The notes beneath the pieces are model-generated. The model ran no database searches. It saw only the letters and a program-made list of their open reading frames with translations, and was not told where the DNA came from. From contig CM074518.1 in assembly GCA_037379345.1 (NCBI GenBank), forward strand, positions 17,732,001 through 17,796,000: a stretch of DNA of 64,000 nucleotides, written 5' to 3'. The stretch comes from Perna viridis. Taxonomy: Eukaryota. How positions within the stretch are numbered: the first letter of the stretch is position 1; every line of letters begins with the position of its first letter. A program made the translations under genes and the position numbers. Shown piece after piece: positions 1 through 64,000 of this stretch.

Positions 1-1577
1 AATTCGTGCAACGCGTAGGATGTGTTTTTTTTCAAAATTATGAAGGAACTAATCTTATTAGAATTGAAATAAATCAAGGAAACTCCATAGTTTAGTTAAA
101 ACATATTTTAATAGAAATAAACAAAATGGATCAAACACAAGTAAAATAACATACTTTTGAAGTCTTCTCCTGAAATTATAATAATTACAATAAAGTATAG
201 GTATACGAATTTAATAGTGTTATTTAAGTTTAACAAAGTAAAGGCGGGACAGTTAAAATATAACATTAGGTGATGCGTACTAATTCAGCTTAAGAAATAA
301 GGAATCTTTTAGTGCATTTAACGAAGAAATATACACGGTCCAACACAACCTGATGTTGTTTTTTTCTGATAGATTTTCTGCAAGACCAAAAAGTAGATAT
401 AAATCTATATTGCAAAATTCAAGAACCCACTGTAGGTCGCTCATAAGTTTGGTTTTTTTCACTGTTATAAAGATGGCATACAAAAAGTAATGGTGAGCAG
501 GCTCGTATATAAGACCAAATAGGCACAGAATACTTTATATAATATTAACTTTATACAAATCAAAGTTTAGAAAGGACGAAGAATGACGAAGTTGAGTTAT
601 CAATTTATTTTAAATTTCTCGGGTCCTAGCAAAAATGTTTAGGAACGGTTAATTTATCACTGGTGTTCAGTAAACACGATTTAAATTTTTGGGTGATTGA
701 ATCTCTTTTAATGCTCCGTCTAGTTTATTCCACTCGACTTTTGTTGATGAAAAAAAAGAATTCACCAGTAACCGATAACCTACAGAGTAGAGCAATGATA
801 TCTTCAACATTCCAAAGCGGACATTCTGTAGTAGATTAAATGGTCGGTGGAGTTAGATCATGTAAATAATCTGGAGCCATTTTATAATATATTTTATGAA
901 ATAAATTTAATTTCTTACGTTTTCATCGATCTTCTAGTTTTTTCCATCCAGTTTCGCGATATACTTGCCCAGATTTGGTGAATATCGGTAAGCCAGTTAT
1001 TATATTCTAGCAACTTCGAGATGTAAAGTTTCTAGCTTTTGAGTGTTTACTATCCCACAATTATTCCAGACTTCTAAAGCATATTCAAATAAAGGTCGGA
1101 TATGCACTGGTCGTTATTTAACCCATGGCTATCGCTCGGTATAAAACAATGCGACAAAAATGGCGAGCCCGTGGTAAAGCAATGATAAAATTGAGTTTCC
1201 GAGACTTGTTTCTTAATCCATGTTTTGTTTTCGTTTCGTTTTGTTTGTTTTGTTTTTAAAATTGTTTTTCTGTGCACTGTTTTCTATTTATTATACTTGT
1301 AATGAATTATATGTATGGCATAAGTATAACCCATGAATCCTTTTCGCTTCTTCATATCGAATTGTCTGTTATCCCAACATCAAGATGTGTATGATATTAT
1401 AAAAAAAAGGGTATATGCCAACTGATACGATAACATAAGAAAACTTTATTCTCATTCGGCATGTCATACAAACACAAGCTCCAAGGAATTTTTGACCGAA
1501 TATAAAAATAATTAATATATGTTCAGAGTAGTATACATGATGGGTTCAGGTCGCATTTCTCGGAAGGTGCGCCCCAA

Positions 1578-1689
1578 TGCGCATGCGCATGGCGTGACAT
1601 CCGGTGGTCGAGGACAGGAAGTGATCTTTGGGTGTGACCCGAAGTGACCATTTACCACTGACCACTGACCCTTCTGACCCTTTTGACCC
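1578..1689. promoter_or_regulatory. Cluster of host transcription-factor-like motifs in the Polinton terminal region
   Basis: TGCGCATGCGCA (NRF1-type palindrome) 1578-1589; ACAGGAAGTG (ETS-type) 1614-1623; three TGACCC half-sites spaced by 3 nt at 1666-1689, mirrored at ~6180-6212. Confidence 0.4.
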
Positions 1690-2157
1690 TTATCACCCAC
1701 GCTATAGTGTATTAGTCCGACGCGGACGAGTTCAAAACGGGACCCGCCTCCTCATTAGCGTCGTCCTATGGATTGGAATCGTTAATTATATAAAAAACAT
1801 TCTTTCATTAGCGTCGTCCTATAGATTTAAATGTGTTAATTACGACCAATGAAATTCAAATGTGTTAATTGCGACCAATGGATTTCAAACGTGTGAGATC
1901 CAATCGCGTGCGGTCGCGGGGAGGATAAACACTCCGGGCATTTTCGAAATCGTCATTCTCTTGCAGACTTTCAGAAGAGAAAATGTAAGAATGTTAACCT
2001 CGAAGTTAGCTTTTGGCGCATGGTTTCCTCCGGGGTTTGGGTTCATTGTAGTGTTTGTTTGTGTTGAACCAAGCCTCGAAGTAAGTTTGCATACTTGCAA
2101 CCAGGGACCCTCGTGGGTAAGGTTCAGTATTGACGTTTTTTAGTTTTCTGTTGTAGA

Positions 2158-2812
2158 ATGAATTCTCAAAAGAGACTCAGCCTGACTAAAACTACGTGAA
2201 ACTGGTGAAAACAACATCTACCGAAAAAGTGATACCGTATCTCGTTAGAAAGTGATATCTTATCCGAAGAAATGAGCTTCCAAGGCTTTTGATGTTTTTT
2301 GCCAGACCTTAATGGAACTGAAAAAGGACGATCTGGTGAGCGTGTTGGCCCACCCAGAAGAAGACATGGAAATATGTTATCCGCAGTATTTAAAATTCAA
2401 TTTAGATGGAGGCGTTCACCTCGAAGTGGACGGTGGAATCGTTCAACTGATCCAAGATCCGTTGTCAATGAACTTTCCCCTCGATCGGTGGAAGGTGTTG
2501 GAAAATAACGTAGATGAAATTTTCAGTGTAGTGGAATGTATAAAGAACAATCGATTAGGTTACATGAGCGAACATTTAGGGGCAAACGTCTACGTCACGA
2601 CCGGAAACGATAGTTGGTGTATGGATATGAGACGTTACTGGATATCACCCGACAACCTGAGACACCCCAGTGAGCATGGAATCAGTTTGACATTCGAACA
2701 CTATGATACATTGTTGGACGTGATGAAAATCATTCCGGACCTAGTTCCGGGTTTAAAGGAGACACTTCCGTGTTATATGACACATCAAAACGTAGAAGAT
2801 GTCGTGTGTTGA
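2158..2812 (+). pseudogene. CARD + PC4-like fusion, left copy (CARD disrupted; PC4 part open as ORF 2312-2812)
   Basis: ATG at 2158. C-terminal HLGANVYVTTG..CMDMRRYW..HPSEHGISLTFEHYDTL is a PC4/Sub1-type motif. CARD region has frameshifts and an internal deletion relative to the right copy. Confidence 0.8.
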
Positions 2813-3416
2813 TTTGAATGTAATCCGGATGGATTGTTGTAATGTTATGAGTAAATGTATTATTTTCGTCTCGGGTTTTATGAATAAAAACGCCATGATA
2901 CATTTTCGATACTTTATTGACAAAATCGACAACTATATCTGTAGCTTCTTCGGGGTCGTCCAGGGTCCTGGTTACGTGCGTCATGGGTCGTCCTGCACAT
3001 TTGTGTATGAGGTAAAATATACGATGTTGTCCACACGCGATAGAATCTTCTTTTTGTACTCGAACTGCGTTGTACGTCCAACTACTGCAATGTTTGTTCA
3101 TAAAATTCAGGTAGGCGTGTTGAAAGGATGGTCTTCCCGTCGGGTCGTAGTATTCTCCTCTCGAATTGGCGTCTACGTATATGGCTACCCAGTGTGTGCC
3201 GGGGAGATTATCCGGATCCGTTTTTCCCACTAAAGCAAAGGGAACGTTTATGTCTGGTGAAGACTGCACTTTATTTTTGCTCCTTGGTTTTACATGACTT
3301 CTGGTGGTGTTCATTGTATATCCCGTATAGCTTCTGCTATTTTTGATGAAACATCCTCTCATTTTTTGCAACTTTCTTGATTTATTAAGGTCATCGATTC
3401 TTATGCGAGGATGCAC
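2730..3416 (-). CDS. Adenain-like cysteine protease (Polinton maturation protease), left copy with a foreign N-terminus
   Basis: PGTHWVAIYVD..GEYYDPTG..VQ..SIACGQH retains the catalytic His, Asp, Gln and Cys. The protease-homologous part is ~2890-3255; sequence upstream of PDINV does not match the N-terminus of the right copy. Confidence 0.85.
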   Translation of the reverse strand: MHPRIRIDDLNKSRKLQKMRGCFIKNSRSYTGYTMNTTRSHVKPRSKNKVQSSPDINVPFALVGKTDPDNLPGTHWVAIYVDANSRGEYYDPTGRPSFQHAYLNFMNKHCSSWTYNAVRVQKEDSIACGQHRIFYLIHKCAGRPMTHVTRTLDDPEEATDIVVDFVNKVSKMYHGVFIHKTRDENNTFTHNITTIHPDYIQINTRHLLRFDVSYNTEVSPLNPELGPE

Positions 3417-3467
3417 GGTGCTCCGCTCTGGTTTCCACTTGTATTTGATATTCTGACGTTGTACGTT

Positions 3468-3796
3468 TTACGTTTTTAATACAGCTTCACGATCTTTGTT
3501 CCGAAATCTTCTCTATACAGTTTCATTTATAAGTGTCACATCTGTTTTATTGGCTTTTTTCATTCCTCCAGCTGGGCTACCACGAGGTCTTTTGGGGTCT
3601 CATTTTCTTTTGTCAGTTCATTCTTTGATTTGCAATGTACCCTACCTGTCGTCCATTGCACGTGTATGGCACCACGACTTGTGATCTCTTCTAAATGAAT
3701 CCCTCGACAGGGAACTATCTTGCAAATCTTTATTGCTCCGGGTGCGTCCATCTCATTTGCGAGTCAACCAAGAAGTGTCCACATATCCTTTTTCAT
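3468..3796 (-). pseudogene. Decayed small ORF (about 110 codons) between ATPase and protease; unknown, possibly death-fold
   Basis: ATG at 3796, just after the ATPase stop. In the right arm the homologous TAA lies about 10 nt before the protease ATG. Needs one frameshift and several stop corrections. Confidence 0.4.
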
Positions 3797-3798
3797 CT

Positions 3799-4478
3799 CT
3801 ATTTATACTTTTCCTTATCTAAGAACACATCCTGAAATTCCCATGGGAAAATGTTGCTTCTCAATCTCAAGTTGTCTAGAGTGTCCTGTTTCATTTCGAT
3901 CAATAAATATCCGTGGGGTTTGGCAGTGGCATACTCGTACGATTTCACAAAGTATTTTGTCTTATTGGGGAACATTTGTTGGGCCATGGTCATGGCCTGT
4001 GATACGTCTCTATGATTTTTAAAAAGAACCAGGTAATGAGCATTCAGACTGATGGTTCTGTGATACTTGGTTTTGTTGAACAGATTCTGAACCAGCAACA
4101 TAACACCTATATTTTTATAGTGAGAATATTTCGTGAAGAGATGCAAGATAGATTCGGTGACCGAATTCATCATATTGTCTAGAATAAGCAAATATTTCTC
4201 TCTGGGATCCAAGGTGTCAAGGTCGGGGAGTCTTTGTACAAAGTCGACATCCTGCATGGTTCCATAAATGGTCTGGTACACGTCGTAGCACCACGTTATC
4301 CGATCGGGTCTAGGCATCATCATGTGCTTTACGTTTTGAACGAATCGGCGTACAAACATCGTTTTTCCACTTCCGGTGGGTCCTCCTATGATGCTGGTAA
4401 AGGGATGGGCAAAGGGGATGAAGTGGTCATCGAAGTATCCTTTGGGAACGTTTTGAGTTTCATCCTGGATCGATTGGT
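3799..4478 (-). CDS. A32/FtsK-family DNA packaging ATPase of Polinton type (5' end truncated at the arm junction)
   Basis: HPFTSIIGGPTGSGKT (Walker A), LLILDN (Walker B, DD>DN), FTKYSHY, VQNLF, RTISLNAHYLVLFKN.RD, PHGYLLI, RLRSNIFP. Confidence 0.93.
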
Positions 4479-4605
4479 CTCGTGGTAGACCAGCTGGAGG
4501 AAAGAAAAAAGCCAATAAAACAGATGTGACACTTATAAATGAAACTGTATAGAGAGGATTTCGGAACAAAGATCGTGTAGCTGTATTAAGAACGTAAAAC
4601 AGTGC

Positions 4606-5013
4606 ATGATGAACACGACAGACATTGACGCCATAGTGAAAAAGCACCCGGTCACCAAACACGTATTTGAAGGGATGTATGCGAGGAACAGATTCCCCAG
4701 AGACATAAACGTTCCCTTTGCTTTAGTTGGAAACACAGATCTGGATAATCTCCCCGGCACACACTTTGTAGTCGTATACGAAGACGCCAATTCGAGAGGA
4801 GAATACTACGACCCAACAGTAAGACCACCCTTTCAACACGCCTACCTGAATTTTATGTACAAACATTGCAGTAGTTGGGCGTACAACGCAGTTCGAGTAC
4901 AAGAAGAAGATTCTATCGTGTGTGGACAACATTGTATATTTTACCTCATACACAGGTGTGCAGGACGACCCATGACGCACGTGTCAAGGACCCTGGACGA
5001 CAAAAAACAATAA
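4606..5013 (+). CDS. Adenain-like cysteine protease, right copy (native N-terminus, C-terminus clipped)
   Basis: MNTTDIDAIVKKHP..FEGMYARNRFP..LVGNTD..PGTHF..GEYYDP..VQ..CGQHCIFYL. Ends prematurely at RTLDDKKQ, where the left copy continues RTLDDPEEATDIVVDFV. Confidence 0.88.
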   Translation: MMNTTDIDAIVKKHPVTKHVFEGMYARNRFPRDINVPFALVGNTDLDNLPGTHFVVVYEDANSRGEYYDPTVRPPFQHAYLNFMYKHCSSWAYNAVRVQEEDSIVCGQHCIFYLIHRCAGRPMTHVSRTLDDKKQ

Positions 5014-5748
5014 ACGGCAACTTCTACGTTTTGATGTGTCATATAACACGGAAGTGTCTTCTTTAAACCCGGAACTAGGTCCGGAATTGACTTTCATCAC
5101 GTCCAACAATGTATCATAGTGTTCGAATGTCAAACTGATTCCATGCTCACTAGGGTGTCTCAGGTTGTCGGATGATATCCAGTAACGTCTCATATCCATA
5201 CACCAACTATCGTTTCCGGTCGTGACGTAGACGTTTACCCCCCCCCCCCACCCCTTAAATGTTCGCTTATGTAACCAAATCGATTGTTCTTTATACATTC
5301 CACTACACTGGAAATTTCATTTACGTTATTTTCCAACACCTTCCACCGACCGAGGGGAAAGTTCATTGTCAACGGATCTTGGATCAGTTGAACGATTCCA
5401 CCGTCCACTTCGAGGTGAACGCCTCCATCTAAATTGAATTTTAAATACTGCGGATAACATATTTCCATGTCTTCTTCTGGGTGGGCCAACACGCTCACCA
5501 GATCGTCCCTTTTCAGTTCCATTAAGGTCTGGCAAAATACATCAAAAGCCTTGGGTCCTCTTCTGGGCAGGAGTTCCAGTAAGGTTCTCGCCCTCGCCGC
5601 TCTGGTCGGTTGATTCACGATGTATTCGCTCATTTCTTCGGATAAGATATCACTTTCTAACGAGATACGGTATCACTTTTTCGGTAGGTGTTGTTTTCAC
5701 CAGTTTCACGTAGTTTTTAGTCAGGCTGAGTCTCTTTTGGGAATTCAT
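5010..5748 (-). pseudogene. CARD + PC4-like fusion, right copy (frameshifted)
   Basis: From ATG 5748, with one +1 correction near 5660: MNSQKRLSLTKNYVKLVKTTPTEKVIPYL-LESDILSEEMSEYIVNQPTRAARARTLLELLPRRGPKAFDVFCQTLMELKRDDLVSVL, a caspase-2/RAIDD-like CARD pattern. Followed by PC4-like region; further frameshifts at the poly-C run (~5240) and ~5090. Confidence 0.85.
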
Positions 5749-6356
5749 TCTACAACAGAAAACAAAAAACGTCAATACTGAACCTTACCCACGAGGGTCC
5801 CTGGTTGCAAGTATGCAAACTTACTTCGAGGTTTGGTTCAACACAAACAAACACTACAATGAACCCAAACCCCGGAGGAAACCATGCGCCAATAGCTAAC
5901 TTCGAGGTAAATATTCTTACCTTTTCTCTTCTGAAAGTCCGCAAGAGAATGACGATTTCGTCCGGAGTGTTTATCCTCCCCGCGACCGCACGCGACTGGA
6001 TCTCGCACGTTTGAATTTCATTGGTCGCAATTAACACATTTAAATCTATAGGAAGACGCTAATGAATGAGTGGTTTTATGTAATGAACAATTCCAATCCA
6101 TAGGACGACGCTAATGAGGACGCGGGTCCGTTTTGAACTCGTCCGCGTCGAACTAATACATGATAGCGTGGGGTGGTAAGGGTCAAAAGGGTCAGAAGGG
6201 TCAGAATGGTCATTGTCCAGAATGCTCAGTGGTCAACAGGGGTCACTTCTGGTCCTTGGCTACCGAATGTGATGTCATGTGCATGCGCATTGAGGTGCAC
6301 CTCCCTGCACCACCCGAGAAATGCGATCTGAACCCATCATGTATACTACTGTTCAG

Positions 6357-6480
6357 TGAGGACTGAGTTTTGAACTTTGATGGAGGGACTTTCCTCAAAT
6401 TTGTCCCCACTGCAAGTACTTGAAATTTATCAGGATTTGCCTGCATTTTATTAAACCGAAACCAAGGATCAAATATTTTG
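6357..6480 (-). mobile_element. Short non-LTR retrotransposon RT fragment (CR1/L2 group)
   Basis: Minus-strand translation WFRFNKMQANPDKFQVLAVG is typical of the post-YADD region of CR1/L2-type RTs. Confidence 0.7.
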
Positions 6481-7122
6481 TCAAAACAATCAGATAATTG
6501 TATTTAATATATGAAACTTTTCAGAAAAGTATATATCTGAAAACTAGGCATAGTATAAACAGCATTAAATAGCAAGCGGACATGTCAGAGAACACACATA
6601 ATAACTCAAATCTAGAAACCAAATGATTTAATGATATTTTTAGAGAAAAAAAATAATAAAAATAATCCCGGTCCCAAGGGTCTGTGTTTTGTGGCATGGC
6701 ACCTATTGGTACACTATCATATCGAACGATACATTTATAGGACAGCATGATGCCAACCGTAATGTTATTTATTTATTTATTTACTTATTTATTGCGGTGG
6801 TATTAAATAAGCAACAAAAATCTTCGACATTTTTAATATAAATCGAACTCTTTCGGTCTGGAACTTCAAGTGCACATTTAAAACCGTGACACGACATTGT
6901 TAATAAGGTGCTTTTAGGTGAAATTTCAATTCTTAATTTTTTTTGGGGGTGGGATTAAAAAAGGACACTGTTTTATGTAGCTTATTCAGTGTCATTAGTA
7001 CATTGGACTGGACAATCGTTTACCAAGTATTTATTGATGACAAAGGGTTGCCTATCTGTTAGGTCGATCAGTACATACTAGAAATTGATTTTTAGTTGTG
7101 TTTAATTGTGTAATATTTTTCC

Positions 7123-7227
7123 ACAGTGGCCAGACTTTAAAGGGGGAAGAGGGTTTGAGCACGCCTAAGTACTTTAATCCAGCCACATTTTTGCGCCTGT
7201 CCCAGGTCACGGATTTCTGGCCTCTGT
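7123..7227 (+). ncRNA. Degenerate twister-ribozyme-like motif (P5-type permutation) in an interspersed repeat
   Basis: Closing stem ACAGtGGCCAGA/TCTGGCCtCTGT; inside, in twister order: TAAA-GGGG..GAGGG-[P1 region]-TAA-TCCA-GCC-[hairpin]-GCCTG-TCCCAGGT-CACGG-A. Several core mismatches. Confidence 0.5.
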
Positions 7228-10200
7228 ATGTCTTGTTTCCTTTTCACCTTTTGTTTATATTTTTTTTATGTTACTTGAGAATATAGGGCCAACTATTTCG
7301 CTGTGCCTGTGTATGGTGATGTTTTTGGGGCCGACTGCAGTCTGCCCTGTGGTGTGGGGGTTTCCTCGTTGTTCATTGAAGACATATAATTTCCTAATTC
7401 AATGTGATCATTATGTTTGTTTCAGGATAACCTAATTAGTCAAATACTAAGTTTATAATCAATTCATAGAGCGTTTTGATCATATCCATTCCAAACAAAA
7501 CAGGATGATAGTTGGTCCAATTTTTTTGGCACTGTCAGGTTTGAATATGATCCTATTTTTATTTTTCTGACAAGAAGTTGTTGTATTGATAAACTCTTCT
7601 TTCATCAAGCTAGGACACTGCCTGTGTGTTATAAATATACTCATCCATTTGTCCTTCATTTGTGTTAAAATTGGTCATTTCCTTCTATTAAACAAAGATA
7701 CAATAAGATGATAAAATGAGCAGTTTATTCCAGTAAAAAAATAACATGGCAAACATTAGAACTACAGATCCTACTATTGTTTATTTACTACTAGTATTGT
7801 ATAAATGCACAAGAAATATCTTTGTCCAACAGAAAACGGAGGTAAAATATGGATGACAACTACATAATGCCAAATAAAAACTTCAGATCTAAACAAAATA
7901 CAGTAGTATACTACTGCCTCCATATCTACTAAGGCTTACTATCATTTTATATATGGTTCTATACTACTGACTCCATTAATTACTAAGGCTTACTATCAAC
8001 TCATATCTGGTTCAAAATACTGCTAACAGAACAGTTAACTATATAATTACCGGTTACATTCATATCAGCTATCTTGACAATTAAGGCACATTTATTTTCA
8101 AAGCAAAGAAGACATAGTACCTTTAATACAACATGATAAGCCTTATCTAATCCTATGCTTATGTGCATTTATACAATATCATTTCTACTATACTATACAT
8201 TTTTATCAATTACTTGATTTGTATAAAATTTAATTGAACACTGCTGCAGTTTGAAAATTTTGGGTAAAAATGAACAGTACACTACAGTCCATCTTTTTTT
8301 GGGGGGGATTATCTATTTTCCTTTGACAACTTGTTTTGAGTAATAATAATCAATGCTTAAAGCTATATTATTTCTTCAATAAACTGGAATTTTTTCTATA
8401 GGCTGGTTTACCAGGTCTCAATAATAACCTTGCTATCAACTTAATTAGTTATAATCACAGATTTTTCCTAACTTTCCATGGCCCAACCACTACTTCAACA
8501 AAACAAACACAGTAACTATACACCACAAAGTTATGATATGGACATTACCAGGAATATTGGCACATTAAAATAACACAATCAATGGCTTAACAAAATACTC
8601 ATCTAATTTAAATTAAATCTTCAATGTTGTTGCCCCTATATGTCTACTCATGTCCCACAATGATCTCAAATACCAAAGGATTTTATGTCTGAAAACATTG
8701 AAATCATACCAAAATATGATTGAGATTTTCAAATGGTGCTAGAGTTCTTTTTTTATCATTTAAAATTAATTTTGTGATTAATACCCATCTCAAAGTGCCC
8801 TGCTTACAACTATACCTTAGCATTTATATGACATCAAAATATACTTTATTATGGCATCACAAACATCATAATATATTTCAATGATGTCAAACAAAATAGG
8901 GAAATTGTCTCAAAACGTGAATAGAATTACATATATTGTTGTTTACTGTAACAACCTCATACTTATAACAGTAACGGCTGTATTGTAAGATCATTTAGAA
9001 TAAGACATTATAGGGGAGAGACATGGAAAATTTATTTTTAATTAAATTAACAAAATAATAGTAACATGTTTTAACTTCTTTCCATCAACACTGCTATATT
9101 GTAACTGTAACATGTAAAAATGCCCCCCAAAAAAACAACTATTTTATTTTACTGAAATCCAAAACATGAAATCATTCACTCCACACTTTGAAACTGAGTA
9201 GGTTATGCAATACACAAAAAATGAAAAAAAAAAGATATTATTAAAGCAAGAATCACTGGATTATGCACCTACATGTATTCTAGCTTAATTTCATCAAATA
9301 TAAGCATGAAATTCACTGACTGAAATCTATTGCACATAATATACAAGGGAGGATCGCGTGATTCTGTTCATAAATATTCAAATATAATAATTTGTAACTA
9401 TTAAGCACTGTATGGCTGTAACTCAGGCAAGACAATTGGTTTTAATGGCTAATTCAACTATATTTGGAAATTAAAATTTAGCTCCTAAAAATAAAAAAAA
9501 AATCTTTAACACCCATCATGTCATGTTCCTAAGTGGGTTTTTTTTATATTCAAAAGATACATGTACATAAATTACATGTATTACATAAAGATGCTATTTT
9601 CATCATATTAAAAAAATATATTTATCAAAGACAAAGATTGTGCAGTTTCAAGCAAATAGCTGTACACAAAAATTCTGAGTGATAAAACTAGACACATAAA
9701 TGTACATGTATATCAAAGAAAAAAAAACATCATCATTAACATTAGTAGCATAATCATTAACATACAGCTCATTTACATGTCCTACATGTACTTGTAACAT
9801 CTGATAAACCTTCTGTAATTTAAACTATTATGGTTTTAGTTTACATGTAACAGGTTTTTGTTGCATGACATGATGTCATTTATCACATTGTATATCTGAT
9901 ATTCCAGACTTTTTTATATTGGTGAAATGCAATACTGAAACAACATTATTGATAAATACATGTACACTAAATTTACCTTTATATTTTATTTAAAGCAACT
10001 GCATCTGACAGTTAGATTGAAATTCTGTACAACTTTCTTACAAATTTAGGAAAATGCTGAAAGTACAATACTGAATAAAAAATATAAAACAAAAAGAAAA
10101 ATTTATCAGTATTCATAACACACGAGACAGTTGACTTTATACATCACAAGCTTGTGACAACTGAACCCCCCCACCCACCCCCTACTGGTCATCGTTACTC

Positions 10201-10819
10201 AGGAAAATTGAATTTCTCTACATGTATTTTGATATATTTGCTGTTTAAGTATATGTCCTATAAATTTTAATAATTTTTTCATATTAGTAACAATTATCAG
10301 TAAACTTTAACATTGTCCTGGGCTCGCATGTATTGCTATGGCAATTACAACATAAATTGGTGTTCATAAACAAAGTCTTTTTTTCTTGCAGTAACCACTT
10401 TGAAAAGTCCATACTGGGCTATACTATAAAATCACTTTCTTTGAAATTAACTTAACTGCATTGTATCAAGAAATGGACATGATTTTAATCAAATCTCAGC
10501 TGAAACAAGTTGTTTTTTTGATGTTTTAACCTGACAACCCTTATATGTATCCTAGTAATCATAACTAATGACAATATAAAAATATAGAATGTCTCAAGGT
10601 AATAATGATAACAAAATTCACAGCTGATTTTCCACACTGACTAGACTAATTCTGAATTCTGTTATCTGAAAGCTGTAGCATGCTATTTATAGCAGTTACC
10701 ATATGGTCTTTGGTTCAAAGGTCAAATATATCACTCCCTGAAGTTTCCATACAAATCACTAAAAGTTTGTTCCTTGAATTCTTAATTTGATCACTAGTTT
10801 TGCCTAGAACATACAACTC

Positions 10820-13800
10820 TCAAAATTCATCATGCCGTGTGAGAGCTTCACCAAAATCTGTTGCTTGACTTCCTACGAATGTATCATAATGTTCTAGAAT
10901 TTCATCTTTACTGAGCTTACCATCCTGTAAAAAATTAAAAGAATAGAATAAATAAAAAAATCTTAAAGTTGATCACCATGAAAGTATATACTGCTCCCCA
11001 ATTAGTACTGGATGATAAAATGGTCATTCAACAATTAATAAAATTTTAAATGAAGAACCTTACTTTTTCAAGTCTTGTTTCTCATGAAATATACTTGTAC
11101 ATGTACATAGAAGAAAATCTGTCCTTTCTCCTTATATAAGTAGCTCAGCTATGTTTCATTAGTAAGATATACCCCATCCCTTTCTAATCACTAAGCATTT
11201 AAAGCCTGCCACAATGTACTTAATCTCCTCCAATTTTATACTTTCAAATCATAGTTCATAAAAACATTAGTTTTGGTCATACCACTTCATAGATATAGAT
11301 AATTGACACTCAATTAGATGTATTTTGCAAAGTCATAACTTTACCTACCTCAGTACCATAAGAATAAGCAATACAACAAAGGTGATTGATATGTAAATGC
11401 TTCACAAGTGCATTTAACATAACAACCAATGCAACTTATTCTTATAATCACTGCTTTGAAGAAAATCAATTTTGTATCATGTCATACCAAGAGTGAAGCT
11501 TCATTATAATTGAAATTCCATTATAAACTATTGCAAAAACGGAGAAAAAAACATAACCCAAAATAGTATAAAAAAGCAGAATATCAGAAATATTTCAATA
11601 AAAATTTAAAAAATTACCAATACTATATTTACCTCTCCAAAATATAATATATACACAAAACAATTTGATCATTCAGATAGATCTAGGTAACACATATATT
11701 TATGTTAGAAATTTCAAGAGGAAACAATATGTAACCTTGCAAGAAAGAGAATGCATAATGAAAGTAGAAGTACAGACCTTCATTTAGGTACCATAAAGAT
11801 ACTTTTTTTCGAAAGATAGAACTTAATATTTTCCATATAAATGAAACTGTTCTCATTGATTGATTTCTCAAGTTTTAGTTTTGTGATGCTGGGACCAGGA
11901 ATGTTTTCAAAATCACTAATATAGATGGACTGTTGTTTTTTTATCTTTAAAATATCTGAAATCAAACCCTTCCTCACTTGACGCACAAGTCATGATTGAA
12001 GTACACCTAGTAAGATTGTACAACAAATAGTATTTTTTTTATAAACTAAACCAAATACCAAAACAAAATCCAATACCAAAATTCAGAATGAAGGACCTAA
12101 AAGTTAACAACATGCAAAAAAATCCCTGAGAAAATGATATGAACATAATGTGGAAACATGTGTAACAGACAACAATTGGTACTAACATTCTGCAGGGTAA
12201 TTGTGATAAACTATGGGATTGGTGCAAATTTTCGTGTTTTATTAAAAATATGCAACAGGAACTTCTATTTGTACATTCAAAATTAAAAGAACGAACACTT
12301 ATTGTAATATTACTATGAAGAATTAAGAAGAGAAGTCATAGAAAAATTTTGTTTATAAGCCATGTTCAAGAAAATTAATGTTAGTTTACTTATTTATAGT
12401 TGTATCCCTCGACTACTTTTATTTATCTACTTTTTAATATAATAGACAGTTAAGGAACTGTATGTCAGATTAATTACACAAAATGACAGTGAACCTTTCA
12501 AAGTTGAAGAAGCAGGAGTAAATGAAATGTTATTAGCATGATGTGATGTAAAGAACACAGGTAGTATAGTACATGCTAAGGAACAGGACTATGAAGTATC
12601 AAAGCACCTTAAAAGAAAAATAGAATTACATCATGAATGATAAGGAAACATTAGGAATAAGCTATGAAAGGACCTGAGACATATTACACAAGTTTCCACA
12701 TCATGTAATCATTTTCGGCCAATAAGATTTGTTTTTACAAACCTTGTTGGAATCAGATTCATAAATCAAGTGCTTGGCCTCAGCATCAGTATGATCATAA
12801 TCTGGGGGAATTATCCAATCTTTTACTTCTTCATGGTCCATTTTTCCATCAGAATTTTTATCACGATATGTGTTAAACTGTTCCCTTTCATTTTTGACCC
12901 ATTCAGGCTCTTCCCCATCCTGATTTGGCCACATGTCACCTACAAAGGTCAAAAGGTTAGAGGTCAATGTTAACATTTAAAGTCATGTAAACAAACCTTA
13001 TCATTATCAGCTGTGAAAACTAGATGCTGTGCTTCTGACTCGCTATGATCATAGTCCTCTGGTATGATCCATTCCTTGACTTCTTCAAAGTTAAGTTTTC
13101 CATCCTTATCTTTGTCACGGTATGACTTAAACTGTTCTTTCTCACTCTCAACCCAGTCAGGGGCCCCATCATGATCCTCCTCATCATCATCTTCATCATC
13201 CTCATCATAAACATCAGCTACAATGTACTCAATGTAATCATCTCATGACATTTTTTTTAATGTGGATAAAATGATAAGTGAAAAAATTTATTTTGACACC
13301 ATCAACATGAACTGGTTTTTCTGAGGAAGTTTCGGATGTACCGTATTTAATATACTTTGACCTAATGATAATTTTTCAAAAGATTTTTACCTGTTAATGT
13401 ATAATCATGTTCAAAGATCTGATTGGTTTCACAGTAGTTATACATGTAGGTAATATAATTTCAGATAGACTTTTGAATTTGATTTTATTTTAAAGAATAA
13501 AGATAAATTAACAGAATTGTGCCAACAGGAGACTTGTCCCCACCCCTTATTGAAACATGAATGAGTTTCAATTATCCCACAATTAATCGCTTGTGGTATC
13601 AAGTTCAAGATCAAATTAAAAATAACAAATTATTGATAATGACACATGTTTTATGGTGATTTTTTTTGTTGCATTAATCTAATTTTGTCAATTTCAGATG
13701 TTTGTCCACTATTTCCAAGTTATATGCTGTGCATGCAGCATGACACTTGGTTAGAAATGAGTGATTTCGCCTTAATGTCAACAGTGTTTTATAATGTTGG

Positions 13801-16800
13801 TCATTAATGTGTCTTTGTGTCGTCGTTTAAGATTTTAGTTTATTTTGAAGAAGTGTCATGGTTCTGTGTTAATGAATTTTATTACCTTTGTTGTCAGGCC
13901 TTTAAGAGCTAACTTGAAGGTGTGTTAACATTTATTGAAGACCTTTTGGTGATCTCTGGAAATATTTACTATTTTTTATAAAGGTTATACAATGTTGTAT
14001 TTTACCATATCAGTTCCTTATTCTATTGTCAATCTAGAAAGTTCATCAAAGAACTAAATTTTTCACCTGGATATCTGGTGATCAGGTTTTCACCTGGATG
14101 TCTGGTGATCAGGTTTTTACCAGGATGTCTGGTGATCAAGTTTTCCAGTTTGTTTCAAAAACTAAATCATGATAAAGAGAGTTGAAGTCTAAAATAAAAG
14201 TCAAACATTCAATGCAATCAATCCAGCTCAAGCTGTGTAGTAAATTATCATTTCAATTCAAGATTTCCAAGTTTAGCCTAAAAAAAATGAGGGGAAGGAC
14301 ATTCAGAATTTTCTTTATGACTCAATGACTAAGTATACCTATATATTCTTCAAGACTGATAAATCCATCTTTGTCCTTGTCAATGTCTTCCATTGTTTCC
14401 TACAAGAATAAGTACATATCTCATCACACAATAATGCTCCTGAATGATATAGAACTTGGCTTGACACATTAATTATTTCAAATCATTTGAAAATTAAGTG
14501 TGATATAGAACTTGGCTCGACAAATTAATTATTTCAAATCATCTGAAAATTAAGTGTGATATAGAACTTGGCTCGACAAATTAATTATTTCAAATAATTG
14601 AAAATTAAGTGTGATATAGAACAATGCTCGACAATTTAATCATTTGAAATCATTTGAAAATTAAGTGAGTTCAGCTTCTGAATAGTTAGAATGTAAACAA
14701 AGCATCATTGTAATTCTTGTGTGTGAAAAATGAAAACTAAAAGAAGGAAGAAGTATTAAATTGTATTGCTTTTCATTACATACAGTGTACATCAAATGAT
14801 TCCATGATATATTTTTCTGATGTACATCATGTAAATAAAGAATGCATATGTCAAGAGATCTTTATAACACAATTGCTGACAAAGTATTTAGTTCCCTTCA
14901 TATTCTGATTAGACAGAAAACCACCAATAAACATCTAGATATTATAATAATTATATCAGAGAGGAACTTTCAATTTCTGCATAATTTTGATATTATTGCC
15001 AAACATCCAATAACTTCTTAATGCCAAGATTCATTCATTATTATCACTTTAAAATATGCAAACAGGTCTTTTCAAAGAGATGGACATTTTGCCCCACCCC
15101 TCTACAATTATTTTTAAAATCTTGGAATCAACATAAAAAATATTTGGTGTTTTAGTTATATGTAATGATATCACAACAGTAAACAGTATTGTGACATCAT
15201 ACATTGTATCGATCTACAAATTTTATACTTACACCTTTTTTTGTGAAATTAACTTTTAGTCTCCATTGTCACTTTTGTTTCTATTTCACCCATCTTTCCC
15301 TAACATGAATATATACATGTAATACCTGTACTACTATATCTCTCATATGGTCTGCCTCCTCTGGATGAGTAAAATGAGAAAATTCTGTTTTGTCTAACTT
15401 CCCATCTTTATTTTTATCAGCAGCTTTCCACCTCCTTTCATCACGGTTGATCATATCTTTGTAACTGAAGTTTGGTGAATTTTCATCATTGTGATCTGTA
15501 AAATAAAAACAATGTAAGTTTACACTATTATGCCAAAACCAACAATCAAGATTTTTTCATGATTTCTAGTTTTCTTGCACATCAATTAAAGCTTGAAATT
15601 TAACCAGGCAACAAAAATGTAAAATATCAAGCAACTATTTAGTTTCAAAGGTAAGAACTGAGCAAAATGTCCAGATTTCAAATGAATTTCATTGTTTCAA
15701 AACATTTCATAGTTAACAACAGATTTTTTAGCTCTCTAAAATAAAGAAATAAAAATATGGCATTATTGAAAATTTAAGTAATACCCCACCACGTAATGGT
15801 AAAAAAAGGTCAAAATAATAAAAAAGGCCTAACTCTTAAACTTCATTTTGTATTTTGCTGAAAATTGAACAAAACCACTATGTTATGGTTTTTAACAACC
15901 GTGCAGTTAAAAATTCATTGACCCGTTCGTTCTTGAGGTAACATCAGGAAACTGTCAGACACACAACTTTTCCAAGAGTATCACATTATACATTGCCACT
16001 ACGTATTGCAGTATATAAAAAATTGTATATAGACTATAACATTCTTCAAAATTAGTACCAATCAGACAGCCAATGCTGGTAAAAATAGCAGTGGGCTTGC
16101 AGAAATTTGCTCCCAAGCCAATGTATCTCATATAAAATTCTTTTCAGATTAAGGGTAAGGGCTTCTTGTCTAAAATGTAGACAATAAAGACTGCTATAAT
16201 AGGCTGGAACTGAAGAAACTACTGAAAATAAAGAAGCTTGAAGCCATATGGAGTTTGAAAACAGAAGAAAAAGTAAAAAACAAATAATATATCACAGCAG
16301 TCATGAATTTAAATGTTTACCTAGAATAACCCACTTTCAGCAGGAAATAACTTTTTTTTAAAAATGAGATAAGACAACCTACATGCAAGGGAAATAAACC
16401 TGTCCCAAGTAGATACCTTACCAGTTTTGTTTGTATTCCCTATAGCAGTAAAAATACAAATATAAGACACAATAGAATTTGGTGAGTAGAGGATTAGACA
16501 TACATTGTAAAACCAAGAGGTGAGATAAGGAGTACTATTACTGATACATTGTACAATTAAACCTGTCTATTAGGCAAACAAAAATATTTTTTCTGTTTCC
16601 TGCTACCCTACCTACCTTAGATATTGTGTACCTCCCCAAAACATTTTATGGGCATTTTTGCTCAAGCTCTGTCAAAGTCTTGATTGTTTTCCTTTTAAAT
16701 CAATGTAAAATGTTTTTCAAGAATAAAAAATTTCCCAACTGACCTACCCTATTTTTTACTTGCTGGTAAGCAGGAAACAAGACAATTATTTTTTTGCCTT

Positions 16801-19705
16801 AAATTGTGTCAGGAATAAACTAGAAACCTGTCTTAACAGACACCTCTACATCAATTTTTCAGTCTGAAAAGTTTTGCTGTACCTGGTATGTGGTAGTTAA
16901 TGCTGATTAATGTGAAATCATAAATTTAATGAAGTAGCTCTGTAAGACACATCATTCTAACAAAATATACATGTACAAGTACCCAATACATTAAATACAA
17001 CAGCTATTGAAATAGTACTTTTTTCATTCAATTACGAGCTAATAATATAATTGATTTTGTTCCAAATACATAGGCTTATACAGCATCTGCAAACCATAAT
17101 TCATAGATGTTAGCTTAACCAAGTTATAAGCTTCTTTTTGACATTTCATTGGGTAAGCCTAGCAAGTATTATATCTGACTGATATTTTTCTTTTTTGTTT
17201 TTTAAAATTGGTCAATCATACAATGTACCAAACTGTTATTCTTACCATCATCAAAACCATAGGTTCTTTTTTTATAAGATTCCCACGTAAGAGTTCCATC
17301 CTCTACCTCATGATCTTTCCACATTCTGTCAGTATCTGTGGTGATATAACGTTTCTGGACATACTGTATCCATTCCCTTAATTCTTCCTCTGTGACCTCC
17401 CCATCTTTGTTCTTATCAATTTTATCAACAATAAATCTGAAAATGTAAAGTGTAACATGCAGACCTGTTACTTGGCTAACAAAAGTTCCAAAAGTACCAA
17501 GTAAGTATATGTACTGCATACGGTAGATGTGGATTTTCATTTTTGTATCCTTATTTACATGTACATATAGTTATTAAGTCCACATCAATATAAGTTTGAT
17601 ATTGCCAATATAAAGGTGATGCAAGGTACAGATAAAATTATGCTTTTTTGGTATACATATGTATTGTGCCTTATTTTTATGTAACTATTGTTCTTTCTAC
17701 ATCTGTATATACAGATTTTTATTTCATAGAAAACCATAAATTCCTCTCTTTTATAAATTAATCAAAGCAAGAACAATAACGTTAGAAAAGTGACAATTTT
17801 ATACATCCGATTCCAAATGATCATGTGGTCTTTAGATACTTCTGAGTTAAAAATTCACATGCATAAAGACTCTGCAACTTAATTACAATAAACTCATTGA
17901 ATTTGGGTTCTGGCATAAATGTAAATTTTTCAAGATACTCCCCTGAAATAAACCTTTACTTTAAGGTGAAAACCTTAAATTTTTGCATAGGAACATACAA
18001 TGTATATTTTGTATATGTAGGTTGTTTTGGCAATGTCCAATCAAGCAGCTTCTACTTGTCCTCTTACAATAGGACAAAGTCATTCAAGTATTACAATACA
18101 ATGACACAAAACAGGCAAAATCCTTACTATGGGATTTGCAATTTCAAGGAACGTGTACATGTATGTGTTGATCTGTACTGTACTTACCCAAGTCTTTCCT
18201 TGCTTTCCTCTGGTGTCAGATCATCAAATGTTTTAGATTCTTCTTTTCCTAGAAATGCCTCATGGTCATAATCATTGTTATGTTCACCATTCTCTTCATG
18301 TGTCAAGTCACTTAATTTCTGACAGAAAAACAATTTATGATTTCAACTATCAATTTAAGTTGTTTATAGAGTACATATTTGTTCATAATGATAAAACAAA
18401 TCATGAGTGTACAGGTACAAGATCACAATTAACTCCCCTTGATTTTTTCGTTGTATATAAATATAGTTCTTGTTTTAGAGTGTCTCTTCCTGAATTTATT
18501 TTTGCTTTCTTAAACTTTATTGCTTTATATTCGCTGCAGAAATGTAGGGCAAGGATCAAAATTACAAGAGATCTTCTTTCATTCTGTAATTTTATTTTTT
18601 TGTGGAAATTGTGATTTGGCCCTGTGGAAAAAGGTCAAAATCGATGACATTTGGCAGTGGTCACTTTTCATGTCTGCAGGGTCTCCAAAGTATACATGTA
18701 GGTGTTATTAAAAATGGTGAATTTTTCAGAAACTCACAGAAAACTGGTTTTATATATGTTTCTATATTTAATAGTGAAGTTTTACTGAGTTTGAAATGGT
18801 GAAATTTTTCTTTTTGTCAAAATGTGCATTGATTAGCACTGCGAAATTAATTGTGGTCTTGTAAATGTACCTACAAGTACATGTAACTACCAAATGTACA
18901 ATGTACATACATGTACATGTAGTTCCCTTTAACATCTGCAACATTCTAGGAATTGAAGTATCCAACCAACATTTACTGAATAGAAAAAATATTCTGATCT
19001 TAAGTACATGTAAATATCTTGTGAAGTGCTCAGATTAGATTGCAAATGGAAACAGTTAAGAGTACAGGGCTCAAATTTCACTGGGAAAACAGTTTAATGG
19101 CTTTCTCGTTTAATTTAATATGTGTTCATACATCTTTAGATTTACGAATAGTTACATCATTGTTGGTATTATACAATTTTGTAAAATTTCCATATGGGGT
19201 TAAAATAAGATCTTGCTACATGAATTTCAAAACTCCTTAGAATCCTGGACTGTGCTCTTTATGGAAAGGTGCTAATACCAGAATTAGGAACAGTTTCCCC
19301 AAATAATTATACAAAATGATACAAATGTACATGTACATGTATAGATGTACTTGTATATGTATATTTAGTTTTTCATAACACAAGCTATTTGAGTTGCTGG
19401 ATACACTTTGATGCATTATCATCATAAACAGGATAGTACATGTACTTCAAAATTAATATGGTTAACATTTATATGTACCTTAATCTGGAAATGTGTCAGT
19501 GTGTTGAATTATAAAAGTTATTTTGTCACTGCCCCTGTTGGCCCTTGATTGTTACAATGTACATGTATAACAAAATACTTCAAACTTTGAACTATACCTT
19601 GTCATGAATTCTATTTTTATGGTCTTCTTCTCCTGGTTTTGGAATGGCTGAGCAGTATGTAACACTTAATAGTCCAAGCACTACATAGACAGTGGAGGCT
19701 CTCAT
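10820..19705 (-). CDS. CALU: Calumenin (CREC-family multi-EF-hand secretory-pathway Ca2+-binding protein), about 320 or 328 aa
   Basis: GT-AG coding exons with consistent phases: 19705-19598 (signal peptide [20 protein letters not shown]), 18318-18188 ([22 protein letters not shown]), 17436-17246, 15495-15326, 14399-14339, then either 13217-12997 or 12939-12743, then 10924-10820 ending [23 protein letters not shown] is the calumenin C-terminal signature. Confidence 0.96.
12743..12939 (-). CDS. CALU: Calumenin alternative penultimate exon B
   Basis: AG..GT bounded, 197 nt, phase 1 to 0, open: [66 protein letters not shown]. Confidence 0.92.
12997..13217 (-). CDS. CALU: Calumenin alternative penultimate exon A (acidic linker variant)
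   Basis: AG..GT bounded, 221 nt, phase 1 to 0, open: [74 protein letters not shown]. Confidence 0.9.
14060..14145. repeat. Intronic minisatellite, 27-bp unit x3
   Basis: TTTTCACCTGGAT(A/G)TCTGGTGATCAGG repeated three times. Confidence 0.9.
14445..14668. repeat. Intronic minisatellite, about 56-bp unit x4
   Basis: TGATATAGAACTTGGCTCGACAAATTAATTATTTCAAATCATTTGAAAATTAAGTG repeated four times. Confidence 0.92.
16571..16801. mobile_element. Small MITE-like element
   Basis: Imperfect TIRs TAGGCAAA..TGTTTCCTGCTACC / GGTAAGCAGGAAACA..TTTGCCTTA. Confidence 0.55.
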
Positions 19706-20368
19706 TTTGATTGTTAAAATTTCTAAAAGAAAACAAACATACTATTACATGTAAATGTACATATTGTACATTTTAAGTACTTCTCATGTAAAGGGAGTTT
19801 TAATTTTTATATTAAAGAGCCATGGCATAATAGGCCCCAGTCAATACTAATAGGGAGTTTTATCAGTAATCTGTACTTTTTCCTTTGATCATATTAACAT
19901 ATTTCTCTATCTCTCATACATAAGAAGATATTTGGAAGTATCCATCCTTTGGAAGTAAAAGTGAGGCAATAATTGGATTACCAATGAACAAAATAATATG
20001 GAGTAGGCATTGTCTATAAGCAAGCACAGCATTTCTTTTAGATCAGTATTAGGTTTCAATAGTTGTAGGCACATGAGCAGTAGTTAGTCAGCAGATCTAG
20101 AGAGCACTGACTATTCATATTTACGTGAATTTGAAATAAAAATGAAAACATTTTACATACCAATATACAAAATGTATACTTATACTCTTCTTTTGTTATT
20201 TAAGCTAGATTTTAGATGTTCAAGAAATCGTTTCTGTTTTTAAAAGTACTATTGGGGAGACTTATTGTTATTTTACATTCTCTCCACGATATTATCACTT
20301 CCTGTGCCTGTTGAAATAGAGCTCTCAATTCTCACTATAATGTGTCTTGTAAAGTATATAAGACATCT

Positions 20369-20550
20369 TAGGCCAAAGAAAAACGATTGTTGGTTTCTCC
20401 TAACCTGATCAGGTCTCCTTCAACCTGCTAGATTGTTCTCTCTTTTTTTTTAACAAATTAAAAAAAAAAAGAACAAAAAATCCCTGTCTGACTGGTTCAA
20501 TATTTTCTCCCATGTTAGGGGAAACCAACAATAATTTTTCTTAAGCCTTA
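20369..20550. mobile_element. Small MITE-like element (same AGGC..GCCT terminal style)
   Basis: TAGGCCAAAGAAAAACGATTGTTGGTTTCTCCTAAC is the inverted counterpart of GTTAGGGGAAACCAACAATAATTTTTCTTAAGCCTTA. Confidence 0.6.
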
Positions 20551-21024
20551 CATAAATGTTTATTACATTCCTTTTTTAAGCTTTCTAAAGATATATTCTA
20601 CATACAATTACAGATTCCTTAGAATAGCTACTTTGAATTATGATATATGTACTAACATACGAACGAGATTCCCTGACATTTTCACTAAAATATCAAACTA
20701 CTTTTTCCCTTTTTGATGAAATGATCTCAAATTATTGTTGCAGACGCCCAGAAGACGTTTAAATGAGTACTGAATATTTTATTCAATTATCTTTAAAAAA
20801 AATGTTGTGATAAGTTAATTAGAAAATAATCTGTTTAATTTTGCAAAAAGTCTTCTGTTAGGCCAAGGGACAATATATAAAAATAAAACTCCCGGCCCTT
20901 GTCAGGCCCGAGGACAACTTATGCAGATGAGTGTCGAATTGCATAGATATTGTCCTCGAAGATAATTGTCATTCAAATAATCGCGGTGATTTCACGGTTC
21001 TGAAGTAAATACAAAATTACTTAC

Positions 21025-21260
21025 CGGTTACTCCTTGCACCTGCTGATAAAATTAATATAGAAATCAATACACATTAACTATAAAATGCAGCTGTGCCTG
21101 AGAAAAGTCGATTTATTATTGTTTTCTTTTATACCTACACCGACGAAGGTGGAGACAACTCTGAGCTACACGTTGCAACTGAAGTTGGCCAATCAACACA
21201 TTTCAAAGTCGCCTCGGGGAAACCAAAGGCACACAAAACAAATATTGTGATTGGTTCCTG
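21025..21260 (-). promoter_or_regulatory. Candidate calumenin non-coding first exon and promoter
   Basis: Minus-strand donor G|GTAAGT at 21024; the first coding exon has an acceptor at 19723-19724, so an upstream exon is needed. CCAAT boxes at 21189-21193 and 21250-21254; CpGs reappear here. Confidence 0.5.
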
Positions 21261-24200
21261 TATTTAAGCTACATTCCTGGCATTTGCCAGCGTGGCAGAG
21301 AAATTTGATATGAAGCAAAATCGCTATTCTTCAAAATGCTATTCTAGAAAATTCTTCTAGAGAATTTGCAGACTGCAAAATCAAGGTCAAATATTAATAA
21401 ATATAAAAAAAAATCTTTAAGAAGTACTTTATGTGTGTGTGCGTGTGTGTGTAATGGGGGGGGGGGGGGTTTCCATCAGTAATTTTTAGATCTTTTCTGC
21501 TTATAGTTCAAGGAGGTGATTAACATTTCCGAATAATGATATATATATCTAAATATATATATATATCAGTTGATGATCAATATATGAATATTTGCATATT
21601 AATCAGTGCCGACTAAGATATGTTCTTTTTTTGTTTTTTGTTTTGCCACGGTACCCAACCAAAGACCTGTATTTAATTACAGGTCTTCGACCTATCCCAA
21701 AATGTCTTCGAAGTGGGAGCAATCGTCTTTAAAAATTGCTTCTTTTGTAAAAATGATATGTATAAGTTAATCAACCCTAATTTATTCAATTAGCTTATTT
21801 GCATCATGATCTAGCGTTACCCCATTCATTTGCCACGGTTTGCAGTGATGATGTAAGAATTGGTGATGTGCTCAAAAACACGTGTACTCCTCAACATTAG
21901 TCATGTAACAACTCACTTCCTTTGCCTCTTCACATATCTGATATAGCCTCCGCTTGTCTCCCCAAGTTTGTGTTCCGAATGCAACTATATAATTTATTGT
22001 TTGTTTTATTTAACTTTCATGCGAGAGAGGATAGTGAAAGTTATAAATTAAACCTGTCTCTAGAAAAAAGTGGACGCGAGAAATGTGTCATGATAACGAA
22101 AACATTCAACCCTCACTTTGTGTCAACCCTATCACACAGTGAACAAAATAAATAGCCAGACAGTCTATAGTATGTGCATTCAATATCAAATCGCCAGATT
22201 TTGAGCAACATGTCCAACTATTTTGGTTCCTGAAATGAGAAATATATATCGGTTTAGCGAAATGGACATATCACAGTAATGTACTGACACCCAATAAAAA
22301 CAAAACTAAAATAACGCAAAAATAGGCCAAATTAACCCAAAACTAAACTCAAAATAACACGGGATTAGGCCATAACTATAAGTAAGTATTACAGCTGTGT
22401 CAAGTAAACAAATACACGTCCAATGTAATGTTTGATCCGATTTTCAGAAACGTTATAATTAAATAATAACAAATACTATAATACTCGAACACTGTACGTG
22501 TACACTGGAGGATTTCAATACTATAAATAAATTCATTTAGCCAATTTTCCCATGCGCGTGATATTTATTTTGCTATATCGTGGATTTTGCAATATATCAA
22601 GCTGTAGAGATATTATAAAAAAACAAACAAATAAACAAACAAAACAAAACAAAAATACCCCACCCAAATGACTATTTCAAGATACTCCAGCATTATCATC
22701 AGACCATGCCAAGACAAACCGCTTCAAAATCCAACTTTAGACTCTGCTGAGATAGTAGATACATTAATGACCACATCTGTACTATCACGTTAGCAAAGAT
22801 AATTAGTACCTGTAGGGGCAGATCAGAAATTTTGAGGGGTATTTCTTGGCATGTACTCGTGCGTTTTGTCTGGCGGATATCAATCATGGTTGATATATAA
22901 GGGTGGTGTTTTTACCGGTTATAATTTCCTATATATCACAATGTCAAAAATATGGGCAATATTTTCATCTAAGATATATGTATATATACAAACTTGACGT
23001 ATCGAGTGTATTTTTCATCAGCTGCATTTTAGTTAGCGAATGATCTATATACAAAGTCAATATAGAAGGAGGTAATAAAGACAAAAACAAATCGCAAAAT
23101 AAGAAGAAAAAACAGCCATCAATAAGACAAGAGGGTAGTGGGTGTGACCTCTTGTCACTAAACAAACCAATCAGTGGCAAATCCAGTTATGGACCCAACT
23201 TTTGGTTGGAAAATTGTGTTGAACTTGAGCAACATTTGGGTTAAATAATGTAAATAGCCATGGACCCACCTTCGGAAATGTTTAATGTCTTACCACTTGT
23301 AAAACCAAGTACAAATATATATACCGATACAAGTGCCAATCCCATCATATGACGGGCAATAGCGAGACTATGCATACAGCAATAGTAATTAAACCATAGT
23401 TGTTAACCTTCAAACGCTCAAAAGCGGGAGATCTCCCGCTCATTTTGTTTTCAAAGCGGAAGATCCGGCATAACTGTACTTGCAAGGTCATAAGCAATCC
23501 CAGCACCCCAATAGGGCTATTCACAGGTATTTGAAATAAAAATAGCTTAATTCACATAAGTAATAGAATAAAAATTAATCAATTGCACTATAATAAACAA
23601 ATTCTGATTATAACTTGCCAGTACCAAGTCAGGACCATTGCAGTGATTTTCCAAATTTCCAGTTTTCGCCCCGATATTGCCATTTGCTTTTACACTATTC
23701 CTTTTGACTACTGCTTATATTTTATCACTACGGTATAATTTTGTTTTTACCCTTCATATAATAATGGAACCAAACTATCAATATGGCTAGGGCTCCTAAT
23801 AAAGAACACGGCCAGGATCACTAGAATAAGTCATTAGAGAATCCTTTGATCCAAGTAGATGTTCGAAACACCTCATGGTCGAGAGTTTGGGTATGATTAT
23901 GTAACATTTACTGATGTATATTTTACGTCTAGTAATGAAACTTATTTCGACTTTCAACTCAAATGAATTTCACTGCAACACTTTCTCCTGGAAGTAAATT
24001 CGCAGATTGTGATTGGAAAAGGAACTGTAGTGTTTTTATTTTAACTTAAACAGTATTTTATGTATTTAGTGAGCGTTAAAAAGTAGTACATGTTTACATG
24101 CATCACATTCCAATAAGGATTCACAAAGAATGTTATTGTGAAAGGCAACAAATGCTATGGACAGCGTATAACCTGAATACAAAATAGTAAATATTTTCAG

Positions 24201-24749
24201 AGATCACCAAAGTGTCTTCATAAAATAAGTGTAAAAGTGTAGCGCTGAAAGGCCAAACAAAATAATAAAATCCACGGTAACAGAACGCTAATACTTCTTA
24301 GAAATAAACTAGAAATCAAACACATGAATGACCAATGTCGACTAGCTATGGACAGTCGTATGTCTGTGGTGGGTTTAAACTAGTTTTACAAGGCCATGAC
24401 CATCCCCTTTAATGTTAGCTACGGTAAAATATAAGCTGAAACAGTAAACAAAACCTCTCAATAAATTACTCAAATATTCTCTGTGGAATAAACCTTAACA
24501 TCACACTATATATGCATATAAACAAGATAAGATATCTAATTAAAGAAAGTTACTGAAAACTAGCGTAGAACATATCAAAGAAAGACAATACCGTCAAACC
24601 ACCAGCATATAATAGAAATGACTATATTCGCTAAATTGCTCAATCGGACCATGGTGGTGTTAATACACTATAATGAAATATATAATGAGCAAAATTTTCA
24701 GTCAACAAATGACCATCTTCATTGCCTTAAGTAAACTGGGTGTGTATGA

Positions 24750-25875
24750 TTAAAAATACTTAGGAATATTTTTTTGCTAGAAGTGGAAGTTTTCTTACGA
24801 CTAGAAAATAGTTGAAAGTACAAGCAACAAAATCCATGTATAGTCTATTACAAAACTGTCGTAAACATAATTTATCTATTAAATGTCAATTAGATTTGTT
24901 TGAAAAAGCCGTTTTACCAATTATTTTGTACGGTTCAGGAATTTGGGGTTTTGAAAATCTTGATATTTTGGAGCAGGTTCAACTAAAATTCTACAAACTT
25001 ATTTTGAATCTTAAACAATCAACACCGAACTGTATAGTATACGGCGAGCTAGGGAGATTTCCTATTTCATTATCGGTAAAGATTAGAATGATAAAATTTT
25101 GGTGTCGTTTAGTAAATGGAGATGAGAATAAATTTTCTTCTATTCTTTGTAAATTATTGCATGTGAATTTTGTAAACTATGGCTTAGAAAGCAAGTGGTT
25201 GGCATTCATTAAACATATTTTTGATGAGTGTGGTGTATCGAATGTTTGGCGTAACCCAGAGTATTTTTCCGCCGATTGGATTGAAAAATGTGTTGAATTA
25301 AGACTAACTGATCAGTTCAAACAAAATTGGTCCTCTGATGTATTCAACTCTTCAAAAACATTAAATTATAGGATATTCAAGGTAGACTTTGGATTTGAAA
25401 AATATATATCTATTTTACCATCATATCTGATGTTTTATTTATGTAAATTTAGGTGTAGCTCCCACATATTACCAATTGAAGCGGGGAGGTGGACAGATAC
25501 ACCTAGAAACGAGAGATTACGTACGTTCTGTGATTCACACGATATAGGTGACGAATTTCATTATATTTTTTCTTGCAAGTTTTTAAGGGAGAAAAGGAAA
25601 AAATTCCTCCCAATTTATTGTTAAATTGGGCCAACTATTATCAATTTTATCACATTATTCAATACTGCTCATGTCGCTATTTTAGAAAATTTGGCAAAGT
25701 TTATAAAAGTTACTCTTTTTAAGGTCGTCCCTCCTGGTTAGATGACAACAATATTTTTACATAAATATGTACCATTCTTGTTACACATGCACTGTAAAAT
25801 TGTATCATTTTATATTATGTTTGCAATTTTTCGATAACATATGTTTATGAGAATAAAGTATTCATATTCATTGAA
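24750..25875 (+). mobile_element. 5'-truncated non-LTR retrotransposon 3' end (RTE-X/L2-like; clade uncertain)
   Basis: ORF 24812-25624 with PIILYGS.IWG, STPN..VYGELGRFP, KFRCSSHILPIEAGRW..C..IGDEFHYIFSC; 3' end GTTTATGAGAATAAAG followed by an ATTC-like tail. Confidence 0.85.
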
Positions 25876-26145
25876 AGTAAATGATCTGTGAACACAACTC
25901 ACTGCCTAATCAGGTGAATACCTGTACATGTGACGTATAAAATTTTATCTACAGTTAACAAAGATCTTGAACGTTGTGTTAAAGACACACGTTTTGTGTT
26001 GATCTTGAATACTGAACTATAAAACTAAAAATATTTACAAACACTGATATAAGTAACTATACAAAACAGGAAGAACTTAATGTTCTTTGTTAATTCCGTG
26101 TGGGTGTTTATTTTTAGTTTTATAGACCACTAGAACCGCTGGATT

Positions 26146-26650
26146 GTGCAGGCGGTGTTGCCATAGATGTCACAGCGGTACGAGTTCGAGTCCCGCGGAG
26201 GGAGCGACCAAAAGTTCTAACATCGCTGGGAATTTTTCAGACCCTTCTATAAGTTTACGTTATCTTCCCTGTATCAATTTGATCCGATGGAGCAGTGTAG
26301 TGAATAGTGTCGTCACATTCTGAGACGTTGTATAATATTGATTTGTTGTGACATGCATCATTAATTTGATCCTCTATCCTACATAATAGCACCTAGATGA
26401 ACTGTCCCGTACTACCATACATCGTGTACTAAGTTACAGCCCTAGATTAATCCTACGAGGAGGAATGACCCGGCCTGCGAAAACTATATTTTAATATAGC
26501 CTAGCTGGCCGAGTGGTCTATGGCGTTGGACTTAGTGCAGGCGGTGTTGTCATAGATGTCACAGCGATACGAGTTCCCGCGGAGGGAACGACCAAAATTT
26601 TGCTTCGCAAATTTGACATTTCTAACATCGTTTGGAATTTTTCAGACTCT
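26146..26650 (+). repeat. tRNA-headed repeat present as about 1.3 tandem units (period about 390 bp)
   Basis: Direct repeat GTGCAGGCGGTGTTG.CATAGATGTCACAGCG..TCTAACATCG..GGAATTTTTCAGAC at 26146 and 26535. A-box-like TGGCCGAGTGG at ~26506; B-box-like GAGTTCGAGTCCC at ~26182. Confidence 0.65.
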
Positions 26651-27414
26651 TTACACTGTTACGTAGAGGGTCGGTATACATGGTAGGATTAGAAGTATAT
26701 CAAACAGGTACCATTTCTAGATCGATTAATCGGCATTTCTCTACCGAAAAGTTGAGTGCACCCTCTCCAATTTCTTGTGCCATTACCATGATAAAACTAA
26801 ATATATAATTTATCACACTGTTTCGGTGTTTTGTTATCAAAACCACATAAAATTACGCATTGTCCCAACACACGACCAGTTTACAAAATATTTCTAAAGA
26901 AAAAACAAACAAGTAAACTAACAAACAAAAACAAAAGCAAAAAAAAAAAACCAAAACCAAAACAGACAAACATGTAAGAGAACACCACATATTTGGTAGG
27001 ACTCTAGGCGTGGAATTTTTTTTCTCATCGTTCAATGAATCTTTCACTGTTAATGTAGGGTTGTCAACTGTTCCCTTAAATATGGAACCCATGCAAGAGA
27101 AATACCCATTAGATGTGGGGCGGGTAAGTAATGGGACGATTTTACACAATACAGAACGAAAATATTAATTGTTGCTTCATTCCCCCAGACATATCAGCCC
27201 AGTGTTTGCTACGGTTTTCCTTTGATTTTTTGAAAACATAATTGTTTTATGTATGAAAACTTCTACCAGAATCTGGTTCAGCATTATGTCTGAAGAGTAG
27301 AATTGATAATTTGTAATTCAAATCAGTTTAAAAGCCCTATTCTGGAATTGCCTCCAATAAATCACATTTATTTTCTGAATACCAAGGAGAACAGTACTGA
27401 CATTACATCATACA

Positions 27415-27560
27415 TGATTAGCCGACTAGGAGAAAAAATCTTCTCTAATCGAGTGATTGACGACTGGAACATCTTAACACAAATGACAGTGGAAACACTG
27501 ACTGTGGGAACATCACGACAAATTTAAAAAGTGCTCATGGACTTTAGATCAACACAACAA
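27415..27560 (+). mobile_element. Decayed CR1-type LINE 3' fragment
   Basis: SRLGEKIFSNRVIDDWNIL resembles the CR1 C-terminal FSNRVV..WN.L motif. Confidence 0.6.
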
Positions 27561-28482
27561 AAGAACGAAGTTAATTTTTTTTGTATGCAGACAGTAAACA
27601 GCTGCCAATTAAAGTACAAAATTCAATATTGTAAGAAAAGGGAAAAAAATAATGAAAACATGATAGATCCCCATGACGTAAGCCTGTTATTTTTGCAACT
27701 AACTGAAATCTCATATAAACACGCAGCAGTGATTGAGATCTCCTACTTACTTAATTTGCAATGACAACTTGACTTTAAATGATCACAACTAAAAAGTATT
27801 ACAATTATCAAAATGAAACTTTCATTTTCATATTCTATGATATCTTAGCTTCTTGTTCATATCATATTTTTCTTTTTAAAACAAACAAAAAAGAATTATT
27901 GAAAACAAGTTATCTACTCCCTGATTTTTATGAAAATGAAAATAATTCAAAATAAATTCATCATTATTTCACATTAACCTATTACAACTTTTTTTATTTT
28001 TAAAGATAATTGAATAAAATCTTCAGTGTCCCATTTTTAAGTCTTCTGGGTGCCTGCTACAATTTATTTTCGATCATTTCATCAAAAGAGGAAAAGTAGT
28101 CTAATGATTAAGTGGAAAGGTCAGGGAATCTCGTTCTCCACTGTGTAATAATTTTATCAATAAACAGACTAATTAACAAGTGTCTTATCTTTTTAAGTAT
28201 AGGTCTCTTTCACTATTGAATAAATGATGAATTCTTTTTTACAAAAAGTGGCAGATCCCAGGGAAGACTTTTTTTTTTGAGAGGGGGAGTCTGAATCCCC
28301 CTTCCCTGTGTTATAGGAAAGTTTGTCTAAGTAGTGCAAAATTTGAGCATTAAAAGAACCTTCCCTTTTTATCCTAAATCATTTTTAGAACCCCTTTCAA
28401 AATCTCTGGATCTGCTGCTGACCAATATTTCTGATTTCTTTTCAGATAACTTATTTTTCTGCATCTTCCAATAAGATGTGAA

Positions 28483-31400
28483 ATGAACTGGCTAAGAAGA
28501 ATTGAGAAGGTTTCAGTCAGATTTATACAGATAGGGTGTTTTGTCATCCTTACTGATAAATATGTCGGGTCATTTGTAAGGGTAGGTAGGTCTCCTAAAT
28601 TAGTATGTCCGGTCATTTATTAGGGTAGGTACGTAGGTCTCCTAAAACAATATGTTAGGTCATTTTTTAGGGTAGATAGGTCTCCTAAAATATTATTAGT
28701 TATACAGTTAAACCTCTCTAAACCAATCCCATTTTTGACTAAAATTTGTATTCAGTCAGTGACTGTATATCACCTGTAAATATACAGTCAATGCATTTTG
28801 ACTGCTCAAATAGAATGGTTGCAGTACAAATGTTCTTAATTTGAGGATGTATTCTTTAATTTTAAATTGGTATAAATTGGGGTCCAAATTTAAACTTTGT
28901 TAAATTTCAAGAAAAACTTTGATTTATGTGGTACACATATACATTGTATCCAGAATCAAACCATTTTATGTAGATGTTTGATGTACATGTAGGACAATAT
29001 TGCATGTATCATACATGTTATTTAAGGTAAGTTCTATGACCACCTTAATTCCCTGTCACAAACCATTGCTGTGGCTAAAAATTAAAGATGTAACAAGCTG
29101 CAATGTACATGTAGTGTTAATACTTCCTCCAGCTTATCAAAATTGCTACTGCAGATCATTTTAAAAGATTTGTGATGGTGATAATGGACTATTAATTAAA
29201 GTACATTCACACAACAAGAAAAATGACTACAATTGGTACAACATATCAATATATGGCTTATGCTGATAGCAGAAAATAACTTCAAAATAAATTTTAAAAA
29301 AATGTACACTCCAATGTTTTCATACTTCAATCAAAATTGTATAAAGACACAAAGTATAAGGTTTTCACATCAGTTAATGGTAGAATTAGTTGCCTTGATC
29401 AAGAGAAAAATTAAAATGTAAGATAATAGTTGTATAATAAATAAATGTTATTAATCTCTGATCTGAGTCCTTTCACTAATTCATGATAATAAAATATGTT
29501 ACATGTACTTGCTACTGGTATATTAAAGTATTTGGACAAAAATTGACATGCCAGCTTTTAATGCCCAGTGCTAAGCTTGAACTGTCTCCAGTTGTAATCC
29601 TCAACTCCTTTGAATGAAATTGGTTATAACTATCACAGAATCTTTATTACATGATGCCATTGTGATTCTTTATTACATGATGTCATTGTGCACTTTTTAT
29701 TTTATTTTTTTCATCTAATGACTTAGGGGCTTCCTGATACAAAACATGAACTTTGCCATTGGTCTACCTAGGGGGACTATTTTGTAATTTGCAACTCGGT
29801 TACTCCTTTGGAACCACTGAACAGAATTTGATGAAAGTTACACAAGTTCTTTACCATATGATGCTATTGTGCTCCTCTTATTTTGTTTTTATGTCTGAAT
29901 GCCTTAAATCACTTATGGGGTTTCTAATATGATATCTGGGAAGTGGAGCTTGTCAAGTGAGCTTTGCTCATAGTTTTCTTGTTTTGCAAAGTAATGAACA
30001 GTAATGAATTGTATGCATTTTTCAGTGTGCTGGATCATCAATGGAACCCACTTTATTTAACCAAGATGTTGTGCTAGCAGAGAATATTACTGTCCATAGA
30101 AATACATTACAGAAGTAAGCACTTGCATGTTGAGTGTTTTTTTTAAACCTTTTGGTGCTATATTGAATATATGGAAAATATATGGATAAAGTACATGTAT
30201 CTTTTTAAAAGATGAAAGGACATATAATGGTATACTTGTGTCTGCCATTCACACTTCCCACAATAACTGAACATGTTGTTACTAATTTTTATTTATACTT
30301 ATAATATTTTATAATTTTATTCTACATGTAGCATACATGTAAGGTGTTAATATTTTCTCTTTTAATTAGTTCGGGTATATAAAAAGAATGTCAGAGTCTG
30401 GATTCACATTTTATTTTTATTCAAGAATTTACTCATTTTTTGGATGGTTTACATTGTTAGATGACAACCATTTGATTTTGATCAGAAGCACTCAAGACAT
30501 AGATGTCAGGGCCTTAGCCAGGTTTTCTGAATGGGGGTATGAACTGATCACCGATAAGCAATTTTACTTGGTTATCTGGCATGATTTCTCTTTAATTACA
30601 AGTTAAGATGTAAATCAAAGTTTTTTTGTTTTTTTTTTAAAGTTGGGTATGATCGCACTCGTCACATTTCTATGATTCCCTCTCTTACAACAGTTGATTG
30701 TAGAAGAAGCCTTCTCTCTCACACCAATTGATAGATCCATGCAATTAAAGAACTATTTTCATAAATTCTTAAATTTAAAAAGAGGGACTTGTAACAAGTC
30801 CAACCACCACCCATCTTAACAATTTTTTTTCTATTCAAATATAGAGTGTGTAGTACATGTATTTTAGTAGTTACATGATATTTGATGTAATATTAAATGT
30901 AATAATATTTAATGTAAAACTACATATTGAAAAAAAAACATGGATGAAGTGAAACCACCAAGATTACATGATTTTGATAGGAGAGACATGATCCAATTTT
31001 TTTCATGTGAACTGAAAAACAGTTTCCTTTATATTCCTTCCTAACAAAGCTTGCTGCCTTAGTGTAAACCTGTCTTAACCTAATCCTGAATATTTCCAAA
31101 ACTCTGTTGAAATCAGACACTAATTAAAGTCTTTACATGAACATCTGTTTAAAAGTTTTTTTAACCTTGATAAACAAAACACCTGTCCAAACTGAACCAA
31201 TTGTGAAGTAGTAGTCTTTGTAAGAATCATGTAAATTCTGTTATATGTGATACACCCCAAAAAATGCTACATATTTTAATTTTTGTTATTTTAGTATATA
31301 AATTGCTTTATAGGTCTATATGATGAAATGTATAATCATTCATTCTAATCTGTCTGCTCTTAGGAGATAATTCACATTGAAAATCCAATAGTTTCTACTG

Positions 31401-34400
31401 TATTTTAGTGTCATTTACAGAGTTATTTCCCTTTATTTTGAAATCTACAGTAAATTATATATAATTTATATCTCCTATGAACAGTGGTTACATGAAAAGC
31501 CACATGTTAATTTCTGTTTTGTATAAGGTTTTAAACAAAATATCAAAAATTAAAATAAGTAGGCTTTTCAACCATGAATCACATTTTGCATGATTCTTAG
31601 CTGGAGTACTACTTCAGGTCTAATAGTGGTTCTGTTCAGACATGTATCACTGTTCATTCATAGGGGTGATATAGTAATAGCCAAGTCTCCAACTGACCCA
31701 ACAGAGTTTATATGTAAACGACTGGTTGCTATGGAAGGAGACAGAGTATGGGTTACAGTAGATGAAGGAAATGATACCTCAGATGACAACTGTGAAATTC
31801 AGCAGGTAAAGAGTAATCAGTTTCCCACCTAGAAACGTAGGGCGGTGACACACAGTTGAAGTGAAATGGGTATTGAAGAAAAGTACAAAAAGGGGGAGGG
31901 GGAGAGTGATGGAAACAGGAACATTTCTATTTTGGCTAGCTTAGACATTGTTATCATTTTTTTTTAATTGAGGAGATTTTTAGTATATGAGTCTACAATG
32001 CACCATACTGAGTTACAGATCAAAATTTATGTTTTGTTGGTATTTCTATGAATTAAGGCCCTTTGAACTTATTTTTTTTCCAAATACTTTTTATTTGAGA
32101 GTCCAATATTTGAATGCATTAGGTATGTGAGCATTCTCATTAAGGTTCTTTAATTGATTTTAAAACAATTTGTAAGATTTTCATTGTATTAAGTAATTTT
32201 TTTGCTGTCAATTACTGATAGGATGATGTCATGTCTTTGTAGAAGATACCAAAAGGGTATGTCTGGTTAGAAGGAGATAACAGGAGTAATTCATATGACT
32301 GTAAACATTATGGTCCTATTCCAGCTGGTCTGCTGACAAGGAGGGTTTTCTTTAGGGTAAGGCAAAAATGACATTAAACATCATGGTCTAAATCCAGCTG
32401 GTCTGTTGACAAAGAGGGTTTTCGTTATGGTAAAGTAATAGGGACTAAATGTCTTTGTCTAAATCCGACAGATCTTTTAGGAAGGAAGGTTTTATTTAAG
32501 GTTTTAACAGTGGTTAAATATTATTCTTTTGGGTGATTATTAGGTTATAAAATTTGTATTTAACAATTGTCACACTGATAGGTTTTATATATCTGAAGTA
32601 TAAAACTACATTATGTACTTGCATGCATAATTGTAATGCAGAGTCTTTCTCTGTCTTGTATTGAAATATTAAAAAATACAAGTTTGATACCGTGTGGTCA
32701 ATAAATAATGAATGATAGCCTGTAATAAAATTCCATTTTAGTGGTCAAGGTATATGGTCTTCATTTTTCTTTGTCCTCTGTAGACAGTAACACTAGTTGA
32801 TATAGTAATGGCATTAATCTTGTCTATATTTCTAAACATTTGTAAAGCCGCCTCTTCATACCTGTTAACCCTCCCACATTAAGGGGGGGGGGCTCCCACA
32901 AAATCAATGAGCAATTCATAATTTCCCACATGAAAAATAAGATTTTACATTTTCTGTAACAAATACTAAACAATTGAATCTATACAAAAAAATTGCTTTT
33001 ACCTAAAAATTTCCTGCATGGCAGTGTCAATGAGGGGAGAGAATCTCTCATATGAACTTTTCCAAAGTTTAACTGGTAAGGTTTCTATAAAAATGTAATC
33101 GCATTATGTTAGGCATTAAATAGTCGACACAATGTTGTAAGATAGTTCTGGATAGTTTATTATGAAGCATTTAGAAATAAGCCCTGTAACAAAATATCAC
33201 AATTAGTAACAAGAAAATATATGTATAAGTTTCTGATTTTCTAAACATGAAATAAATCATTCTAATAGATTTACAAAACGTTTGTCATTCAAAAATTACT
33301 GCTTGAACTGTAATTGCATCACAGATTCATAAAATTAATAAATTGAATACTTAAATATTATCTGATCGAAAGTTACTTTTCTGTGTCCTTAGAAACAGCA
33401 TAACACTTGCCAAAAGATCAAAATGAAAATAGTTACTCTCATTCGTTAACTTCAATATTATGTAAAAATAAGCATATTAAAGAAAACTCAATTAGCAAAG
33501 CAAATAGCAAAAGCATCTAACTAAGCAAAATTAAGCTAAGCAAATCAAAAGCAAATCAAAGCAAAATACTAAGCAAATGTAAAATAAGCAAATACAAACT
33601 GAACGATTTACCATACCTTATATGAGGTACAAAGGTTATTACATCATAAGGTAGATTACCAAATCTGTCATAATACCTGTACAACAAATATTAAAGTATA
33701 GTTACTTTGCACAGACTTGTATACACTGAAATTCATATCTGACAAGACAAGTTTAATAAAAAAAATGTAACTCAAAAGTATTTTATCAAATCTAAAAATT
33801 TACTCATTTACTCTCGGACTCATTTCGCTCAGTCGCTCATCATTACGTTTATTTAAAATCAAGTTATTTAATTCAGGCATAAATCAATAACTCGTACCTT
33901 AAATATTATGCCTGTTAGAAAATTACATTTACTTTTAAAAGTTTACATAATTCACACACAATTCGCCCAATACACATTCTGACTACGATAACATGTTAAA
34001 ATTGAAAGTTACCCGTGCATGAAACGATGTAAATCAATAATACAACTTAGTAGAATGATGACCGAAAATGTAAAGATAAAGTAATAAACTGACCAGAATT
34101 AACTGTAGAATTCCTCCAACATGAATAAGAAAATATCAAACTGCAAATTAAAGCAACAGAAGAAATCAGGTACATGTGTTCGGCTTGAACATAAATCCGC
34201 AACTACCTGGACTTCAAAAGGAATAAACCGCCAAAAAGGGATAAACCGCCAAAAGAGATATGACCAATGAAATAGTAAAGAGTGTGCGGTTCTATGTAAA
34301 ATACACATTCATAATCAATTACAATCCGTAATTAATCTGTGTTAAATAAAGACAAAAGTTTCATATGAATATATTAATGATTTTAAATCAAACTAAAGTC

Positions 34401-35342
34401 AGTATAATAAAATTAATTCAAATTACAAATAAGTATTCAAATATAAATTTTATCACAAATTCTGAATATTTACACACTATCACAAAAAGACAGATAACAA
34501 CATCAGTTTAAAAGTAAATATATAATGTTATAATGGAATTTCTGCCAATGAACTGTAATTGCATAAAACCTAAAAATCTATATTTGTTTCTATCCCTTGT
34601 ATGAAATTCTGTCTATAAAATCTATTTAGGGATCAAATTTCATTCATTAAAATCAGAATAGTATTGTTGACAGTGCAGATAGGAAGTATTTATCTTGGAG
34701 GCATATTGAAAAGTAAAGCTTTACCTAAAGACATTGAAGGCATATAAATATACCATTGTTTTTTCAATGGAACGAATACCTGGTGTATTGTAACCATTGA
34801 AACAGATCATTCTCCATCAACACATAGTCTCATGTGGTAGAATTTACATTAAAGCAATTTTAAAAAAAAATTCATTTTTTTTTTTTCCATTAAAAACCTC
34901 TCACAAGTTTTACATTGTCATATGGGAGATTCTTTATTTTCCATAGATTTTGTGGGAGTCTACGGCTAATACGGGAGAATTAACAGCTATATAAAAGAGT
35001 TAATAGTTATATTCCTGTTCTACAATCATACCACTATATAATTACCAATGAAATTAGTATGTAAAATTATTGCCCCAAAATTAAATGATTATGTCTTTTT
35101 TTTTTATTTTAATCAATATATGTACATGCCAACATGGTCCCTTGTGTTTATCAGTCTTTTTAGATTTAGTGATTTATTTTAAATCAGATCTCATGACAAG
35201 TTATAGTCCAAAACACTTTAGTAAAATGTAGGAGTCTGTATAACAAGAAATAGTCATTTTCATTATGTTTGGCATATTTCAGATTTGGCCAGTATCAAAT
35301 ATGGGTTTTGTGAAACATCCTGATGAATTGAAGAAATGGTAA
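28483..35342 (+). CDS. IMMP1L: Mitochondrial inner membrane protease subunit 1 (signal peptidase S26 family), 166-167 aa
   Basis: Exons 28483-28581 (MNWLRR..IQIGCFVILTDKYVGSFVR), 30026-30114 (CAGSSMEPTL, catalytic Ser), 31664-31805 (GDIVIAKSPTDP..ICKRLVAMEGD, catalytic Lys), 32246 or 32243 to 32356 (IPKGYVWLEGDNRSNSYD..YGPIP), 35283-35342 (IWP..W*). All GT-AG with consistent phases. A non-coding upstream exon is implied by the acceptor at 28445; candidate donor at 27124. Confidence 0.95.
32861..34987. mobile_element. Old non-autonomous DNA transposon in the last IMMP1L intron
   Basis: Degenerate ~70-bp TIRs CTGTTAA..CTCCC..ATTA..CTCCCACAAAATC.ATG at 32862 and inverted at 34986; TA on both flanks; no ORF recognised. 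Confidence 0.55.
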
Positions 35343-38300
35343 TGACCTTTAAAAGTGGGCTTGATTAGACATTACAGAATTTCATTGAGACTAAAGTTTA
35401 CCATGGGAATAAGATGAGCTTGTTTGATACTGTGTTATTACACTTGTAATTTTAATTTGACCTCTTAAATGGTCATTCTTATGTGACCAAAAACAAATTG
35501 TAGAGGAATGATGGTATCACCCTGTTATTGTAATTGTTGTCAACTTTTGTTTATTTACGATAATTTGAGAAAAACTTTTCCAATCTTTTTGAAATTACTA
35601 AACATTGTTGCTAGGGACAAGTTGAAGGGTCCTATAGTTTTTTTTAGATGTTTGCCCATCTCTTTTGAAAATAAAGGTTAAAAGGGGAAAATGTGTGGTG
35701 ATGTTAGAATTGATAGAAATGTTTTTTTTAGATAGAAATATTGACATCAGAATCGTCAATTAAATGATTCTGATGTCAATATGTTTCTTTTTGCATTTCT
35801 GTTTTAGAAAATAGACAGTTAACAGTTTAAGTTGCACCTGATTTAATTTAAGATTCTTTTTGAAAATCTCTGCCTGGAAAAAAACAACTTTTTATTTGGG
35901 TCTGATTTTGAAATTTTTTTTATGCAATAGATTGCTAATGAAAACCCCTGCCTGCCTTTTTTTTGAAACTTTGCACAGTTTTTTAGGATGTACCATAAAA
36001 TATAGGTTAAGTTCAATTATCAGCAGAATCCAAAATATCATTTTTGAGTATGGCCATTTTTAAAACTTTGCCAACCCTGTTTTTCACCATTATGTGGCAG
36101 CATACTCATTAATGTTCAATTTATGCCATAATTTTAGTTATAGGGTTTGAAGGCAAAAGAACCATAAAGCTGAACTTCTTTCATCTTTAATTGTATTTTA
36201 ATTTTGTGCAATATTGTGTCAAAACCAGTTGTTGTGTCCACAGTGAAGTGAAAATTCAAATGCATAAGAGTGTCGAAGACTAAAATTGTGTCCACACTTG
36301 GCCCAAGTGAATAGAGTTCAACATTCTGCAGTCGTTTCCTGCTGCGCTTCACAAAGCTCTTTATTAAAAGTTTTGAAAGTATATAGAATTTCTAGTTCAG
36401 ATTCTCTACAAAAAATTTTCAATAAAAAATATTTTTTTCATAAACCATTTGACAGGACATGAACTATTTGTTAAAATGTTTCGTCTTTTTCAGGATGCTC
36501 TGTTACCTAATTTTAAGATACACTAGTTAAATGATATCAGTTGAATTGCCTCCCCTTGAACATATTTGCTGCATATTTATTTTTATTTTAATTTTCATGA
36601 CTTTTACATTGGTAAATAATGTATTTTGTATGAAATTATATATGATTAAAGATATCATATCCGTAGCATTACTGATGTAATCAATTAAGATATGATTATG
36701 GTTAGTTGACTTAAAAGTAATGTAAATATCCCATAATCTAACCAGCAATTTACAGCAATACTTGAACATATTCCAAAACATTGCAAACCCAATATACATA
36801 ATGCACAATATAATGTTAATACACATTACATAACAGCTACTCAATAGCTGAATTGTTTAGGCCTTTATTGGGACAAATACAAAGAAAATTATTTAATTGT
36901 TGGCAAAAATATTGAAGCATCCAAATGGAAGGACAACTCAAAGGCATAAAACCCAAGTGCATGGCAAAATCTGGAAAACAAAAGCAAAGATCTTCATATA
37001 CAATATAGACATCATAATAAAATATAATTACATGTATTAGATTTGAAGATAAAGATGACACATCAGCAAATCTGAACTAAAGTCCCTGCAAAATGAACTT
37101 CCACAAAAAACAAAAATGGACCGAAATAATAATAATAAAAAAACAACAAATCAAGCAATAAAACAACAGGACAAAAACAAACAAACAAACGGTAGTGACA
37201 GGTACACCAGGTGCTCATGAAGGTAAATTTATCTCTATTCCGCTAGCTACACCCGTCAAATTGCGAGTGATTAAAGTTGGGTGTTGGGAGGGATGGTCAA
37301 TCCGATAAGACCTCAAATACAACAGAAGATACCTGGCTTGGGGTTTCATAAAATAAATTAAAAAAAAAAAGATTTCCCCTATCTTCGATTTCAACTGATT
37401 TCTTTGGTCAAAAGTTTAGACGAGGAATTCGTAACAAATGAGGGAAATCTCAAATTTAGATTCTTTATTGAACCAGACCTTGGTCTCATCTGTGCGATAG
37501 GCGATTTATACCGGCTAATTGAATTGCGATGGTGGCCATTAAACTTCAATTTTCATATGAACTGTAGTCATGTACATAATTTTTTATGAGATAAAAACTT
37601 CTAAATCTGTAAAAATAGAGGAAGGTTCTGTGCTACGAGACTTCAAATATTTTGTAGATAAACGATGACATGCAAGACAATATGATTCATACTAATTATG
37701 TCATAAAATTACAGCTGATAAATTATATATTTGGGCTGAGAATCTAATTTTGTTTTAAACCTAGTATATTAAACAATTTGCATATTTCTATAAAAACTTC
37801 ATGACAAAAACACTTGCAAAAGTTTAAACACACAGCTTAATGTAATGTATGAACATGAATAAAGTACAGAAAAGTATCCTTTGTAATATAAAATGTTTCC
37901 TCTTTTGTTTTACAAAGACTGCACAAAAAGTCAGGATAATGAAGATCATCAGGAGAAGCAGTTTGACTTCATTGTAAAAAAAGGAATGGACAAGAATCTT
38001 ATCGGGTGACCATGTCAAACAAACTTGGTCTTTGTCTGAATTCATTGTCGAAATTAAAGCAATTTCTTACCGGAAAGTGAAGTGAATGACAACAACTTTC
38101 CGACTTAAGCATTGCTTGCAAAATGATTTATGAATTGCTAGCAATCTTCAGTCCCAGTAGAACGACTCTTTAGTGTTGTTGGTAATTATTTTCGTCTAGA
38201 AAGGTGTATGCTTGGTGCTTATACTTTTTTGAGATGGTTCTTTCTTGCATTCTTCTTGTTTCCGTTTTGTTGATATGTTTACACCACTACACAATTATAT

Positions 38301-40211
38301 AATTTAGGTTGTGTATGTGTTTACTCATGTTTTCGAACTTATATTTTGCAATCGAGTATACAAAAAAGATTAGTTACACAAGACAGCAAAAATTGTCGAG
38401 TTGCAATCGATTCAATTTTTTTTTTTTTGTATTCGTGCCCTATCTTTGTCATTCAAATAGAAAAACAGATCACCAAAAAAAAAATGACGAACATAGCTCC
38501 CAAACATATAGGAGAGTTCGCCGATCTCATTAGTGATGTCATATTCACTAATTTGCATATCATTAAGAGTCAAATTGGTTGGCACATAAACAACTAAATA
38601 AACTATTGACGATTTCATGATTAAAATATCAATTTTTCAAAATTTTATAGCTTTGTTACTTTATATCCAATTTTGGTTCTGTAAAATGTTTCATTTGGAT
38701 AAAATAATTCATATTTTGTATGTGAATTCATAACTCTTTTACTTGAAACATTAAATTTGAAATGATATTTATATGTAAACTTTTATTTTCATATAAAATT
38801 ATTTTTAAAATTCTATGCTCATATAGTCTAATTACTGAATATTTATTTAAAAATTCCATGGATAAAAAGAGTTTATTGGCAGTGTAAGGAACTAAAGAAT
38901 TTTTCAATTATCTTCAAAAACGAAAAAAGTTATGATGATTTAAAGTTGATGCCCCATGCCACTCAATGGATTTTTTGCTAACAAAACCAAATTACAGGTA
39001 ACTGATGACATCACGAAGAACTCTCCTATTTCAAATGACCTGATGGAGCAACTGTCCTTAAAATTTGACAGAAGTATTGTCCACCAGAAATTCTAACATT
39101 TTAGCAAAATCAGACTCAGAATACTTCTTGTTTCAATCAATGTTTTTTTTTCTCCACAAAATAAGCATTTTCTACCTCATACTGGATAAGCATATTTTCT
39201 AGTCAACTATTTTGTTTAGAAGCATTGGTATATACAATCGTATAGAACTTACTTTAGCTTGTCATGTGGAAGCGTGTGGTGTACAAAGTAGAAAATTTGT
39301 TTAACTATTACCAAAATTAAGGATACCAAAAAGAAGACGCTCCTCAATATCTTTTGAAATTTTAAGAATATTCACGAGATTCACGACTCTGATAGAGTAA
39401 GCTTTTCTCAGTAACTCGTTAGCCGCCTATATTTCACTACTAAAGTAGTAAGGAATTTTGAATTGGTTTAGCTGTGCACATGACACACTTAGTAATATAA
39501 CTCTGTTCGGACACCTGTTAAGTTTTGGTATCCAATGAAAAGGGAGAGCCATATTTCATATCACTGGGCGTTTAGAATAGATACGTAATGGTTATGTCTT
39601 CCTTAGGTATACTGCTGAGTGAATAATTTGGATTGCAAAGTTAATTGCCATTAGGCAGTCGATGCAGCGTGATTTAAACACGAACGTAATGTTGTCAGTT
39701 GTACGTCTGCTCGTACGAAGACGACTTTTATCATGGAGATCGGAAAGTATTTTTATAGACAATTTGAGAACTCATTGACTTTCAAAGTGTAAACAACTAA
39801 TAGCGATAGAGAAACTAAAAGGAAGCTAAATATATATTGATAAATCAAACTTCATTAATTAACTTGAAGCGGCAAGCATGATGACTTGACAGAGGAAACA
39901 TTCATTGCTTCTTCTAATTGTAGCTGAATGGTGCTTCATGGAGTCGCAACCATCTTACACTGCATGTTTCTCAGTTTCCGTTTTATTAAATATTTTTTTC
40001 ACAAACTTCAGCAAAACTGCTTTCTTTGCAAACAAATCAATATTGTCTGAATTATATCCATGTACAAATGCTTTTGCCATGTGATAATTACATTAGGTAG
40101 CACGTATTAAAGTCATACAATGGTCAACTACTAGTATTAGTCGTATATGTTTATCAACAAGTTGTAGCCAATCATAGATTCATAACCAATTTCTTATTGG
40201 CAATACCATTT

Positions 40212-40547
40212 ATTATTGACTAACGTTCGAATATTGGCCTAAATGTGATCAAAACTGCCAATACAATACAATACTAAAGTGTGCCAATAGGGGATATAGC
40301 CGTCCAATATGGATTTAGCCATCCAATACGACTTTTACCCGTCCAATACGTGATATTCGACTGGTTAAAATCCATATTGGCCTAGTATATTGAGCTAGTT
40401 AGTCAATAAATTTATAATTGCGTAAGGTTTTCCATATTGGCTGAGTTATTGGTCCTCGGCTAGAAATATTGGAATTCGGCTACACCGCAGTCTAATATGG
40501 CTAGCCTCGGACCAATAACTAAGTCAATATGGAAAACCTTACGCAAT
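40212..40547. repeat. Two adjacent palindromic (fold-back) MITE-like elements
   Basis: 40417-40547 is a near-perfect hairpin (ATTGCGTAAGGTTTTCCATATTG..CAATATGGAAAACCTTACGCAAT). 40212-40410 has TTATTGACTAAC/GTTAGTCAATAA ends and internal CCAATA repeats. Confidence 0.7.
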
Positions 40548-40687
40548 GATACTATAGTATGTTCTTTAATAGTTTAATTACGGTCTGGCCAGGTTAGTGT
40601 TGAAAAAAGTGCACAAAGTCACCAAATAAGGATAGAGAATAAGCGTCGACCAATATATGAATGGTTCAAAATAGTTCTGTCATGATC

Positions 40688-41263
40688 AAAGAGAGTAATC
40701 AAGGGAACCAAGGTTATAGCGATAATCAAAAGAATGTTATCCAGGGACAAAGACCAGACATGGAAAACAGACATACACAACAAAGAACACAAAGTAACTA
40801 AAATCATACATATAAAGTAACAAAAGCAAATGAGCAACTCGGACTCCACTTAAAACTGGGAGCATGGACCAGGTGCACTGGTAGGGTAAGCGTCCTCTGC
40901 TTTTCAAGAAACACCCGCCGAGTTGCTCATAAAAAGTCAAGTCCGGGGTAGACAAACGAGGAAATGAAAACTATGACCCGTTGAATAAATCAGTTTTCAT
41001 GGTGCAGATGGTACACCATAATCCACGAGTTGATGATGACGACCATAAAACTTCTGTAGTGATGACTTCAATCTTGTAGCAACATAATCCTGTTCCAGAA
41101 ACCTATTTGCTAGATTTCTAGCGCGATACAAAAAGTCTGTGTAGTTTCGACAAGCTCTGGCATAACGAATGAGTTGTGATATGAACATTCCATACGCAGG
41201 TGCTGAGGGGATGTTGCCACAGATGAATGAAAAGTCATCACGTTTGTCGTAAAGTTTGGTCAA
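40688..41263 (-). mobile_element. Penelope-like retroelement RT 3' fragment
   Basis: TKLYDKRDDFSF..NIPSAPAYGMFISQLIRYARAC..QDYVATRLKSSLQKFYGRH; same family as the 52.5, 57.8, 59.5, 60.8 and 62.6 kb copies. Confidence 0.75.
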
Positions 41264-43431
41264 TGACGTATGTGGCTATGATGTGATTGTTGGAACCAAA
41301 TACTTAGACGCATAGCATAGCATGTTGCCGTTTCCTGTTGGTAGAGATCTAACTAATAATAAGAACAACTAGTTCTGTCCCTGATAGACAAACAAAGTTT
41401 AATTTCATGAGGAACTATAGTATATATATCATCATAGTGACGATGGACAATCTTTCTAATAAGTTGACTTGAAACGCTATATATAAGTAAAGCATCAATG
41501 ACTTTCAGCTTGACACTTCGGCAAACAGTGGTTTATATCGATCATTAACATGACTTCCGTTCTCACCTGTGTTTACGCTCATTTTTGCTGCTCGACAGAT
41601 TGTCAAAAGGAGAAGGTCATGAATTTTTAATTGACTTAGCAATCAGTTACAGTTATTTTATTTCAATGTTTTCACACTTTGAACTATACGCAGTATCACA
41701 AATCATAAAAAATACCTAAAACACTAAGGCTTCTTTTCTTGCATTATACATGGCAGAACCTGTTGTGATGGATTTGCCTTCCTATATGGATTGTTTTGGT
41801 TTTGAGTACTTCTTGCATACAACTGATTTTTAGATTTAGATCTTTCTGTGTATTTAAATCTAATGCTTGTGATAAGAGGTTACTCCCTGAAACATGCATA
41901 CAGCATATAGACATTTGCATAATTCTGTACAAATGTTCAATATATATTATACTATGTATGTTTATAAAAGTAAGTACATTCTCACCAAGAACTCAATGTC
42001 ATCACTCGAATGAATATTTATGTTGTAATGTTGGCTTCAAAAATCAACGAGTCAGACAATTAAAGTTATGACCTACAGGGAAAAGTCGGTTGATGAATAT
42101 ATTTATCAATACTATTTGAATATAACGTGTTACTGAAGATACTCGGTTAATACATTCATATTTATTTTTCCTAATGGAGATTTGTGCATAAATCCACGTG
42201 GTACTATTTAAAAATGAATTATACAAGGATAAATAACCGGTTCAAAATGGAGTTATCCTGAAAAAGAACCAATTACTGGATGCCATGAAGTCTAACATGT
42301 AATCTATGAAAAAGACAATAACCTGTCAGACACAAAACGTATGAACATAAACCTAGCAATTTATATAAACGTCTACGTCAACCTTTTATGATTATCTCAA
42401 ATGAGCATTATACTTGTATCTATGTACGTCGGATAATTACAGTGATTACCATATATGCTTCATTAAATAGAGAAAATATGTATAGATCTCTATGGTTTAT
42501 CAGCACATGCAATACGTTGATCCGATGGGGTTACAATTAAAAATCTTTTTTTTTACTTTGGAACATTTATCTTTAACAAATGGAACCCATTAAGTAATTG
42601 ATGACACATCTTAATGTTAAAGTTACGAAATTAACATTAAAGGAAAACATCCTTTGGTTACTTCACATTGAAGCAACCCATTTAATACGAAAACCACTCT
42701 GAATATATTCCAAAGGCTAGTAAGTTTATAGTACATATCAGATAATATGCAATGTCATGTCCCTGGTACTATGAAAACATGAAGTATTTATAAGATTTGT
42801 ATTGTGCATGGCTTGCCCTGATATAGTTCACATGATGAGTTTTAAACCTCCAGTCTTCAATCCTGGAAAACCTCTTTACTTTTTATTAAAATGAACCGTA
42901 AAATGATTGATTGTCTTCTCTCATTTCAGTGTTCTTGAAAAGCAGCGGACGCATGCCCTACCCTGGTCCTCTTAATCTTTAACTGCAAAATGATCTAATG
43001 TGTTTTATCAAACTTTGATGGACTAGTACTTGTTTTCTTATTATCAACGACAACAAAATTCAAACAATTAACAGTCTACTTAAATCTGTAAAACAAACAC
43101 TTCCTTAACTCTTGATAAAATTAGAAACAACGTTTTAAATTGGGGGCTTAATTATTTTTTTTCTATAATTTCAAATGAAAGAGTAAAAATCTAAAAAGAT
43201 ATCTTAAATAAATCTAAAATTGGAAAGAAGATCATTTTAAATTTGAGGGTTAATTGGAATTTGTTTATAGATAAGTTTAAGTGCTAAGACATTTTTATGT
43301 GGATGAAATGTAGGCGTTTTGTGATTTCCCAAGAATTTAATTCTATGGATAAAGAAAATTTATAATCAAGCCTTTAGTATCACATACATCCAGTCTACAT
43401 CAACTAAACAGTAATGTAAAGTATCATATGG

Positions 43432-43432
<1 letters not shown>

Positions 43433-43470
<38 letters not shown>
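43433..43470. repeat. (GT)n microsatellite
   Basis: Uninterrupted GT run. Confidence 0.95.
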
Positions 43471-43471
<1 letters not shown>

Positions 43472-45990
43472 TTCAAAGGATTTAGTTAAGTGTTGAATGC
43501 TAAAAAACCGTATATTTAAACTCAAATAGAACATTATAGCATATAAACATGCCTCAGACCCTTAATGTGTAAAAGTGTCTGATTTTTTGGAGTCTTTTTA
43601 AAAGTTTTGTAGTTTTTGTTTTTTTCACTTTCCGTACGACCCTGTTTTCTTTTAGTTTTGAATTGTTCTATGATATTTAACTTTCTGTTATGTTTTTAAC
43701 AAAAAATCTGGTAAATTGCAAAAAGAAAGAATCAATTCGGCTGAGTTTATCTGAATGACACCGGTATAAATGTCAAAGACGGTTTTTACCGAAATCGAAA
43801 TGTCGAGTTTTACTATTTTGGACAAGTGACCAATGGCAATTTCCGTGATTTACATTCGTACTTTAGTCGTCGATACAGGCAGAACCTTCTGCAACAGCAC
43901 CAGATAGACTTATTACAAATTTAACATCTCTATATCTGACAGTTTTGCTCGCGACATTGATGTTTACGTAACGTTCTCAAGGTTCCTATTTTTAAAGTTG
44001 ATTTGACGAATACAATAATAGTAATTATCTTATCCAACGACAATATACACCTGCTTGGAATCATAGAAAATTATTATTTTATTTCTTTGTCTGGCGATAA
44101 AGATAAAAAATACTATTTTAATTGTCATTTCGAACAATATAACATTTGAAAAGTTCAAGTTCGTGTTAACAATTCAAGTTGAAACATCCCACTTCTCAGA
44201 AATTAACAAAATTGACATTTTATTCATGAATTTCTTCAAGGTTTTTATTCTATTTCCACAAACGCGTTTTAAGAACGCTGAAATCGAGCCAGTCTCACTT
44301 ATATGATTTACATTCTGGATTAAATGTTATATTTTGTCAAATTTTAAATTCCAGTTGTAAAACCCGAAGACTTTTGTAGTTTTAATATAGTTTAATCCTT
44401 CAATAATATATGATTTTAACAATCGATATTTATTGTTTAATCTCGTCGTTTTTTTCTTAGTCTAAGTTTTATACTTAGTTTATTCGGTATGTTTTTTTTG
44501 TGTCTTTAACTATTCTATAAGAGTTTGGTCATGTGACTTTTGAGGGATATTGCTTCTATTGACCGTTTAGTACTTTGCATGTAAACTGAGTCCTTTCGAC
44601 GAAAATTAAGCCCCGTTTATTATCATTGCAAAAGTATTTGAGATGTTTTGATAATGAATACGAATATTGTTAATGACTATTACGGCGCTTATTTGTTCGT
44701 TTTGATCGTATATGACTGCTTGGATGGCTGTATCCTGTATATCTCACTAAAATCTTTAACCTACGACTTATCTAAACGTTTGTTTAAATATTCTGCTCTA
44801 AATGTACATGTTTTATTTTACTGTTCCGAGATTAAAGGTTACAAGTTGAATAAATAAACAGTGATTTTAATCGGCTAGATTATAATTCCTTGATAAGATC
44901 AAATTGGAGTGACAAATTTGACAAACGATTGTTCCAGTGAATAACATTTTGACGCAAAATTAGTGGAAGCAGTTCTCTGTTTTTGCAATTTAATACTGTT
45001 AGGAAGATAGTCTCTTCCGATGTCCAAATACATCATAAAATGAAGAATAATTCATTCCGTCCAAATGGAAAACATGACAATGGTGTTATATCATTCTTAA
45101 TTTCTGCTCAGGAAGTTGATTTCAATTCAAACATTCAAACTTTATTTATACAACGTTCCTTTATGTGGTAGAAATAATCCTGTTTTAATGTGACTCATCA
45201 AGCCTAAAATGTAATCCAGATCTCAATGTAACAAGTGTAAAGGAAAAGAATTGATCGGAGAAAACACTTCGTGACGAATCATTTTTTAACGAAGAGCAAC
45301 TAAATGTTTCTATGAATGGTAAAATCATGTTGGCCCTAGGTTTTAAATGAAATGAAGAAAGTTTCGGCGGAGACGATACAACAGTAATACAAAAAAAAAA
45401 AAATAACAAGACAAAAATAAGATTATATCAACAGGTTTGATATTTCAAACAACACTAAACATGAATCTGACACCAAGAAAATCAATTAGGTCACTTATTA
45501 GATTTCCCAGTTCTAAAATTTGATTTTATTCGGAATCATTCACAAAATAACACCAGACATCTAAATCATGAATTAATAATTCACTTTGTGGTTGTCAATA
45601 CGGCATCTTTTGCTTTTATTCGATTAAGATCTCTGTTTCTGAAAAAGGCCGCACCGATTGATATAGTGAAAGCGAGATAAATAACAATAAATTGTCTAAG
45701 ATGTTCACTACAGAACTATTATGTATTCGTACTACCGATTTGTTGGAGCCCGAATTACTTAATACGAGTTAAGGTTTTATGTGTTTACCTCCGATAAGAT
45801 CTTTAGATCCAAAACACATCGATCTGTTTTATTTTGTCGTTATGCAGAGCATATTTATACATATAAATAATAATACAATGATATTCAAACAAGTTAACAG
45901 ACAGACATATCAACCCTTTCCACACAAATGAAAACCAAAACACGACAATTAAAGATAAGGAGGGATTTGTGTGTCTTACACATGGAACTA

Positions 45991-46623
45991 TAGTCGGCGT
46001 CACATAAATAACATACTGTTAAAATTTGAATAAAAATATTTTCTACGACTTTATTGACACCTACCGTCGTTTAAATTGTCTTAAATGACTTGCTCATTCG
46101 TTTAGCCAAACGGCTTCTCCCTAAACATTGAATCGTTAAATTCCGGTCAGATTTTAATTCTAGGTGGCAATATTTACATTGTAAAAAGTCGGCCATGTTT
46201 ACAGTGATCGGGTTGCTAGGAGATGTTGTTTACGTTTAAATGGTTTGTCCAAAAACCGAAGAACCCAGAATGCAATTCGGTGTTATTTCGGATATCTCGG
46301 ATTTATTTTACGCGAACAACGTATAATACCGAGAAGTTGATCAAGCAGACGATTGTCACCGGAGTTCGACGGGAACTTACGCACTTCGTTTGTAAACAAA
46401 TCGTCCCGTAAAAACCAACATGGCGGATATTAGTATGGGATTTTCCCGTAAGGATTTGTTACGCACGATTTAAGCTAATAAGCGACTTGTTTTTGAGAAA
46501 CTGTTTGGCTAAACGAATGAGCAAGTCATTTAAGACAATTTAAACGACGGTTGGTGTCAATAAAGTCGTAGAAAATATTTTTATTCAAATTTTAACAGTA
46601 TGTTATTTATGTGACGCCGAGTA
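45991..46623. mobile_element. MITE with about 130-bp near-perfect TIRs and TA target duplication (Tc1/mariner-type)
   Basis: TA(G/C)TCGGCGTCACATAAATAACATACTG..TTAGCCAAAC at 45991-46120 is inverted at ~46495-46623; TA at 45989-45990 and 46624-46625. Confidence 0.88.
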
Positions 46624-47079
46624 TAAGTACAGAAACAAACTTCATTGAAAACTTCGTCGACAGCGTCAATACTTCATTAATAACTTACATAAAATTTATT
46701 GTATACCAAACCTTCACTAGTGTCCTTCACGGTATAATGCTTGGTCTTCCGCGTCCACCACGAAACCCCTTTAAAAACGTCTCATTAATTTACTCACTAA
46801 AATAAAGTATGGTTCAAGAGTAACTGTGAGAAAACTGAAAAAAAAAACACTGTACAAGTGGCGTGAATCAGAGATGGATTTATATAAAAAGATCCAAAGA
46901 CCTACAGGAATGACGCTCTTACACATGTATATCTCTCTGGTAAATTGACCCTTCGTTGTATTATAAAACCGACATGTTCTTATAAAACCAATTTTGCTAT
47001 AGCAATTAAGGGACCAGAAGTTATGCCTACCTTATATTTGATAGAAAGGCTTATATTGTAAAGAAGCACAGTTATTCCT

Positions 47080-47560
47080 CTGAGTGAGATGTTGAAATGT
47101 TGGGATTTGTTGTCGACAATGATTTAGTCGAATTCGGAACACCGTTTCAACATACTACAGAAGACATTTTATGTACCCCTTATGGCTGAAATGTTGCTGC
47201 ATTTATGAGAATCTTGCTTTTTAAATAGCAAATTCAGAGGAAAGGAAAGCGACTAGTGCATTATTTATTAGACAATGTACTATCTCCGGATAATCATAAC
47301 TTCATAGAGTACTTTCATTTAATCTGCCCAAAGTAACTTAAAATAGCAGAGACAATTAATACACATTCCTTCGTTTCATGCTTAGACCTTAATCTATTCA
47401 TAGATTTTTCGGGACGTTTGAAATCGAAACTTAAAGACGAACATGATGATTTTGACTATACGCAGTTGATCCGTTTCTGACATGCATGCATTTTGTACAC
47501 TGACATTCTCAATATATAGAGGATTCTGTCAATGGTTTGTTGATCCTTTGATGATAATCA
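47080..47560 (+). mobile_element. Highly decayed RT core of a Penelope-like element
   Basis: DNVLSPDNHNFIEYFHLICPK*LKIAETINTHSFVSCLDLNLFIDFSGRLKSKLKDEHDDF aligns by eye with YIDDVLS..IYP.EL..SYLDL..KLYDKRDDF. Confidence 0.65.
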
Positions 47561-47960
47561 TGTTGTTAACATTACTACATAAAATCTAAGATCGTTATCA
47601 CAATTTGATATATAGATATGTCATTACCGGTTTACATTAATCTCTTTGTGCTGTCTTGCTTTCATTATCTTTAGTGATTGTTTTTATTCTGTTGTCTACA
47701 TGTAAATCATCTCTATTTTCCTTGTCGTCGAATTGTGGCTTCACGTCTGATGTCTCTGAATTGGTCTTGTGCTTTAATCATCATTAAAATGCTTTCAATA
47801 GAGTTAAGTGCATATACCAAATTTAAACTTATCCAACATGTTACGTAAAGTTTCGTTAGAAGAATTAAACCTACTCATTCATATTATTTGACGAAAAGTT
47901 AACCACGTTTATTTCTGGCAAAATATTTTGGATAATTAATTGTACAATTCGATCGAGATT

Positions 47961-50900
47961 TCATACATAATCTACTTTAGAAATGTCATTATCAATCTGA
48001 ATCTCTTCCTGTATTCCACCATGTGTAGTAGTTGTAAATGATTGTTTCCTTCGTGACCATAATTTACAACGTGGTTTCCGATAAAGTAAATACGGTATTG
48101 TCAGACACAATGATGCGTTGTAAAAGAAAAATGTTGACAAGAAATTGATATGTTTTGGTATAAAATGTCCGGACCCATTCAGAAAATTAACAATGTAGTA
48201 TGGGAGACATGTTAAAAACTGTAGCAAACTTCCATAATATATTATTTTGAAATAGACAATGTGGTCCGGAAGTGACCCAGAATAGTGATGAATAAGAACA
48301 ATCAATCCACAAACTGCAGTAATAACAAAAGGTAAAACAAGAGTAGTTCCGAAAATATAGTATGTTGCCGATCTTTTGTACTTGTTTACAGTTGAAAAAT
48401 CTAGAGAACATACTCCAAGACCTGAAAAAGAGAAAAGAAATTTGAAGTACCTGTTTCTTAAAACATTCTGTAACAGTAAAGTATTGTGTTGTTACTAGAA
48501 TACCTTTGTCATTATATAAATAATAAGAAGTAGTACCTAATTTGTAACAGAATATATACAAATCAACAAACCCTCCCATGAAAAAAATGAAAAACAGATG
48601 AGAAACTAAAAAAAAACCTTTTCATAAATGAAATACATGCTTTTAGATTACTTGTGCTTGATCGAAGCCTATTTCGTATTTAAATGTAATCTGTAATGGA
48701 GTTTACTACATTTTTAACCCCTAAAACACAGTATTATGCGACAGAGAGAAAATTCTTATATAAATAAGCCATCTCTAACGTGGTTTGTTAAATTAATCAC
48801 TTAAGATAATATGGTGTATTACTTGGTTCATTAGAAAACACTAATGGCGTCATTAGAAATGAATCAGCACAGCCATATTTTACAGGATTAGGAACATTAA
48901 AGCAACACTGTTTTACTAGTGTTCATATACGTCATGTTATTATCACATCAACAAGAATTGTAAGTCATCCTTACAAGGAAATCTGCTTCATTTAATTTAA
49001 GGAAAAATAATGAGCATATAAGCCTTCAATTATAACTTACATCATATGGTGGGAACTGTTTAAGTGGTTTGTCGGTTTTTTCTGATATCAGAAGTGGGTT
49101 TGACTTTGATATGATTTTCAAAATCTCCAATTTTAAAAAGTAAAGTATATGAACAAAAATTAATAGTTAACTTATTACATTTTCAACATTTTAGTTTTGA
49201 GACATTGTCAAAGTCATATTGCACCTCTAACAGAATGATAATACAACATATTGACAAATTATGCAATCCATTCGATGTGCAAATAAATAATTTGTCTACA
49301 AATATAGTGAAATGTCAAACATTTATTTGAAATAATATCAAATAATTGAATTTAGATAAGTAACTGTTTAATCTTGATGTCAGCAAGAGTGTAAATAAAA
49401 GTGTCTCTCATTTTATTTTACATATAAAAGGTTTTATTCAAAAGAAGAAGAAAACACTATAAATAACACCCCTTTTGGTCATGTACAATAAAGGGGCGGA
49501 TTTAGATATTATGAAAAGGGGGAAATCAATAAAAAAAAGGGGCAGATCCAGGCTATAATTTGCTTTTATTTATTAAAAAACAAAACAAAACAAAATCTTG
49601 ATTGAACCAAGTGATACACCATTGCAGTACATAATGATTCGTCCTCAATGAAGCAAAATGCACAAGATCCAGTATCTTGCTTTCTATGAAAAACCCTGGT
49701 ACTTACTCTGGAAAGGCAGTAAGACGTTTTTGTAATTATCCATATCGGTACTGTCAACCATGATGGAGGGTGTAAAGCGTTCAGTTATATTGTCATCAAA
49801 GTGAGTAATAAGGTCATATAACACTGTACCGGAAGTTTGTGTTTCTACGTCTTCCAAGAAAAGCGTCAATGAAGTTGCATCCTGTATTCTAACAGTAAAG
49901 TCTATGTTTCCAGTTTTGCAGTTACTGTGTTCTGTGCGAATAAAAATAGACCACTTCTCCTGTAGATTTACAGAGATAACCCGGCTTATATATTGAATGT
50001 TTTGAATTTCGCCACCACATATAGTTGTGTTGCACAAGAATGAGGCAGCAGATTCCGTAGTTGTGCGGGATAACAGTTCCACGTTAATCATCAACAAACC
50101 TAGAGAAGACAACGATAGTACATATTGGACTTATTTCACTATTTCACTTTTTTTTTTTAAAAAAAACATCATTTTTTTCTGTTATGAATCCGTCTGATAA
50201 TGCACTCTTATTCGAAAGGACATCAAAGGACCCAAGATATTCATGGAAGATAAGTAGAATATTATACCTGTGGAAATCAGAAATAAAATTGCTGTGTTCA
50301 AGATATGTATTCGTTTTGTTTCACATGTCATAAGAATATTTGATTGTTCATATAGACCGAATTTGTCCTTTAGTAGGTTTTCTGTTAAAAGATCAAGATC
50401 ATTTACCATCTATTAGAATTGATTTTGACACCCCATCAAAGTTTTGGTGGGCTCTGCAAAATTACACTGCAGACGGTGAGAAGAAGACTACTGACGAAAA
50501 ATATTTTTTTCCTACCGCCATCACTAAGGGCGATCAATATCGGAAACCACGTATTGTCAAAATGACTCTTTCTGTTGTTACTTTTTGTGGTTTGTTACAA
50601 ATGTGTTAGCTAATGGTAAAATATTTATTGTTTGCGAAAACATTACTATAAATATTAAAACGAGTATTTTGACTTGACCATAACATCTACAACTAGATTT
50701 AAATGTATTAATCTTCTACTCTTTGTGTATAATTGATATTGCATAGTGTTAATAGTTTACACCATTATGTAAGAGCAACATATGTCTACTAATCTGCGGT
50801 TACAATTACATCATAATAAACATGACATTTGGCGTAAATAACAACGTGACATGGGGCCGAGGTAGTTGCATGACACGGAGGTGAAACGATAACAATTTCT

Positions 50901-51619
50901 TCTATTGCAGACGTTGTGCAGTTGTGTTTGTTAAATTGTTTTGAGATGACAAATTTAACGCAAATATGACTCCACTGCATAACACCATATCAAAGAAGTA
51001 TTTTGACTTGACCACTGCATAACACCATATCAAAATTCAAAAATACCAGTCGTATATATTATGATTTCCATATGCTGTACACATGTTTCAAGGAGTAACC
51101 TCTTATCAGCAGAATAAGAATTAAATATAAAGGAAAATTAATTGTATACAAGAAGTTCTCAAAACCCTAATCGCCGAAATAGAAAGCCAAGCCCATCAAA
51201 AAGGGGTTCCGCCATTTGCCTTCAATGAATGAAGTATTTTTATAATTTCAATACTGCTAATTTAGATAAATATGATGAATTAAATCTGATATAATTCGAG
51301 TTGGGGTTAGACAGGGTTGGTGAATACCCCCGGTGACTTTTGGTTCACCAACAGTGGCATCGACCCAATTGTTATTAAAAATGTGCCATTTTCATTAAAT
51401 TATGTTTAAGTCAATAAATATTTATACATTCTTGTTGGCATAACCGTCCCTTTCTTTAATAAATTAAACATACCTTTAAACTGTGAATATTCTCCCCATC
51501 CATACATGGGACCAGTGCATAGAAAGAATGCTGTCATATACATTCCAAATATTAGTAACTTCGTGTTTATATCAGAAAACGTCATGGAATAGCTACCGGA
51601 TGATACACATTTGTAAAGT
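47961..51619 (-). CDS. Rhodopsin-family (opsin-like) GPCR, TM3 end to C-terminus; 5' exons not identified in the window
   Basis: Exon 51619-51474: (R)LYKCV..TKLLIFGMYMTAFFLCTGPMYGWGEYSQFK (ICL2-TM4). Exons 50099-49707 (131 aa) and 48536-48504 (TTSYYLYNDK), both phase 1-1. Exon 48421-47961: GLGVCSLDF, TM5 YYIFGTTLVLPFVITAVC, TM6 QFLTCLPYYIVNFL, TM7 FLSTFFFYNASLCLTIPYLLY, stop. All GT-AG and in frame. Confidence 0.78.
49707..50099 (-). CDS. Symmetric phase 1-1 exon encoding a 131-aa putative alpha/beta domain (TRADD-N-like or SEA-like by eye)
   Basis: Acceptor TTCTCTAG at 50100, donor A|GTAAGT at 49706; 393 nt open; sequons NTT and NIT; motif CKTGNIDFTVRIQDATSLTLFLED. Confidence 0.65.
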
Positions 51620-52454
51620 CTGAAAAAAAAAAACGAAAACTATTTTATGAATTTATAATAGGAATGCTGTAATATGTACTTATAACAAGATGGAATATCG
51701 ACGACCTTTAGTTCCGAACAAACCCTACATTTCAGTAGTAAAATAGCTTTTATCGGTAAGTATCTTTTACTACTGACATAGATATAACAGAAATAAAGTT
51801 ATATTTCTTACACACACAAAAAAAAAAAACAAACAATTCATTGGTTAATCAGCATTAATTGTTATAGTCTGTTATTTACTGACTCCATAACAAAATGTAT
51901 GGATCATCATCATATAACACTTTTTTGCTGTATATCATCCTCTCGACCGGAAATCGTGATTCGTATACGTAAATGTATCCAATATGATAATAACACATAG
52001 TGCCAGTATTATAGAGTCGTATGTACACATGAATACCACGTTCAGAAAATCGTTCATACTTGGCCATGTCTCGGATTATATATATATCAAATTCTTGAGT
52101 TACGTTTTTGTATATTATTCATGAGAGATGATAAAAACTATAGGTTGAAAAGAATTGCAATACATGTCAACAAGAAAGAAACACACCAATACGTGTTACA
52201 GTTTTATCTGTTTTTATAAAAAAATCAATTTGGAAGTTGCCGCATGATCACATTTTCCTAGCACGTAATACTGATTATTTAAATCAATACTAGATACACA
52301 ACATAATAAGCAAAAAACAAAAACAAAAAGCAAAAAAACAAAAACAAATACAAACAAAATCACAAGGAAACAATTATTAATCATTTTATGTACGGTATAG
52401 TTTCTAAAATTATTTATTGCTTTATTAATTAATTCTTGTTGTGTTTAAGAATAA

Positions 52455-52650
52455 CCAAGGGAACCAAGATTCTAGTACAAATCAAAAGAATGTAATCCAG
52501 AGACAAAGACAGGACATGGAAAACAAACACTACACAACAAAGAACAGAAAGTAACTAAAATAATACATGCAAAGTAACAAAAGTAAATGAGCAACTTGGA
52601 CTCTACTAAAAACTGGGAGCATGGACCAGGTGAACTGGTAGGGTAACATA
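52455..52650 (-). mobile_element. Penelope-like element 3' fragment
   Basis: Matches 40690-40890. Confidence 0.75.
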
Positions 52651-53238
52651 TGTTTTCTGTCGTTGAAACATAAACAGCTTCTTGTGTAATAATGGTTCCC
52701 AGTTTTGTAGTCAAGTTAAAGTGAAAGTGATCTGCATGTAACCATGTTGAAAATAAATTGGTGGAATATTATTCACCTTAAAATAAAATGACTTACCACA
52801 TTAAATATTAAAGCAAGTGTAAAATGATGGGTTATTTTTTAAATTGTTTATCATATACTGGTTTCTTTTGCAGTGATAATTCATACAAATTTGATTACAA
52901 TTACTAATGATGGTTGTTTGTTATTTAAAGGAAACAATAATATGTAACTGGATTACATCCTTGCTTGATAAAGCAAGTGCTCTCTTATGTCAAAACTATT
53001 TATCTCATTCGCCTACTTTTCCATCAGTGATAAATTTTTCGCAATAATTGAGGGCATATTTGGGTCCTCTTTAAAGTAGACCTGTAGAATTAATCTTATT
53101 TGATTAAATACATCAGAGTATTAAGTAATCACGAAAACAATGACCCATTGCCTGCCTAAAGGAAACGGTGTAGAATGACGAGAAAAGTTATTACATCCTG
53201 TATTTGACAGGACAAAGGAGAAATATCATCAACCTATT

Positions 53239-56200
53239 TGTGGAGAAGACATCGGGAAACACAACGCAATATACTGTAACGTAAGGTAGCGTCAAGACAA
53301 CGACGTCGACTTAGAATTAGAATAACAAATGAACGTAAAACTACATGGTTGACTTTGTTATCTGTCTTAGAGTGCATTATACAGTTACATTAAGGCGCAC
53401 TGTTTCGCACACCAAGTTACACCCCCCCCGTCAAATTTTGTAAAACTTAAAATTATAAGTTGAAATTTGGTGGCTATATTGTTCAAATGTAATCAAGCAT
53501 TTATACATAGACAGATGTAATATATGTAATGGTTAACGAGTATGATTTAAAGGAAGAATGGTATCCGGAACGTTTCAGTCCCCTCTCGTATTAGGTTCTC
53601 TCCTCAGCATCAGATGACTGATTTTCAAAATACCTTATTTCGCAAGACCTTTTGGATCTAAAATTGTGAGAGAATGAATCAAAAAGGGTCTTATTATTTT
53701 TACCCTTTTCCCACCTACTCCATGCATGCTTTCATCCTGTGGTAGTGTCTAAGTGCCTGATATTTTATAAAACATAGTAATTGGCTGTTAGTTTTGGAAA
53801 GGCACCTCTTATTTGTACTAAGTCTCAGTAATATTTTTTTCAGTATGTTACCATGGCTACTGGATTTTACAACAATAATCACTAAATTACTCATAAATGA
53901 CTTGAACCTCCATACACGAAGGATTTCAAAAATATGCACTTTTTTTATGACAAAACTCTAGAAATTTCTGTGCGGACTGCCTCAAAACAGCTTTATTTCA
54001 CAAAATGAGACCCAATTTTCAGAAATGACCTAACTATATTGTACTAATTTACGAAAGTAATGCCTTGACCATCGGCAATGGAGAAGTTCAAATCGATACG
54101 AGCTGGAAATCAAAGTGCGATCACATGATTTTTCAGAAATTCGAAGAGGCCAAGGAGAATGCGGATCACGACAAAATGGAATTATTTGTGACATTCGAAA
54201 ATTTAACAAAGAAAAAGAAATTGTTGGAAAAGAGCAACGAACAGTTACTTGAAGCCATGAAATATGAGGAGATCGAGAAAGAAATAGTGGAAACTGATGA
54301 GTATACAAATACCCTAGAGATAAAGCTCAGAAAACTTCGTAATTTTTTAATATTGCAATGAGAATCATGTACAACTTGTACTATGGTATGTGACACAAAA
54401 ATCGTGTTTCAATCGTTAAACAGAACAATTAATGTTCCAATCATTTAAGACACTAGCACGTTAAAGAATATATATCAAAAAACACGTGTCATCATTGTAG
54501 AAAGTTTGTGTGTCGTTTCTTATGATTAAGTGACCCTTCCGATACAAATAGTTCCTCAACAACCTAAAAATTCAAGGCAGTACTTTTTTGAGCAACGTGT
54601 TCTCTTTTTATCTTGAATGTTACAATACCAACACACCTGCAAACAGAAAATATGGAAACTGCAAGATTATAAACACGGGATCTTTTTGGTATTAAAAAAC
54701 TGACGAACTTACAAAGCGAGGAAGAAGCAGTATCATACTTTAGAGAATCGAGGACTCTAATGAGCAAGGCAGGGTTCAACTTGAGATATTGGACTTCAAA
54801 TATCGAAAATGTAAGAAACCTAGCAAAAGATGTATTGGATTCAGACGAACACACTAAAATATTAGGAATGAGGTGGTACAGTAAATCAGATGAATGTTTC
54901 TTTCCGAAAAAAGTTAAAATTTCAACACATCTTGTAACAAAGCGTGAAATATTGAAACAATCATCGGCCATATATGGCACACTAGGTCTATTGAGTCCAG
55001 TAACAATAAGAGCCAAAATGGCTCTACAAGAGTTATAACGTGAAGATTTCGAGTGAAAATGTGTAAAAAATGGATTAAGTTAAAGACAAACATCGAGTCT
55101 GTTACTGAAACGGTATTACCACGACACTTCTTCAATGAGAGTTCCACTTCAATTGAGTACACATTACACGTAGTTATGAACATAATAACCAACGCTTATG
55201 GTGCAGTTGCAAATCTATGTTGCGGAAGCGATAGCGCTCTTGTGATGTCAACGAAAATTGTAGCCTCGTTGAAGGAACTCACACCACCTCATCTGGAACT
55301 CATGGTAGCAGTTTTAGGGGCCCGATTAGTTAATCACCTTCGTTTAACTCTGGATTATATAAATATTACACTGTGGTAGGAGAGTCTAATTGTTTATGAT
55401 GGCTAAAGTCGACAAAAACAATAAACAATTTATTGCGAACCGAATTAAAGAAAAACAAGATCTTACAAAGTCGAGAAAATGGACATATTGTCCTTCTGCA
55501 AGCAATCCGACTGACCTGATAACTAGAGGCATTGCAGCTGAACAATACAGACAGATGGAGCATTCTACGGCTTAAATGACCTGATTTATTAAAATACAGT
55601 TCAAATTATCCGGATGCAATTGAAACTGACCTATCTTTATCAGTTCTTTTACAAGAGGAAGCTCCATGTACGAGCTCAGCAAAGGACAACTTGGTCGACC
55701 AGGAATTCATGTGGTTATAAACATTGACCGGAAATTATTGCGTGTAACATCTTATGAAAAACGATTTGTGTACAACACTAAACTCGAAAACAAATTTCGG
55801 AAAGTATCCAAATGATTTACAGAAATCAGCATGAGTGTGGATTACACTTCATCAACAAGTACCACTTATACAAGAGTACAACGCAATGATACGAACCACT
55901 TCACCAAAAAAAAAATCAACTAAAATGATTATTTGATGAACAAGACCATACGAGATGAGTGGATGTATACACAATGCACCCCTACCTGACAATGCAAAAT
56001 CCTCGTATATTTTGCCTACAAACCATCCACTATCAAGACTGGTTGTAGTTGATGCGCATGAAAAAAGTATCATACTCAGGAGAAAATGCAACGATTGCAC
56101 ACGCAAGACAAACATTTTGGATCCCCACTATCAGACAGCTCGTTTAACTTGTCGAAAAGTTAAAGGACATTCTTTTCCAGCCCAGGAGATCCACCCTCTT

Positions 56201-57558
56201 TACAGAAAATTCGACTGCAAGAAGCCGCACCATTCACAGCCACAGGGATAGCTTTCACTGGAGAATTATATGTAAAAGAGGAAAACAGTAGTATCAAAAA
56301 ATCTGTTTATTCATATGTGCCTCTACAAGAGCTATACATATAGAATTTGTGAAGGACTTTGCAGAAGAATAATTTATACAAGCGTTCAGTCGTTTTACAA
56401 GTAGGAAGAGTACACCTCGTTTAATCATGTCGGACAATGCGACAACTTCCGCTTCCGCATCGGATGAGATAAAACGACTGCGTAATTCAGAAAAGATACA
56501 TGAAACACTAGCCGCTCAAGTAAAAGATTGGAACTTAAACCCCAAACGAGCTCCTTGGTAAGGAGGATGGTGAGATCGGCTAATAGGCATGAGAAAAATT
56601 CTTGGAAAATCGCTTGTGATAGTTACGGAAATAGAATCAATTATGAATGATCAACCGTTAACGTACAAAGTCGGACTCAGAAGATCTTGAACCAACCACA
56701 TTAGCCCATCTTTTATACGGCCATCGGATAACACTTTGCCGTGTCTATCGAATGTTGAAATTGACATTAGTGATTGAACAGCAGTCGAACATTCTGATTA
56801 ACTAGTCGAACACGGAGTCAATTGTTACTCGTACCTCAATTTTTGAATCGTTGGGAAAAAAGTAAATCTGACGTAATTTCGAGAGTTTTACAGGAAATCT
56901 GGAAACAACTAATCTAAAATCAGAATCGGCGATGTCGCGCAAATTCAAAAGACAACAAACGCAGGATCCCGTGGAAGACAGGAATCATCGAGGATCTAAC
57001 TTTCGGAAACAATGGACTTGTTCGTTGGGCAGTTATAAGAACTAAATCGGGAATTTGGTCTCACCATATTGTCAAATTATATCCGCTCGAAATCATCTCA
57101 AATATGAGATCAAGAGATACACAATTTCAACCAAACAGAGATGAATCGAGAACAAGGATGAATATACCGAAACGTAAGGTAGCAGAACTTGCAGAAGACA
57201 GGATTAAAACATGGACAAAAAAGGGGTCGATAAATTGATGGACTTCATAAGCTGTGAACAGTTGCCCCTAAATGCCATCTCGTAACTTTAATAAAAGACT
57301 GTGAAAAATGATCATAATTTTAATGATTCGAGAGACTGAAATTTTCTTTATTTTCTTGATCTTGTATTGTAAACTAGTAAATTATTTTTTTTTACTTTTT
57401 GCTGCAAGAAAAACCACATGAAACACAAAGCAATATATTGTAACGTAAGGTAGCGTCAAGACAACGACGTCACCTTAGAATTAGAATTGCAAGTGAACGT
57501 AAAACTACATGGTTGACTTTGTTATTTGTCTTACGAAAGTTAAAAACACGCAACGACA
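53239..57558 (+). mobile_element. Decayed BEL/Pao LTR retrotransposon
   Basis: LTR copies at 53239-53369 and ~57400-57558; TG..CA ends; flanks CTATT/CTATC (5-bp TSD, 4/5). Motifs: AGFNLRYWTSN, TKREIL..LGLLSPVTIRAK, WTYCPSASNPTDLITRG, ILPTNHPLSRLVVVDAH, STRAIHIE, SDNATT, PKRAPW. Many stops, frameshifts and a large gag-pol deletion; 5' LTR is cut by unrelated sequence at ~53370-54000. Confidence 0.92.
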
Positions 57559-57767
57559 CTATCGTACTTGGAGAGCAAGAATTGTTTGTTTCAGCTATTT
57601 ATCAATATACATTACATATATACATATACCATACATATTTTCGTTATACACAAAATCAATTTCAAATGTGATACGATAAATAAATTGCAATTATAGTAAA
57701 AAAAAATAAATGTTTAAATTTTAACTAAAAAGGGACGTAATACGAAAAAAAATGAAATAAATAGGAA

Positions 57768-58175
57768 CAAAGGAGTAATCAAGGGAACCAAGGTTATAGC
57801 GGTAACTATAAAGTAACTGAAATCATACATACAAAGTAACAAAAGCAAATGAGCAACTCGGACTCCAATAAAAACTGGGAGCATGGACCAGATGAACCGG
57901 TAGGGTAAGTGTCCTCTGCTTTTCTAGAAACACCTGCCGAGTGAGTTGTTCATAAAAAGTCATGTTCGGGGTAGACGAAAGAGGAAAGGAAAATATGACA
58001 CGTTGAACAAGTCAGTTTTCATGGCGCAAATGGATACACCGTAGCGATCCACGAGTTCATGACGATGACCATAAAACTTCTGTAATGATGTCTTCAATCT
58101 TGTAGCAATATAACCCTGTTCCAAAACCCTATTTGTTAGAAGTCTAGCGCGATACAAAGTCTGAGTAGTTTCGGA
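57768..58175 (-). mobile_element. Penelope-like element 3' fragment
   Basis: LYRARLLTNRVLEQGYIATRLKTSLQKFYGHRHELVDRYG plus the shared 3' module. Confidence 0.8.
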
Positions 58176-58502
58176 GAAATACAATACAAAACAAACATAA
58201 AGTGCATTACCAACATTATAAAGGTACATGCTTGAATCAATTGTTTACAACTTCCTTTTTATACGCTATTAAAATGAACAAATCGACGGGTGCCTCTAGA
58301 AAACAAAACTAAAGACATTTATTTTATTTCTACATTAAAGCCATATTCTACATATTGATACGGTGAGTTTTTGTGTGTCTTAGTCTTATTTGTGAGTGTT
58401 CATATATGATTTCGACAAATCACTAATGTTCATTACCATAAATTTTCATTTACATTATTAAGAATAATGAAAATGAAAAAAAGGAATTATAGTATCAATA
58501 TC

Positions 58503-58537
<35 letters not shown>
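58503..58537. repeat. (AAT)n microsatellite
   Basis: Uninterrupted AAT run. Confidence 0.95.
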
Positions 58538-58539
<2 letters not shown>

Positions 58540-60794
58540 CTATACTATAACTAAAAGCAACACAAATCTAAAGGCTAAGTAAATTTGATTTTCAGTTTAA
58601 TCCTACAATGTCAATGGAGTAAAACGTATATCATTTCATATTTTTTTTTTGTATTAAGTAGCACTCGATCTACGAATCATGCAAAATGCGATTCATGGTT
58701 GAAAAGTCTATGTATTTTTTATTTTTGATATCTTGTTAAAAATAATTAAAGTAAAAAGGCAGTAATATGTTGTTTTTCATATATCCCTTACTTTTATTTT
58801 TTTAATGTGAATATCTCCTAAGAGAAGACAGATCGAAATGAATAATCATATATTTCATCATATAGACCTACCAGGCAACTCATTAAAAACAAAATAAAAA
58901 TGCGAAGGCTTTTTTATGGTGTATCACATATTACAGAATTTTTATGATTCTTACTAAGACTGCTACTTAGGTATCTCAAGTTAACATAACCATTAAAATA
59001 GACATCAATTAAATGAAAATATTAAATGGAACGACGATCTTACAGATTACTTCCTCATTGGAATGAAGTAATAGAAGGATTCAAACAGTAATTATGGCTT
59101 CAGATCACACGAACTCTGTAATTTCCTTTTTATTCCATCACATGAAACAAGCAAAATCTATACCAGTGTTAATGAAATAGCGTCTGTCTAGAGTTTTATA
59201 TTAGATACATTTAAAGTTTCGAGACAAATTTAAAAAAAGTAAAATAGTCTGAGTTTAAAACGCATGTGAAATGTTTCCGGTAACACTTGGCCAAAATATC
59301 TTTTAAGAACATACTAATCGAAATTTTACAAAATTTGTAATACTCGTATTACATTTAATATAATTAATAAATCTTTATTGCAATTGTAATGTTCTATTCG
59401 AGGTTATTCGTGCAAAGAAAAGCATTAATTAGTATTTCGGATATTTGAATTGCAAAGAGGCATCACGTTTATTGTTTCTTGATAGATAATCTCTCATTGC
59501 TAAATATAATACTTTCATTGTAATTAAAGCCATTTAAGTGATTCATATGAGCATCTCGAACTCCACTAAAAACTGGGAGCGTGGACCAGGTGCAACGGTA
59601 GGGTAAAAACTAAGAAAACAGTACAACAATTAACAATGATCAGTTGAATTTTTTTTCGTCAAAACAAAACTAGTAAACAAATAAACACATATTTAGCAAT
59701 GATACATTACATCCCCATCGGATTTGCGTTCACTGATGACATATAACCGCGTACTATACATCTTCATTTACAAATTGAAAAAAAAACCAAAGAAGTCTGT
59801 CTTGATGAAGGCAAAAAATGTCCGTTGTGGAATTATACATCATTCATCTCCGTCAATCGAAACAAAACTAATTTCTTTTGATGTTAACGTTCTTGTCGTT
59901 ATTAAAGCATAACAAGTCATTTTCAGAAGAAAAACACATTTACTGAATAGATTGACAATGGAAATTGGCCTTGGTAGAATACGGTTAACGAACAAAAAAA
60001 AAACAAAAAACAAAAACAAAAGAAAACCATACCAAACCAAACCAAAAACAAACAAACAAAAAACAACGAAAGTAAGCTAATATGTGAAGACATATATGGA
60101 TAAACCAATAGATAATATTCAACATGATTACACGTGCCTTTAATGAATGTGTAAATATTCAATAAGATGATAGAAGCAACAAAAAATGTCTTTGAGAGAA
60201 CGCATAAAGTGAAGAGTGTTACTCTCCCTAAATGTTAAACTTTACATAAGCATACAAAAACAACATATCGGCAAAAAGTACCGAATCGTAAGCAGTGGGA
60301 CAATTCAAATACCTCAATACCCCACAACATGGCCTCAATGTGAACGTATGAAACAATGACGATACATATACAAAATGTAGTTAACTGAAAAAAAAACAAA
60401 GAAAAAAAAAACAAAACTGAAGATAAAGTGTAAAAGATAAAATGAATAAGATACATATGCATATAGATAAAAGACTAATAAGATTCAGTGACTTTTTAGA
60501 CTTTTCGGAGAGGAAAACAACATGTTAAAATGATATTTGATTTTAGAGCAACTTCAGTAATGGTGGTAACAAAATCTCAAATATACTTATTGACATATGC
60601 TGTTACACATGTGACTTTTTCCTTTGTTGGTATTCAGAAAGACAACACCAGTTTAATTATGTGACAGGAAATTGTCATTAAGATATTGTTATGTTTTGTG
60701 AAAAGAGCGTTTTATATGATTGGTTAACGTACTTTCAGTTATTTTTTTAAGCAAAACATCTATAATGTATTGGTCAATATCTATTTTTGTGATA

Positions 60795-61300
60795 TGGAGT
60801 GTTCATATCACAACTCATACGTTATGCCAGAGCTTGCCGAAACTACGCAGACTTTTTGTATTGCGCTAGAACTCTAACAAATAGGCTTCTGGAACAGGGT
60901 TATGTTGCTACAAGATTGAAGTCATCACTACAGAAGTTTTATGGTCATCATCATGAACTCGTGGATCGTTATGGTGAATCCATCTGCACCATGAAAACTG
61001 ATTTATTCAACGGGTCATATTTTTCCTTTCCTTGTTTGTCTACCTCGGACTTGACTTTTTCTGAGCAACTCGGCGTGTGTTTCAAGAAAAGCAGAGGACG
61101 CTTACCCTACCGGTCCACCTGGTCCATGCTCCCAGTTTTTAGTGGAGTCCGAGTTGCTCATTTGCTTTTGTTACTTTGTATGTATGATTTTAGTTACTTA
61201 ATGTTCTTTGTTGTGTATGTCTGTTTTCCATGTCTGGTCTTTGTCTCTGGATTACATTCTTTTGATTACCGCTATAACCTTGGTTCCTTTGATTACTCTT
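60795..61300 (+). mobile_element. Penelope-like element 3' fragment
   Basis: GVFISQLIRYARACRNYADF..LLEQGYVATRLKSSLQKFYG plus the shared 3' module. Confidence 0.8.
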
Positions 61301-61629
61301 TCCCACATCTTTACCATGATGACGCGCCATTCAGTTTCAAGCCATAGAATATACTGTAGATATATCACTTATCTGTTAGAAGAGAGATTATGTCTTTGTC
61401 ATCACTATGCTTTGGTCTGTTGATAGACTTATAATTATTATTCGCCAAGCGAGGAAGAGCGACAACAGGAATATATCAGTGACAGGTTAAAATGGTTACA
61501 GACCACATCGCTGAATACAATTAAATAAACGTAAACGAATCATCACTTAAATTGCGAAATAAAAATGTGGATGTACCGGACGGGAAGATTTTTTAGATAT
61601 ACGACGAATTCAGTAGACATGTATATATA

Positions 61630-62075
61630 TATTTTTATTCTCATAAACCAAAATTACAATGGTATAGAGATACATGATGATACAATGGTACAAAGTAAAC
61701 AAATTACAAAAGTAAGATAGAGAAAGAGAAGATTCCCAAATAAATAATGAATGTATAAACATACAAATATAATATTGATGATTTATATAAACTCTATCTT
61801 TGAGGTTGCAACTTATTGTTGATTATCTTAATCATTTTGCACAGTTCAACAACGTAAACTAAACCTTTATTTGAGTTAATCAATTCAGAAAATTTCAGAC
61901 AATTAGGTCGTCTAGAATCTATTTCCATCATTTTGTAAATTTTGAAAAATAAAAGGAAAGTGAAACTCGTCTCCTATATTACCAGAATTGCAGAGTGGAA
62001 ATTTCCTTTATTCTCTAGGAACATTTCCTCATCTTACCTTTTCTAAAGGTAAACAGTAGATAGAAAACAGTTTTG
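61630..62075 (-). mobile_element. Decayed non-LTR retrotransposon 3' end, same type as 24750-25875
   Basis: LPLEKVR*GNVPRE*RKFPLCNSGNIGDEFH; ends GTTTATGAGAATAAA like the 25.8 kb copy. Confidence 0.7.
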
Positions 62076-62624
62076 ATGCATAATCAAACCGAGTTTTTTT
62101 TAGCAAATATGTGTCTAGCGAAATCAACTACTTTCTTAGATTATGCAATAGTATGAAATCTTTAATTGATGCAGTGCACCAAATGTAAATTAGAAATTGA
62201 ACGGGAATGACAAATTATCAAATAGAGTTGACATTTAATGAATTGGTTTTGGTGTCATTTAGCATGAAAAGAGATGTGTTTCAAATAATTTATTTCAAAT
62301 AGATAGCTGATTTCTTCTCTTGATAACGAATTTGTGGCACCAATATATTTTTGAATTACGCTGTCTTCATTAGAATAATTTATAAGTTATTTGCTTCAGT
62401 TGGAATGCGGAAAGATCAACCAAGGTTAATGTTTTTTACATAGTGGTTTACAAAAAACAGTCAGGGACAAAATTAATCAAAATTATGTGTATGAAATATG
62501 TAAGAAGATATTTATATTGTTCCCATTGAAAAAATTCATATTATTGCTTTGATATTTCTGAAAGATTTTTCGACGCTTATTGCTTCGCTTTTAACTCTAT
62601 CTTGGCAAAATCCCCTCAACACCT

Positions 62625-63110
62625 GAGTATGGAGTTTTTATATAAGAAGTCATACGTTATGCCAGAGCTTGCCATAACTACGCAGACTTTTTGTATAGCG
62701 CCAGAATTCTTACAATTAGGCTTCTGGAACAGGGTTATGTCGCTACAGAATTGAAGTCATCACTACATAAGTTTTATGGTCGTTATCATGTGAACTCGTC
62801 AACTCGTGGATCGTTACGGTGTATCCCTATGCACCATGAAAACTGATTTATTCAACGTGTCATAGCTTTACCTTTCCTCTTTGGTCTACCCTGGACTTAT
62901 TTTTAGCAACTCGTCGGATGTTTCTACCCTACTGTTGCACCTGGTCCACGCTTCCAGTTTTTAGTAGAGTCCGAGATGCTCATTTACTTTACTTGCTTTG
63001 CATGTATTATTTTGGTTATTTCATGTTCTTTGTTGCGTGTGTCTATTTTCCAAGCCTGGATTACATTCTTTTGATTTCCGATAGTGTCGTGGCTCCTTTG
63101 ATTACTCTTT
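62625..63110 (+). mobile_element. Penelope-like element 3' fragment
   Basis: Nucleotide match to 60795-61300 with internal deletions. Confidence 0.78.
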
Positions 63111-64000
63111 TAAGTTTCTTATTCATCCTTAAAAATATAGCAGCTACTTTTCAGTGTAACCATGAGTACATTTCAATCCATGCTTTGCACGTTTTGAAAT
63201 TAAAATTAAGGTTTTTAAAATAAAGTATAAAAGAGTTTCAATATCAATTTTGAAAGTATGTATTGATTAAAAACCATGTTTCTATCGTGTTTCAAGTTTA
63301 CATCATTAATTGTTTTACATTTTATGACATCGGTTCAAGGTCAAATGTTCCCAATTCGCAGCTGTAATACTGTTCCAACATTCATTTTTAAGATTTAGTG
63401 GTATTTTTTACCAAAGTTTCCCCGATTGGCACCAATCAGGCTTCTTACGAAAATTACTCAATTCGCTCCAAAAAATTAAAATTTTATCTTCGAATAGAAA
63501 CATGAAATTGCTCAAAAGAAGAGTGCTTTGTGACAGACTTCCTGATTGCATGTATTTTGTTTTTAACGAAACTTGATAAAAGTAATAAAATAGGATTACA
63601 TTCTAATTATATCAGCACATAAACCGTATTAGATAAATCATTGATTTTATAAGGCTTCATGGAGAAGTAAAGTTTTGAGTACTTCAAAACATTATGATGA
63701 CGGAATATTAGTATTACAATTTGTTAACATTGTGTACCTCAATGATACCGATTAACAACTGAAGTATACCGGAATATTCATAAAGCCCCAGAGCAATTTG
63801 AGACTACCACGGGTAAGATGTCAAGTATTCAAAAGAGCCTTTGCCGAGCAATAGAACATATCCCGGATTTCCTACCTGCTCTCTTGCAATATTTCAATTC
63901 TTTTTATAACTAGATTTGGTGATATGTACGCAAACCCAGAAATCTCTGTTTTCTTCTTTTTCTTTGTACCAAAAAAATGCAAATAAACCAGTTTTTTTAT

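What the first reader, a model, noticed from the sequence alone, without database searches (positions are those of the whole stretch)
1521..6356. Fold-back mini-Polinton: two copies of the same genome end joined in inverted orientation and integrated as one unit
Seen: about 2 kb at each end are inverted copies that extend well beyond a TIR and include CARD-PC4, the protease and part of the next ORF. Only 3587-4478 (ATPase and the start of the small ORF) is single copy. Termini are intact and the 6-bp TSD is perfect. Known: Polintons use a retroviral-type integrase (6-bp TSD) and protein-primed replication from TIRs. Inference: the structure formed before integration, like a snap-back or copy-back defective genome of a linear DNA virus, and was replicated and integrated in trans by a helper. 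That would be a fossil of a defective-interfering or satellite form, and indirect evidence of an extrachromosomal replicating stage.
Basis: partly seen in the sequence, partly recalled or inferred. Interest (0 to 1): 0.8.

Follow-up and report, generated by a model that had tools for sequence, protein, structure and literature searches.

The report
Decayed Polinton with two identical ends
A broken 4.8-kb remnant of a virus-like transposon carries the same gene-bearing end twice, in mirror image, and has lost its middle; the structure is real, but similar ones are known and one copy cannot show that it ever replicated as a helper-dependent mini-virus.

Summary
The structure is real. A 4,824-bp Polinton derivative (1527-6350) has AGTAGT termini, a perfect 6-bp target duplication and two inverted arms (2,060 and 1,872 bp, 5.2% diverged) carrying CARD-PC4 and protease around a 5'-truncated packaging ATPase. 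The arms are patchier than reported: each has its own deletions, and 209 nt of the left arm has no counterpart. They diverge neutrally. In the protease, 10 of 10 changes at conserved columns are arm-specific, so the duplication came early, at or near insertion. It does not single out a copy-back mini-genome. A target duplication also survives later deletion or gap repair. Full-length butterfly polintons with ~2-kb gene-bearing TIRs including the protease are described, as are same-end-twice derivatives of cut-and-paste transposons (Galileo 2RT copies, Mu killer). Best reading (0.40): a parent with long gene-bearing TIRs that lost its interior. Copy-back before integration: 0.25. Early gap-repair extension: 0.25. 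Uneven arm divergence and a shared CARD frameshift fit later arm-to-arm conversion. The predicted parental gene order is not seen in fetched relatives. No second copy or parent could be searched for. Interest 0.35.

The parts
1521..1526 (.). Left target-site duplication (GTTCAG)
1527..3586 (+). Left arm of the inverted repeat (2,060 bp), terminus AGTAGT
1562..1664 (.). Subterminal segment, far more diverged from its partner (6207-6305) than the rest: 16 of 69 gap-free sites at 1562-1630 plus indels; CpG count 7 against 2
2158..2812 (+). CARD-PC4 gene, left copy; broken by a frameshift near 2246 shared with the right copy and by a 74-nt deletion in CARD
2862..3252 (-). Adenain-type protease, left copy; 5' part missing
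3256..3464 (.). 209-nt segment found in the left arm only, in place of the protease 5' end; origin unassigned
3465..3586 (.). Innermost duplicated block (122 nt, 96% identical to 4479-4600)
3560..3751 (-). Small open frame (63 codons) after the ATPase; no relative found, so not shown to be a gene
3799..4449 (-). A32-like packaging ATPase, 5'-truncated (relatives carry ~100 further N-terminal residues with a C2H2 finger)
4478..4479 (.). Junction between the truncated ATPase region and the right arm
4479..6350 (-). Right arm of the inverted repeat (1,872 bp)
4606..5013 (+). Protease, right copy; 3' end deleted
5012..5748 (-). CARD-PC4 gene, right copy; shared frameshift near 5660, 14-nt G-rich insertion at 5242-5255, 3' end deleted
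6351..6356 (.). Right target-site duplication (GTTCAG)

Best explanation
A dead deletion derivative of a Polinton whose terminal inverted repeats already extended about 2.1 kb or more, over the CARD-PC4 and protease genes. Shown: one insertion unit with both termini and a 6-bp target duplication; both arms decayed neutrally; the protease copies were close to intact when they became two; integrase, polymerase and capsid genes are absent. Inferred: (1) in the family's past one end was overwritten by a copy of the other, giving long gene-bearing TIRs; (2) such an element was inserted here by the family integrase; (3) the interior was lost by one or more deletions, the visible one ending in the ATPase 5' part and in or at the right TIR (4478/4479); (4) later, arm-to-arm gene conversion homogenised the 5'UTR-CARD-PC4 tract, further deletions with filler hit each arm, and one subterminal segment was exchanged or hypermutated. 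The copy cannot make a working product and has no shown function.
For: Precedent for full-length polintons with ~2-kb TIRs holding hexon and adenain twice (10.1101/2025.02.07.637071, section 12). Early duplication: 0 shared against 10 arm-specific protease changes at 44 columns invariant in 10 relatives; 1 against 11 at 55 columns with 4 relatives. Neutral arm divergence: 10 synonymous and 29 non-synonymous differences on 169.5 and 652.5 sites, p=0.27. The locus deletes readily: three arm-specific rearrangements of 74-212 nt, two of them deletions with short filler, arose after the arms diverged, so a central deletion is one more of a kind already seen here. The shared CARD frameshift needs no broken parent: a later conversion tract predicts 4.5 shared and 5.4 arm-specific amino-acid changes at 78 informative columns; 4 and 6 were seen. 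The tract is less diverged than the protease (25 of 860 against 23 of 298 sites, p=0.001).
Against: TIRs this long are rare: 46-1,447 bp in 134 intact vertebrate Mavericks (PMC8097293), 100-1,500 bp in general (10.1101/2023.08.22.554363). None of the 5 Polinton-like loci fetched shows a long inverted repeat or CARD-PC4, though all are partial and at best 68% identical in DNA. The direct test for conversion (shared against arm-specific changes, CARD-PC4 against protease) is not significant: p=0.09, 0.14 and 1.0 with 10, 4 and 2 relatives. The sequence predicted by this reading is the same as under the two main rivals.
Confidence: 0.4

Rival explanations
1. First reader's model. During strand-displacement replication of an extrachromosomal genome the nascent strand left the template inside the ATPase gene, annealed to itself near 3586 and copied back to the terminus. 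The panhandle mini-genome (stem ~2 kb, loop 0.9 kb) was made double-stranded and integrated by a helper's polymerase and integrase.
For: Geometry fits: two copies of one end, one junction, both termini, a 6-bp target duplication. The duplication is early. Polintons lacking polB are reported to stay mobile in butterflies (10.1101/2025.02.07.637071, section 13). A shared frameshift would also follow if both arms were copied from one already damaged molecule.
Against: No second copy in the window; the host genome could not be searched. A single copy-back gives arms of one age to the terminus, but divergence is 23% at 1562-1630, 2.9% in UTR-CARD-PC4 and 7.7% in the protease (scan permutation: 0 of 5,000 for the subterminal peak; p=0.0002 for the low tract), so later exchange must be added. 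No homology extends across the junction on the single-copy side. The predicted parent order is not seen in relatives.
Confidence: 0.25
2. Extension in the chromosome. A normal short-TIR Polinton was inserted. Soon after, while the family was active, a break or excision was repaired from the right TIR using a left TIR (of this or another copy) as template. About 2 kb was copied inward and joined to the ATPase region, leaving the target duplication untouched, as proposed for Galileo 2RT copies and the Goblin MITE.
For: Described for other TIR elements: 38 of 170 Galileo copies have extended or recombinant TIRs, with this repair model and a remark that inverted-repeat expansion is reported for Polintons (PMC3573991); Goblin (PMC3814204); Mu killer has both TIRs from one end (PMC3440606). 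Uneven arm divergence shows that exchange or localised mutation acts on these arms.
Against: The event must be early (more than 0.49-0.59 of the element's age ago). Keeping an old right terminus predicts high divergence out to the tip, but the outer 35 nt differ at 1 site while the next 69 differ at 16 (p=0.001). Excision of Polintons has not been shown experimentally (recalled).
Confidence: 0.25
3. Two elements: a second copy inserted in opposite orientation inside the first, its end recombined with the first element's right TIR, and a deletion removed the middle.
For: Would give one target duplication and two like ends; the subterminal mosaic looks recombinant.
Against: Two active copies should differ mainly at synonymous sites; the arms do not. 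It needs three events. Two independent insertions side by side would not share the flanking hexamer (chance 1.3e-4 to 5.8e-4).
Confidence: 0.05
4. Assembly or library artefact (fold-back read or chimera).
For: Palindromes are a known artefact class (recalled); no reads were available.
Against: The arms differ at 85 of 1,626 sites with 56 transitions, each carries its own deletions, each has its own derived protease changes, and a target duplication flanks the unit.
Confidence: 0.02

Closest known systems
Polinton/Maverick (adintovirus-type) elements and their decayed copies
   Same: AGTAGT//ACTACT end motif, 6-bp target duplication, A32-like ATPase, adenain-type protease (PMC8097293). Most genomic copies are degraded (96% in vertebrates).
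   Different: 4.8 kb against 12.7-24.6 kb; no integrase, polymerase or capsid gene; inverted repeats ~2 kb with genes; a CARD-PC4 accessory gene not found in my literature searches.
Butterfly polintons with ~2-kb gene-bearing TIRs (10.1101/2025.02.07.637071)
   Same: About 2-kb inverted ends that each carry the protease plus one other gene.
   Different: Those are full-length, multi-copy and carry hexon in the TIR; this one carries CARD-PC4, is internally deleted, decayed, and known from one locus.
Galileo 2RT copies (PMC3573991) and the Goblin MITE (PMC3814204)
   Same: Internal sequence next to one TIR repeated in inverted orientation at the other end of a non-autonomous copy.
   Different: P-element and Tc1/mariner superfamilies; the recruited DNA is shorter (longest Galileo TIR 1,260 bp) and is spacer or subterminal sequence, not whole genes.
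Mu killer of maize (PMC3440606)
   Same: Internally deleted element, both TIRs from one end, partial gene copies in inverted duplication.
   Different: A Mutator derivative with a demonstrated silencing effect; no transcript or small-RNA data exist for this locus.
Copy-back defective viral genomes
   Same: Panhandle geometry with one end copied twice.
   Different: The 25 papers listed of 94 concern mainly RNA viruses and none of those 25 mentions polintons; membership needs helper-dependent replication, which was not testable here.

Membership tests
Polinton/Maverick | TIRs ending in (AGT)2//(ACT)2 or (AG)3//(CT)3 | tested here: met
   motif from PMC8097293
Polinton/Maverick | 6-bp target-site duplication | tested here: met
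Polinton/Maverick | Packaging ATPase | tested here: met
   present but 5'-truncated
Polinton/Maverick | Adenovirus-type maturation protease | tested here: met
   two broken copies; profile hit to a viral cysteine protease E 8e-7; BLASTP E 5e-13 to the L004 protease that matches Peptidase_C5; no direct Pfam hit
Polinton/Maverick | Protein-primed polymerase B and rve integrase | tested here: not met
   no such ORF; no match to those genes of fetched relatives. So a derivative, not an intact Polinton
Polinton/Maverick | Major and minor capsid genes; length 13-25 kb | tested here: not met
   4,824 bp; no match to the presumed capsid ORFs of L004/L005 (those ORFs are labelled from recall, no library hit)
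Long gene-bearing-TIR polinton (butterfly type) | About 2-kb inverted ends each holding the protease and another gene | tested here: met
Long gene-bearing-TIR polinton (butterfly type) | A full-length autonomous parent with such ends | not testable with these tools
   no eukaryotic genome collection; the 5 relatives fetched are partial and distant
Copy-back defective genome | Both ends copied from one end, single junction | tested here: met
Copy-back defective genome | Arms of one age out to the terminus | tested here: inconclusive
   divergence is uneven, but later conversion can explain that
Copy-back defective genome | Helper-dependent replication or spread (same junction at several loci, free form, interference) | not testable with these tools
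   no second terminus in the 64-kb window; host genome and reads not available
Extended-TIR deletion derivative (Galileo 2RT / Mu killer type) | Same end twice with internal sequence recruited, non-autonomous, target duplication kept | tested here: met
Extended-TIR deletion derivative (Galileo 2RT / Mu killer type) | Formed in the chromosome from a short-TIR copy; hairpin RNA silencing the family (Mu killer) | not testable with these tools
   needs alleles, parent and small-RNA data

The most novel reading that the evidence does not exclude
A fossil copy-back defective genome of an animal Polinton: a 5-kb panhandle mini-genome that kept both origins, was replicated and integrated by a helper, and may form a mobile satellite family. 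It would be indirect evidence of free, strand-displacement replication of Polintons in an animal germline, and a view of how long gene-bearing TIRs arise. A further possibility is that read-through of the mirror structure makes hairpin RNA that silences the family, as Mu killer does.
Probability: 0.25. Interest if true: 0.7.

Novelty: new variant of a known kind. Interest (0 to 1): 0.35.

Why it matters
Whether animal Polintons replicate as free linear virus genomes is still argued from gene content; virions have not been observed (10.1101/2023.08.22.554363). A repeated copy-back junction with different target duplications would be a cheap genomic test of that. As it stands the locus shows only that a Polinton's ends can be gene-bearing mirror copies and that the arms later exchange sequence, which warns against dating or ordering events from TIR identity or an intact target duplication. 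The CARD-PC4 fusion may be an undescribed accessory gene.

Tried and rejected
1) The 209-nt left-arm segment as a piece of the integrase C-terminus or of the polymerase (a resemblance from recall): its 70-codon open frame found 0 hits among 1.84 billion representatives, none in Pfam or PHROGs, no convincing tblastx match to 5 loci, and scored 39 against a shuffled median of 40 on 21 reference ORFs (protease control 64 and 82). No match elsewhere in the window. Left unassigned. 2) The spacer 3465-3798 or the block 4479-4605 as the usual core-type gene or a capsid 3' end: scores 42 and 40, within shuffles. 3) The 29 nt at 4450-4478 as templated filler from the promoter: score 23, at the 95th percentile of 300 shuffles; not accepted. 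4) Synonymous excess between arms (two active parents): not found. 5) The shared frameshift as proof of a defective template before integration: not accepted, because later conversion fits as well. 6) CpG decay as the cause of the subterminal peak: it remains at non-CpG sites (12 of 56). 7) Accession adjacency to get the parent's gene order: 8 proteins looked up, no accessions given. 8) Phage collection: no match. Rfam: 0 matches. Atlas: CARD families only at 0.79-0.81; nothing for the small ORF. 9) L006 (36% over 58 residues) was dropped from the comparison of gene order as probably unrelated; 5 of 6 loci were used. Host species not identified.
Full report
Observation. The element runs from 1527 to 6350 (4,824 bp), at 43% G+C against about 30-35% in most of the window. 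It starts with AGTAGT and ends with ACTACT. The hexamer GTTCAG flanks it on both sides; the chance of such a match is 1.3e-4 to 5.8e-4. Self-comparison finds inverted arms at 1527-3586 and 4479-6350 and no other match in the 64-kb window at E<1e-3; the terminal 20 nt occur only at the two ends.

The arms are patchier than reported. They pair without gaps at 1,626 positions, with 85 differences (5.2%; 56 transitions; K2P 0.054). The left arm lacks 74 nt of CARD. The right arm lacks 147 nt holding the 3' ends of PC4 and protease. The left arm has 209 non-homologous nt where the right has the protease 5' end. The right arm has a 14-nt G-rich insertion. The two deletions carry 3 and 10 nt of filler, and the second has a 5-nt repeat at its two breakpoints. 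Such independent damage on each arm argues against an assembly artefact.

Genes. CARD: Pfam E 8.5e-12. PC4-like domain: Pfam E 3.7e-4, below cut-off; PDB PC4 E 0.006. Only 4 relatives of CARD-PC4 were found among 30 candidates, all fragments or degenerate, 75-82% identical. Two of them cross reading frames at the same place in both arms, so both arms share a frameshift in CARD. Protease: 150 of 150 candidates scored, the best 70% identical; 3 of the 120 listed carry PF00770; the alignment profile hits a viral cysteine protease structure at E 8e-7. ATPase: 234 relatives among 357 candidates, up to 67% identical among the top hits. The closest have about 100 more N-terminal residues with a C2H2 finger; confident homology here starts at 4449, and the first in-frame ATG lies past the start of Walker A, so the junction truncates the gene. 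No integrase, polymerase or capsid sequence was found. The 63-codon small frame and the 209-nt segment stay unassigned.

Mode and timing of divergence. Differences between the arms are neutral: 10 synonymous and 29 non-synonymous on 169.5 and 652.5 sites (p=0.27). The arms are therefore not two separately selected elements. In the protease, at 44 columns invariant in 10 relatives, 6 changes are left-only, 4 right-only and 0 shared; with 4 relatives 6, 5 and 1 of 55; with the 2 closest relatives 7, 7 and 8 of 84, where lineage differences are not filtered out. The first two counts put the duplication earlier than 0.59 and 0.49 of the element's age (95% bounds). The best estimate is the very start of decay.

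Divergence is not uniform: 23% at 1562-1630, 2.9% over 5'UTR-CARD-PC4 and 7.7% in the protease. The subterminal peak was reached in 0 of 5,000 permutations and remains at non-CpG sites; the low tract has p=0.0002 after removing that peak. A later arm-to-arm conversion over CARD-PC4 predicts 4.5 shared and 5.4 arm-specific amino-acid changes at 78 informative columns; 4 and 6 were seen. The direct contrast with the protease is not significant (p=0.09, 0.14, 1.0), so conversion is a fitting inference, not a proof. It removes the need to read the shared frameshift as damage carried in before integration. The subterminal peak is not a simply retained old end, because the outer 35 nt differ at one site only (p=0.001).

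Relatives with context. A scan of prokaryotic genome contigs returned 6 loci from 169 candidate stretches; 5 look like Polinton DNA included in genome bins (inference). The nearest, L001 and L005, are 68% identical in ATPase DNA. In L001, L002, L004 and L005 the ATPase is followed at once by a small core-type ORF; in L002, L004 and L005 integrase follows within about 1.4 kb; in L003 one ORF lies before the core-type ORF. The protease lies 4.85 kb (L005) and 4.3 kb (L004) downstream on the same strand, or 1.4 kb away and converging (L003). In the window the gap is about 0.34 kb and matches none of these genes. Either the parent had another order or a second large deletion is hidden there. None of the five shows CARD-PC4 or a long inverted repeat, but all are partial and distant. 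Labels such as core, PZ and capsid for these ORFs are recalled; Pfam confirmed integrase, polymerase (L003) and protease (L003, L004) only.

Mechanism. Three routes give the same sequence. (A) A parent with long gene-bearing TIRs, then internal deletion. (B) Copy-back before integration and insertion by a helper. (C) Early repair in the chromosome, primed from one TIR on the other. The target duplication cannot separate them, since all changes in A and C lie inside the termini. A has direct precedent: butterfly polintons with ~2-kb TIRs holding hexon and adenain twice (10.1101/2025.02.07.637071; I read passages and sections 12 and 13; figures and supplements not seen, and they may hold further examples). 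A also uses a process visibly active at this locus. Against A, TIRs in 134 intact vertebrate Mavericks are 46-1,447 bp (PMC8097293; passages and section 7). C has precedent in Galileo (38 of 170 copies; PMC3573991, passages), Goblin (PMC3814204, passages) and Mu killer (PMC3440606, abstract and introduction), but must be early. B fits geometry and timing, and polB-less polintons are reported to remain mobile, but nothing here shows replication or spread. I weigh A 0.40, B 0.25, C 0.25, nested insertion 0.05, artefact 0.02. A itself implies an earlier event of type B or C in the family's history.

What is known. It works like an extended-TIR non-autonomous derivative and derives from a Polinton; it is not an intact Polinton (no polymerase, integrase or capsid). 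I found no description of a fold-back or copy-back mini-Polinton, nor of a CARD-PC4 gene in Polintons, in ten searches. I saw only the listed part of the larger ones (30 of 153, 30 of 85, 25 of 102, 30 of 388, 15 of 45, 25 of 94), and Repbase and subscription journals are not covered, so non-autonomous Polinton entries may exist. Also seen as passages: 10.1101/2023.08.22.554363, 10.1101/2024.01.15.575659, PMC11131425, PMC8502044, PMC5499653. The host is an animal, probably a mollusc (inference from composition, Atlas taxa and the title of L005; not tested).

Verdict. A real and unusual locus, a new variant of a known kind. The exciting reading is not excluded (0.25) and can be tested with one genome search. 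Interest 0.35.

Noticed in passing
window 2158-2812 (+) and 5012-5748 (-): CARD fused to a PC4-like ssDNA-binding domain as a terminal accessory gene. Only 4 relatives found; not found in print. Might couple a death-fold decoy to an SSB (inference).
   Followed up: partly
window 1961-2157: Splice-donor-like and acceptor-like sites upstream of the CARD-PC4 start, kept in both arms, suggest a spliced 5' leader (read by eye).
   Followed up: no
window 2883, 2913, 3546, 4514, 5009: Poly(A) hexamers. The right arm has lost the segment holding the CARD-PC4 signal, so a transcript from the right promoter could run through the antisense protease into the loop and form a hairpin.
   Followed up: partly
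window 1544-1549 and 6328-6333: The target-duplication hexamer also occurs inside the TIR, 18 nt from each terminus; probably chance.
   Followed up: partly
window 1562-1664 / 6207-6305: Short subterminal tract with 14 transitions among 16 differences and CpG 7 against 2: ectopic conversion from an older copy or local deamination; unexplained.
   Followed up: partly
window 3256-3464: 209-nt segment of unknown origin, open for 70 codons in frame with the left protease remnant; no relative found.
   Followed up: yes
window 500-1200 (-): Decayed coding-like sequence resembling the 3' end of a non-LTR retrotransposon ORF just left of the insertion (translation; label recalled). A similar ORF at 24812-25624 had no Pfam hit.
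   Followed up: no
window 17202-17570 (-): EF-hand exon (Pfam EF-hand), calumenin-like by recall: a host gene lies about 11 kb to the right.
   Followed up: partly
window 40692-41234, 52440-52680, 57808-58158, 59521-59610, 60793-61347, 62588-63110: Dispersed repeat family in both orientations, 79-94% identical; Penelope-like by recall.
   Followed up: no
window 54673-55379: BEL/Pao retrotransposon fragment (Peptidase_A17).
   Followed up: no
window 45989-46625: MITE-like element with 131-nt inverted arms, 97% complementary.
   Followed up: no
L005 (JACCHT010000004.1), L001-L004: Polinton-like DNA sits in bacterial genome records; L005 also holds satellite arrays and looks like host DNA included in a symbiont bin. 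L004 carries a TBP-like ORF next to its protease.
   Followed up: partly

Follow-up and report, generated by a model that had tools for sequence, protein, structure and literature searches.

Background

Does a Polinton encode a protein in which a CARD is joined to a PC4-like fold, and what would such a protein do in its host? This question is raised by a decayed element in the 64,000 nucleotides analysed here (henceforth, the window), for which an initial annotation had proposed a CARD–PC4 fusion acting as a viral decoy of host death or immune signalling. The gene is conserved and of wider relevance than this one broken copy.

A deleted, end-duplicated Polinton

The element is a deleted, end-duplicated, and decayed Polinton of 4.8 kb (1527-6350 of the window; Table 1) in an AT-rich animal genome of 723 Mb (G000). 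It starts with AGTAGT at 1527 and ends with ACTACT at 6350, i.e., with terminal inverted repeats of the AGT type, and the identical hexamer on either side forms a 6-bp target-site duplication (chance about 5e-4). The element is near-palindromic, with 1527-2277 pairing with 5628-6350 (86%), 2280-2815 with 5004-5554 (94%), and 2955-3255 with 4701-5001 (92%); the region between them encodes an A32-like ATPase and two copies of an adenain-like protease. The CARD-PC4 gene is the first gene inside the terminal repeat, as initially annotated, and it is so in both arms (2158-2842 on the plus strand, 5748-5004 on the minus strand).

No retroviral-type integrase was found in the window copy. The sister copies L032, L034, L039, L048, and L050 have one (tblastn, E-values to 4e-20, with a query scoring E 1e-8 against Pfam rve), and these integrases, together with the terminal repeats and the target-site duplication, bear out that the gene is Polinton-encoded. 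Sister copies also add polymerase-like and capsid-type genes, the latter called by position, 30-40% inter-lineage identity, and known motifs. The protease frame of a sister copy matched the ASFV S273R protease at an E-value of 0.17 only. Fragments in sister copies matched the PolB of a second Polinton lineage in the same genome (E 1e-5 to 2e-4) and gave no match to PF03175, which the second-lineage polymerase does match; a polymerase without PF03175 match is given as a mark of the Beta class (Starrett et al., PMC8502044).

Table 1 Features of the element (positions in the window)
Feature	Positions	Strand	Evidence or remark
Left target-site duplication, 6 bp	1521..1526		Same hexamer after right end
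Left terminal repeat and 5' non-coding region, starts AGTAGT	1527..2157	+	86% inverted identity to 5628-6350; matches sister-copy ends
Left-arm CARD-PC4-PC4-Cys/His gene, broken	2158..2842	+	Two CARD frame breaks and a CARD deletion, stop near tail
Left-arm adenain-like protease, partial	2880..3255	-	92% to 4701-5001; tblastn E 1e-8 to second-lineage protease
Packaging ATPase (A32/FtsK-like)	3799..4451	-	Pfam Pox_A32 match under the cut-off (E 0.0017); second-lineage ATPase at 34% identity (E 8e-34)
Right-arm adenain-like protease, 3' end deleted	4603..5013	+	tblastn E 9e-6 to second-lineage protease
PC4 repeat 2, helix end, and first half of Cys/His tail	5004..5095	-	Last Cys pair deleted in right arm
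PC4 repeat 2, the clear one; D-x-R-x-x-W kept, basic pair changed to E-H	5096..5273	-	Pfam PC4 E 1.7e-4; human PC4 1pcf E 2.4e-4 (profile)
PC4 repeat 1, shortened, without the 11-residue hairpin with R/Y and TKKG motifs	5283..5447	-	Alignment; sister-frame model
CARD, 88 codons, frame broken near 5660	5484..5748	-	Pfam CARD E 8.5e-12; break map
Right 5' non-coding region and terminal repeat, ends ACTACT	5749..6350	-	Pyrimidine tract with TAG directly before ATG
Right target-site duplication, 6 bp	6351..6356		Same hexamer as left

As in the window, the CARD-PC4 end is present in both arms of several other copies (L039, G000:C2:69.197-69.206 Mb; L043, C13:7.525-7.532 Mb; L122-L124, C12:37.128-37.147 Mb). 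An inverted repeat of 2982 bp in the second lineage spans the CARD-PC4 gene and part of the integrase. Replacement of one end by the other recalls the terminal duplications of poxviruses. The two-ended layout of L042 was dropped as an end duplication, its inverted repeat running on into flanking DNA. The second-lineage locus L111-L113 (G000:C13:19,084,351-19,103,774) has the termini ACTAC...GTAGT, the reverse of those in the window, with a 6-bp duplication. Elsewhere, the window holds a 270-codon open frame without Pfam match (24812-25624, plus strand), a 56-bp tandem array of four copies (14431-14667), and several copies of a dispersed repeat family in both orientations (40692-63110).

The CARD-PC4 gene and its breaks

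The right-arm gene starts with an ATG at 5748 (minus strand) and comprises an 88-codon CARD, two PC4-like repeats, and a Cys/His tail. Its natural frame 5238-5672 alone matched Pfam CARD (PF00619) at E 8.5e-12 with 45.4 bits (cut-off 23.9), and the next frame, 4987-5316, matched Pfam PC4 at E 1.7e-4 with 21.5 bits, i.e., below the cut-off of 25. The left-arm gene retains a 178-aa open frame (2276-2809) with a Pfam PC4 match at E 3.7e-4. Among sister copies, the CARD of L010 reached 59.3 bits, likewise above the PF00619 cut-off, and an unbroken CARD matched Pfam CARD at E 3.8e-16; the closest solved relatives of this sister-copy CARD are all apoptotic (RAIDD, E 1e-8; Apaf-1, E 1e-5; CED-3). Two unbroken orthologues of the window type (P0216, 253 aa, 49% identical; P0217, 279 aa) have Pfam CARD and PC4 both over the cut-off. 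The fusion is real.

The details of its decay differ from the initial annotation, in which one frameshift correction restored the gene. The right-arm copy has three frame breaks (at CARD codon ~30, in a G-run around 5240, and around 5090) and has lost its final codons by deletion. Two PC4 repeats are present as annotated, in the opposite order of quality: in the alignment, the first is the degenerate one and the second the clear one. None of the 28 copies examined for breaks (26 genome loci and the two window arms) is whole. The break common to both arms, at CARD codon ~30 and thus within the domain, occurs in these two arms only, and the remaining copies have their own scattered breaks. This shared break is probably older than the arm duplication, since the two arms share 94.0% identity, whereas the best match of the left arm among sister copies is at 92.2%.

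As the shared break sits inside the CARD and in only 2 of 28 copies, CARD and PC4 are one ORF. Two separate ORFs, which the initial annotation had considered in view of the shift shared by both arms, or a programmed shift, are ruled out by natural frames that cross the junction of CARD and repeat 1 (in the window, L007, L008, L010, L011, L015, and L017), by the scattered breaks, and by the unbroken orthologues. In L006, the natural frame extends from mid-CARD through to the stop. The window's own gene copy is dead and without a function of its own.

Upstream of the ATG (window 5749-5920, minus strand, and sister copies), splice-like signals were observed, namely a TAG-containing pyrimidine tract (TAG conserved in 20/21 aligned copies), GTAAGA (16/20), and GTAAGG (10/18). 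On this pattern, a 5'-UTR intron ahead of the CARD-PC4 ATG is possible; no joint with the intron ends was found in sister-copy contigs from four runs guessed to be RNA.

Predicted folds and DNA-contact residues

Structure prediction, suggested by the initial annotation as a check, returned a CARD fold for L059, an unbroken second-lineage gene, and two PC4 repeats for both L059 and the window-type frame of L006. In the L059 model (pLDDT 82.6), a six-helix domain (helices 2-87) fits the Apaf-1 CARD with an rmsd of 1.1 over 84 columns, and the PC4 repeats fit human PC4 (1pcf) with an rmsd of 0.8 over 66 columns. Both repeats of the L006 model (pLDDT 86.2, 70 sequences), which covers only three helices of the window-type CARD, align to Pur-alpha repeats I-II (3k44; Z 11.7, rmsd 3.5, 120 residues); the match of this model to PC4 has Z 5.7. 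Because of this alignment over both repeats, we predict that a pseudo-dimer is completed by the short repeat 1. The fold of each repeat is shared with human PC4, Pur-alpha repeats I-II, and the phage T5 PC4 homologue, and the two-repeat pseudo-dimer is like that in 3k44; PC4, in contrast, is a homodimer of one repeat, and neither PC4, Pur-alpha, nor the T5 homologue has a CARD or a Cys/His tail.

Foldseek searches of the PDB with the two-domain models gave no match at E ≤ 0.001. The top viral structure match (BFVD) of the L006 model was MOSUB of a Branchiostoma adintovirus (E 4.4e-5). MOSUB of adintoviruses/Polintons (Starrett et al. 2021, PMC8502044; UniProt A0A5H3CIS2) has the same tandem PC4/Sub1 fold, with named models of ~200 aa, and its gene is drawn beside the ITR in the genome map (PMC8502044, Suppl. 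Fig. S2). A CARD on MOSUB is not mentioned in the text and accessible supplement of that paper. The PC4 part of the window gene is the adintovirus MOSUB gene, and the whole is a CARD-bearing variant of MOSUB.

In the tail, the residues C, H, C, and C are conserved in 60, 58, 57, and 59 of 61 homologues, which suggests a zinc site. The repeat-1 arginine and T-K/R motif are present in all 61 other homologues and the repeat-2 basic residue in 60 of them; these basic and aromatic residues are the ssDNA contacts of PC4. In the window subfamily, the 11-residue hairpin of repeat 1 is absent and the basic pair of repeat 2 is E-H in 6/6 rows, with R and W kept. Net charge is -4 to -9 for the window type vs a median of +2 in the other homologues (range -4 to +11, n = 60). 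Since the repeat is also short and the motif also altered in the unbroken P0216 and P0217, the loss of contact residues is not decay. Tethering to ssDNA at replication sites, as initially proposed, does not suit the window subfamily, which lacks these basic contacts; for members with intact motifs it is plausible.

The Polinton family of the window has a second, CARD-less tandem-PC4 gene near the ATPase (L034:1302-1634, L037:5020-5587, L039:6690-7231). The first repeat of this paralogue matches Pfam PC4 at E 1.6e-13. The sequences suggest that labour in this family may be divided between the CARD fusion and the CARD-less paralogue.

Distribution across Polintons and proteins

The second Polinton lineage of the genome has a PF03175-type polymerase, and its capsid, ATPase, and integrase proteins are only 27-40% identical to those of the window lineage. 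Here, a CARD is found on 11 of the 16 tandem-PC4 genes examined, nine of these directly upstream of the integrase and two beside the polymerase. Three are unbroken (L059, L064, L132), so that the search for intact copies in Polintons, another of the initial suggestions, was successful, and P0216 and P0217 add the orthologues of the window type. All CARD-PC4 genes of this genome whose surroundings were examined lie within a Polinton or its remnant, and 25 of the 77 Pfam CARD matches in the genome fall on Polinton CARD-PC4 copies.

A homologue search retrieved 82 proteins, 46 of them with both Pfam domains. Named proteins with both come from Mytilus, Saccostrea, Ostrea, and Crassostrea and are labelled uncharacterised or "CARD domain-containing"; further named homologues are from Pinctada and, with a partial CARD, Haliotis. 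Among 12 metagenome loci, L151-L154 have an oyster-type CARD-PC4 gene upstream of an integrase, and in L152 and L153 capsid, protease, ATPase, and polymerase genes come next. The L155 sequence stops short of the CARD, PC4 repeats without CARD match are found in L156-L160, and L161-L162 are weak. The best 150 of 6303 representatives comprised 24 with both parts, 124 with PC4 only, and 2 with CARD only, and homologue clusters comprise as many as 372 sequences. Tandem PC4 thus represents a general gene, and the CARD is an addition found, where names exist, in molluscs. Scans of viral contigs gave no match for P0032 and P0016 and elsewhere one weak match of 43 residues, and a PHROGs search gave no match at a useful E-value. 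Among 269 candidates at E ≤ 1e-8, no longer protein with a CARD alone was found, this search being uninformative.

Such a distribution bears on a purely structural role without a host target, in which self-association of the CARD would chain PC4 modules into a cooperative ssDNA-binding filament. The prevalence of PC4-only members among the best 150 representatives marks the module as a general viral gene, and in the second lineage the CARD is strongly diverged with the PC4 motifs intact, both as this role would have it. The window subfamily, however, has a canonical CARD and yet lost its DNA contacts, a state shared by its unbroken orthologues, and CARD-less members evidently function without a CARD, so we regard the filament as improbable.

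Further domain combinations were observed. At L135:6592-7367 (minus strand; G000:C15:11.156 Mb), in or beside a split integrase, a PC4-like fragment is followed by a coiled N-terminal stretch and a C-terminal CARD; this CARD matches Pfam at E 1.5e-13 and groups with the CARD-PC4 clade described below. The second-lineage members L064, P0005, P0019, P0202, and P0244 have an extra Cys/His-rich stretch of ~50 residues without Pfam match before the CARD. In L072:1369-2046 (minus strand), a zf-PARP is joined to PC4 (Pfam E 8e-7 and 3.7e-6), a pairing reported in the bay scallop (PMC9223095).

Origin and selection

In the first CARD tree, the window CARD stood with mussel and oyster CARD-PC4 proteins at 83/85, unstarred. 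By AU tests, neither a group of all CARD-PC4 CARDs (p-AU 0.44) nor one of the window type with host L083/L097 (p-AU 0.084) could be rejected. The second tree (42 rows, 88 columns, simple model, 20 of the 77 genome CARD matches sampled) was derived from the first by adding nine rows and removing seven, chosen after the first result. Here, 21 CARDs of the CARD-PC4 type were separated from 19 host CARDs as a single starred clade (98/95), with those of P0218 and P0227 outside it. Fresh capture from the CARD genes of this host, for which the initial annotation had named caspase-2/RAIDD, is not favoured, as the window CARD groups with the other CARD-PC4 CARDs. The PC4 tree gave the same groups as the CARD tree, with a long branch for the window type. 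One old CARD-PC4 fusion, inherited with the element, would fit these trees best.

Among variants shared by at least two copies, an excess at third codon positions was found in the CARD (37/87, p 0.046), in repeat 2 plus tail (32/69, p 0.017), and in the protease (34/70, p 0.006), the p values being modest and uncorrected for several tests. It was absent from repeat 1 (25/68, p 0.31), from non-coding sequence (15/56, p 0.88), and from singleton variants. Raw dN/dS, the measure initially suggested, was 0.50-0.68 and close to the neutral expectation of 0.59-0.82; hence, selection is read from the codon-position test only, which indicates, at sequence level, that the reading frame was under selection while the family was active.

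That every window-type copy is broken and singleton variants are neutral is what would be expected of a chance fusion or a neutral passenger without function. Against this, the gene has been kept in two Polinton lineages and in mussels, oysters, pearl oyster, and abalone-named proteins, and unbroken orthologues persist at 49% identity. This conservation largely refutes a passenger, which is left as scarcely credible.

Identity with published oyster genes

CgCARDCP-1 of Crassostrea gigas is reportedly a protein of ~250 residues with an N-terminal CARD and a C-terminal PC4. According to the title of its description, it recognises LPS and activates NF-kB (Wang et al. 2018, PMID 29751033). It is listed among genes stimulated by LPS and Vibrio (PMC9330033). 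A study of scallop PC4 (PMC9223095) refers to it as a PC4 protein with a part in the immune signalling of oysters, counts 2 to 18 PC4 genes per bivalve, and interprets them as host expansion. The flat-oyster "caspase-2" of Gervais et al. 2019 is 77% identical to CgCARDCP-1 (PMC7836458).

For the flat-oyster gene, a 2018 paper of the same group gives "Casp 2" primers with a 242-bp product (PMC6104086). Searched against 163 loci (0.94 Mb) with up to 3 mismatches, both primers matched L154 only, with 0 and 2 mismatches and 242 bp apart, one site lying in the last CARD helix and the other at the start of repeat 1. In the supplement of PMC6104086, a contig with 75.7% identity to a C. gigas "Caspase-2" of 250 aa is given in reverse orientation, which fits the reversed primer labels of the paper. 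The 2018 and 2019 flat-oyster caspase-2 genes are assumed to be the same. Immediately downstream of the L154 gene are a broken Polinton integrase and then capsid-type genes.

On the sequence match, the family of the window fusion is very likely that of CgCARDCP-1 and flat-oyster "caspase 2", so the fusion, of which the initial annotation knew no description, has very probably been in the literature as a host immune or apoptosis gene. The published oyster "immune gene" is likely viral cargo. Compared with these proteins, the window subfamily is shorter and without the basic ssDNA-contact residues; oyster-type members are ~25% identical to the window type and keep them. The link of the CARD-PC4 protein to Polintons seems unreported: literature searches, with subscription journals and bioRxiv supplements outside their reach, found no paper tying the two, nor did term searches of PMC8502044, PMC11131425, PMC11161782, and bioRxiv 2026.10.13.758929.

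A host reading was weighed at this point, in which domesticated copies serve as sensors combining a CARD with a nucleic-acid or LPS receptor (an AIM2/RIG-I-like layout), or Polintons kill cells infected by a larger virus. The architecture is sensor-like, transcripts were measured in oyster haemocytes (without significant change of "caspase 2" on Bonamia contact; PMC6104086), the portion of the L154 gene on its contig is open beside the broken integrase, and the large homologue clusters would also agree. Yet the examined CARD-PC4 genes of this genome all sit in Polintons or remnants, and window-type copies decay like the adjoining protease. A sensor or defensive role of this kind is held to be very doubtful.

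Proposed role

Two viral CARD systems offer comparison. The ranavirus CARD protein (GIV-CARD, FV3 vCARD; PMC4457926) is likewise virus-encoded and sets an early, anti-apoptotic precedent; it has 91 aa, consists of the CARD only, belongs to viruses of vertebrate hosts, and is ICEBERG-like, whereas the CARD described here is RAIDD/caspase-2-like and fused to two PC4 repeats and a tail. In equine herpesvirus 2, v-E10 (PMC2198798) is a viral CARD protein that activates NF-kB via CARD-CARD contact; it is a Bcl10 homologue with a prenylated tail and without PC4 fold, and window-type frames have no C-terminal CaaX prenylation motif. Adintoviruses also carry homologues of Bcl2, IAP, and gasdermin (PMC8502044).

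We propose, with confidence a little short of even, that the protein of functional elements would serve the virus as a CARD adaptor, engaging host CARD signalling, raising NF-kB, and favouring cell survival. This role is placed first because the only functional report on a relative gives NF-kB activation. Several points weigh against it. An over-expressed CARD can activate NF-kB non-specifically. The CgCARDCP-1 data stem from an oyster-type member with its basic residues intact, and the assignment of CgCARDCP-1 to the present family is indirect. Flat-oyster "caspase 2" did not respond significantly to Bonamia, the selection signal is modest, and all window-type copies examined are broken. In related replicons, protein-primed replication with strand displacement exposes single strands, and the PC4-fold module of most members would bind those of the Polinton; its two repeats would pair within one chain as a pseudo-dimer, which the tail would close by binding zinc. 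In the window subfamily, where the basic contacts were lost and the CARD-less paralogue kept, the fusion may mainly present the CARD, in the manner of a scaffold. The CARD would then bind a CARD protein of the host homotypically and activate NF-kB as v-E10 does.

The initial annotation had instead made a decoy the default, and this default gives way to the NF-kB report, known from its title. As a decoy in the manner of the CARD-only proteins of ranaviruses, the CARD would bind the prodomain of caspase-2-like caspases, or RAIDD-like adaptors, of the host and keep them from assembling, whether the protein is tethered to DNA or not. Such interference with caspases fits too, because the closest solved relatives of the CARD are the apoptotic RAIDD, Apaf-1, and CED-3; it is also in line with the inhibition of apoptosis by the grouper iridovirus CARD (PMC4457926), with the frog virus 3 CARD in the fold list (Z 4.7 over 44 residues), and with bivalve CARD caspases being caspase-2-like (PMC7836458). 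A decoy is, however, at odds with activation as the single reported function of a relative and with a protein that is not CARD-only, and its tethered form with the missing basic ssDNA contacts of the window subfamily. We consider it the main rival of the NF-kB adaptor, possible though rather unlikely.

Implications

An extension of the adaptor role, which we regard as unlikely, is that mollusc Polintons own an innate-immune adaptor, in which CARD and ssDNA module would couple replication intermediates or immune stimuli to NF-kB and so drive the immune state of the host. If so, resident Polintons would sense and steer host immunity, for their own expression or in defence against larger viruses; viral genes would underlie the studied oyster "LPS receptor", a number of "caspase-2" annotations, and a large part of the "PC4 expansion" in bivalves; and in the window's branch, the two tasks would have been parted between a CARD scaffold and a paralogue that binds DNA.

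The present findings link a Polinton accessory gene to existing bench data and would move an oyster gene, published as one of host immunity, to a virus-like element. If this is right, qPCR results for oyster "caspase 2" and CgCARDCP-1 would reflect multi-copy Polinton genes, the CARD and PC4 gene counts of bivalves would be inflated by viral cargo, and the contest between animal Polintons and host defence would become testable with an already cloned protein.
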